Below are positions 1 to 64,000 of a stretch of 64,000 nt of DNA, one piece after another. Source of the stretch: Octopus sinensis (taxonomy: Eukaryota); assembly GCF_006345805.1 (NCBI RefSeq), contig NC_043008.1:32922001-32986000 (forward strand). Direction: 5' to 3'. Position 1 is the first letter of the stretch; each line of letters begins with the position of its first letter. The position numbers were made by a program, and so were the translations under genes. The notes beneath the pieces were generated by a model. The model ran no database searches and was not told the origin of the DNA. It worked only from the letters and a program-made list of their open reading frames with translations.

Positions 1-1186
1 TAAAAGAATAAAAGAATATGTATGAAATTTCCCAGACGCAAGAGAATCAGGTACTTAAATAGTGAAAGCACCAAGGTCAAGTCAGTTGTAATCGTATCAT
101 GTACAAACAGTATTTAAGGACAAATACATACTTACTAAAGTAAACACGGACTTTTACTCCAGTTATGCATACATTCACAAATGATTGACTAAATACACAA
201 TTAATCATCAAGGTCACCCATGGGTACGCTCACTGCACTTATTGTACCACTGTCTGTAGATTCTATATACAAATGAATTACATGTTCTAAGTTAGGTGCC
301 AGATAAACAAATAACAACAGATGGATTGTGGTTCACTTCAGCTGTTTTACACGTGTTTTTTATTGGCAAACAGATGTGTTACATCATGCTCCTCTGGCTG
401 AACATATCTATAATTCACTCAGTGTTAAATGAATTTGGTTAACTACATCAAACAATCAGATAGCAACAAATGCAAGTAAAAAAAACATTCTAGGAAATTC
501 TTCATATATGACAAATAAATCCAAATATTGTTCAGAAGAATTTCAAGAAACTTGGAGTATAAGACAAGAATAAGAATGGAGAAAATCACATCTTTAATTG
601 GTGATTACACCATACATTACTGATAATCGTTTCTACTGTGCCAGCATATTTTGATACAGAAAATAGAATACAATACCAGTCAAATTAATATCCTATATCT
701 GAAAATATATGCTAACAACATCATTATAAAGGCAATCCAAAACAGATTAAATTCAAAGTAAACACAGTTAATACCACACACACTGCTACATACACACACC
801 ACACATGCACACACACACACAGTTACCATCACATGCTACCATGCACACACACACGCAGTTACTGCCACACACACGCAGTTACTGCCACACACACGCACAC
901 ACACACACATGCCAACCATCTTCACACTCTCCTGTCCCAGAAAGCACTTTCTCTTCCTCGCTTCAGAAATACAACAGCCCATGGACTGTTGGTTGATAAT
1001 TGTTTTCCTCTTCCTTTTTTCCCATTAAACTTTCTTATTTTTCCTGTTTCCAATGAAGAGCTATGCTCGAAATGTAAGACAACTACCCTTTGAATGTCAT
1101 ATTAATACATTGCTTGTGCTACATCCTCACATTTGATTGAGTTTTCTTTTGTCTTTTTAATTGACTATATATATACATATACATAC

Positions 1187-1308
<122 letters not shown>

Positions 1309-1309
1309 G

Positions 1310-1396
<87 letters not shown>

Positions 1397-1399
<3 letters not shown>

Positions 1400-1575
1400 A
1401 GAATTCACAAAACAATAAATGACAAAGACAGGTGGTGTAGAAAACAGATGTATTAGTATAATGCTGGGGAATTGAAAAAGTCTTTCATTTTGAGCCTATG
1501 CTCTTCCACAGAAAGGAACACAGAAAGAAATAAGGAGAGAAAAAAATGGGTCTAGTGGCTAGCAATCTATCATGG
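1397..1575 (+). repeat. Dispersed repeat that starts directly after (TA)n; copies 2191-2378 and 48628-48790
   Basis: GGGAGAG.TT...AAAGAC.AAGACAGGTGG...CAGATGTATTAGTAT...GAGCCTA.GCTCTTC.ACAGAAAG in all three. Confidence 0.75.
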
Positions 1576-3463
1576 TGAATGCCGGATAGAAGGGTCACAC
1601 AGGAGAGCTAAGAAGAAGGGGATATAACAAAGTAGTAGTGATCCCAAAACGTCCAGCTTCTCCACCCACTCTTCCTGAGAAGACCATGGATATAAAGTCG
1701 TCTGGCACCTCATTCACTGGACCCTGTCAGAAACAACCATTGTTACACTTTCTAAATGGATTCCTGAATGCAACTAACTGTGATTATGGATATTCTATAT
1801 TTATCAAAAACAGATGCTAAGTGATGATGATATATTAATTTTTAGAAGGGAAGATTGACAGAAACTTTGACATTTCAACCTATTATCCATCCACAGACTG
1901 ATGATGGCTAGTAAGCCAAAACTTTGAGGTCACAATGAGCATTTTCCTTGTTAAATTGAATATATTGAAGAGTTTCACTTTATCCCTCAGTTTAATGTTT
2001 GGCTGTTTTCATAAACAACTTTACTTAAAAATAAACATGGAGATATGTATATAGATATTAAAAAAATCTCATATTACAATTGTTTTTGTGACACTGTTAC
2101 TGTCAAAACATTGCTAAATTTTTCTCACCATTAAATACTCTTCATTAAATATTATAGCATAACTAGTTTATATACATATATATATATATAGGGAGAGTTT
2201 ATGAAAAAAACAAAAGACGAAGACAGGTGGTGTGCAAAACAAACAGATGTATTAGTATAAAGCTCAGGAATAGAAAAAGTCTTTTATGTTTCAAGCCTAC
2301 GCTCTTCGACAGAAAGGGACACAGAAAAAAACAAGGAGGGAAAAAAATGTGTGTAGTGGCTAACGATCTATCATGGCGTGGGGAAAAATAAGATTGATGA
2401 AATGTGTGTATGAAAGAAAGTTATTTATTAAACTACATCAGTATGGTATGTTTGTATTTCATGATATCCTTACAAATGCTTAAAACACAGAACAGACTCT
2501 TTCGCTGACTGTGCGTGTGTGTGTGATAAACATAAACTAAAACTTGTATTTTATGAAAGAAACAAATTTCAATTTTTTTTTTATCGCCTGCCATCACTAC
2601 ATCATACTGTCATAGTCTCAGTGATTGACTATTTAACTATTTATCTCTACACTCGACTTATTTAACATAGCAACCACATTTTTCTCTGAACTGAGGAATC
2701 ACACATGACATGTCTCCTATTATGAACCTTATGACATTATTGACCAAATCAAATAAAGACAGATTGATTGCAATAAAAATATTGGTTGAATAGAAAAAAA
2801 AATGTTCAAACGAAACGGAATTACTAGATGAAGTGATTTGCTTGGTCAGTGCGTTTTTATTAGTCTTTTCAAAAAGATAACTCTATTTCATGGTGTAAGT
2901 TTCCTGAAATAGGGCTGATGGAATTTACTCAACAACAATTACCAGAACCCTGCCATTATCTCTATTACTGCCAACTGTCTGTCTGCTCTCATTGTTGTCT
3001 ATTCCGTCTTTGTCATCTGTTTCCTATCAATGTCATCTGTTCCTTGTAAATATTGTTTCCTCCCTATCAGTGTCTCTTCAAAACCTGTCACCATCATTTC
3101 CTTCTCTTTTGCCATCTCTTCTTTATTGTTGTCTCTTCTGTGTTACTGTCATCACTTTTCTAATATTATCATCTTTTCATTCCTTTTGTCATGTCCTCTC
3201 TATCTCTTATCATCAGCTGTTTCTAATGTCATTTACACTCTTTCATTGTCTTCTCATCTTATATTGTCCATGTCACAATCATTTCTTTCTCTATCACCGT
3301 CATATTTTCCTTATCACTGTCACCTCTTCTCCGTCATTGTCTCTGCTCTGTGTGTTGTCATTGTCTGCTATTGTCCACGTCATTCTCTTTCTTATCAATG
3401 TGTTTGGCAAAGTCAAATATCACAGTAGTCTCTCCCACACTATTCAGGTTGTATTGTATTCAG

Positions 3464-3505
3464 GTCGGCATCAGTGCAGTCAAGCTCATCTCATGCATCT
3501 CTCAG
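3464..3505 (+). CDS. Candidate upstream exon (phase 2/2), SASVQSSSHASL(R)
   Basis: ttgtattcAG|GTCGGCATC...CTCTCAG|GTttgt; 42 nt; the AG end joins A of 14794 to give ...HASLRFRHAAF. Acceptor ambiguous (open in-frame alternatives start at 3429 and 3448). No recognisable homology. Confidence 0.4.
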
Positions 3506-4414
3506 GTTTGTACCACTTTTACTTCAACATAAGGCTGTTTTTTTTGCGTTTATTGTCTTTATTTTTCTTTGGTTTCTTAACTCATTTAACCCAGTTGAAA
3601 TTTAACTATTAACTCTTGGTTTAAACAGCTTGCTTGCTTGCATGCTTTGATTTTGACATGTTTTACTACTCTGATCTTGGTTTTTTTCCTTTTTCTAACA
3701 AATATATTGCTTGTTCATCAATACTTTGGAATCAGTCATTCATGTTTTTTCCTTGTTTTTCTCCTTATTCTTAATATTGCTAACATTACTACAATTAACA
3801 CCAATACTTCTACTGTTGATATTATTACTGCTAACAATAATAATACTAACAGGAATGATACTGGCAAAAATAATGCTTCCCTATTCTATGTCTTGCTCAT
3901 TTTTCTTCTTACTTATGTTATATCTTTCTACTAATCAACCATTTATTTCGTTTTTGTATTTGGTTTGCAAGATTCTTGATGTGAACTCATACATTGAAAC
4001 ATATTTTGTTGTCTCAAAGGAGGATCATTGTGCCAATAATAAACACACACACACACTGGTTGTCTTTCACTTCTTTTATTCTTATAAGTCAATCATTTAA
4101 CCAGTTAACTATTTGTTTGTTTGGTTAATCCTATGGTTAACCAATCAACCAGCGTGGTTTGTCAAAGTCCTTTCATTGCCATTTATGACCTCATTAATGA
4201 CATGCCCCCGCTATTTCAGGTCTTTCTGTCGCAGTGACAAATAAAACTAAAACAAACCTGGAGGGGGGGTCATGGACGAGGTCTGGAATGGCAATAAAAA
4301 GACTTTGACAGACTTAGCTGATAGATTGAATGATTGAGTAACCAAAGAATTAATCAACTAATTAATTAGCTAATTGGTTAAATTATTAACCAATTGACTA
4401 ATAACAACAACAAC

Positions 4415-4456
<42 letters not shown>

Positions 4457-5329
4457 CCTTACTTTCATAAGCACAAGGCCTGAAATTTTGTGGGAGGGGA
4501 CTAGTTGATTACATCGACCCCAGAATGTCACTGGTACTTAGCAATAATAATAATAATAAAGAAATGAAATAGAACCAGTGCATAAGTTTATTATTGGCAT
4601 AATGACCCTTCAGAGATACAACAAAGCCGTTTCTTACTCTCTATATCTTCTCCTTCATTTCACTATCTGTTGTATGTGAGAATGATAAAGAAATGGAAAA
4701 AGACAGGGAAATCCCTTCTCTTCTTCCCCCTTTTTTTCCCTCTTTATCACTTTCATGTAGTTATTTCTATTGCAAATTTTTTTCTAAACTTATGTTCTCT
4801 TTCTCTCTCTCTATCTCTCTCTCTCTCCTTCTCTATCTCACACACACACACACACACATACATACATACATACATACAAATGCACTCAGATAGATACATA
4901 CATACAAGCACACACACACACATATCGATAGATATGCAAATACATTATCTACTTTGTTTTTCTTGTGTTGCATGCTGGAATGCATATTCTATTATTGTTA
5001 GCATGAAAGAGTTTTTACAATAAATACTAATTTCATTATTATTATTATTATTATTATGCCTTTGAATGCTTCTCGACTTTGTATGTAACATTAGTGTTCA
5101 TTTTTTTATCATTATAACTAATATTATCTATGGGGGTTGTATTTTACATATGGCTTGAACCTATGTATTTGGTGGGTTGTTTCTTTTTGATTTAGCTTTA
5201 TTTAGAGATATACTATTAAGAATATTTTTACTTCTATAATAAGAACACGTTTTATTCATTGGAGTTATGTAATTTTTTTCATTTGTTGATTTTGGTAGAT
5301 TTATGTATGTAAATTTCAATATGATGATG

Positions 5330-7520
5330 GCCAATTCTTTAGTGGATCCTATCAATGCCTGTACATCCTGTCTCTGATGTACAGCTTTGGTCACAGAATG
5401 GACACGTAGATATTTGGTTGGCAGCTCCAGGTGTAACTCTGTCCTGGTAGTACTTATCTTTCCTGCTTATCCTGGTTGTGCTGAATAAGTTTATCTTCCA
5501 TATTTCCAAGTACCCTCCATTAATGAGACCACCAAAGTTTGGGAAGGTTAAGTGGTGTCTTTTCCACCCTTAAAATTTTATGTTGCTTCTCTTCAACGAA
5601 CCACTTATTTGGTCTTCTATCTAGGCATTAGTCATGACCATGGGTGATACTGGAGAGATTCAAGTCAGAAATGCATACTACAAGGTCAAACCATCTCAGT
5701 TAATGTCTGTATAGTGTAGATGTAATATTGTGTGTTCGTTCAATGGAGAATTTCTGTATGAAATCCTATTTTGGCCAGTAACTAAAAGGAACTTCCAGAG
5801 ACACTGGTTGATAGCAGTTTCCAGCATTCTAATCTGCTAGCAATCTATGGTCCATATTTTACACCCATACAGGACAGTATAAGCATAGGCTTTGTATAGA
5901 GACTGGGATGATTGCTAAGAAAGACTCTCTATCCGAGCCTTCCAGAAGATAAAGAGGTCTTTCTAAGACTGTTTAGAGTATCTTTGTCCTGCATGTACTA
6001 ATTCGAATGTTGTTACATAAACATTTGAATTGAGAAAGCATGTCTTGTAACTGATGTACTGAAAAAGTAGGAGGAGAAATAGCAGCAGAGTACATCAATG
6101 AAAGATGATCTCAATTTTCTGGACATTAATAAGCTTTCTTTCATGAGCTCAAATGATGGATGAAACTGTGTGCATCAAGAGTACAAGCTATACAGCACAG
6201 TCATCAGTACACTGTAATTCAATGACCTGTTAAGCTTTCTGATGTTGAAAAGGTCCCTGTTGAGAAATAATGTTAATTGTGTCTTTTGTCTCCCTTTCTG
6301 TTCATCAGTTAACTGTGTGGTAACAAGACAAGGAAGAGATTAAACAATATAGAGGATAGTTCATAACTTTTCTGGCACCTATTTCTGCAATTTAAGAGCA
6401 CAAATTTCTGCCCTCCAATAACATATTGGACCTTGTCTCTGCATTCAACTGGCAGAGAAGATTCATGGATTTAGGTGGGCAGCCAAACTTTCTATGAACA
6501 TTCCACAGAATTTGCCTGTTTACAGCATCAAACACTTTACACAGATTTACAAACGCCCATGCAATAAACAGATCCTAATGTTGGTTTCTGTATTCTTCTT
6601 TAAGTTGTTTTGTAACAAAGAATCTGCTGATTGTGCTCCAGTTCCTTTGAAAGCTGTATTGTGCCTCTTGTGTGATGTTTCCTGGCACTGATGGAATCAG
6701 TCTTTTGAATAAATCTTAGTAAAGACTACCCAGCAATGAAAGGAGTGCTATTTATCCACAGTTAGCAAAACAGATTTGTCTCCTTTGTTTTATAGATGTT
6801 ACGGTATATACTCAGGTGTATACTATTATTCCATGCAATCCCTGATTCAATGCATCTTTGATGTAGTGATTAATCACCATGCCACCGTCATGTTCTCTCC
6901 TGGAATGTTGTCCAGTCCAAAACCTTTCAATGTTTTAGTGTTTTTTTATAACAGCACTAAATTTGGCAAATGTCACTTGTTCATCAATCCAATTGATTAC
7001 AGTTTCACAAAATTTTTCCATGACTGATATAGTTTGGTTTAGAATCTACTTGAAGTATTCTTATTAGTACTCTACTATTGTTAGCAAATTTATTAGTATA
7101 GATATTTCATCTGATATATTAAGGAATAATTTCTAGGAACATAGAAGGTAGGTCTTTATTTCATCATACAAAATATTCATGTCATTCTTGTCTGTATGTA
7201 TCAGGATTTCTTATCCTAAAAGCTGAATGGCGTCTATGGCAAGCTATGACAACCCATCATTCAGTATTTAGGGAAGGATAGAAGACTAATGCTTTTTTGA
7301 AAGTGTGATTAATAAACTATCCATAGTTGCTCTTTGGGTCTTGTCCATGTCATTCATGAACATGCTGATTTGAGTTCTATTGTACCAGTTTTTATGTATG
7401 TTGGGAATCAGATATATTATCTGGAATCTGATTATTTCAGCAGTAGTATCACTGTGTGCATAACTTACAGAGGAACCATTTATCATCCATGCCGATTCAC
7501 AAGGCATTGAATACCTCTGA
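5330..7520 (-). mobile_element. Degenerate RTE-clade LINE (reverse transcriptase region and C-terminus)
   Basis: Minus-strand relic motifs read by eye: GLDNIPGE (~6900), ETQYSFQRNWST...AFVNLCKVFDAVNRQILW..KFGCP (~6690-6480), TVLYGCKIWT (5878-5849), LRWFDLVVCI (5699-5670). Many stops and frameshifts; outer boundaries approximate. Confidence 0.85.
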
Positions 7521-8184
7521 AGCATTAAGTTCTATTTAAAAATTGCATGGTATTATTTAATAATATATCAACAATTTATTTAAAATATTTGTTGAATGCT
7601 AACAGGGATATTAAGCTGCATGAATTCTTTAAAGGTGATGCATGTTCTGAATATAAGCAGTTTGATCATTAAATTAAATCTTTCAGCATGCTTTACTATA
7701 TATCTTTTTTCAGCATGCTAAAGCAATCACCTCATTTGAGCATGAGATTTCATATACTCTTGGATTTTAAATATATTTATTGTTTTTTAATCTCATAAAT
7801 TCTCCATAAGTTCTTGGTAATTATGATAATAATAATTCTTATTTTGAATAATAATAATTGATGATAATTAATAATGCATATCTGTAATTAATGTTTTAAT
7901 GCTTTATAAAATTTTATCAAAACATAAAATCAAAACATCAAATAATTGTAATGCTCCTAATGAAATCTATAATTACAAGATAAAAATTAATATTTGTAAT
8001 TTTTTATATTATCTTTTCAGTATAGATATGTATATGTTGCTGATTTATATATATATATTGATATCCATTCATTGCTAAATGATAGATGAATTTAATGTAT
8101 TCCTTTTAATGAAACATCTAAATAAGCACTGCAGTATACATACATACATTCATACATACATTCATACATACATTCATACATACA

Positions 8185-8215
<31 letters not shown>

Positions 8216-9193
8216 TGTTTTGATTTATATTTTTTAACAGGTCTCTATTGTAAAAGATTTACGTATTTAAATGACAATTATAGATAATCTACACATCAAG
8301 TAGTTCTGCTCCAAATTTAAAATCATTTATAGATTTTTTTTTAATGAAATGCTTGTTGGTTTTTTTTTTACTTTTGCTTTTCTTTCATTTACTATCTTAA
8401 AATACATATATGACAAATCTATTTAAAATATTTTATCTTTGATTTAAATCTAATGCTTTCATTTAAGGACAGGAATTGATATTTGCACTATCATCATCAT
8501 GATCACAATTCAGTTAATTACAAATATTTAGTTTTGTTGCTTTATTTCTTTGATTGGAGGTTTTATATTTTATTTCAGGGTGTTTTTGTCTGTATTTTCA
8601 TTTTCTTATTGTCATTTTCATTAATTTGAATTTGTCTTCTCTAAGCTATCCTGTGATTAAGTTCACATTAAAAGTATTTGGTTCTGGGTTTCAGCTTATT
8701 AGGTCAGACGCTGGACAAATGTCTTCTCTAACACTCTCTGGCTGCCAATACCATGGAAATGAAATCTTGAAGGAAAGGCCACAGAAGTTCACTATATATA
8801 ATATATATATACACACACAAGTATATATATATATATATATATATACATACATATATATATACACATATATAAATACAGGAGTGAGTAAAGCACAGGAGTG
8901 GCTGTGTGGTAAAAAGGTTGCTTCTCAACCACATGGTTTTGGGTTCATATATATATATATATGTGTGCGTGTGTGTGTGTTTGTCCCCCCACTATTGCCT
9001 GACAACCAGGGTTAGTGTGTTTACATCCCCGAAACTTAGTGGTTTGGCAAAAGAGATTGATAAGCTTACACAGAATAAGTTCTAGGGTCAATTCAACTAA
9101 AGGCTATACTCCAGCATGGCCACAGTCAAAATAACTGAAACAAGTAAGAGAATAAAAGAAAAAAATGCATGTGCATATATGTATGTATGTATG

Positions 9194-9261
<68 letters not shown>

Positions 9262-9500
9262 ACATCGATTTTCTAGAACCAGTGATTCCAAAACTCTTCC
9301 AGATTACTAATTTATTTGAACCAGAGGTGGTCATCTCCAAATTGAGCAAATATTAAATTTACTTGAATAAATAAATGAAATACAGATATCTGTACATTAG
9401 TATAAATAAAACATGTTTATTAAAACTGTGTACGCATGTGTGTGTTTGTGTGTGTATATATGTGTATGTGTATATATCTATTTATCTATATGTATTGTTG

Positions 9501-9972
9501 TGACCCCCTTCGGTCATGAATGACCATGGGATTGCACCTAGAAAGTTATCCGCCGAGGCACAAGTCTGGGCAAGTTTGTTTATGGAAGACCAGCAGTCGC
9601 CACGCAAGGGAAAGGTAAAGGCCAATACAGCTTGGCACCAGTGATGTCGCAGCTCATTTATTAACTTGCAAGTGGCAGAGCACTCCACGGACACATGTAC
9701 CCTTAACATAGTTCTCAGGGAGATTTAGCATGACACAGAGTGTGACAAGGCGGGCCCTTTGAAATACAAGTACAACAGAAACAGGAAGAAAGAGTGAGAG
9801 AAAGTTGCAGTGAAGGAGTACAGCAGGGTTCACCACCACCCCCAGCCGGAGCCTTGTGGAGCTTTAGGTGTTTTCGCTCAATAAACACTCACAATGCCCA
9901 GTCCGGGAATCGAAACCTAGATCCTACGACCGCGAGTCCGCTGCTCTAACCACTGGGCCATTGCACCTCCAC
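9501..9972 (-). mobile_element. Full-length tRNA-derived SINE
   Basis: Minus strand begins GTGGAGGTGCAATGGCCCAGTGGTTAGAGCAGCGGACTCGCGGTCGTAGGATCTAGGTTTCGATTCCCGG (A and B boxes); 3' part shared with 41348-41682. Confidence 0.85.
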
Positions 9973-10261
9973 ATTTATATATATATATATATGTATGTAT
10001 GTATGTACATGACACATGAGTGAGTGTGTGGTAAGTAGCTTGCTTACCAACCACATGGTTCTGGGTTCAGTCCCACAGCGTTGCACTTTGGGTAGGTGTC
10101 TTCTACTAATAGCCTTGGGCCAACCAAAGCCTTATGAGTGGATTTGGTAGATGGAAACCGAAAGAAGCCCGTTATATATATATATGTGTGTGTGTGTGTG
10201 CGTGCATGTGTGTGTGCATGTGTGCGTGTGTTTGTGTCTCTCTCTCTCTCTCTCTCTCTCT

Positions 10262-10294
<33 letters not shown>

Positions 10295-10329
10295 TTGGCA
10301 ATAAACATTTTTGTGATTTCTAAATATTT

Positions 10330-11220
10330 TTGGAGACCTTATTTTTGGGATTGCCCTTGTAGATGCATTGGCGCCATAAAGACTACAGATACAGAGGAAA
10401 CTGATTTCCTCAAATGTGCTGGAGGCCCTCTGGAAGTAGTAGGTAATTTCTGCTACATAGGAGGCTTAATTAGCAGTGGAGGAGAATGTAGTGAAAGTGT
10501 AACAGCTAGAATAAGATGGAGAAAGTTCAGAGAGCTTTTACTTCTGTTTGCAACCAAAGGTCTCTCTCCCTCTCTCTCTTTCTCTCTCTCTCTCCAAAGG
10601 AAGGGAAGATTGTATGATGCATGTGTATGAACAATGGGCCCTGAATGCTCAAGATATGCTAAGACTGGAGTGGAGCAAAACTAGTATTCTCCACTGGACC
10701 TGTTATATCAGGATATATGTGCAACAGAACACTAGTGCATTGAGAGAAAAGTCAGGTAAAAGGGGAATTAGAATCAGTGTGGAAGAGAGAGGACTGTGCT
10801 GGTTTGGTCATGTGATGCAGATAGATGACGGCAGTTGCATAAAGAAGTGCCAATCACTTAAAATGGAAGTTGTGGAAGAAGGAGACCCAGGAAGACAGGA
10901 GGTGATTAAAGGCTGGTCTCAAAACACTGAGCCTTATAAAGACAATAAAGGACTGAGATATATGGTGCATTACTGTACTCAAGAAGACCTATCATCTACA
11001 GTGTGCCATGTAAAAAGTGCTGGTGCTACAGAAAAAGCACTGGTGGTGGTGTCACATAAAAAGCACCTAGAGCACTTAGTAAAGTGGTTGATATAAGGAA
11101 GGACATCCAGCTGTAGAAACCAAGGAAAAACAGACTACGGAATCTGGTGTCACCCAGGCTACTCAGCCCATACCAACATGGAAAACAGACATTGAATAAT
11201 GAGGATGGTGATGATGTACA
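10330..11220 (+). mobile_element. 5'-truncated RTE-like LINE 3' end with its tail repeat
   Basis: LEVVGNFCYIG..ISSGGECSESVTARIR.WRKFRELL, KGRLYDACV, WALN, LCWFGHVMQ in ORFs 10151-10630 and 10548-11096; interrupted by (CT)n; ends in the common ...CATGGAAAACAGACATT..GATGATG tail. Confidence 0.85.
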
Positions 11221-14200
11221 TGTATGTATTTCATGCATATATAAAGCATAAAATGAGCAAAACCAATGCATCAAACAAATGCACCATTATATACTGTGTT
11301 ATTAAAATCTGACTGGGGTATCACTCTTTATACTGAAACCAGCTCTAATGAGATCAATACAATAAGTACTTGACTCAATTACTGGATTCAATGTAAATTA
11401 GTAAGAATCCATTGAAAGTGGTGCCCCATTACTTAAAACATGATTATTTTCCTTGTGGTGGCTGTGTGACTTAGAAGTTTACTTCCCAACCACATGGTTT
11501 AAGGTTCAGTCCCACTGCACTGTACCTTGGGCTAGTGTTTTGTACTATAGCCCAGGTCAAGTAAATCCTTGTGGGTGGATTTGGTTAAAGCTCCTCATGC
11601 ACACACACACTCATTAATACATAGTGTGTGTATGATTGTATGTTTGTGTCTCCATATGTCTTAACGTCACGTGGTTGTTGTGAATGAGTTTCATTCATTT
11701 CCAATATTCTGTGAAAACATCTCTAACCATGAGGAAATATTACCTTGCTTGGAAACAAGTGGGTATTGGCAACAGGATGTGGGAGCATCTACACCATAGC
11801 TCAATCTGTTAGAATTAACATATCTTTTTCAAATTATTATTACCTTTCATTGAAGAAAGAACCTCAAGACCAATGATTTTAGGGGAGGTGTATAGTCGAT
11901 TACATTGACCTTAGCACTCAACTGGTACTTATTTCATCAAACCTGTAAGAATTGGAACTCAGAATGTAAAGAGCCAGGAGAAATATTACTAAGCATTTTG
12001 TCTGAAGCCCAAACAATTCTGCCAGTTCACCATTTTAATTATTGATTTAAATTGATAGATGATAAAACAATCGATTTTATTGATTGGTTGTTTAAAAGGA
12101 AGTTATTGATAATTGTTATTTTTTTAAAATAACTTCTAAAGTTAAAGTGCAGGAATAAATTTTCATTGCATTTTGATCTGTGAATGTATATTTCTATATT
12201 GGCAAGGTTATAAGTGGAATACAGCATGGTATCTTTTTTGTATCTCTGCACACTGCATTCAAATACTGCTGTGGAAAACTTTCCCTTTCATCTTTTCGAG
12301 GTCAATAAAAAAAATGCCAATCTATGATGATGGAATGATGGAATTGAAGGAATGTTGCACCAGATGCTTTGCAGTATTTGTTCTGGCCCTTTGTGTTCTG
12401 AGTTCAAATCTTACCATAACCTACTTGGGTGGTAGCCTAATTTGTCACCTGGTTTAACATCACTACCTAACACCTTTGACTGTTTTTATTTGGTCCACAT
12501 TGTTGCAAACATTCAAACCAGGCCCTCAGTCAAAGGATACTTTCCTCCTACTTCCTACTAGTCTCAGTGACCCTGAAATGTATAATAAGTACTCCCTTCC
12601 TCCTGATTAAAAGATTAAAAAAAAAAAGAATTGAATGCTTAGCCTTAAATAGAAAAAAGAAAAGAAATAAATTATAAAATGTTTGACTATAAAAGTTTTC
12701 AAGTTTCACAGTCATTTGTGCATCAACCAAAATGTTTAATGGCATTTCTTCCAGGTCTGCATTCAAATTCTGCCGCAGTTGACTTTGCATTTCATCCTTT
12801 TTGAGGTTGATAAAACAAGTACCAGTTGAGCACTAGGTTTGATGACTTACTCTGTCTCACTAAAATTTCTCACCTTGTGCCAAAATTTGAAAGACTTTAT
12901 GATAAAAGTAAAAAATTTCAATGTCAGAGTTCAGTTCTACTGTGTGGCACCTTGGGTAAGTGTCTTCTACTATAGCCCTGAGCGAACCAAATCCTTATGA
13001 GTAGATTTGATATATGGAAACTGAAAGAAGCCCATTGTGTGTGCACGTGCATGTGTGTGTGTGCATATATCTATGTTTGTCCTCCACCTCCACTTGACAA
13101 TCAGACTTAAAAAAAGTATTGGAGTCGATTTGTTCAACATAATGTGAGTAAATATAACTACAATCAAAATAGATTATGGTGGGACAGCTGTATTATACTA
13201 AAAGAATATGCAACATGAAGATAAAAAAAAGTACATTAATTTACCATATTTTCTACCATCCAATTCGAAATGTTCTGGCCAAAATTTACAGTGGAAAAGG
13301 TAGGTCAACCAAGACAACTTTGGAGGATCAAAAAATTCCATGTAAAATGCTGCAGTATTTGAAAAGATAGTGACAATGTTTGAACGTTTACTTGACAGCT
13401 GGTGTTATTTTGCTTACATCAATGTAGCTTAGGGGTTCAGCAAGTGAGACTGATAAAATATGTATCAGACTTTAATAAAAGTCCTGGGGTGGATTTCTTT
13501 TTACCAATTCCTTAAAAGCAGTGACCCAGCATGGTCACAGTCCAATGACTCAAACAAGTAAAAGGTAAAAGATGTATGTAGGAGAAGGGAATTGCACATT
13601 GTGTGTGTGTGTGTGTGTGTGTGTGCACATGCATGCGTGCACAAAATTGTGAATTAGAGAGAGAAGATATGATTGCAGTCAAGCAGTTGAGTGGGAAGGC
13701 ATGGGCTATTTCATGTTAAATGTACTTTCAGAGTGGTTATTGATTAAATCATGGTGGATTGATTTTTGTAATTTGAGTTGTAACATTTCATTGATGACTT
13801 AACAATAACTTACTGAGAGTAAAGATAGTAAATATTCTCTGAAACTTTCATTGTAACACTAACTATTCAGCCATAATTTTGCTTCAGATCCTGAAAATAT
13901 TCAATATGTTAATATTTTTCAGTGTATGTGTGTGTGTATATTGAAATGTATCCTTTCATTTTTTAAAAAGGTTTGTTACAATAGGGTTATTTATGGCCCT
14001 AATGATTCAGATGTTTTATTCACACACACACACACACACACACACATGCGTGCATACACACACATATACACACATGCAGAAATGCATGGTCTTTCCTGAA
14101 GGGAAGAGATTTGAACCATCTAACCAGGAAGCAAAAAGACACTAAATATCCTTCCTCTGTAACACTGAGATACTTATTACAGATTACTTCAATCACCTGA

Positions 14201-14226
14201 TCAGCACACACACACACACAGACATA

Positions 14227-14272
<46 letters not shown>

Positions 14273-14357
14273 CCATATCCAAATTGAGGGAATGGTTCAG
14301 GTAAAATCCAGGGTACATGTTTCCTACCTAGCAAACCCTTGGAAGTAATAATTACTC

Positions 14358-14373
14358 AACAAGTCAAGTAGAT

Positions 14374-14451
<78 letters not shown>

Positions 14452-14468
14452 CTCTCTCTCTCTCTCTC
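14358..14468. repeat. (CT)n microsatellite ~330 bp upstream of exon 14794
   Basis: Directly visible. Confidence 0.95.
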
Positions 14469-14793
14469 ACACACACATTTACGTATACAGACATCTGCCT
14501 GTTGAAAATCTGTCGCAATAAACTCCATCTAACTCATGCAAGCATGGGTACATGGACATTAAAACTAAGATGATGACATTGATAATATATATACATATTC
14601 TCACTCTCACATAAAAATATCCACACACATGCTTACATATATATATGAATAATAAATACACACACATATATGTGCATACTACACATTTCTCCTCTTTCTT
14701 TCTTTCTTTCTCTTTTATTCCCTTTCTTTTTCTTATACATACACTCCTTCCTGATATCTAACTTTTTTGTCCCTCGCTTTTGTTTTCCATCAG

Positions 14794-14885
14794 ATTCCGT
14801 CACGCTGCCTTCAATGTACTTCTTGGGCGAAGGAAAACTACCCGACGCCACAGTGCCGGACAAATCGAACATGTTTATATTGGCG
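14794..14885 (+). CDS. Exon: helical linker before CBD1, (R)[30 protein letters not shown]
   Basis: Long pyrimidine tract then ccatcAG|; donor G|GTaact; GC-richer than flanks; R-x2-A-x5-G-x6-RH spacing matches NCX1 RIQATRLMTGAGNILKRH. Confidence 0.8.
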
Positions 14886-16991
14886 GTAACTATCAGGATT
14901 TCCTTTCAAATTTCTTTACAAATCACCTTGTATTTTAATTTTCCTTTATCTCTGTATTGCTTTTGCATTCAAATTATTCCAGTTTATTAAAATTTAATCA
15001 AATTGCTGTTAACATATCTAATGCATGAAACATTTCAAACCTAATGAAGACTATATATGTAAAGAGAAAAATATAATGTTAGTCAATGATTAAAAATATA
15101 TTCAGATTTTTCTTCTTTCTTTTTACCAATAAGGTAAATAACTTTGAATTTGTTTATGCCTTATTGTAACCTCATTATTATAGAAAGGTTGACAAGTAAA
15201 CATAGTCAATGTAAAGAAATCAGCAAGTACAATGAAGATCATTCTAATAGTGATATTTTAGCTTGTTAGCTTATAATTGGTTTTACATTAAGTATATTAA
15301 CACTAGCTGACCTTTTGTTTCTCATATATCCACCCATATGGTGTTTTGATATTTTTTTTCTCTACTCTCTGAATAAATGTAGTTTTTCTACACCAATCAA
15401 TGCTCAAATTATAGTTTCTCAGTGATACTTTCATTACAACTGTGGCAAGTATGACGAAGTTTATGCTTCAATAATGCATTCATAATATGATTGTATTATA
15501 ACCAAAGTTATTTGTCATCCTTGTTGGAAAATTCGAAAGAATTATACTTCACATTAGCTAATATTGTCTTTATTCTCACAACGAATATATATTAATCATT
15601 AAGCTTTTGATGTTCCATACATTAAATATGTTAATACTAATATATTATATTTAGAGAAAATAATATGTTAATATTCACACATTATTTTTCAAGTTGATGA
15701 CTTATTTAACTAATACTTATATACAATTAATAGCTTTTACAATGAAAGCATTTTTAGTTCATTTTAAGTGTTATAAACATAATGTCCACTGTTGTTCACA
15801 TTTATTTATCTTTTGTTGAATATTTTGTTATTTATGTTTCTTTTATCTTGTTGTTGTTGTTATTATTATTGTTATTATTATTATTATCATTAACTAAGAT
15901 GGCAAATTAGCAGAACCGTTAGCATGCTGGACAATATGTTTAATGGCATTTAATCCATCTTTACATTCTGAGCTCAAATTCTGCTGAAGTCATTTTGCCT
16001 TTCAACCTTTCAGGGTTGAATAAAATAAATACCAGTTGAGTACTGGGGTCAATGTATTCAACTTATTCCTGCCCTCGAAGTTGCTGGCCTTGTGCCAAAA
16101 TTTGAAACCATTATTATTATTATTATTATCATTATGAAGGCAGTAAGCTGGCAGAATCATTAGCATGCTGGGCAAAATTCTTAATGGTATTTTACCTATC
16201 TTTACATTCCAAGTTCAAATTCTGCCAAGGTTGACTTTACTTTTTATCCTTTCAGGGTGAATAAATTAAGTACCAGTGAAACACTGGGGTCGATGTAATT
16301 GATTAGTCCCCTCCCCAAAAATTTTGGGCTGTGTGCCTTTAGTAAAAAGTATTATTATTACTATGGGTGGTGAATTGATAGAAACAATAGTGTTGAACTA
16401 AATGCCTTCTGATATTTAGTTACAATCCTTTAAATTCTGATTACAAATCCCAACTAGGTATATTTTGTCCCTTTCCTATTTACAGGATCATTAAAATAAA
16501 GTACCAGCCAGTGAAGCACTAATGTCAATGTACCTGGCTGCACCCAACCCATGAAATTCTTGGCTTTTGTCCATATTAGGAATCATTATTAAAAGACTAT
16601 TATTGATTATTTACCTTTGGGAAAGTTTGGAAGAAATACATAACACTTAAAGAGTGAAATTTCTGATGAACATATTGTTCATGAAAGCTTAGCTGTGAGC
16701 TTAGTGCTGTCTATGTTGTCCCCAAGGATTATTACACAATAGTTTATATACATAGACAGATGTTGTTGATGTCTTTAGCTTCTGTGTCAAATGAAAGAAA
16801 CAATTACAGAAATCGCAGAATCATTAGAATGTTGGAAAAATGCCTTATGGTATTTCTTCAAACACTTCACATTCTGAGTTTTGTTGTTATTGTATTTTGG
16901 CAGATATAATTCAAATGCATCCCTGTGAAAGATTTGAATTACCTTCTTCCTATATTTAATGAAAAAACAAGGATACTGTTTCAAATACCCT

Positions 16992-17027
<36 letters not shown>

Positions 17028-17475
17028 ATATAATATATATATATATATATATATAGTATAAATATATATATATATATATATATATAGTATATAATATATA
17101 TTATATATATAATATATATATATAGTATATAATATATATATATATATATAGTTATATATATATATATATATATATAGTATATAATATATAATATATATAG
17201 TATATAATATATATATTATATATATAGTATATAATATATATATATATATATAGTATAAATATATATATTATATATATATAGTATATAATATATATATATA
17301 TAGTATATAATTATATATATATATATATATATAGTAATAATATATATATATATATATAGTATATAATATATATATATATATATATATTATAGTATATAAT
17401 ATATAATATATAGAATAGTATATAATATATATATATATATAGTATATAATATATATATATATAGTACATAAATAT

Positions 17476-17509
<34 letters not shown>

Positions 17510-17511
17510 AG

Positions 17512-17570
<59 letters not shown>

Positions 17571-17746
17571 TATAATATATATATATATATAATTATTAAT
17601 ATATATATATATATATTAGTATATAATATTATATATATATATAGTAGTATATAATATATATATATATATATAGTATATATATATAATAATATATAAGTAT
17701 AATATATATATATATAGTATATAATATATATATATATATATACTAG

Positions 17747-17796
<50 letters not shown>

Positions 17797-19629
17797 TATA
17801 ATATATTATATATATAGTATATAATATATATATATAGTATATAATATATATATATATATAGTATATAATATATATATATTATATATATAGTATATAAATA
17901 TATTATATAGTATATAATATATATATATATAGTATATAAATATATATATATATATAGTATATAATATATATATATATATCTATTATATATATAGTATATA
18001 AATATATATATATAATATAGTATATAATATATATATATATAGTATAATATATATATATATATATATATAATAGTATATATATATATATATATATAGTATA
18101 TAATATTATATATATATATATATATAAGTATATATATATATATATATATATAGTATATAAATATTATATATATAGTATATATATATAGATATATAAATAT
18201 AGTATATTAATATATATATATAATATATATAATATAGTATATAATATAATCTATATATAGTATATAATATATATATATATATATAGTATATAATATATAT
18301 ATATATATATAATATATATATAGTATATAATATATATATATATATATATATATTAGTATAATATATATATATATAGTATAATTAATATATATATATATAT
18401 AGTATTAATATATATATGTATATAATATATATATATATATATATAGTATAAATTATATATATATAGTATATAATATATATATATATATATAGTATATAAT
18501 ATATATATATATATATATAGTATAATAATATATATATAGTAATAATATATATATATATGTATATAATATATAATATATATATATATATAAGTATATAATA
18601 TAATATATTTTTATTATAGTATAGAATATAATATATATATATAGTATAAATAATATAGTATTAATATAATATATAATATATATATTATTATATATAATAT
18701 ATATATGTACATTATATATAAAAAATATATAATATAATATATATATTATATATAATATATATATGTACATTATAATATAAAAATATATAATATAATATAT
18801 ATAATAATATTATATATAATATATATATTATTATATATATATATAATTGTACTATATATAAAAAATATATAATATAATATATATAATATTAATATAATAT
18901 ATATATTATTATATATAATATATTGTATATTATATACATGATATATATAATATATATAGTATTATTATTATATACATGATATATATAATATATTTGTACA
19001 TTATATATAAAAAATATATAATATATATATGTATATTATATATATAACATATATAAACTATATATATAATATATATATACGTATACTATATATAATATAT
19101 ATATAACAATATATATATGTGTATTATATATATAACATATATATAATAATATTATATGTATATTATATATAAACTATATATAATATATATATAACATATA
19201 TATATATATGTATATTATATAAATGATCTTTGTTACTTATTCTGTTTACCTAACTTGGAATCTGCACTTCGGAGGTACTATAGAAAGTACCTTTATATAT
19301 AAAAAAATATATAAAGTACATGTCTGAATTACCGAGAGCACATATCTTCACTTAGCTGGGTTGCGTTCTCTGCACACCTGGCAGGAATATTAGGTACAAA
19401 CACCCCTACACAGAGTCTTGATATTCAATATTGAAATAATATTGTTGAAGTGTACGGAATATACTGAACTAACAAGGTACCTCAATTTAAGTGCTTAATT
19501 CAACTGAATCTTTATTATATATATATAGATATATATATAGATAGTAGATATATAAAATGAATATAATCTAATATGATATATAGAATATATATATTATATA
19601 TACACATAATATACATATATATATATATA

Positions 19630-19702
<73 letters not shown>

Positions 19703-22700
19703 TCACTATTTGATTGTTTGAAGAACAAAGAGAGTCTTCCTTCCTCCTGGCAGCCGTTTTATGGAATTCTTAGAGGAATTCTTTCCTATGGAATATGTTA
19801 CCTTACCATGATATGAAGAAATAGTTTGTTGTTTTAGACTGGCCCTTTCATGAAGAGACCCTCAATGGTGTTGTACCTATGGTGCTATATTTATTGTTAC
19901 AAGTGGGTTGGCTGAATCATTAAAGCATCAAATAAATGTCTTGCAGTATTTAATTACAGCCCTTTCTTTCTTGGGTTCAATTCCCACCTAGATTGATTTT
20001 TCTCCTCATTCTTCTGGGGTTGATAAAATAAGTACCAGTGAAGATACTTATTTTATTGACTTTCCTCACAAAAACTTGGCCATGTGTCTATATATGAAGT
20101 CAGTATTACTGTTTTTTTTTTTTTTCTTCAATAGAAAAAGTTTCTGCACAAAGAATTAAAATAGTTATTGTTTGGGAGAATGCATGGGAATTAATTGAAC
20201 TGATGATGAAGGAGTTCACAATATACAAACACTATATGACAAGCACTGCGGGCGCATGCACGCACATACATATACATGTATATACACACACACTCACACA
20301 CATGCATATGTATAAACACAAGAAAGAAAACAATTATAACTAAGCCCATAAGAATTAACTCACTGCTTCTAAATGTAGCTAGCTTCAAAAATGGAATACA
20401 AAATAGCTGCACCAACCCATTGCTGCTAGAGCCAATAAGCTTATAATGTACTTAACAGTAAGTAAAACACACATTAGACAAAACATCACCATCACCTTTA
20501 ACATGGCATAGATTCATAAACTAATTGCTTTTTTAACTTGCCAGCATCTTGATTGTATTGTGCATTGTTTAATTATTACTATTATTATTCAGAATACTAT
20601 AGTTTATATGAAACATTCTGAAAAAGAGTAACAGAGTTTAAGAAAGCCTCTACAGGGGGCAAGTTGGAAATAGGGGATTGAAAATTGATACAAAGCAAGT
20701 ACAATGGTTTATACCCTATTACCTTTTATTTCAATTTTTATTTATTGTAAAATAATGTTGTTTTAATCTGTGCAAAACAGAGCTAACTTGTCATACATTT
20801 TTTTGATAATGGACTTGTAAATTCAAAATATCAAAATAAAAGGTAAAAGTGTAATCCATTGTTCTTGTTTGGTTTTGATTGTGTTCTCTTTTCATTCCTT
20901 TAATTCTGACTTGCGACTTGCATTGTAATGGCTTTCTCAAACACTATTACTTTATTTTTATGGATTGGCAGAATTGTTAAAACGTCTAGCTGTAATTGTT
21001 CCAGCTCTTTATGTTCTAATATCAATTTCCACCGAGGTCAACTTTGCCTTTCATCCTACTGAGGTTGATGAAATAAAGTGCCAGTCAAGTACTGGGGTTG
21101 ATATAATCAACTTTTCTCTTCCCTTTCACCTAATGTTTGGCCTTTTACCTATGTCAGAAATCATTATTAATATTTCTTTGTTTTGCTATCCAATATACTT
21201 TTTTGTGATTGTTTTTGTACTGTTATGTATATGTATATATATATATTTGCCATACATGTGTTGGCAGTGTTTTTGTGTCTTATCATTGTTATTTTGTTTG
21301 TGCCACAAAGGCCATTCACATAAATGGTTAGATCTCATGTACATGAAAGGATGGTCACCTAACAAAGGAGTGAGTTCAGGTAAGCTATGTCACCAAAATA
21401 CTTTAGGCACCATCAACGTTGTAGAATTGAACACGGAACCAACCCTTTATATCTATCTCTTTCATAAGTAAATTAATTAATTAATTACTCTATCAGTCAA
21501 ACAATTAGTCAAATAGTAATACTATCTATCTATCTGTATCTATTCATCTATTTTATTTCTCTCTTGACCTCAAGGTATTATATAGAAGGATGGTGAAAAG
21601 ACAAATGTAAGAATCTTGGTAGAGATGAAATATCAGTTAATATCTGCTACAGGCACTCAGTTGTGTTTTTAGACAAGATACATAAGTATCTCAGATAAAC
21701 AGTAGTCAAATATTTGCCATATGTTCTGTATTGACATTATTCTAAGACCAGTGGATGATGACTAAATCAATAAACTGCATACCATAACAGTCTCAGCTGT
21801 TGCTTTGTATTGATACCAAAGCACTCAAGTCTCATTGATTCAACCAAACTAGCAGTAAATTGGTACCATGAGATAGATACTAGTTTTTGTAGTTAAGATG
21901 GGAACATTGCCTATTTAAAGAGTTCTTTACTAGCTTACTATGTAATATCAAAGTCATCCAATAAGGATCTGTTTCAAAAAAGAACAATGAAAAATATTCC
22001 AGTCTATTCATTTCAAGAAAATTCTATAAACACTTTTCTCCAAGATCACCAGACCCTGAGATTAAATCACTGACTAATTTATCTAAATTGTAATGTCACT
22101 TGGATGAAGCTCTGATTTTCTGTTGATTTGGACAGTTGTATAGAAGTATTTATCTGTGTATCACACCATGATGATTATGATGCAGGATTAGTTGGAATGG
22201 TAGAAGTTGAAATAATAATTTTTATATCTAATTGGTCAAATTCAAAACTGTTAATCTGGTGATATATTTATCACACATATTGCCTGAATGGTTCAACTAC
22301 TTCTGGTACTTAGATGTAGTAAGATTTAAGGTCCTGATAACAACTAATGCTAATTACAGCATGCTAGTCATTATATTTTTGATTGGCCTTTCTTTACTTG
22401 ATTAGAAGTTCATGTTGAGCTAAAGACCATAATCTTTTTTATTATTCCTTTACAAATTTCAAAGAGCGGAGTAAGTTTTAAGCCATAAAGGAAAAAGTGT
22501 TCTAGTGTCTTTGATAGAACCCATTGTCAGGGGGAAAGAAGTGCCCATTGTTAAAGCATTCTGCATTACTTTTTACTGTTACAAAACATCACTACTTTAC
22601 TCAAGCTCAGCTGTTTTACCCTCTCAGCTAAAGGACTTGAAAAAAATCTTTAATTGTGAATGTTTCAGTGCAATTTACTCTGTACAATAATATTTACACT

Positions 22701-23274
22701 TGCTAACATAGATTTCAATGAGACAAAAACTTGTCACTCATCAATTTTCATAAGAAGAACATGTTGGATTTTTTCTAATATAACATAGTGTATCCATGAC
22801 AGTATTATCCAATGAGGAGAGTCAGGTGTAGTTTGTGGGAAATTTTATTAATATTTCTCACCAGTTGGGTGGTTGTGGAGACCAGGCCCGGAAGGCATTT
22901 TGTTTAAGAAGCAAGCTACGTGAGACTTGGCTCATCATCAGGTGAACTGCACTACTATAAAAAGTGAAGCTAATTTTTCATTAGATGAACCATTTTGAAA
23001 CTCCAACAGGTAGCAGGTTGTGCATGATTTGTGTAAACACTCTGCCACTAGCCTGTAAACAACATAGCTAAATTGTTAAATTAAACTTAAATGCAAATCA
23101 TAGCTACTGCAAACAGCTATACATATTAAGGCAGGATTGATATTTGTATTAAATTGTTAGTAGTTGAGGCTAGTATATGAAGATGTTCCATAATTTGAAC
23201 AGAGGACAATGAGAAAATTTTCACAATAATTTTAGACCTCATGTAATTACGAGTGTGTATATATATATGTGTGG

Positions 23275-23314
<40 letters not shown>

Positions 23315-23334
23315 ATAATATATATATATATAAT

Positions 23335-23366
<32 letters not shown>

Positions 23367-26300
23367 ATATATATATATATATATAAAGGTTTTAGTTTAG
23401 TTTTAGTTTTGGCTTAGTTTAACTGAAATTCTAGAGAATTTCAATAGAGACAAGAAAGTTTATCAATCTACTTTCTGGATAACTCACGCAAAGTTGTGGA
23501 ATGTCAGAATTGATACAGTGATGAGCAAAATGGCATTGGTTTCTTTACGTTCAGATATCAAAATACACTGAGGTCAATCCTGCCTTTCCTTCTTCTAGAC
23601 ACCATAAAATACCAGTTGGCTACTGAGGGTTGATCTAATCAGCTAAGATCCTTCCATGTCAGAAAGAATATCTTTACTATAAATACTCAAGTGCACTTTT
23701 ACCACCTCCTTATATCAGTTATTGTCATATGTCTTATTTCTCAATATCAGTGCTTTGTTATTGTGTGCGTGTGTGTGCATTGTAGATATGTGTTTATTTA
23801 CTTGTTATAATCCATTTATAAATAATCTGTAGAATGTGCATAATTGTATATAATATATAAATGCACACACATGTATATACATGTATAACTGTAAATAGAA
23901 ATATGTGTATGTGTATATATATATTATTCTGAAACAAAAATGTTGTTGACAGTGACTTTGTAGTTTCACCCACCTAACCCATCATCAGACTATCAACAAC
24001 ATTATTGCTTAATAATAAATTTGTATGCTACAAAAGTATAGAGTAACCCATCAACCTAGTCTATATTTGTTTTTATTGTAACAGACCATAAGGTAAGCTG
24101 GCAGAATCATTAGCATGCCACTAAGCCAAAAAGCTTAGTGGCATTTCATCTGCCTTTATGTTCTAAGTTCAAATGCTGCCAGGGTCAATTTTGCTTTTCA
24201 TCCTTTTATGGTCAATAAAATAATTACCAGTTGAACACTGGAGTTGATGTAATTGATTTACCCACTTACCTGATATTGCTGGCCTTGTGCCAAAATTTGA
24301 AATCATTGTAACTGAACAGAAAAGTAAAGATATATATAAAATTGTATAAATATATACATATGTATAAATATTTATATGTATTGGGTCATCTCATAAATAA
24401 TGCAGCTTTTTCAATTGCATGAACTAAAAGTCAGAGGGGGATGTGATAAACTACCTGTATCAACTTGCTATAAAAGCAGGTAGTAATTTTACCTTGTCCT
24501 TATTCTTAGTGCAAGTTTTGAAGAGTGCACTTCGATTTTAACAGTTATTTTTTCAAAGCTAAAATGGAAGTAACAAACGAGTATATTTGGAATATATTTT
24601 GCTTTATGAGTTCAATAAAGGTAACACCACAATGGAAAGTGCAAGGAATATTAATACAGTATATAGGGATCAGACAACGAGCATAAGCCAGTGTCAGTGG
24701 TGGTTCCAGAAAGCCTGAGCCAGAAACTACAGCCTAGAAGATGATCCTTGTCCTGTAAGATCTGCAGAGCTCAACAAGGACATCCTGCAAACCCTGGTGG
24801 AACAAAATCTTATCGTAACTGGTGAGAAACTAGCAGAGAAGCTTGAATTTGGTCGTTCAACCATTCATCAACACCAGCGTGCCATCAGAAAAGTCAGCAA
24901 ATTGAGTCAATGGGTTCTCATAAACTTTCCAAGTCTAATTGCGCACAGAAGGTAAATGTATGCTCTTCTTTGCTGTCATGTCTCATAAATGAACCTTTTT
25001 AAACCAAATAGTGACTGGTGATAAGAAATGGGTTCTCTATCAAAATGTCAAGTGCCAAAGACAATGTGTAGGGAAAGGAGAAACACCAGCACCCCAAGCT
25101 AAAGGTCTTCACCCATGTAAGGTGATGTTATCTGTTTGGTGGGATATGAAAGGTTTAGTCCACTTTGAACTTTTAAACTCAAACCAAACAATAACAAATG
25201 AGTTCTACTATAAACAGCTTGAGCAGTTTAAGTCATCACTAGAAGGAAAACGACCATCTTTGGTTTCAAGTGGAAAGGTGTTTTTTCCATCAGGACAATG
25301 CTCAACCACTTACAGCAAGATGACATTCCAAAGGCTGGAGCAGTTTGAATGAGAAACGATACCTCACCCACTATATTTGCTGGACATTGCTCCATCTGAT
25401 TATCATTTGGACAGAAAACATATGAATTCTGTAGACGAGGTCAGAACAGTACTGGAGGAGTATTTTTCATCACAGACAAGTGAATTTTAGAAGAGGGGCC
25501 TTGCAAGCCTACCAGATAGGTGGAAGAGCATTGTAGAAAATGAGAGAGAGTGAGTATATTTTAGATTAAAAAGAACTTTGTTTATCTTAATTTTGAAAAA
25601 TAAAAGAAGTGTAAAAAACACATTATTTATAGGATGACTCGATATTTATGTATATACATATTTCTGTTTATATATATATATCTGTGTGTTTGTAAATAAA
25701 TATGTGTATGTGTGTGTGTGTGTGTGTTTTTATAAAGACTGCAAGATATAGTTATATTAAGATATCTATAGACATAGAAAGCTTTTACAAGAATCTTAAG
25801 ATATATATGTAAATATGTAAATGTAAACAATATGTTCAAATAAGTATGTACATAGTATGAAATTAATTATAGCTAACTTATATACACATGTATATGCATG
25901 TACACATATATATATATATATTTATATATGCATAACTGTATATAAAAGTTTCTATGGTGTTTGCAGATGTGTGGGTTGTTTTTTTGGCATGCATTTTACA
26001 CGCGTGTTATGCATTCATATATTGTATTATAATACATATACATACATATATCATATATATATATAAATATATATATAAATATATATATAAATAATATTAT
26101 ATATAAATATATATTATTATATATAATAAGATATATATATATATTATATAATATTATATATATATATATATATATATAGATATACTTATGTGCATAGATA
26201 TATATGTGTGTGTATACAATATATATATATATGTATTATATATATGAATGATGTACTTTGGTTGTGTCTAGTTATTTTCCTCTTCACTCCTTTTGTTAGT

Positions 26301-26566
26301 GTTTATGTGTTTCTGTGTTTCTTGTGTGCTGTGAACTACATTTTAATAACTTTCCCTGTTTTAAATCACACGTATCACTATTTTCCTTTTCCAACCTTGC
26401 ACGTTTGAAGATGATTGTCAAGGTAAGATCTGTGACTATGAAGCACAGAATCATTGTTTTTTAATTCATCTCTCTCGCTCTCTCGCTCTCTCTTCTCTCT
26501 CTCTCTTTCTCTCTCCTCATATGCATTAATATCTATATATGTGCATATGTGGTATATATATATATT

Positions 26567-26617
<51 letters not shown>

Positions 26618-27252
26618 TATATATAATATAGAAAATAATTTAGATATAAATATATAATACACACATTGAAAAACATATTTTCCATATCTATATATATATA
26701 TATATATATACCAGAGTAAAAACTTAAATGTGAAACAAGGTAGGAAAAAAGAGTACTCAAATACCAGGGGTAGAGTAATATGCTTTATTTAAAAGCAGCA
26801 GAAATTCAACAAAGGCCTGTTACTCTGAGTTTTACGTTCCCGTTCGTTTGAGTTTCCCGTTCCCGTTCGTTGGACAGTTTTTGTTCATTCAGACAGTTTT
26901 GTTAAAAAACTGTCTGACAAACAAATCTGTCCAACGAACGGGAACGGGAAACTCAAACTAACAGGTTTTGTTGAATTTCTGCTGCTTTTAAATAAGTATA
27001 TAATATGTATATATATTGTATATATATATGATATATATATATATTATTATTATAGATATTATATATATATATATATATCTTATAATTTATATATATATTA
27101 TGTATATATATATGTATATAATATGTAGATATATAGGTAGATATATGTATATATATATGTATATATATATGTATATAGTATATTATATAATATGTATATA
27201 TATGTTTTATATATGTATATATGAATTATGTATGTATATATATATATGTAGT

Positions 27253-27283
<31 letters not shown>

Positions 27284-27493
27284 GTATATATAGATATATA
27301 GTAGTTAATATATATATTATATGTATTATATATTATCTGTATATATATATATGTATAGATATATATATATATATATAGGTATATATATATGTATATATGT
27401 ATATATATATTATATTATATGAGATAAATATATATATGTATGTATAGTATATGTATATTAATATATATGGATAGATATATATATAGATGTATG

Positions 27494-27529
<36 letters not shown>

Positions 27530-27621
27530 ATGTATATATTAATATCTATATGTATGTATATATATTTATATATATGTATGATATATATGTATATATATAT
27601 GTATATATATAGATATATATA

Positions 27622-27665
<44 letters not shown>

Positions 27666-27879
27666 GTTATATATATATATGTGGGTATATATATATATAT
27701 ATATGTATATATAGTATATATTATATATATGTATATATATATATATATGTGTATATATATTTATATATATTATATATAATATATGTGTATATATATATAT
27801 ATCTGTATCTATATATATTATATATTAGTATATATATATATATTATATGTGTATATATTATATATATATATATATGTGT

Positions 27880-27924
<45 letters not shown>

Positions 27925-28094
27925 TATGTGTATATATATATATATATATGTGTGTAATATATATATATATATATGTATATATATACATATATAATGTATA
28001 TATATAGATATATATGTGTGATATATATATATATATGTATATATATATATGGTAATATATATAATATATATGTGTGTATAGTATATATTATATG

Positions 28095-28132
<38 letters not shown>

Positions 28133-28456
28133 TGTGTATATTATATATATGTGTGTGTATATATATATATATAATATATATATGTATATATATATTATGT
28201 GTATATATATATATGTTAGATATAATAATATATATGTGGATATCTATATATATAGGATATTATCTATATATATTGTAGATATATATCTATATATGTGTAA
28301 TTATATATATATATAGTATATATAGATATATATGGTAAATATTATATATATATATGTATGTTATATATAATATATATATGTATATATATATATATATATG
28401 TTATATATATATATATATATATATCTATGTCTATATATATATATATATATGTATAG

Positions 28457-28490
<34 letters not shown>

Positions 28491-28500
28491 GATATATATG

Positions 28501-28545
<45 letters not shown>

Positions 28546-31500
28546 ATATATGTATATATATATATATATGATATAGATATATATAGTTATATATATATAT
28601 ATATATGTATATATTATCTATATATGTATATCTATAATATATATGTATATAATATAAGATATGTGTATATATATATATATATATAGTGTGTATATATATA
28701 TATATAATATGTGTATATATATATATATATATTATGTGTATATATATATGTATATATATGTGTATATATATATATATCTATATGTGTATATATTATAATG
28801 TATATATAGTATGTATAATATGTATTATATATGTATATTATATATATATAGTATATATATATATATGTGTGTGGTGTTTGTATCTATACATGAAAATATG
28901 TATTTATACACACACGCATACTTACATATGCACACAGATGCACACACACACACACACACACACACATAAAAAGCCTTCATGCCAGTGCTGCATTACAGCA
29001 CCTGTCCTTGTGCCCCATAAAAAGCATGTAGTACAATCTGTGAAGTGGTTGACATCAGGAAGGGCATCCACCCATAGAAGACAATGCAAAAACATACAAA
29101 CGGAACCTAAACAGCTCCCTGGCTAGCAAGCTCCTGTCAAACCACTCAACCCATGACAGTTAAATGATGATGATAATAATCACACACACATGCACACATT
29201 TCGTTACACATTCTCTGACCTCTTGGTAACTCTCTGTTCCATGTGTCTCTTCTTGTCCTGCATATTCCATTTGAAGGGATCACAGAATGAGTGATGAAAA
29301 AACTTTGACAAAGAAATAAGCTAATAATAATAATAATAATAATAATAGCGAAAGGGGCTGATTGCTACCTAACTCAGATACCAGGAAACCCAAAAATGGC
29401 AGAAATTCAAAAGATAGTGCTCATGGGAACTGCTCATATCCTACGCAAAATACTTTCTATGTAACCTCAAGTTTTAAAACAAACATAATTTTCGTATGTT
29501 TTTTTTTTAGACATTCACTAGTACAACACTAAATACAAAACCAAATATATGGCACACTAGGCATAACAACAACACGAACTTCCAACCTGTTGTCTCTTGA
29601 GGTCTCTGGGTGAGACTTGGAACCAACTTGTACAAATATGAAGCAAAAGTCAAATATAGAATAATAATAAAAACTAAAGTGAAGATCAAATAAATAGCAT
29701 GTGTATGTAACAGGCAAAATATGATCATCCCCAAGTATAACACTATATACACACGTATAAATACACATACACACATATATGCATACATTTATAAATAAAC
29801 GTAAGTATGTGTGTTTCATTGTACATATTCTATATTTCTATGTATATGAGGACTATATTTCTATGCATGCTGTGCTTTTTACATTCAACTATTAGCTAGC
29901 ACTGAGCACGACTCCTTCTAATGATGCTAGACATGTTCAGTCTTACTGTTATTGCTATCAGAATCAATTCCAAGATCTTAAATGCTAATTCAATTCAACG
30001 TTTTCTTTACTCTTAATTTTAGTAATTTGACATGAGTAGTCAATGCTATTGATATTAATATTTATTGTTGTTGTTCATATTAATTTTTGTGTTATAGATA
30101 TTTTTTTAAAAATCTTTTTATGATTGGAATGTTTTCTTTTTAATTTTCTCTTTCAATCTTTGTATGCTGGGAATGTTCATTATTAATTGAATTTTTGTCA
30201 CAGGTTATTTACAATTATTTGATGTAGAAATTAGTTTAGTTCTAATTGGTAATTTTCTGTCAAATATTATGAAATTGGTTGGCATATACATATATATGCA
30301 AGATATATGCATACATATGTGTGTCATTGCTGGGGGTTTTATATACAAACACACACGTAAATATCAAACAATGAGAACGAGTGTTCAACACTGCATTGGT
30401 GGAGAAAGATTCTTTACCTGTGGATTAAAGCAACTGGCCGTAACCAACCCAAATATTCTCCTTTTGTGTTCAAACTGGCCAGATCTGACCTCTTACACCT
30501 ACCTTTCAATGTCATTCTAAAAGTAAATAATTAAACCATCGAATTTGTGAAGCTACAAGATAATGCTTGATTAATTAAAAACAGTGTAAATAAATAAGCA
30601 TTACGTTTGACAGAGTAATCTGTATACTAAAAGGTTAAGTAGTACAATCTTTGTCCATCCTAGCATGATATTTAATCACTAAGAGTGCACAACAGCTCTG
30701 CCTGCAGCTGGTGCTTTCAATTTACGCCTTTCAGAATCGAGGGAAGATTTTACCAGAAATACACCATATATAAAACATGTGGAGTATTTTTTACGAGTTA
30801 CTTTGCAGACATCTACTTTCATAAGTACTCACATACATACATACACACATACATACATACATACACACATACATACATACACACATACATACATACACAC
30901 ATACACACACTGACATACATATATGTATCATCATCATCATTATCATTTGACATCCATTTGTCCATGCTTGCTTGGGTCCAACAGAATGTGTTGAGACAGA
31001 TTTTCTACAGCTAGACGCCCTTTTTGCCACCAACTCCCATTTGTTTCCAGATAAGGTTACAAATTCCCCATGACCTGACATGTTTTTTTTTTACTGTAGA
31101 TTGTCAACAAAGAACATCTCTTGTGTGACACTGATGCTCGTTTGCAACTATCATGGGAAAACAAGACAAGGGTACGCAGAAATGACACATACACACATGC
31201 GCGTACACACACACATACACACACATACATGGACAGGCACAGGCATGGCTGTGTGGCAAGAAGCTTGCTTTCTAACAACATAGTTCTGGTTTCAGTCTCA
31301 CTGCATAGTACATTGGGCAAGTGTCTTCTATTCAACCAAAACCTAGTAAGTGAAACTGGTAGACAGAGACTGAAAGAAGCCCATCATATAGATAGATAGA
31401 TAAATAGATAGACAGACAATGTGTTTGTGTGTTTGCATCTATGTTTGTCCCCCACTACTGCTTAGCAACTAGTGTTGGTGTGATTATGTCTCTGTAACTT

Positions 31501-31642
31501 AGCAGTTTGGCAAAAGGGGTGAATAAAATAAGTACTAGGCTTAAAAGAAAAAAATGAGTACTGGAGTCAATTCATTCAACTAAAAATTCTTCAAAGCAGT
31601 GCTCCAGCATGGCCACAGTCTAATGACTGAAACAAATAAAAG

Positions 31643-31697
<55 letters not shown>

Positions 31698-32435
31698 ATG
31701 TATGTGTATATATATGTATATATTTATATGTATGTATGTATGTATATATATATATATATACCAATTCCACCTACAAAGTCTTGGTCATCCCAGGGTTACA
31801 GTAGAGCAAAACAATTATGAGTTAAAACTTCTGACATCGCACTTTATTAAATTACAACTTGGTTTTCTATTGAGGATGTAAAATGCTTTCATTAAATGGA
31901 AATTCATAAACCAGATTACCCAATGTTGTTCTAACACTGAAGAATCATTCTGTCTTTTACTCCTTTGGTGATAAATCTGAATTAATTCTATAAATCTGAA
32001 CTAATTCCTTAAATCCATAAATCTGCATTAATTCTATTAACTAATCTAGAAATCGCTTTTCCTCTCACTATACACAGATTATTTGATTGGGTGGTATAGT
32101 GTTGAGCAACTTTATATTGTGCATCAAAATTAATATAACATGATGATGACATCCATCTCTTATATCAGGAAGTATTTGTCAATAACGCAGACATTCTTTA
32201 TTTTGTTACACTGTGTCCCTCTCTTAGGAAACCCCTATGTGATCACAAAATTTATTTCCTCTTATTTTTCAATTCTATACAGCATATTAATTTGGTCATT
32301 ATGACCTATATATGTTTCCACTGCACAGATTACAGGCAGTTGCAGATGCAACCTGGCATGATTTCTGGTGCAGCTTCTTCAGGGAACTTAATTGAGAGCC
32401 ACCCCAGATTCTATCCGGAAAATATATCCCTCCAA

Positions 32436-32497
<62 letters not shown>

Positions 32498-34214
32498 TTT
32501 CCTCACAGTGTTTCACAACTTATGTTCATTTGTTTATAACCCTGTAACTTAGCATTTCAGCAGAAGAGACTAATAGAATAAGTAACAAACTTTAAAAAAT
32601 TAGTAGTGGGTTCAATTTGTTTGGCTAAACCCCTACAGTAGTGCCTCAGTTTGGCTACTGTTCAATGGCTGAAAGCAAGTAAAATGGAAACAAAAAGAAA
32701 AAAATCTTTAAAACCTAGAATTTTCAGAGAATTTGAGCATTAGAAATTTATTAAAGATAGAATATGCTGTTGTCCTGAAGAGAAAGTCTTAGCAATATGT
32801 TGAGAGTATGTTGAGAGGCAAGAAAATATGATTTGAAATGAAATATCTTTATTTCCACTGTATACAGTGAGAAACAATGATTAGCATATTTATTCTTAAT
32901 ATATCCCAGCAGATTCAAATCTAAATATGTTAGTTGCTGTTGTGTAAGTCACAGAAGAACAGCTTCTTTTTATAACAAGAATGTGTTCTAAGACACCAGT
33001 ATTTTGACATGTGTGTCATCAGTCAGAAATACCCAAGCCTTTAAACCTAAACAAGCTGGTGGCTTTGTTTATAATTTCAGCAAACAAACTATTTACTGAT
33101 CAGTGCTGATATCTGCCAGCCAATAAAAAAAAAATCGCTATTTGCACTGTGAGCAGCAAGATCTGAAATGATGATTTGCATATTTATTCTTAATGCGTTC
33201 CAACAGATTTGATGATTTGCAATGTTAATTCACTAGCAATGCTAATGCCATTAAACACGAAACAATGGTAAAACGTTACTTCACTCTTCATCCATAATAA
33301 ATTTACAGCTTATGAGTAAGTTGCAAAATCATTCCATAATTAACATTAACAGCTGTTAGAACCTGATTTCAATTTTGATTCAAAGTCAGTTCACATTATT
33401 TATATTACTAATAATCTTGATCTTAATTTAAAGCAAATGTCACATTTTTCTTATACGCTATCTGCTAAAGAAATAAGTGAATTTAGGAAATCATAACAAG
33501 CACCTAACTCTTAGGCTGAGTTGTCCCTTTAGCAATCACATTTCTCTGTCAAGTGTAATGCTTATTTATTGACATTGTTTTGACTTAATCATGCATTGTG
33601 CAACAGCTTCAAAGTTTTGATGATGTGGTTGTTTATTTTTAGACTGACATTGTAGGGTAAGTGTAAGAGGACAGATCTGGCTGGTTTGAACATAAAACAA
33701 GTAGAATATTTGGGTTGGATATGGTTAGTTTAAATGCTAAAGGGTTAAAAGCACTGATTTATTGTGTAGGTAACAATGCTGTTGGTGTCAGAAAAAGATC
33801 AGTTGTATATCTATAATCACTACCTGTGATCTGGTATTTATAAAAGTTAATCAATTAAAAAGTTTCTAGATAACCACATGATCTCTTGTAATTATATATA
33901 TAATGGATAGCCTACTTACAAATTAGCTGATGGGTAAATTCACTGAAAATATTATTGCTGTAGACAATTTATACACACACGCACTCACACATACATGCAC
34001 AAAGAAAGATACATATACTGAGACATAAATATATGCATATATATGTGCATATACACACACACATATTCTTATATAAATTTAATTCATATATATATCATCA
34101 TCATCATCATCATCGTTTAACATCCGATGATGACGATGATGATGATATATATATGAATTAAATTTATATAAGAATATGTGTGTGTGTGTGTATATATATA
34201 TTTATATATATATA

Positions 34215-34262
<48 letters not shown>

Positions 34263-36459
34263 GAAAAATAGACATGTGATTGCTAATGGCATCAAAGCAC
34301 TTATAAGATAGTTATTCAGATGTGAGTTAAAATATATAATTAAACAGAAAAACAAAAAAGGAAAATCAGGAAAGCAACAGTTCATAGTAATTCTTCATAT
34401 CCTTAAATTTCATACTTTAATATCATAGATAAAAGAAAGGAGAATCCAAGTAGTTCATCATAGTGATTCTGCACAGATAGGTAGGCAAATGCCTAGATAG
34501 ATATATAAATGTGTAAAGGTCAGCTGTCACTTGTGTGTAGTTTGCCATGTAGCTTGTACAACCACAATTTGGTTGTATAGTGTCTCAATATAATTGAAAG
34601 CATAGAGACTGTCTTGGCAACCCAGTCCTTAGGTTAGTGGAATATCAAGGATATGACAACTGGAAGAAGAGAAGGCTATGCCAGCCTTAAGCTGGTACTC
34701 CTTTATTAACTGAGTAGAATGGAGCAATGCAAAATGAAGTGCCCTACAAAAGCATACAAAGTGCTGTCCAGTTGAGGAATGGAACCTATGATCCTATGAT
34801 CACAAGTTCAACACTGAACTTCATGCCTTCATATATAAGTGGGTGTGGTGTGTGTTTGTGTGTGTGTGTATATGTATCTGTATGTGTGTGTCTGTGTGTG
34901 CACTTTACTTTCTCCAAATGCATTGCTATTGAATATTGTATATTTGTCTTTTTCCTTACTTTAGAATGCTTGATATGTATGCCTCTGCATGCATGAGTGT
35001 GTGTGTAGCAGGCGGGGTTCTTTCTCTCAGTTTTCTAAGCCTGTCAATAATATCTTTAAGAATATTATGAATGCTTGTCTTGTCCTACTGACCCATTGGG
35101 AATAAATTGCACTACAGATTCAAAATTTAAAACAGTTATTTTGTTGAAGCTTCAAAATTTTATTCTTTAATCTGTCATTTTATTTCATTTCAGTTAATCT
35201 GAAATATTAAGATTAAATTTGTTGTCATGTTTTGTTGTGTTTTGTTATTATTCTTATTGCTTTTTTACTTCATAGTTAAATTGACAATTCTATTTCAGTT
35301 GAAAAGATAATTTTATTTCAGCTTTGCTTTAATCTGTTTTATGTGTTTGCTTAAACATTTGTTGTGTGTGTGTGTGTGTGTGTGCGTGCGTATGTGTGTG
35401 TGTGTGTGTGTGTGTGTGCACATGTATGTGTTTGTGTGTATTGGGGGTGGATATCAAGTTCATACAGTCACCTGTAACAATGTTGTTATAACTAATCAAA
35501 TAAGCAAGTCTTCTCATTTACTAGTTATTTGTTAATGGAATGTAGCTCTTATAATTTCATAATAGAATCTGTAAATTCATAAATCTTACGTTCACTCTGT
35601 TTTAATTATCTACAATAAACATTATTAGTGATGCTAACCAAGATATCAAATGTAATCAACTATAAATCTAAATAACTGATGAACATCATACAAACATCAA
35701 AGCTTGTTTCAAGTGTTGAACTTTGTTTCAAAGCCAGGCCAACACAGTACAACGTAATACTAAGCCAACAGAGGAGTCCTTACATTATTGCTTGACATGC
35801 TAGGCAAAGCTGCTAAATGTCCTGCAAATCTTAGAAAATACATTGTATATTATGACAAGAAACAGAGGTGGGAGGTCCTGGTTGGAATCCCTTTGGTCAT
35901 AGATATGCTCAGTCAGGACAGAGGTGAAACAACAATATTATAATATAAAAATAACATCACCAGTGATATAAACAAGAGTGCATTTTACACCAAATTCCAA
36001 TATGAGAGTTTCTGCTGCAGTATCTACCACAGTATAATTTGTTCTAAAAGAACATCCATCTTAAAGTGAGGATAAATATTACCTTGCGATATTAATATTT
36101 CCTTTGTTACTAATATATATTTTTTAATAAAATAACACTATTTCATTAATATGTAAGGAACAATGAATGAGCGATTCTTCCATTTAGAAAAGGAGTTGTA
36201 TGCCTTAATACTACTTGAACTCTTTACTCCCTATGGAGCAGAGGTCATCAATGACTTTTCTTCCCCATTCGCTACTCCTTTCCACTTCTCCCCAGTTAGA
36301 GTTTGATCCTTGTTTTTTCAGCTCTGCCTCCACTTCCTCGTGGATTCTGCTGCACCATGACATATGTTCCCCTAAGGGAAGGTTTTCCTTCTCACGTCTT
36401 GTTGGTTTTGAACTGTAATCCATGTTCCTGTAACTTTACACACACACACACACACACAT

Positions 36460-36515
<56 letters not shown>

Positions 36516-39500
36516 TATATATACATATATATTACGGAGATGTACTCGCATAGCAAGTAATTTGATCTGAGATCGTGTGCTGAAACGAAAACAATTGCAG
36601 TATGGAAGGTGTTTGTAAGCCATTTAAGAAACACACAAAAGCCGTTCGATTCACTTCAACATTTAAGTTAATTTGTCAAAATATTTTCGGCGCTAAAATC
36701 AGTGAACAGGTCGCAGATTTTAGCGACGAAAATATTTTGACAAATTAAACTTAAGTGTTGAAGTGAATTGAACGGCTTTTGTGTGTTTCTTAAATGGCTT
36801 ACAAACACCTTCCACGCTGCAATTGTTATATATATATAATGTGCATACAAATACACACACACATGTATTTATAAACATACAATAAATACATACATACAAA
36901 CATAGAAAGAAATAACCATTTCATACTCAGAGGACTGTGCTAAGCTCCAACAACTGGTGACTGTGTGGTTTTGAAACTTCCCATTACCATAATAATTGGT
37001 TACATTATATACATAAGTTCTGTTCTTTTCAGAGGCACATAATAGATTGTAATTATATACATAAACATATATAAGCATAATTGAATATATATTGATATGA
37101 CACAATGATTGAGAAACCCAGTTGCAGCTTGTAATGTTCATGTTGTGTTGTTACTCTTGATTATGTTCTGACTATGAACTTCATTTACATTTATATTTAA
37201 TAGCTATATTCGTGTCTGTCTAAATTATCCTACAGTCATCATTAATTAATTGTTTTATAAAATTTATTGTTGTCTAGAAGCTCTTCTTTTTAAACACATC
37301 TGTCCATTACTGACTGATTGGTAATTAATTTAAATACATCTGTTCTCTCATAGGTTACTTCCTGTTCGCTTCTGAAAAGTACAGCATTTTTGAAGGTGGT
37401 GGTGTACTGGAAGTTGATGTCCTTTTTGCGAGAGCTTTACAGTAAGTAACAGCTTTTAACTCTTAATGCAGGACTTAATCAAGGGCATTTATATTCTCTT
37501 GAAGTGAGTGAACAAAAAGATGGTAGTATGGGATGTGATCTCTTGTATTGCTTTCTATAAATAAATACAATAAAATCCTAATGACTTTCTTTCTTGTTCT
37601 CCTCCTTGTTATCCACATATAAAGTAAAACCAAACTATATATAACTTTTCAAAGTATACTAGCATCTCATATGATTGGAATTTTTTATAATTTCAACAGT
37701 TTGTCACAGAAGATGTGGGAATGATTTGGTCAATATTTCATGGGTCTTGTATTGGGAAAAGGTTAGAAACTATCAACTTAGAACTCATTGAGTCATTGGC
37801 TGTCATTCGTATTGGAGGACAAAAGCCTGTTTGATGCCAACTCATATAGATTATGCCTGTACCATTTAGCTTTGTATCTGTTGTCAATGAGAGCTGTCTG
37901 GAATTATATTATAAGATTTCTAGAGATTTCTAAACTACTGAGTTCAAGATGTTTGCCAATGTAAACCAAGCTATTTTGAATATTTATTAGATCAAGAAAT
38001 ATTGAATTTGATATAGCCTTGCATCCCATCTGGATGAGGAGCAGTTATGTCTTATTCTATTAATACTGTAATAGAACATATGTAACTATTTAATCAAAAA
38101 TCATCTGGCACTTAGAGACTAAGTGCAATAGAAGAGTGTAGCTATTCATTCAAGTGTGTACTAACTGTCCTCAAGAGAATATTTATTGGCAATTTCAGGA
38201 TTATGTCTCAGCAAACAATAAAAGTTTGTCTAATATAAAGGATTCTTGTTAGTGTCATCTTCCTTCAAGATGTACTGGACCAGATGGAATTAAAAGTCAA
38301 TGCTATAGTGCCAGTAATGGAATGTGAACCATGGTTTCATCTGCCAATGGCCCTGTATTTTATTGGCTCAGATAGCTTTAACCCTACATACTGGTATAGA
38401 ATAAATTATTGCATGTATTCTCTTCTGCCCTTCTGTCATACTTTCATATCTCTCAATACTATACCTCATTCGGTTGAGGTATCTTGTCTTTCAAGTCCTT
38501 AGCAACTTCATTAGTATTGGTTCCACAAAATAAAGCAAACAGAAAACTCTGTAAAGTGGTTGGTATTAGGAAGGGCATCCAGTTGTAGAAACCATGTCAA
38601 AGCAAATACTGGATCTCAATGTAGTCCCTTTAGCTCATCAATTTTTGTTGAACCATCCAACCCATGCCAGCATGGAAAACGAGATGTCAAGCAGTGATGG
38701 TGATAATGACAGGAATGCATTGGAGAAACATAATCCTTTGCGTTGTCCACAGTAAATCACTGCTACACAGTGGATGTAATGCAGAAAGTTGATACTGAAA
38801 CTGAACGGGAATTTTAATTCATCCTGTAAACAAATAAAACTATAAATCTTAATTATCATGCTGATACACTAACATCAGAATTAACTACAGAAGAGTGATA
38901 AATGGGGATTAGGAAATATTTTTAGAAGTCAACAAGCAATACTTTCAGACAAAACAAGCAAAGGAGGCATCTTCAAACATTTCTGGAATCTTAGTCATTA
39001 GCAGAAGTATATTTTTCATCATTGTTTGTTGGTAATTTTGTAACTAGTTTACTATATAGACATGTTTGTAAAATTTTGGTAGTGGGAAATGTGATTAATT
39101 GATAATTTAATTACAAAAGTGTGCTAACAATATATTTTATAATAAAAAGGTTGCTTCCAATGTTTTCAACATCTAAAATCACCAGAGAAGATTTAAACAC
39201 AGTGACTAAGAAACAATATTATGGGTTAGCTAATATTAGATGATTAAATTAAATTACATTTTTTTATATTTACAAACATTTCTATTTGTAAGTTAGTTAC
39301 TGCATGAAAAGCAAGTGCCAGCAAGAATTATAATCCTGCTGATTATGACTAAAAAAGCAGAAACATTTGAAGTTGTCTCTCTTGCTTGCTCAACCTTTGA
39401 ATATTATTAGCTGACACCCTAATATTTTTCATACTTATGTATTTAACCCTGATTGGGTTATTTCTGTTATTTAACATATTGGATTTAATCAAACCCACCT

Positions 39501-40381
39501 TTTTATTAAATAGGGTAATGTTTTTATTCCACTGATCTCATCCACTGCTGAAATAAACTACTGATGGTTGGTTGGTTGGTTGGCTGACTGGCTGGCTGGC
39601 TGGCTGGCTGGTTGGTTGGCTGGTTGGTTGGTTGGTTGGTTGGTTGGTTGGTTTGTAGTGCTATAAAAACTATCAGTGAGGCTGAATAATCACATTTTTA
39701 TCTCTTTCTCTTCCAGAATTCCTGATAGAAAAAAAGCCGTAAGTCTTGACTATTCATACTTCTATTTCATTAAAGTTTATATGTTTTACTTTACTTTAAA
39801 AAAAAACATTTTTTTAATGCAATCAAAAGCTATCAAATTAGGTCTAACTAATTGGGGAGCACCTAAATTTTGAATAAGATGTATTCTACAATGTTTCTCA
39901 AGAGAGCAATTTCAAATTCAACTGTGGACACAATTAAAGTCCGTATATAAAGTCATTTAAAACCCTAAAGAAATCATTTTATTTGCTAGGTACTGTTAAC
40001 GCTCCTCATTGCAATTCTGCCTGGCCTTGGAGGGGAATTAACAAACAATTTTGTAAGACGTATCATATAAGTGAATTTAAAGACCAAGTTTTTGGTGATA
40101 ACAGTGCTAGTAATGGTGATGGAAAATCACAACTATTATTAATATTGACTTTCAGGATTGAAAAAATATGTACCAGTCAAATATTGGGGTTGTTGCAATC
40201 AACTATACACCCTACCCAAAAAAATTCAGGCTTTGTGCCTATATCTTTTATTTTTTACTTGTTTCAGTCATTAGACTGTGGTGATACTGGGGCACTGCCT
40301 TGAAGAATTTTTAGTCAAATGAATTGACTCCAGTACTGTTTTTTGTTAAGATGGATGGTATTGTTTTTTGTACAATTTCAA

Positions 40382-40430
<49 letters not shown>

Positions 40431-40657
40431 GTATATATGTATATATGGTTCTAGTTCAAGCTTATAGTATTTTTTACGCAAAGTTTAATGCCTCTGTAAT
40501 TGAAGATATTTCAAACAGAATTAGTTAATGTTATGAAAACCTATTTTGTCTGAAGTTTATCAATATGGGGTTCAACTAATGTTGATTTCAGTTTGTCTTG
40601 AGAATGGATAGTAGTATATGTGCATCTAGTTCTTCAGGAATTATGTAAAGCATGCAC

Positions 40658-40717
<60 letters not shown>

Positions 40718-41114
40718 TGAGTATATATGTGGTGAAGCAATTTTTTTGCTGAACCCTAATTATAATTAGACTCATAATTATAAAAATTATTGTTTAAGTT
40801 TACTGATTATGGTCCTTTTAACATGCCGAAGCTACTTGGTAGAATTATTAATTATTAATTAATTAATTAATTTTACCCTTTATTATTATTGATAATATAT
40901 ATATATATCTTTTACTTTTTCAGTCATTTGACTCTATTACACTGGGGCGTTGCCTTGAGATTTTAGCTGAATGTATGAACCATAGTACTTATTTTTTTTT
41001 AAAGCTTTATACTTATTCTATTGGTCTCTTTTGCTGAACTGCTAAGTTACGGGGATATAAACACATCCACACTGATTGTCAAGTGGTAGTGAGGGTACAA
41101 ACACAGACACAAAG

Positions 41115-41145
<31 letters not shown>

Positions 41146-41289
41146 AATATATATATATATATACATATATACAATAGGCTTCTTACATCTGTACACATAT
41201 ACTAATGCACTTTCAGACATGGAGGTTGATATATATTGACTGAATTTAAGAATTCAATTATTAACATACTAAACTTCAATACATCATTG

Positions 41290-41340
<51 letters not shown>

Positions 41341-44300
41341 TGGCTGTGAAGATGCATGGCTCAGTGGTTGGAGCGTCGATCTTACGATCATGCAGTTGTG
41401 AGCTTGAATCCCAGACTGGGCTGCATGTTGTGTTCTTGAGCAAGACACTTTATTTCATGTTGCTCCAGTTCACTCAGCTGTAGAAATGAGTTGTGGGATC
41501 ACATATGCCAAGCTGTATCGGCCTTTGCCTTTCCCTTGGATAACACTGGTGGCATGGAGAGAGGAGGCCGGTATGCATGGACGACTGCTGGCTTCTATAA
41601 ACAACCTTACCTGGACTTGTGCCTGGGAGGGTAACTTTCTAGGTGCAATCACATGGTCTGTGTCGTGACCAAAGGGGGTCTCAGATGTATAAGTGGTTAA
41701 TATGAATGTCCAGAGCAACATACTTAGAATAGTAAAAAGGCAAAGACTTCACAAATGTTTCATAATTCCATTCTAAATTCTACAGCTGTTTAAATGGTTA
41801 AAATGCTAACATCATCATTCATAAATTTACTTAATGTATAAAACTACATTTTTAATTTAACTGAGATGGATAACCATTCCTTCTTATTTACATAAATTAA
41901 GCATGTATTTTTATATATAAGTAATTAATTATATTATTGATGATATTTGTGTTTTATCTGTTAGAATAAAATTACAAAGCATCTGTGAAATTTTCACTTT
42001 TTAACCACTTTCACTCTCTTTCACTGACTGTCCATTTCTCTCTCACTTTCTCTCTCCCTATGTATATATACTTGATATATGTATTTTTCTGTATATTTTA
42101 GCAATGTTCCAGTTAGCTTTTTAGTGATACCAATTATAAAATATTGTCCAGACATTACTATTAGACAAGCTTCTCTCTTTAGTGTTTTAGAAGATGACCT
42201 TTAAGCCAAGTATTGAGAAGAAGACCCATCAAACCAAGTAAAATTACAGTCGTGGCAGATACTGGTGTCAAGCTGGTGGCACATCAAAGCACCCAATACA
42301 CTCTCAGAGTGGTTGGCATTAGGAAGGACATCCAGCCATAGAAACCATGCCAAATCAGACTGGAGTTTGGTGCAGTCTTCCAGCTTGCCAGCCCTGGTCA
42401 AACCATCTAAGCCATGACAGCATGGACAATGGACATTGAACGATGATGATGATAATGATGATGATAATGATGATATATATAGTAAAGTTCTTTTATTTTC
42501 TTGAAGCTGATGATTCACTCAATCACTACTTTGAGTTTGTTCAATTTATGAAAGATGCATTGAATGCACGTGTGTGTGTGTGTGTATGCGCACACATGCA
42601 TGTAATTTCATTTATTCATGTACAGGCATATTTTATTTCTTTGTTCTGTCTTCCTTTGAAATTTGTCTCATCATATAGCGAAGCAATGATATTGTAGTAC
42701 AGAATTCAACCAGTGCTGATGCCATCCCAAACTGTCACCAGAAGAAATCACCAAAATCAACGGATAGCATCAACCTTGGCACTGGTTTGGTTTCTGTCGA
42801 TTATGAAACGCGTGAAAGTTCTGCAAAAGCAGGAGTAGATTTCCGACCAATCACTGGAACATTGGTAAGTCTGAAATTATAGTTTTTTTTTTGTCTGTTT
42901 GTTTTTTGAAATAGTTAGCTCTCTAACTGCTAAATTAAATTTCATGGTTATTTCAGTAACGATGTTAAATATTGTGGATGTATTTGATTTCTGCAACAAA
43001 GGAATTCATTTATTTTATTTATATTGGAAATACTTTAAACTCATGACCATAAACTACCAAATCATTCATCAATGTGCCTTCCCTTGAGCCCTTTGTGGTT
43101 GGTTGATCATCTAGAAATGGTAGCGGAATTTCTATCTAAAAGAAGAAAATATTGGAGAATATATTCCTACACACACTATGGTTTGATAAAAAACATAATA
43201 ATCATGACTAGCTTACCTTTGATCATAGGTCCAACCCATCAGAAGTTTAACCTATCACTCAGCCAATCAAGGGTGCATCCCACTGATTATTTTTGTTTAC
43301 TTCTAGAACATCAGCCCCACATCAAACCTTCATACTAACCTAGAGCTAAGTGAGAACAATATTTATTTATACCAGGCTGATGTTTTTCTACATTTGATTA
43401 TTTTTAATGAAGGACTTAGTACAGTAGGCCTGACTTATGCAGACACTGAAACATTCTTGGTTCCCTTACCAAGAAATCAGCCAGGAGAGTTTCAGTATTT
43501 CTCCTAAATGCCAGAGACAGGACATAAACTCAACTCTTTAAACTGGGATCCTGATATTTATACAATTTTCACAACCCTTTAACCATTAGAAGAGTACCTA
43601 CAGTCACAGTTGCATTAAACAACTCTCATATATTACACACAATTTTCATCCTTCCATAACTCATGTCGTCTATTAAATCACATATTGAACAAAGCCACAA
43701 CCCCTCTCAGGCCGATCCTATTGGTTCTTCATTAATATTTTTATAAATAATTCAACTCCAACACCTTTATTACAATAGCTGCTCACATTTTCAATATCTC
43801 TAACTTGTTTACAGATGACAAATATCTGCTTTAAACAAATATGTGTGTGTGAGAGAGAGAGAGAAACAGACAGACAGACAGACAGATAGACAGAGGTGGA
43901 GGGATGAGAGAGAATATTTGAAGTTATAATAGATTTTAAACAGTAAATGTGAGATACTATAAAATTCAATAAAGATTTACATTAACATAGACTACAAAAC
44001 AATTTACATTTTTAGTAATCTGAATGAAACAAATCTGAATTATTTTCTTTAACAGGTATTTCGTGAAGATGAATACAGAAAGCAGATAAGTGTAGATATT
44101 CTCAGTGATGGATATACCACCAACACAATTGATTTCTTCCTGATACTAAAGAATCCTTCTGGCAATGCAGGTCTCGGGGATCCTTCTGTGGCTCATATCG
44201 TCGTTATTGGTCGACATGGTAAGAATGTTATGATTTATTTAAATATTAATCTGCATTTATTTCTTTTTATCATTCTCCAAATTTTTGCCTTTCGTAATGA

Positions 44301-46695
44301 TGGCTTCTTAGTGCTACTTTGTCAGTCCCACTTGACATTGCAGTGAGAATGGCCAATTAAAAATGAGGACAGAGATGTCTCATTCTCAGTAGCATCAATA
44401 CTAGGGATCAACAAGGTGGGATACTCATAGACTATAGAGACACCTTCCTCCTCTAGTACAAAGCTGGTTAAATGCTCTGAGCTGTAATTCCAACCAACTG
44501 AATAGACCTAAAGAAAAGGGGAAACCATTGGTGAGATTAGAATGAGCAAGAAGGAGCAAGAAAATAATTATAATAAATGGGACCAGATTAAATTAAAGCC
44601 TAATTATTTCATATGCACAGCATTTCTGCAGATGGGGAACCTGAACTTTTTTTAATAATCTTTCCCCATCCTCTCAATATCAGGTTTCCTGGGCTGGTGT
44701 TGAATTAAATATTGGTGAAACTTCCCTTCAAGTACCAGACTTGATAACTCTGATGGTGCCTATCTCCTTCCTAGGAAGTAGATAGACACCATCAGTTCTG
44801 AATTCAAAACTTACTTTGATCAACTTTGCCTTTCATTCCTCCAGGACTGGTAAAACAATATACCAGCATGAGGGTCAATGATTCTTTATATTCTGAATTT
44901 AAATGCTGCTGTGGCCAACCACCTTTCATCCTTTCCAGGTTAATGAAATAAGGTATTGGTGTTGTTGTAATCACTTAAAATTTCTGGCCTTATGTCAGAT
45001 TTTGAAACCATTGTTATGATTTTTTAAATTCTTTTATTTATTAGAGCCAGGAGAATTCTTGTTTGAATCAGCATATTGCCATGCAGATATGAAAAAAGGG
45101 AGTGTTACAGCAATTGTTCATCGTGAAGGTGGTTTTGACAGCACTGTCTCAGTGCAGTATCAAACGATGTAAGTTGTTAAATGCTAATATATTATAAATT
45201 AAGCCTTAAAAACCATTTCTTTATTTTTTAATAATGTCCTAATCATAAAATTTTATTTAATCGTTATTTCCATTTTAATGCTGTTGATGCTGTGGCAGTT
45301 ATTGTTTATCAATCAGGTCAGATTTTAAGAACTTGACCTATGATCAAAAGCAATCCTTTACTTTCCTACCAGATGTATTCCTAATAGGTGGGTATGGTAT
45401 AGTATGGTGATTGAAGTGTTGAATCTTGAATAATTGGATAGGAAAATGATAAAGATCCCTCCCAAGTATTATAGCCTCATAGGGTCAGTTTCCCAGTTTC
45501 TGTGTGGCATATATATTCCCCACGTCGACATGATGTCAGCCCATCACAGGATTACTTGTTTTTGCCAGCTGAGTGCACAGGAGCAACATGAAATGAAGTG
45601 TTTTGCTCAAGAACATAATGTGTCACCTGGTCCAAGAATTGAAACTACGACCTTATGATCATGAGTCCAACACCCTAACCACTAAGCCACACACCTCTAC
45701 TGAATAATTGAATTATATACTAATTAATGTCTACTGTTCTTCAAGAGGCTAAAAATATGCTAATGTACAATTGTTGATTCCTTTAGCTATACATGAATTA
45801 GGGAGCTTGTTTCCATGATAGTTGCTAGGTTTCTCTAGATCATGATACTCCAAACATTAGGAGAAATTCACATGAATCAATTTATATGCCTCTGCAGAAA
45901 TATTGCAAGCTTGTATTATTGTGGTTTTGGCCATGGAATTACCAATAGTGTGATTATATGTAGAGGTGTGTGCATCATTGTCAAAGTTGACATTGATGCA
46001 TTAATCACGGCATGAGATAAAGCTGGTTGTGTATATTACAACAAATGCAAACCCACAAACATTTAACAACCAATTTTATTAAGAGAAGGCTAAGCATGTC
46101 TGCATACATAAATTATCAAATCCTCACTGGTAATGAAACTAGACTGTAGAGATCAACTTAACTGTATTTATTTGGTCATTAGTTATCTCGAAAGTCAGCC
46201 GAAATTTGTTAAAGTATTTTTTCTTGATTGCTTAGTGACAGTTATCAACAGTGATGTGGAATGACTTGGGCACCAAGATGCTTAACTAGTGAAAAAGGGT
46301 ATGAATCTCGACATTTGAGATGATTTTCATGAAATGACTTCAGACTAACTGGTCTATTTTTAGGTTGTTCACATAAATTTGGTATGGTTCATTTATGACA
46401 GTAAACTAGCAATTTTATGTTTGAGGTTCAAATCCCAACAAAAACATTTCTTTAACAAATTTTCCTATGAAATGAAATAAAATAAAATAAAGTAAAATAT
46501 TTACATTTCTACATTTAAGCATAAATATTATTCTTTATTTTACTTTATTTTGGTGTATATTATTTCATTCCATTCCATTTCATTTCATTTCTTCGGAAAT
46601 TTGAAAACTTTCTGAACCTGTATATAAATAAACTAAAGAACAATAACTTTATTATCACCAATATACTATTCTATACACCACCAAAAAAGTATTAT

Positions 46696-46765
<70 letters not shown>

Positions 46766-48211
46766 GTTCAAGTATCATGATAGCATGAAACTATTAATAG
46801 CTCTTTCAAATGTGCATTTAAATTGATATTTATTTCTCATTGGATGGACTTTTATTGTTGATTCTACCTCTATTGGATCTTTGCGTGCGTGTGTGTGTAA
46901 ATGCTTATTGGCAAAGTCATTAGAGTGTTGGACCAACTGCTTCATGGTATTTCTTCTAACTCCCTGCAAGTTGAATCCAAGTACCACCAAAGACAACTTG
47001 GCCTTTCATCCTTTTAGATTCTTCAAGCCAAGCCAACTGGCAGGAGACCAAGAGATAAATCAAGAAGAAAATGGATAAATAACATTCATAGTATCAGTTA
47101 GTCATGCTTAGGAATCCAGTCTGAGAGTCTAATGATGGTTACTTCTGACAGTATTCTATGGAGGAGGTGCTGGAGGATTGTACACACCCCTCCTACAAAC
47201 CACAGGACTAGTACAAGGAGAATATTGATGGATGGGATTAATGAATAAAGTATCATCTTTAGCAGATGGTTGTTAGACAGGATGCTTTACTGTGTATCTC
47301 TTCCATGTGTCCTGAATTCAGATTCCACCTCCTGTCACTGGATTAAAAAAAAACACAACACTTGTACAGTTGCAGCTGACAGATAGTATCAGCAAAGACA
47401 AAAAGCCAATTGAAACATAGTTTCTAAGGTTCAACTAGAAGATCAGTTACCACCATAAATGCAAATAAAGACATATCCTTCATATCAATCAAAAAATTAT
47501 TCGTGTCTCTTGTAAACATAAAGAATAAAGCATTTTTAGTTCTAAATAATATTCTAGTTAATGGCAAGATTACTATATTTTTTGACCCAAGAGCACAACA
47601 GATGCCCAGCAGCTTCTGTGATTGATATTGATGTACTTCTGTTATATTAATAGTTGTGTCTATAATAAATTTGAAATCACATAGGAAGATATAACTTCAT
47701 ACAAAATACATAAAGTACATTTAAACAACCAATTTATAGTTTTATCTAATGTTAAGTAATTTAATATATATGTTCCCAACCGTGATTCCATTACTAATTT
47801 TTTTTTCCTTCGTTCATTTTTATGACTGATAATGGGAGAATATCAACGATAGTCAATATATTTGATAGCTCTGTATGTATGGATGCAAATACATGAATAT
47901 GTATGAACACGCACACACATATACATGTTTATATGTGTATATATCTATGTATGTATATGCATATGTGTGTGTGTATACACACACAGGCGGCGAGCTGGCA
48001 GAAACGTTTGCACGCTGGGCGAAATGCATAACCGTATTTCGCCTGTCGTTACATTCTGAGTTCAAATTTCACTGAGGTCGACTTTGCCTCTCATCCTTTC
48101 AGGGTCGATAAATTATGTACCAGTTACGCACTGGGGTCAATGTAATCGACTTAATCCGTTCGTCTGTCCTTGTTTGTCCCCTCTGTATTTAGCCCCTTGT
48201 GGGTAGTAAAG

Positions 48212-48247
<36 letters not shown>

Positions 48248-48591
48248 CAGGAGTGGCTATGTGGTAAGAAGCTTGCTTACCGACCCCATGGTTCCAGGTT
48301 CAGTTCCACTGTATGACACCTTGGACAAGTATCTTCTACTATAGCCTAGGCAGACCAAAGCCTTGTGAGTAGGTTTGGTAGATAGAAATTGAAAGTAGCC
48401 CATCATATATATATATAATATATATATATATATATAGTGCAGGAGTGGCTATGTGGTAAGAAGCTTGCTTACCGACCCCATGGTTCCAGGTTCAGTTCCA
48501 CTGTATGACACCTTGGACAAGTATCTTCTACTATAGCCTAGGCAGACCAAAGCCTTGTGAGTAGGTTTGGTAGATAGAAATTGAAAGTAGC

Positions 48592-48628
<37 letters not shown>

Positions 48629-49127
48629 CGGGAAGCTTTATGAAAATAGACAAAAGACGAAGGCAGGTGGAAAACAAACAAACAATTGTATTAGTATGGC
48701 GCTCAGGAAATATAAATAAAACAAGTCTTTAACGTTTCGAGCCTACGCTCTTCAACAGAAAGATACACAGAGAGAAAAAAAACACAGAAAGAAGAAGAGA
48801 AAAAAAGGAGAGAAAAAAAAAGGAGAGAAAAAAATATATATATATTATATATCTTTGTATGTATGTTTATATGTCTATATTATACTAGTCTACAGCAATT
48901 TGGCTTTTATGAAGGTGTACATGGTTTTAGGGTAATATGAGGACTTTGCTCATTTGACACTAGAAGCCACAAATACAAAACTACCCATTTCGACATTTCA
49001 TGAAAATGACAGACGGTTTGTCCAACAACATTCTGTTTGCATAAACTGAAGTAACATTACAAGACTTTTTAAATGTGTACAAAATGGCATTTTTATGAAG
49101 TACCATCTTATCAGCTGTAATCAATTC

Positions 49128-49166
<39 letters not shown>

Positions 49167-52100
49167 GGGATGAATCCATCCTAGTACATCCCAAAGCTAA
49201 CTTCAGAATTTGAATTCAAAGCATAGAGTGCTGAAGCAAAATTCTGTCTGAAGACTTAAAGACTCGGCTAATTCACTGCATCCTTTTTAGGGTATCTATG
49301 GCAATATTATCTGATATGTTTTCTTTCAAGACAGTAGTGTGTAATTTGAGAGAAACTTGATTGCTGTTTCTAGCAAATCAAACAAACAGAAAGAGGCTTC
49401 ATGATTAGCATTTTTTGTGATCTAGATCTGATTCTGGGCTGCAGTCATTCCACCTCATTTATGCTATTAATTTAATACTCCCAAGGTTACTAGTTGAGTG
49501 GTTACAGTGGCAGACAAAATGCTGTATTCTTTATGCTCTGAGTTCAAATCCCACTGAGGCCACCTTTGCCTTTTATCTTTCCAAGGTCAATAAAATAAAG
49601 TACCAACCAAATATTGTGACTACTGGTACTAATTAACCCCCTCCCCTCAAAATTTATGGGAGACCATTAATTAGTACTCCCAGAAAATATCAACTATGAT
49701 GCAATAGGAGTATTTATTCATTTAAACCATTCTAAAACCTTTCTTTTAACAGGGACGGTACAGCATGTGGAGGCAATGAGTTGGGTTCAGGAGTTGATTA
49801 CATTGCAACTAAGGATGTTTTGACATTTGCTGATGGAGAAATAACAAAAGCTATCACTATCGATGTCAATATGGATGTGAAGGTAAAGGAACATATTCTG
49901 CATTTGATTGTTTAATTGATTTATTGTTCAGTTCTATATTTAAGAGTGGAGGCACGTGGCTTAGTGGTTAGGGTGTCAGCACCATGATCGTAAGATTGTG
50001 GTTTTGATTCCTGGAACAGGCGACGCGTTGTGTTCTTGAGCAAAACACTTCATTTCACATTGCTCCAGTCCACTCAGTGGCAAAAATGAGTAACGCTGTG
50101 ATGGACTGGCATTCCATCCAGCTGGGGAACACATACACCATTGAAACCGGGAAACCAGGCCCATGAGCCTGGCTAGGCTTTAAAAGGGCTCATTTGCAGA
50201 TATTTGCTATATTTAAGAGATGAGGAATTATGTACCTTATTTACATTATTTATATTTGATGGATATTTGTCCTCATCTTGTTTGTTGTTAACACAACGTT
50301 TCAGCTGATATACCCTCCAGCCTTCATCAGGTGTCTTTGGGGATATTTCAAACCTGGGTTCTCATTCCTAAGGTATTTTTTGATGTTATTATTATTATTA
50401 TTCAGGTCACTGCTTGTAATTAAACTTGGAATCTTGGGGTTAGTAGCCCATGCATTTAACCACTACGCCATACGCCCAGATTCAAAATTTTCCCAAGACA
50501 CCTGATGAAGGCTGGAGAGTATATCAGCCGAAAAGTTTTGTTAACAGCAAACAAGATGAGAACAAATATCCATCAAATGTAAATAATGTAAATAATGTGA
50601 TTTATTGTTGTTGTTGTTTTTCCTCTCATCATCATCAGGGCAACTCAAATCAAGTAGATTTATGATTAAAATTATTCTATCTGTAACCACCCTGTCTTTT
50701 ACTTATGTAAAAACTAAAGGAAACATTATCTAATGTGGATCTCAACCATTTTCTAGTAATGGACCTCCATTGATTACATTTTTAATTGTGTGGACCCTCA
50801 TAGCCATTCAGTGTTTAAAAAAATCCTATTGTATTTTTATAATCATATATTATTGGGAATTGTATTTAAAAATTGTTAAAATATTTTGTGTATTGTAGAA
50901 GTTAATTGCATATAAATTTTAGCAAATTTTATATGGACCCTCAAAGGTCATGTGGACTCCATTTGAGCACCACTGCCCTTGGGTGAGATTTGAGGAAGAC
51001 AGTTGCCATTTCTAGCTGGTCAAGTGAAATTATTGTTGTTATTATTGGTGGTGTTGGTGATGGTGGTGGCGGTGGTGGTGGCGGTGGTGGTGGCGGTTAC
51101 AGTGGTGGTAGTAGTGGCGGTGGTGATGGTGGCAGTGGTGGCAGTGGTGGCAGCAGTGGTGGTGGTGGTGGCGGTGGTGGCAGCTGTGGTGGTAGCTGTG
51201 GTGGTGGTGGTGGTGGTGACATTGCTTGTTTAATCCCAGATCAAACCTGATTGAGCAGACAGACCCATGAACAAGGTAATTTCAATCATAGATGCCTTGT
51301 CCATTATTTTTTTTTTTTAAATCATAGTGTATCTAAGACTACATCATCCCACTGAAAGAGTAATATCTCTAAGCCAGTCAAGAGATAATGTAGAAGCTCT
51401 TCATAGTTCCATGTTGCAGTTATTTATGGTTAATATTAATGTTGCTCAGCATGGCCTTCAGCCCTCAACCCTGTTGGAGTCATCTTGTACATTTTTAGAC
51501 ATGATGGAACCACCCCTCTTCCAGAAAGACAGACAAACAGAAATAATAATTGTATATGTACATGACTAATACTTAATTTGTCGACCCTAAAAGGATATAA
51601 GGTAGAGTTGACATAAACATTATTTGAACTCAGAGCACAGAGAGCTGGAATCAATACCACAAGACAATTTGTCTAATGTTCTAGCAACTCAGCCAACTTG
51701 CTGTTTTATTAATAATTTTATAGCACATATATATATATATACGTATATATATATACATATATAATATATATAGGTGCAGGAGTGGTTGTTTGGAAAGAAA
51801 CTTGCTTCTCAGTCACACAGTTCCAGGTTCAGTCCCACTGTGTGGGACCTTGGGCAAGTGCCTCATCTTCTGACACCTAATAAAAAGTGCACCAGGCTGA
51901 TCACATTACTGCAAAATCTGACATTGTTTCAGGCAGACAAAGCTAATTTCCTTGAACATTTCCTAATGTTCATCATTTTCAGTTAAAGACAAAGAGACAA
52001 TCCATGCAGTGGAACACTCCTCCTCACTGACTCCAAAGAAAGCCAAGGTCATTTCATGTGCAGGGAATGTGATGGCCTCAGTTTTTTAGGATGCAAAAGG

Positions 52101-53096
52101 CATTGTGTTTATTGACCATCTTCAAAAGGGCCATCAATGGAGTGTACTATGTCAACTTGCTGAGGCAGTTATAAAAGGCCAACTAACGAAAGGTGACTTG
52201 TTTCATCAGGACAATGCTCCAGCACACAAATCCTTGCTTTCAATAGCTGCTGTGTGTGACTGTGGTTTTGAACTGATTGATCATACTCCCTATTTTCCAT
52301 TTTGGCCCCATCTGATATCATCAGATGAAAAAGCATTTGGCTGGGAATGAGTATCACAGTGATGATGACATCATATATGGTGTTAATATCTTCTTTGACA
52401 ATCAGGATCAAAGCTTCTTTCCCAATGGTAACCAAACACTGCAACACCAATGGAAGAAGTGTGAGGACCACGGGATGATACTATGGTAAAAAAATAAACC
52501 TCATTTGATCGCATTTCATGAGAGTATCTTGGTCAGCCTATGAACTTTTTAGCTGACTCTTGTACATATTTACATATATCTATATCTGCATGCATGGAAA
52601 GAGAGCGAGGAGATAGAGAAGAGAGAGAGAGTCAATGAAATGATCCTTGAAACTATGCTTTTATATATTAATATGATTACATATATTTTCCGTGTGTATA
52701 TGATACACATATATATTATACATATATGTACCATTTACACACAGAAATTACAGCTACCTTGTATTTCTATGTCAGGAAATATTTAGACTCTATTCCTGTA
52801 TTGAGTTCTTTTGTTAGAAGATGTTACCTATTGTTTTTAATTTCATTTTAACAACACTTCATATATATGTATGTATGTATGTATGTATACACACACATGC
52901 ACACACACACACACACATGTATACATTCTTATGTATGTGTATATATATATACACACACATGCACATATCTATACATTTCATTTTCTTTCTTTCCTCTCAT
53001 TAAAGATATGCAAAAATTTCATAATTGTTCTGAGTAATCCTGACAATGGAGCCAGAATCGGTGAACGCAGTGCTGTTGTATGCTTCATGAATAACG
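14794..53096 (+). CDS. Partial multi-exon gene: divergent Na+/Ca2+ exchanger (SLC8/NCX)-like cytoplasmic loop with two tandem Calx-beta domains; N- and C-terminal parts not found in window
   Basis: Eight AG..GT exons with phase chain 2/1, 1/2, 2/0, 0/0, 0/1, 1/2, 2/0, 0/1 give 896 nt without stop. Calx-beta motifs: [52 protein letters not shown] (domain 1); [51 protein letters not shown] (domain 2). NCX assignment is inference from the upstream helix and the CBD1-CBD2 tandem; no TM segments seen, so another Calx-beta protein is not excluded. Confidence 0.8.
17000..19220. repeat. ~2.2-kb compound (TA)n array with recurring TAGTATATAA units, grading into TATGTACATTATATATAAAAAA units
   Basis: Directly visible. 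Confidence 0.95.
24381..25642 (+). mobile_element. Full-length mariner (Tc1/mariner) relic, 1262 bp
   Basis: TA-flanked TIRs TTGGGTCATCTCATAAATAATG / CATTATTTATAGGATGACTCGA; broken transposase from ATG 24564 ([15 protein letters not shown]), [37 protein letters not shown]. Confidence 0.95.
26785..26995. repeat. Inverted repeat with internal CCCGTT duplications
   Basis: TTATTTAAAAGCAGCAGAAATTCAACAAA...GTTCCCGTTCGTTGGACAG versus CTGTCCAACGAACGGGAAC...TTTGTTGAATTTCTGCTGCTTTTAAATAA. Confidence 0.9.
27000..28870. repeat. ~1.9-kb degenerate (TA)n/(TATG)n array
   Basis: Directly visible; source of the many Y/I-rich spurious ORFs. Confidence 0.95.
29347..29660 (+). mobile_element. 3' end of an R4/Dong-like (RLE) non-LTR retrotransposon inside an (AAT)n tract
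   Basis: 29348-29464 reads [38 protein letters not shown], matching the [14 protein letters not shown]-terminus of R4/Dong-type ORFs; AAT repeats on both sides. Confidence 0.7.
31244..31640 (+). mobile_element. SINE family A (GGCTGTGTGG.AAGAAGCTTGCTT head, internal TA/TG microsatellite, CCAGCATGGCC.CAGTC.AATGACTGAAACAA tail)
   Basis: Recurring family: + ~8894-9160, 10020-10170, 11455-11600, 12925-13140, 48245-48404, 48437-48596, 51774-51860; - ~40905-41200, 58600-58800, 63210-63520. Confidence 0.8.
33525..33748. mobile_element. Copy of the piggyBac-like MITE
   Basis: CCCTTTAGCAATC...AAATGCTAAAGGGTTAA; internal sequence shared with 59144-59371. Confidence 0.65.
36590..36827. repeat. Near-perfect inverted repeat, ~111-bp arms, 15-bp loop
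   Basis: 36590-36700 is the reverse complement of 36716-36827 with few mismatches. Confidence 0.95.
37354..37441 (+). CDS. Exon: start of Calx-beta 1, [29 protein letters not shown](Q)
   Basis: tctctcatAG| ... CA|GTaagt; resembles Calx-beta strands A-B (cf. NCX1 FFEQGTYQCLENCGTVALTIIRR). Confidence 0.9.
39566..39652. repeat. (TGGT/TGGC)n tetranucleotide tract ~65 bp upstream of the microexon
   Basis: Directly visible. Confidence 0.9.
39717..39738 (+). CDS. 22-nt microexon, (Q)IPDRKKA
   Basis: tctctttctcttccAG|AATTCCTGATAGAAAAAAAGCC|GTaagt; the only exon I found that converts the phase-2 end of 37441 to the phase-0 start of 42679. Confidence 0.8.
41348..41682 (+). mobile_element. tRNA-derived SINE
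   Basis: TGGCTCAGTGGTTGGAGC...TTGAATCCC head; tail ...GTGCAATCACATGGTC..GACCAAAGGGGG as in the 9501-9972 copy. Confidence 0.8.
42200..42470 (+). repeat. Dispersed RTE-tail-like repeat ending in (GAT)n
   Basis: GTGGTTGGCATTAGGAAGG.CATCCAGC...CAAACC.TC.AACCCATG.CAGCATGG..AA.GGACATT.AA.GATGATG; also ~11040-11220, 28975-29175, 30925-31040 (-), 38545-38700, 61856-62025. Confidence 0.75.
42679..42864 (+). CDS. Exon: insertion plus CBD1 strands C-D, RSND...[28 protein letters not shown]
   Basis: Pyrimidine tract then catatAG|; TTG|GTaagt; VDYET..SAKAG.DF...GTL is a hallmark Calx-beta motif. The 5' boundary is less certain than the 3'. Confidence 0.9.
44056..44218 (+). CDS. Exon: CBD1 strands [56 protein letters not shown]
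   Basis: ttctttaacAG| ... CATG|GTaag; Calx-beta C-terminal pattern (F..L.NP...LG.PS.A.V.I). Confidence 0.93.
45045..45168 (+). CDS. Exon: start of Calx-beta 2, [41 protein letters not shown](M)
   Basis: ttttatttattAG| ... AT|GTaagt; cf. NCX1 HAGIFTFEEPVTHVSESIGIMEVKVLRTSGARGNVIVPYKT. Confidence 0.93.
47986..48215 (+). mobile_element. SINE family B, well-preserved copy
   Basis: GGCGGCGAGCTGGCAGAA...TTCTGAGTTCAAAT...GAGGTCGACTTTGCCTCTCATCCTTT..GGGTCGATAAATTA.GTACCAG. Further copies: + ~12720-12890, 15897-16110, 16135-16345, 21025-21150, 24085-24300, 44800-45010, 49510-49660; - ~11860-12030, 51545-51700, 53735-53910, 58345-58570, 60235-60420. Confidence 0.85.
49753..49882 (+). CDS. Exon: CBD2 middle, [43 protein letters not shown]
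   Basis: ttcttttaacAG| ... AAG|GTaaag; cf. NCX1 EGTARGGGEDF...LEFQNDEIVKTISV. Confidence 0.93.
49948..50195 (+). mobile_element. tRNA-derived SINE; second copy at ~62341-62577
   Basis: TGGCTTAGTGGTTAGGGTG...GGTTTTGATTCC head; near-identical body in the 62341 copy; fragments at ~45480-45700 (-), 62095-62280 and 63939-64000. Confidence 0.85.
50243..50589. repeat. Inverted repeat, ~105-bp arms, ~135-bp spacer (MITE-like)
   Basis: ACATTATTTATATTTGATGGATATTTGTCCTCATCTTG...CCTTCATCAGGTGTCTT versus AAGACACCTGATGAAGG...CAAGATGAGAACAAATATCCATCAAATGTAAATAATGT. Confidence 0.9.
51040..51220. repeat. (GGT/GGC)n trinucleotide tract
   Basis: Directly visible; the most GC-rich stretch of the window. Confidence 0.9.
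51858..52562 (+). mobile_element. Mariner relic, 3' half with right TIR
   Basis: [44 protein letters not shown]; ends GGTCAGCCTATGAACTTTTTAGCTGACTCTTG-TA. Same family as 54406-55669. Confidence 0.9.
53006..53096 (+). CDS. Exon: end of CBD2, [30 protein letters not shown]
   Basis: Pyrimidine tract then taaAG|; G|GTaagt; F.I.LSNP...A.IGE.S pattern. Confidence 0.9.
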
Positions 53097-53653
53097 GTAA
53101 GTTCACACATGTTTTTGATAACTCTACACATCCACACACAGCCACCCTTTGTCTCTGCATGCATCTTTCTTTCTCATTGTCATTAGTTTTATCTTGAAGA
53201 TGATCATTTTCCTCTTTACTTTTTCTTTGTTCCTGTCATTTTGTCTTTCTTCTATCTCTATGCATTCTTTATAATTTTCCGTCCATAGCATTTTTTGTTC
53301 CTGCATATCTTTTCCTTTTTAATTCTTCCTTTTTCTTCTTTATCTTCTTCTTTTGGTTTACATTGTGTTGTTGATGTCATCGTTCTCATTGCTGTTAGAT
53401 TGCCATCTCTAATTGCGATGAATGCTGTCAAATATGAGTGTACTAAAGAATAAAAATATAATAATAATAATAATAACTATCACCAATTTAAATAAATAAT
53501 AATAATAATAATTATCAATAATACATTTACAATGTCCGCTCTTATGGTAACAGCTGTAACCCAATTGATTGATTTATGCAGGACAAAATTTTGCTTCGGG
53601 TATCACGGTTACACTCAACAAGATAAGAGAAAAGATGCAGAACTCAAAGGATT

Positions 53654-53688
<35 letters not shown>

Positions 53689-54405
53689 TAATAATAATAA
53701 TCATAATCATAATAATAATAATAATAATAATAGTGATTTCAAATTCTGGCACAAGGCCAGCAATTTTGAGGGGGTATAAGTCATTTACATCAACCCCAGT
53801 GTTCAGCTGGTACTTATTTTATCAACCCCCAAAAGGATGAAAAGCAAAACTGACTTCAGCAGAATTTGAATTCAGAATCTGAAGACAGACGTGCTAATGA
53901 TTCTGCCATCTCACTGCCTTAATGATAATAGTAATAATGAGAAGAAGAACAACAACACCTTTTTTATTGGTAACAAGAGCCATAAAAGACAAATTCAGAA
54001 CAATACAAAGATGAAGGACAATGGGGATTTATTGTGTTGTCAAATGAATTTGTTCTTTTTTTCTTTCCTTATTTGGTACTCTATTGTCATATGTCTGAAA
54101 AGCAATAAAATTTATTCAGATTTCAAAAACGACAGACAAAAGTTGTAGAGAAAGATCAGAGCTACAAGAAAAAAAAAACAGAAAACACTACAATAAAATT
54201 ATTTTTTATGTACATAAATAATACTGGAAAATATTAAAAATAAATGGGGGAGAAAGGAAGACAAATGAATTTATCTGACAACCTAAAACACAAACATGTG
54301 TAAACAATAAAAACAATAACAACAAATCCCTCCAATAAATTAACAATCAGGGCAATGAAAGAACTTAAAGATCCCAAGTTACCCTTACCCTGATCACTAG
54401 GTGTA

Positions 54406-55669
54406 CAAGAATGGGTTGAAAAGTTCATAGGCTGAGCATAATGCAATAATCAAACTTCACTGAATGTGTTTTATTTTTCCACATAGTCTCCCTTGTGGTC
54501 CATACACTTCTTCTATTGGTGTTGCAGTGTTTGGATTACTGTGGTATAAAAGCTCTTATCCTGACCCTCAAAAATGTCCTCAACTACTGACATGACCTCA
54601 TCACTGGTCCAATACTGCTTCCCAGTCAAGTTTTTTTTTCATGTTGAGGAACAGAAAATAGTCAGATGGTGCCAAATCAGGAGAAAATGGAGGGTGATCA
54701 ACCAGTTCAAAGCCACAGTTGCATACAGCAGCCATTGCAACCACAGACTTGTGTGCAGGAGCATTGTCCTGGTGAAGCAAGACCCCCTTCATCAGTTTTC
54801 CAGGCCATTTTGATTGATTACCTTTCACAGCTGCCTCAACAAGTTGGCATAGTATTCTCCATTGATAGTATGACCTTTCTGAAAGTAATCAATGAACACA
54901 GTGCCCTTTGCATCCCAGAAGATAGAAGCCATCACCTTCCCTACTGATGACACCACCTTGACCTTCTTTGGTGGGGGGAGAAGAGGCATGTTTCCACTGC
55001 ATGAACTGCCATTTCATCTGTGGCTCGAAGTGGTGAACCCAACATTCATGGATTTGATTCAAAAAGGTCAAGTTTGCCTGTAATATGACTACCCTAATGT
55101 GCCTTTGATCAGGCATCAAAAGCCATGGCACCCACTGAGTGGAACGCTTCAACATGCCAAGTTCGTTATGCAGAATATTCTCAACTCATTCACAGGAGAT
55201 GCCTACAGCATTAACTGTCTGATCAATATTTAAACATCTGTCATCCATCACCGTGTGGTGAACACAGTCAATGTTTTCCTTAGGTGGTGGTTGTGGTAGG
55301 ACTCCAAACCTTGGGTCATCTTCAAGACTCCCCCTACCCCTCCTGAATTCAGCTGCCAACTTTTGCACAGCTTATAAAACTGGAGTATCCTCCCCTAATG
55401 TAGCAAACTATGTCAGCATGAATGTCCTCGGGGGCTAACCCCTTTTTCTGCAGATATTTGATAATACCATGGTGCCAAATCTTATCAATTTTCATGAAAT
55501 GACTCTAGTCCCACTTTTCCTAGTCCTCAATTTTCTATCCAATGTGGGTTTATCTGGAAAGAAAAAATGCAGCTAGCACCATTAAAGGTTGAATTTAATG
55601 TATGGCAAGTTTAATTACAGTATAATAACTCCTTCTTGGTCAGCCTAAGAACTTTCCAGCCCACCCTCA
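54406..55669 (-). mobile_element. Full-length mariner relic, 1264 bp
   Basis: TA-flanked imperfect TIRs (CAAGAATGGGTTGAAAAGTTCATAGGCTGA / TCAGCCTAAGAACTTTCCAGCCCACCCTCA); [39 protein letters not shown] in minus-strand ORFs. Confidence 0.95.
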
Positions 55670-55689
55670 TACTATGGAAAGTGCTCCTC

Positions 55690-57150
55690 TCTCCTCTTCC
55701 TACTTTACAGCCTATAGATACATATTTAGAGTAGGTCCATTCACTCAGACTATTTTCATTACATTCACCGATTTCTTTTACAAATTTTCTGGAGAAGGAG
55801 AAGGTAGTCCCTACCTGTTCACCCTCACATTTTACATGTGGAACTTGTAAAAGTCAATGAGGTTTGGCTGAAGTGGAAAAAGTCTTCTGTCCTTTCAGTT
55901 TTGTCCACAACACATCTTTCACAACAGCCACCAGACAGAAGAAAACTGCCTACCTTTCTCAGCCAGAATAAGGTAGAGGGGTAATCTTCATGATAGACTC
56001 AATCTATAGCTACTTCCATCCTACACATGACAGCAACTGTTTGTCATATCTCCATTAGTCAACACTGCTCAAGCACAACACAAATATGTGCAGGATGGTT
56101 TTGGTGCACTGCACAAATAGCTGATGGCACTAACATGCCCATATAGTTAATCTTGAATCAGCAATGACACTTCTCCTCTACCCTGTAAAACAGACCATCC
56201 AGTTGGTTTTCATCAATAAGCAGAGTTCCTCCAAGGACATCGTTATTGCTCTTACCCACCACTAAATTCCCGATAGAATACCATGACAGAACACCTACTG
56301 ATTGCATTAGAGGAGTTGCACAAAACTGCACATGCCTTGAGGCATCCTATATGCCAAGCATTCTTCCTTGGACTATGGTTTATCTAGGACTACTGCTCTG
56401 TCAAAGAGATGAGTTATGGAAAAGTGGTCTGGCAAATGACAACCCCATAAAAAATATCGCCAGAATGTTGTAACCCCAGCACATGCTTATGCATTATTAG
56501 TTATGTTATGCCCAGCCTTCCAGCAGATGTTGACAACATCTACAGAAAGAAGAGCAAGTGTTCCATTCTGGCCAGTTATGAAGTACAATGATCAGGCAGT
56601 AGTAGATGATGGATGTAACATAGGTAGTTCTCGCTTCTGCCCAGCCTTTTAGAAATAGTTTCCTCTTGGCATGTTTCTGGGTGAGTCTAGCCACCCTCCT
56701 CATCATCTTTTCCAAGTTCTTGTCCACATGGAGGTCTGGATCAAATCAAATTCTGAACAGTTCAACCAGCCCATCTGTCCAGCATCCCACAACTTCTGCA
56801 ATAGTGGATCAAGGCACAATACATACAGAAGAGGCAAGAGGGGGAAGTTTTGATAGACCAAATGCATGATACTGAACGGTTCCAAGAGATGGCCATTTAT
56901 TCTTACTGGGAAAATGTTCTACATTGCAACAATCCAGCTTCTGAAGGATAGCTGCCAAGTGTTGATGGTCAACCTTGTCAAAAGTTTTCAATCAATCTAA
57001 TTTGATCTGGGCCCCATCCATGCCAGGTCCTTTACCTGCCCTTTCTACAATAAATTTTTATGAAGTAGAGTTTGCCATGGTCAAGCCTGTTTGGGATGGC
57101 ACATGTCTGGGCATCACCAACAAGACCACTAATAACAAGCACCAGCATCA
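55690..57150 (-). mobile_element. Degenerate L1/Tx1-clade LINE reverse transcriptase fragment
   Basis: KTFDKVDHQHLAAILQK and NGHLLEPFSI...PLLPLLYVLCLDPLLQKL (cf. KAFDRVDH, RQGCPLSPLLYVLALEPLL). Boundaries approximate. Confidence 0.75.
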
Positions 57151-57165
57151 TAGCTAAGATCTGAG

Positions 57166-57387
57166 CCCCTTAGCATTCAAACCGACCGTATCTGCTCTGA
57201 GAATTCTACATTTTTTATATTCAAAGCAACCAGATCCAGCCTCAGATACCTACCCTAAAATGTCATTCTAAAAATGAAAAGTCACATCATCAAAATCTTG
57301 AAGTTACAAGATAATTCATGATTAATTCAAAACAATGTCAATAAATAAGCATTACATTTGACTGAGTAATCTGAATGCTAAAGGGTT
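57166..57387. mobile_element. Copy of the piggyBac-like MITE (opposite orientation)
   Basis: CCCCTTAGCATTC...GAATGCTAAAGGGTT; internal part is the reverse complement of 59144-59371. Confidence 0.65.
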
Positions 57388-59143
57388 GGGTAAAATCTTG
57401 AATTCTACATTTAACAGTTATGGAACTTAAGAATTATCAAATTCCTCCCCTTTGTTTGGGTTCTTTCTCAGCAACACCACAACTACTCTTTCTTCAGTGC
57501 TGGAAATTCTCCCATTCTGCTACCATTTGCAATAGACATCTGCCAAGAGACTCCTAAACATATGAAATTAATGCTCATAGAAAAGACCATGCAGCCCAGT
57601 GATTTCTCCATTGTACGGCCCATCATCACATCTCATATTTTGTTAGCTGTCATCAGCCTTTCGTAGAATTTTGCATCCCTATCTAAAAGCTGAAACAGGC
57701 TATCAAGAGATGGGAGTGGACTTTACCATCTGTCTTTGGCCTGTTGGGTGAATTAGTGTTTTGTTTTAGTTTAGCATTTTCTATAGAATTGAAAGTATTC
57801 TACATAATAAATGCATGCATATTCTGGAGTTTTGGTTATACATTTTCCTCTAACTTTTTTAATCTTTCCTAATCTTTCCTATTGTTGACCCTGTTTTCAA
57901 TCCCCAATTTTGGCACAATCATCTGTCAGGACTTATATTTCAATGATTAGGTATTTCCTTTCCTGATGACCTTCAAAGATAAAATCCACTAAATTCACTT
58001 TAATCTCCCTCTCTTTAGTCTTAGGGTCAAAGACTTTTTTTTTTTTGTATCTCAGTGAGCTAATCAGATGTTGTCTCCAGCTCTCTCAGCACCTTATTAA
58101 TAATTTCTTCTAGCAATTTATAAATCCCTGTTAAATATTTTAATTAGGAAGTTGAAAGTTTATATCCTGGCTAATTACAGTTGTTTCTTGCAGAATCTGG
58201 GTTACTTACTGTCTCTTTTACCATTCTTAGTTATTTCAGTTGGTGGATGGCAGCCTTGCTGGGGCACTGCCAAACCAGGTTTTGTCAAACATCAGTCCCA
58301 GTATTTTCTTATTTTTTAAACTGGTACTTATTCTATTGGTTCCTTATTTCTTTACTGCCCACAAGGGGCTACACACAGAGGGGACAAACAAGGACAGACA
58401 AACGGATTAATTCGATTATATCGACCCCAGTGCATAACTGGTACTTATTTAATTGACCCCCGAAAGGATTGAAAGGCAAAGTCAACCTTGGCAGAATTTG
58501 AACTCAGAACGTAGCAGCAGACGAAATATTGCTAAGCATTTCACCCGGCGTACTAACATTTCTGCCAGCTCACCACCCTATTCTACTTATTCTATTGGTT
58601 TCTTTCAATGAATTACTAAGTTATTGGGATGTAAATAAACACTGGTTGCCAAGTAACAGTGGTGGGGGGTATAGACACAAAAACATACACACATACACAA
58701 TGAACTTCCACATACCAAATTAACTCACAAAGCATTGATCAGCTCAGGGCTACAGTATATGAGACATGCCCAGGATACCATGCAGTGAGACAGAACACAA
58801 AACCACATGACTGCAAAGCAGGCTTCTTAACCAAAAGCCATGCCTACACCAATTGTGTTGATACATCTTTTCACAATTGTTCAGATGCTATGCTTGTTGT
58901 GTTGAACAATCTCATCTACAGTGATTCCTTCACTTCCCATTATATTCCTCAGAATTCTTCAACTTTTCTGGTGTGCTGTATTGATACCAATTTTCTCTTT
59001 ACCTATTTCCCATTAGAATAATTTTGGAAATGGAGTCAAAATATTTCTTTTGTTTGCAGAATCACTTTACATCTTTATTTTGATAAACTTGGTGGAATTT
59101 AGCCAAGCCCTCTCACCTTCTTTAATTTTGGTTACTTATTTTT

Positions 59144-59371
59144 TTAACCTTTTAGCATTCAGATTCCTCTGTCAAATGTAATACCTATTTATTCACATTG
59201 TTTTGAATTAATCATACATTATCTCATAGCTTTGAGATTTCAATAATGGGATTTCATATTTTTAGAATGACATTGTAGGATAGGTGTGAGAGGCTAGAGC
59301 TGGACAGTTTGAATATGAAACAAGCCAAATATTTGTGTCAAATATGACTGGTTTAAATGCTAAGGGATTAA
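59144..59371. mobile_element. ~225-bp MITE with TTAA-CC(C)TTTAGCATT...AATGCTAAAGGG-TTAA ends (piggyBac-like)
   Basis: Terminal inverted repeats visible; related copies at 33525-33748, 57166-57387 and ~30420-30638. Confidence 0.65.
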
Positions 59372-60564
59372 TATCAAGAGAAGAATTGCCTCTTTCTTTT
59401 TTTTTCTTTTTTCAATTGTGCCTTAATTGATTTCATTGACAATGGTCATATCTTTTAATTCATTTTCTATCTTTTAGCATACGGTTAACTCGCAGATTAT
59501 TTCCTTGGTTTTTTTTCAAGCTAACTCCTTCATGTGATGTTTATTTGGGTCTGTTTTCATTAAATCTGTGATGGCTATGTTTGATTGATATTATTGTTAT
59601 ACATCACTGAGGTTTATCGTAGGGAGGTATTTCGTTTATCCATTGGACAGTCCATCGATTTTAATTCCTTAATTATTTCTCTTTTTTGAACGGCATGTTC
59701 ATCATTTCCTTTTTTTTAATTTCCTGTTCTTAAGTCGGATATATATACTCCTTGATAATTATGTTTTTATCTGAGTTGTTATGGTTGGGCTTTTGTTAAT
59801 TAGTATTCTGTAGGCATTCTAGATTTTGATTTTGTTATTTACTTTCTTTTTCATGAGTCTATTTTCGTGGTTTATGTATTCACTATTTGTGTTTTCATTA
59901 TGCAGTCTTTGTTTTAAGTGCTCTATTTCCATTTCAGATATTTTGAGATTTTTCTTGTTTTTTTTTGTTTTGTTTTTACTTTGAGAATGTCTCTTCTTAA
60001 GTTGTTTATATTATTACTGTTGTTGTTATTGCTGCTGTTATTTTTTTACTCATTGTTGATATCTGTAACACAGTTGCAGAGAAGTTTAGATTTCACCAAG
60101 TTTCACTCAAAAACTGCTCATTTATTTATTTTGACAGCGAAGGTTTTGGGAGCATATGAATGTCCATTACATTGCCTTGGAGGATAATAATGTTTGTCTT
60201 AGACATTCAATATATTTCGTAAAAATTGCTTTATTCATATCAGGCACAAGAACCTGATATTTGAAGAAAGAGTACAATCGATTATATAAGCTCCAGTACT
60301 TGACTGGTATTTTGTTTCATTAACTTCTAAAGGATGAAAAACAAATTTATCTTTGACTAGATTTGAACTTAGAATGTAAAAAATCAAAACATATACTACA
60401 AGTCTTACACTCAAACAATTGTGCCAAAACACCGTCTTAATAATAATTTCCTAAAGTAAAATCTCAGTCATCCATAAATACAAGTATGTCTTTTACAGTC
60501 CCAGTACCATGTAAAATGCTCTTGTGTCAGTGTGGCATAAATGCACCTGTGCTGCTGGCACATA

Positions 60565-61853
60565 CGAGGGGCGTTCAATAAGTAATGCCCCTGACCCACT
60601 TCCCATAGCAGTAGAGCAACGAAACTTGGCACAGTTATTAGTCTTTTTCTACATAGGAACCACCCAGAGTTACGCATTTTTCACATCGTTTGATGCAGCT
60701 CTGAAGACCGTTTTTGTAGAAGACCCCAGCTTGGTCCTCCAACCACGACGTGACTTCAGAAATCAAGGCTGCATCATCTGGGAAACGCTTTCCTTTCAAA
60801 AACAACTTCATGACTGGGAAGAGGTTAAAATTAGAGGGTGCAAGGTCAGGAAGTAGGGGGATGGGGGATGTGTTCATAGCTGCACGCCTGTGCTTCTGAT
60901 CTGGCGACACGCGAGTTGTGTACCGGAGCGTTGTCCTGCAAGAGGAGGATGCCTTTGCTGTTCTTGCCCGGCTCTTGATTTTGATAGCTTCTCTTAATTT
61001 CCTCAAATGTGAAGCATAATAGGCTCCTGTAATTGTGGCACCCTTTGCCAGGAAATCTGTCATCACTACTCCGTCCTGGTCCCAGAAGACTGTGAGCATG
61101 ACCTTGCCAGCAAAGGGCTGCACCCTTGCCTTCTTTGGAGGAGGTGAGTCACAGTGTGTCCACTGCATTGACTGGGCTTTGGTCTCTGGATCATAGTGAT
61201 GGACCCAGGTTTCATCCTGTGTAATCAGTCTTTTGAAAAATTTTGACTCATCTTCTTGGCACATCTCCAAATTCATCCTCGAGCAATCGACACGTTCTTG
61301 CTTCTGGAAAGATGTGAGCAACCTGGGAATCCATCTGGCAGACACCTTTTGCATATGCAAATGGTCATGAATGATAGTTTCCACAGACCCGATACTAATC
61401 TTGACCTCATGGGCTATTTGGCGAATAGTTATGCGTCGATCTTCCAAAATGGCAGCCTCAACATGACGGACAGATGCCTCATCAATGGCAGAAGGGGGCG
61501 ACCAGATCTGGGAGCTGTTTCCACAGAGTTCCGACCATGTTTGAATTCACGATGCCAGCGTTTTACAAGTTCATATGATGGGGCATCATCACCATAAGTT
61601 ACTTTCATTTCATCAAAAGTCTCCCGTGGTGTGTGTTCTTTTAAATACAAAAACCGGATCATTGCTCGATACTCAACAGGCTCCATTTCACACTTGACTC
61701 AGTTCAAACACCTGTAAATCAGAAACCACAATTAGTTCAGAGCTGTAATTTGCCACTTAATCTATAAAGATATGAATAATTGTACATGCAAAATTTCAGC
61801 TAGATCAAATAATTGCAAGTGGGTCAGAAGCATTACTTATTGAACGCCCCTCG
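60565..61853 (-). mobile_element. Young full-length mariner, 1289 bp, frameshifted transposase
   Basis: 26-bp perfect TIR CGAGGGGCGTTCAATAAGTAATGC.. with TA on both sides; ORFs 61686-61429 (MEPVEYRAMIRFL...) and 61447-60638 (WIPRLL, ITQDETWVHHYDPE, LAPSNF) with frameshifts near the second Asp (LQDNAPVH) region. Confidence 0.97.
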
Positions 61854-64000
61854 TAAAAAGCACTCAGCACACTCCCTAAAGTGGTTGGCATTAGGAAGGT
61901 CATCCAGCCATACAAACCATACCACAGCAGACAATTGGAATCTGGATAGCTCACTAGCTGGCCAGCTCCTATCAGACTGTCCAACTCATGCCAGCATGGA
62001 AAAAGGATATTAAATGATGATGATGACAACAGGCACAAAGTCAAATATTCTGGAAGAGGAGACAATCAGTTCTGTCATGATCAGTTCCATTGTGGACTTA
62101 TGACTGTAAGATTGCGGTTTCAATTCTTTGACTGGGCAACACATGTTCTTGATTAAACCACTTCATTTCACATTCCTCCAGTCCACTCAACCAGCAAAAA
62201 TGAATAATCCTGCAACAGACCAGTGTCCTACCCAGGTGGGGAATAAATATACCGTGGAAACTGGGAAACCGGCCTTAAGAGTGTATATGACTCAGGAAGG
62301 ATCTTTATTCTTTTTTCATTTTTTTTACTAGTAACTATTAGCATGGCGGTTAGGGTGTCAGCATCATGATCGTAAGATTGTGGTTTCAATTCCTGGAACA
62401 GGTGACACATCGTGTTCTTGAGCAAACACTTCATTTCATGTTGCTCCATTCCACTCAGCTGGCAAAAATGAGTAACGCTGCGATGGACTGGCATCCCGTC
62501 CAGCCGGGTAACACTTATGCCATAGAAACTGGGAAACCAGGCCCATGAGCCTGGCTAGGCCTTATAAGGGTGCATTTGAATTTGAGTAACTGCTATACAC
62601 TGGTGGAGCTGCTGACAATAATAATTGCAGTTTTCTTGATAGTCACCCTTTCAGACTTGGTAATAGCAATGGTAGTGATGGTTGTTGTATCATTACTGTT
62701 CCTGAAATTTCATTTCAAGGTTTCATTGATTTTATTAAGTGTCTTTTTCATTTTTTGATGCTACTGTTGTTGATGCTAATAATTATCTCATGTTTAGTCT
62801 CATTACCATTGTTGATGTTGATGGTGGTGGTGGAAGTTTTAGCTGATAGTTTGTTGCTATTTTGTGTGTTGCTCTACAATAGGATTTTGTTACCTTGCTG
62901 CCCACCCCCTTACTCCTCTAAACCTTAAAAATAAACATGAAACCAAGGATGTTGTTTCAATGAAGAAGAGACTTTGGGTGACAACTTCCTCGTGACTGAT
63001 TCTTTGCTGGCTGGTTGTAAAGGAACTAACTAACACTCTGGGATCTTGATGGGTGGTGCAACAAAATGCATAACAAAAATCCATTCAAAAATCCATAAAA
63101 GAGTAACAGGGGAAGGAGGACGATGATTAATTTTACTGCGCTTTTGATTTTGAGAAAAAATATATTTTTTACAACTTCTTGGTTTAGTGTTCTTCTGGTA
63201 ATCTTTTGTTCTTTTATTTGTTTCGGTTGTTTGACTGTAGCCATGCTGGAACACCACATTTTAGCCAAAGAAATCGACCCCTGGACTTATTCCCTGTAAG
63301 CCTGGTGCTTATTCTATCAGTTTCTTCTGCCAAACAGCTAAGTTACGGGGATGCAAACACACCAACATCGGTTGTCAAGTGATGGTGGTGGGGGGGGACA
63401 AACACAAATGCAAACACACACAAATAAATATATACATATAGATACATATATATATATATATATACATGACAGGCTTCTTTTAGTTTCCATCTATGAAATC
63501 CACTCATGAGGCTTTGGTCAGCCCGTTCGAATTTTGCATTAGTTTTTGTATGAAAAAAAAAATGGAAGGAAAGAAGGCTTTTTAGTAGTTTGTAGAGGAA
63601 ACATTAAATGTGCCTGAAAAAGAAACATGGTCTTTCCCCCCAACTAAAAGACATGAAGAACTATGAAAGAAAGCAAATAAGTACCGGGGGTTGGGGAAAG
63701 AAAAGAAAACTAACAGTCAATCGTTCTAGAACTCCTAGAATGAAAACGTAAACACCTGAAAGACTTTCCCTCTATTCATTACTAAATATCTTTCCTTCTT
63801 CTTCATTGTTAAAAGTAAAGAAGCTAGAAGAGATCAATCATATGTCAATCTAATTGTCATTTTAAATGACTGATGCTTCCCTTTCTCTGTCTCTATCGCT
63901 TCACTCCTTTTCTCTACGGTTAAGAGAATAAAGGTGCATGGCTCAGTAGTTAGAGGTATTCGGACCATGATCGTAAAGTCATGAGTACAATTCCTGGTGG

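What the first reader, a model, noticed from the sequence alone, without database searches (positions are those of the whole stretch)
37354..53096. NCX-like Calx-beta tandem that has lost most of its Ca2+-binding acids in both domains
Seen: CBD1 E-F loop reads [14 protein letters not shown] where NCX1 has GIIDDDIFEEDENF. In this gap-free alignment D446, D448, E451 and E454 (canine numbering, from memory) become S, G, T and I, and only D447 remains. The G-strand end VVIGRHEPG replaces TIFDDDHAG, so all three Asp are gone and one is now Arg. In CBD2, ADMKKG replaces VSESIG, DVNMDVKICKNF replaces KVIDDEEYEKNKTF, and CFMNN replaces IIEES. Only the structural E of SIFE and the D of AG.DF / G.DY survive. 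Known: these acids form the regulatory Ca2+ sensors of NCX. Inference: an exchanger paralog (or Calx-beta scaffold) whose loop no longer senses Ca2+, i.e. constitutive or regulated by something else. This is the most promising candidate for new biology in the window.
Basis: partly seen in the sequence, partly recalled or inferred. Interest (0 to 1): 0.75.

Follow-up and report, generated by a model that had tools for sequence, protein, structure and literature searches.

The report
Octopus Na/Ca exchanger without calcium-sensor acids
The region holds the regulatory-loop exons of an already annotated octopus sodium/calcium exchanger gene whose two "calcium-sensor" domains are intact and conserved but lack most calcium-binding acids, so this exchanger is probably not switched by internal calcium the way known ones are.

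Summary
Window 37354-53096 (+) holds seven AG/GT-bounded exons that encode two tandem Calx-beta domains (Pfam E=1.5e-32). With three upstream exons they match residues 314-629 of XP_036363729.1, "sodium/calcium exchanger 2-like isoform X4" of Octopus sinensis, exactly. That protein has two Na_Ca_ex membrane repeats, the NCX1 ion-site motifs, and a predicted fold that best matches human NCX1. The transmembrane exons lie outside the window. The gene is not the classical squid-type exchanger. It belongs to a second, uncharacterised NCX clade found in molluscs, annelids, brachiopods, nemerteans, echinoderms, hemichordates and amphioxus. All 117 non-cephalopod members keep DDD498-500 in CBD1 (most also keep E451), and none has the CBD2 acid cluster. 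Only the three cephalopod sequences have GRH for DDD and an acid-poor E-F loop. E385, D421 and D447 equivalents survive. CBD1 diverged fast on the cephalopod stem and was then held constant (dN/dS about 0.03 between octopods; intact cuttlefish-like mRNA). This looks like a functional shift, not decay. Loss of Ca2+ sensing is inferred and has not been measured. It is a new variant of a known kind, of moderate interest.

The parts
3464..3505 (+). Cassette exon (42 nt, RSASVQSSSSHASL) in the cytoplasmic loop. It is skipped in isoforms X3 and X6.
   Evidence: Exact match to P0151. AG/GT splice sites. Isoform alignment.
14794..14885 (+). Loop exon (R)[30 protein letters not shown], conserved across the clade (ARARFRHAAV motif).
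   Evidence: Weak hit with the family HMM.
21311..21379 (+). Cassette exon (69 nt, [23 protein letters not shown]), phase 1 to phase 1. It is present in isoforms X1-X3 and in the cuttlefish gene model.
   Evidence: P0232 sequence.
26411..26422 (+). 12-nt micro-exon (DDCQ), alternatively included.
37354..37441 (+). CBD1 exon 1: strands [30 protein letters not shown]. It keeps the E385 equivalent (SIFE).
39717..39738 (+). 22-nt micro-exon (Q)IPDRKKA at the start of the disordered B-C loop insertion of CBD1.
   Evidence: Model pLDDT is below 50 for residues 390-433.
42679..42864 (+). CBD1 exon 2: the rest of the B-C insertion plus strands C-D ([27 protein letters not shown]). It keeps the D421 equivalent (VDF).
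44056..44218 (+). CBD1 exon 3: strands E-G. The E-F loop reads [14 protein letters not shown] where NCX1 has IIDDDIFEEDENF. The G-strand end reads IGRH where NCX1 has FDDD.
   Evidence: The exon is 93.9% identical with no indels to a second octopod, against 79-83% for the flanking introns. dN 0.008, dS 0.286.
45045..45168 (+). CBD2 exon 1: [19 protein letters not shown]... E516 is replaced by M, and the R532 equivalent is D.
49753..49882 (+). CBD2 exon 2: (M)[44 protein letters not shown]552 is kept, the acid cluster 577-582 is gone, and position 564 is D.
53006..53096 (+). CBD2 exon 3: [30 protein letters not shown]. The G-strand end reads MNN where CBD1-type domains have DDD and NCX1-CBD2 has E647/E648.

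Best explanation
Window 3464-53096 (+) carries the cytoplasmic regulatory-loop exons of an octopus plasma-membrane Na+/Ca2+ exchanger gene (XP_036363729.1 and its isoforms). The gene is the cephalopod ortholog of a second bilaterian NCX clade, distinct from the classical NCX1/CALX/NCX-SQ1 line.

Shown: the transport core has the NCX1 ion-site motifs. The CBD1-CBD2 tandem is retained, is predicted to fold as two beta-sandwiches, and is under strong purifying selection. CBD2 lacks the Ca2+-site acids in the whole clade. CBD1 lost six of its nine NCX1-type acidic ligand positions on the cephalopod stem, including both triple-Asp motifs (three of these were already non-acidic in the clade).

Inferred: CBD12 no longer binds regulatory Ca2+ at micromolar affinity. 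The exchanger is then not gated by cytosolic Ca2+ through the Ca3-Ca4 latch. CBD12 persists as a Ca2+-independent structural or regulatory module. The CBD1-CBD2 interface may be held by direct salt bridges, because D499 became R while the partner positions 532 and 564 are D. Control may have moved to the alternatively spliced, disordered loop segments.
For: - The exon set equals the annotated protein exactly.
- Pfam finds Calx-beta twice, and PF01699 is recorded for P0151 and its relatives.
- The motifs ALGSSAPE, GSAAFN, ALGTSLPD and GSNSVN match NCX1.
- The AF2 model gives CBD pLDDT of about 70-90, and its best fold hits are NCX1 structures 8sgj and 9iv8 at E about 1e-45.
- Identity to NCX1 is 49-52% in the TM regions and 31% in CBD12. 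NCX-SQ1 is 58% identical overall and keeps its DDD motifs (PMC2217150).
- In the site table of 120 clade members, DDD498-500 is invariant in all 117 non-cephalopods and is GRH only in Octopus and in two cuttlefish-type sequences. CBD2 acids are absent everywhere.
- Cephalopod CBD1 is 44-49% identical to outgroup members, against 57-74% for other molluscs. TM regions and CBD2 drop only a few points.
- Octopus and cuttlefish are nonetheless 75-93% identical in CBD1 and 85% in CBD2. Exon C has dN/dS of about 0.03 between two octopods.
- The cuttlefish-like ortholog is an intact 875-aa ORF on 4.4-4.5 kb contigs, listed in 26 blocks of the Logan read-run assemblies. An ORF this long with no introns implies these are mRNA.
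- The window holds no alternative acid-bearing CBD exon. The six annotated isoforms differ only upstream of CBD1.
- The literature names D499/D500 with R532 as the Ca2+-dependent interdomain latch, and E516/D552/D578/E648/K585 as the CBD2 site.
Against: - There is no binding or transport measurement.
- E385, D421 and D447 equivalents remain, plus a D at position 455, so a residual low-affinity site cannot be excluded.
- The salt-bridge idea rests on sequence covariation in one lineage only. I could not inspect the model coordinates.
- The TM exons and the protein's full architecture come from the annotated relative, not from the window.
- Coleoid A-to-I RNA editing could in principle recode some Asn or Lys codons to Asp or Glu. 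This was not examined.
- I did not retrieve a canonical octopus NCX sequence. Paralogy rests on the squid literature and on identity levels.
Confidence: 0.6

Rival explanations
1. Ca2+ sensing is kept in weakened or relocated form. The remaining E385, D421 and D447 equivalents, D455 and backbone carbonyls form one low-affinity site, or acids next to the old sites (the D of HAD in CBD2, or NNDE after strand G) take over.
For: Three ligand positions and several neighbouring acids persist. The CBD fold is intact. NCX splice variants show that one to three substitutions can change the number of sites.
Against: D498-500, E451 and E454 are all gone, and D499/D500 are named as Ca3-Ca4 ligands in the high-affinity latch. 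An Arg now sits in the pocket. CBD2 lacks E516 and the E647/E648 equivalents, as does the non-binding CALX-CBD2.
Confidence: 0.2
2. The acid-free pocket has been turned into a sensor for something else, for example protons through the new His, Mg2+, a lipid or a partner protein. Regulation is then switched rather than lost.
For: There was a CBD1-specific burst of change followed by strong conservation. The changes at 498-500 and 564 are coordinated. Conserved cassette exons sit next to CBD1.
Against: No ligand is indicated by any search here. The pattern is equally explained by a Ca2+-independent latch.
Confidence: 0.12
3. The gene is a decaying or non-functional paralog, and the acid losses are neutral degeneration.
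For: Cephalopod sequences are the most divergent in the clade. On et al. 2008 proposed that low-identity invertebrate NCX-like genes lack NCX function.
Against: All 11 exons are open with AG/GT sites. dN/dS is about 0.03. CBDs are 75-93% conserved between octopus and cuttlefish while dS is saturated. An intact mRNA-length ORF occurs in many read-run assemblies. The ion-site motifs are identical to NCX1.
Confidence: 0.03
4. The two Calx-beta domains belong to a non-exchanger protein, such as an ADGRV1-, FRAS- or FREM-like protein or some other Calx-beta scaffold.
For: No Na_Ca_ex exon lies in the window. The exon-C search hit many multi-repeat Calx-beta proteins.
Against: The exons are an exact substring of a protein with two Na_Ca_ex repeats. 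Only two Calx-beta domains exist in the window and in the protein.
Confidence: 0.01

Closest known systems
Mammalian NCX1 (SLC8A1)
   Same: Ten-helix core with two alpha-repeats and identical ion-site motifs. It also has a beta-hairpin after TM1 and a large loop with a CBD1-CBD2 tandem joined by a three-residue linker. It is the best structural match.
   Different: Identity is only 49-52% in the TM regions and 31% in CBD12. There is a 45-residue disordered insertion in the CBD1 B-C loop and only a short basic segment where XIP sits. D446, D448, E451, E454, D498-500, E516, the 577-582 acid cluster and the E647/E648 equivalents are all non-acidic. R532 is D.
Drosophila CALX
   Same: It is an NCX whose CBD2 does not bind Ca2+. 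The whole clade found here has a similarly acid-poor CBD2.
   Different: CALX-CBD1 binds four Ca2+ and mediates inhibition. The cephalopod CBD1 lacks most of those ligands.
Squid NCX-SQ1 (classical cephalopod exchanger)
   Same: Same animal group, same protein family and the same domain order.
   Different: NCX-SQ1 is 58% identical to NCX1, keeps both DDD motifs and is Ca2+-regulated. The gene here is a different, more distant paralog with neither DDD motif.
Non-cephalopod members of the same clade (e.g. Haliotis XP 'sodium/calcium exchanger 2-like', oyster, Lingula, sea urchin 'magnesium/proton exchanger 2', amphioxus 'SLC8A3')
   Same: They are 45-51% identical over the full length. They share the same architecture, the B-C insertion, the acid-poor CBD2, and D at position 532.
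   Different: They keep E385, D421, D447, E451, D453 and an invariant DDD498-500 in CBD1. Cephalopods have S/T-D/E-G...T/I...GRH, and D instead of H at position 564.
NCX1 exon-B and NCX3 exon-A splice forms
   Same: In these forms, natural substitutions at a few positions abolish Ca2+ binding to CBD2.
   Different: There the change is made by alternative splicing and leaves the CBD1 primary sensor intact. Here it is germline-fixed and affects CBD1.

Membership tests
NCX / SLC8 branch of the Ca2+/cation antiporter superfamily | Two Na_Ca_ex (PF01699) membrane repeats | tested here: met
   PF01699 is recorded for P0151. Two stretches were found in the ortholog P0006. These exons lie outside the window.
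NCX / SLC8 branch of the Ca2+/cation antiporter superfamily | Alpha-repeat ion-coordinating signature as in NCX1 (ALGSSAPE, GSAAFN, ALGTSxPD, GSNxVN) | tested here: met
   All four motifs are present in P0151 and P0006, and in 111 of 117 full-length clade members.
NCX / SLC8 branch of the Ca2+/cation antiporter superfamily | Two tandem Calx-beta domains in the large cytoplasmic loop | tested here: met
   Pfam E=1.5e-32 in two stretches. The best sequence match among solved structures is NCX1 CBD12, 3us9. The model shows two beta-sandwiches.
NCX / SLC8 branch of the Ca2+/cation antiporter superfamily | Overall fold of a eukaryotic NCX | tested here: met
   The Foldseek top hits are human NCX1 cryo-EM structures, E=9.5e-46.
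NCX / SLC8 branch of the Ca2+/cation antiporter superfamily | Na+/Ca2+ exchange activity | not testable with these tools
   Needs heterologous expression and flux or current measurement.
Ca2+-regulated NCX (NCX1-3, NCX-SQ1, CALX type) | CBD1 acidic ligands, including both triple-Asp motifs (D446-448, D498-500), said to be perfectly conserved in all NCX (PMC2217150) | tested here: not met
   The motifs read SDG and GRH. Only the E385, D421 and D447 equivalents remain.
Ca2+-regulated NCX (NCX1-3, NCX-SQ1, CALX type) | CBD2 site residues E516, D552, D578, E648 and K585 | tested here: not met
   The residues are M, D, an ambiguous D or N, N, and F or K. The whole clade lacks E516 and the G-strand acids. 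CALX also fails this feature.
Ca2+-regulated NCX (NCX1-3, NCX-SQ1, CALX type) | XIP autoinhibitory segment after TM5 | tested here: inconclusive
   Only a short basic stretch, GWWICKRKKQ, follows TM5. No model or assay for XIP function was available.
Classical invertebrate NCX orthologs (NCX-SQ1 line) | At least about 55% identity to vertebrate NCX | tested here: not met
   49-52% in the TM regions and 31% in CBD12, against 58% overall for NCX-SQ1.
Multi-Calx-beta extracellular proteins (ADGRV1, FRAS/FREM) | Long arrays of Calx-beta repeats without Na_Ca_ex repeats | tested here: not met
   Only two Calx-beta domains are present. They are flanked by Na_Ca_ex repeats in the protein.

The most novel reading that the evidence does not exclude
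In coleoid cephalopods, the CBD12 tandem of this second NCX paralog was converted from a Ca2+-operated latch into a permanently latched module. The Ca3-Ca4 pocket was filled by Arg/His (DDD>GRH) paired with Asp at positions 532 and 564 of CBD2. The result would be the first natural eukaryotic NCX that keeps its regulatory domains but is not gated by cytosolic Ca2+. Control would pass to spliced and phosphorylatable disordered loops.
Probability: 0.3. Interest if true: 0.65.

Novelty: new variant of a known kind. Interest (0 to 1): 0.5.

Why it matters
Allosteric activation by cytosolic Ca2+ through CBD1 is treated as a universal feature of eukaryotic NCX. [quoted passage not shown]

A conserved, expressed exchanger that keeps the CBD scaffold but lacks the ligands is a natural experiment on what the CBDs do apart from binding Ca2+. 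Orthologs in abalone, oyster and Lingula still carry DDD and make a ready comparison set.

[quoted passage not shown] A second NCX clade is present across lophotrochozoans and invertebrate deuterostomes, and it has never been characterised functionally.

Tried and rejected
- The spliced 258-aa query in the word-indexed protein search found nothing at E<=0.001.
I ran it with exon C alone, and this found the orthologs.
- A domain HMM built from the two window domains, and later from 120 clade members, found no further Calx-beta exon and no TM exon on either strand. This rules out a multi-repeat protein. It also rules out mutually exclusive CBD exons within the window.
- Pfam scans of concatenated + strand open segments from 13-41.6 kb and 48.9-64 kb found only mariner transposase relics.
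- My first exon-B models, with acceptors at 42684, 42714 or 42768, were wrong. The annotated protein shows a micro-exon at 39717-39738 and an exon-B start at 42679.
- I first mis-assigned D421 to the EDG motif. Recounting shows it is the D of SDY, which is retained here.
- Paper searches found no description of this clade or of an NCX with an acid-free CBD1. Two searches failed on syntax.
- Model coordinates are not exposed, so I could not measure the proposed Arg-Asp contacts.
- I did not fetch a canonical octopus NCX, because any search seeded with NCX1 would return only vertebrate hits in the rows shown.
Full report
**What is in the sequence**

The window is AT-rich animal DNA (about 32% GC), full of TA/CA microsatellites, SINEs and mariner relics. 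They lie in six open segments bounded by consensus AG acceptors and GT donors whose phases fit each other. The spliced product scores E=1.5e-32 against Pfam Calx-beta in two stretches. Its best match among solved structures is the NCX1 CBD12 tandem, 3us9 (E=5e-15), followed by full-length NCX1 and Drosophila CALX CBD12.

**Which gene it is**

- The word-indexed protein search found nothing with the spliced query.
- The exhaustive search accepts only contiguous window translations, so I ran it with exon C alone. Most hits were multi-repeat Calx-beta proteins.
- The closest hits were an 875-aa protein with two stretches (P0006, 58% identity) and short fragments at 80% and 95% identity.
- P0006 has two Na_Ca_ex repeats and two Calx-beta domains.
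- Searching with P0006 returned P0151, [quoted passage not shown] (XP_036363729.1).
- The P0151 sequence contains the window's exons letter for letter. Ten exons between 3464 and 53096 splice into 316 residues identical to P0151 from SASVQ... to ...CFMNN.
- This corrected my first model. There is a 22-nt micro-exon at 39717-39738, and exon B begins at 42679.
- A search with an HMM of 120 clade members over all six-frame segments found only these exons. The transmembrane exons therefore lie outside the window. That is also why the Pfam scans of the flanks found only Mos1-type transposase pieces.

**It is an exchanger, but not the classical one**

- P0151 and P0006 carry the four alpha-repeat signatures exactly as in human NCX1: ALGSSAPE, GSAAFN, ALGTSxPD and GSNxVN.
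- An AlphaFold2 model of P0151, built with 32 clade sequences, gives confident TM helices and two beta-sandwich CBDs at pLDDT of about 70-90.
- The model is disordered at residues 231-360, 390-433 (an insertion in the CBD1 B-C loop) and 630-646.
- Its best Foldseek hits are human NCX1 cryo-EM structures at E=9.5e-46, followed by the CBD12, CBD1 and CBD2 crystal structures.
- Identity to human NCX1 is only 49% (TM1-5), 52% (TM6-10) and 31% (CBD12).
- The cloned squid exchanger NCX-SQ1 is 58% identical to NCX1, keeps the regulatory Ca2+ site and is Ca2+-regulated. [quoted passage not shown]
- The window gene is therefore a different paralog.
- Its relatives at 45-51% identity come from gastropods, bivalves, annelids, a brachiopod, nemerteans, echinoderms, hemichordates and amphioxus. 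They carry mixed automatic names: NCX1/2/3-like, "magnesium/proton exchanger 2", "SLC8A3".
[quoted passage not shown] It dismissed low-identity sea-urchin copies as probably non-functional, lineage-specific duplicates (PMC2408596; repeated in PMC3355786).

**The calcium sites**

I aligned 120 clade members with the NCX1 CBD12 sequence taken from the tool alignments and numbered the columns from E385.

CBD1 positions:

| Sequence | 385 | 421 | 446 | 447 | 448 | 451 | 453 | 454 | 455 | 498-500 |
|---|---|---|---|---|---|---|---|---|---|---|
| NCX1 | E | D | D | D | D | E | D | E | N | DDD |
| Clade majority | E | D | N | D | N | E | D | C/V | D | DDD |
| Octopus | E | D | S | D | G | T | T | I | D | GRH |
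| Cuttlefish-type | E | D | T | E | G | I | T | V | D | GRH |

- DDD498-500 is invariant in all 117 non-cephalopod sequences. Only the three cephalopod sequences lack it.
- A few other members, including a second Babylonia paralog, have eroded E-F loops but keep DDD.

CBD2 positions:

| Sequence | 516 | 552 | 577 | 578 | 579 | 580 | 582 | 585 |
|---|---|---|---|---|---|---|---|---|
| NCX1 | E | D | D | D | E | E | E | K |
| Clade majority | L | D | K | E/D | A | K | S | F |
| Octopus | M | D | M | D | V | K | C | F |

- The end of CBD2 strand G reads MNN where CBD1-type domains have DDD.
- The acid-poor CBD2 is therefore ancestral to the clade, as in CALX, whose CBD2 does not bind Ca2+ (PMC4746289).
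- The cephalopod-specific event is the loss in CBD1.
- The reviews confirm which residues matter. D499 and D500 coordinate Ca3-Ca4 and bridge to R532 of CBD2. In CBD2, K585 (the homolog of E454) salt-bridges E516, D552, D578 and E648.

**Decay or functional shift?**

- All eleven exons are open with AG/GT sites.
- A 1.66-kb genomic contig from another octopod aligns to exon C at 93.9% with no indels. The flanking introns align at 79-83% with many indels.
- Nine of the ten exon differences are synonymous: dN 0.008, dS 0.286. O. bimaculoides carries the same V>I change.
- Between octopus and the cuttlefish-type ortholog, synonymous sites are saturated and dN is 0.18.
- In that comparison, protein identity is 75-93% in the CBD1 core and 85% in CBD2. 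That is as high as in the TM domains, at 74-80%.
- The cuttlefish-type protein is an uninterrupted 875-aa ORF on 4.4-4.5 kb contigs listed in 26 blocks of the Logan read-run assemblies. Contigs of this kind must be mRNA.
- A relative-rate comparison shows the divergence is domain-specific. Against five outgroup members, other molluscs keep 57-74% identity in CBD1. Cephalopods keep 44-49%. In the TM regions and CBD2 the deficit is only a few points.
- A burst of change in CBD1 on the cephalopod stem, followed by tight constraint, indicates a change of function, not a loss of the gene.

**How it probably works**

- The transport core should work as in NCX1. This is inferred from the identical ion-site motifs.
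- The Ca3-Ca4 pocket has lost D498-500, E451 and E454 and has gained an Arg. I therefore infer that CBD1 no longer binds Ca2+ at physiological concentrations.
- Since CBD2 has no site either, the exchanger would not be activated or inhibited allosterically by cytosolic Ca2+.
- The interface positions changed together. The clade has D at 532, where NCX1 has R, and H at 564. Cephalopods changed D499 to R and H564 to D.
- This reciprocal pattern suggests that direct salt bridges replace the Ca2+-mediated latch between the domains. This is a hypothesis only. It comes from one lineage, and I could not read the model coordinates.
- Regulation may have moved to the disordered loop. Three cassette exons (3464-3505, 21311-21379, 26411-26422) generate the six annotated isoforms. 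The 23-residue cassette is conserved in the cuttlefish gene model.
- None of these exons touches the former Ca2+ sites. The window contains no alternative copy of a CBD exon.

**Rivals**

- Residual low-affinity binding through the three surviving ligands is possible (0.2).
- Re-use of the pocket for another ligand is possible but nothing supports it (0.12).
- Pseudogene status and a non-exchanger identity are effectively excluded.

**Verdict**

The exchanger identity is shown. "Lost in both domains" is really an old CBD2 state plus a cephalopod CBD1 loss. The loss of Ca2+ sensing remains an inference. The gene model is already in public annotation, but neither the clade nor the acid-free CBD1 appears in the literature I could search. 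I rate it a new variant of a known kind, interest about 0.5.

Noticed in passing
window 3464-3505, 21311-21379, 26411-26422: Three cassette exons (42, 69 and 12 nt) upstream of CBD1 account for O. sinensis isoforms X1-X6. The 69-nt exon ([23 protein letters not shown]) is conserved in the Acanthosepion gene model.
   Followed up: yes
O. bimaculoides proteins P0270, P0272 and P0280: In O. bimaculoides the same gene is annotated as two separate models: LOC106880178 'uncharacterized protein' for the N-terminal half and XP_014785509.1 for the C-terminal half. The break falls at the CBD1 insertion. This is probably an annotation artefact.
   Followed up: partly
window 60638-61447 (-): A 269-aa open reading frame with a Mos1/mariner transposase domain (PF01359, E=3.5e-23). 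It looks like the least degraded of several mariner copies.
   Followed up: partly
window about 24500-25650 (+) and 52090-52486 (+): Broken mariner transposase relics. The first has HTH_48 plus Transposase_1. The second lies inside the intron between CBD2 exons 2 and 3, and Pfam did not confirm it; I identified it by eye only.
   Followed up: partly
window 16996-19221 and 26997-28866: Two (TA)n-rich arrays of about 2 kb inside introns, which pull local GC down to 14-19%.
   Followed up: no
window 48214-48627: A 192-bp unit (a TA run plus what looks like a SINE) is repeated 2.2 times in tandem at 99% identity, which points to a recent local duplication. Similar SINE copies recur in several introns, for example near 41340-41480 and 49976-50164.
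   Followed up: no
window 50990-51250 (+): A GGN/GTN low-complexity run that reads as poly-Gly or poly-Val in different frames. It is intronic, with no sign of coding.
   Followed up: no
clade alignment, P0260 (Babylonia areolata second copy) and 7 other sequences: Some non-cephalopod members also have an eroded CBD1 E-F loop (for example ILQGKQQGCDVDF) while keeping DDD498-500. Partial loss of CBD1 ligands has therefore happened more than once in this clade.
   Followed up: partly
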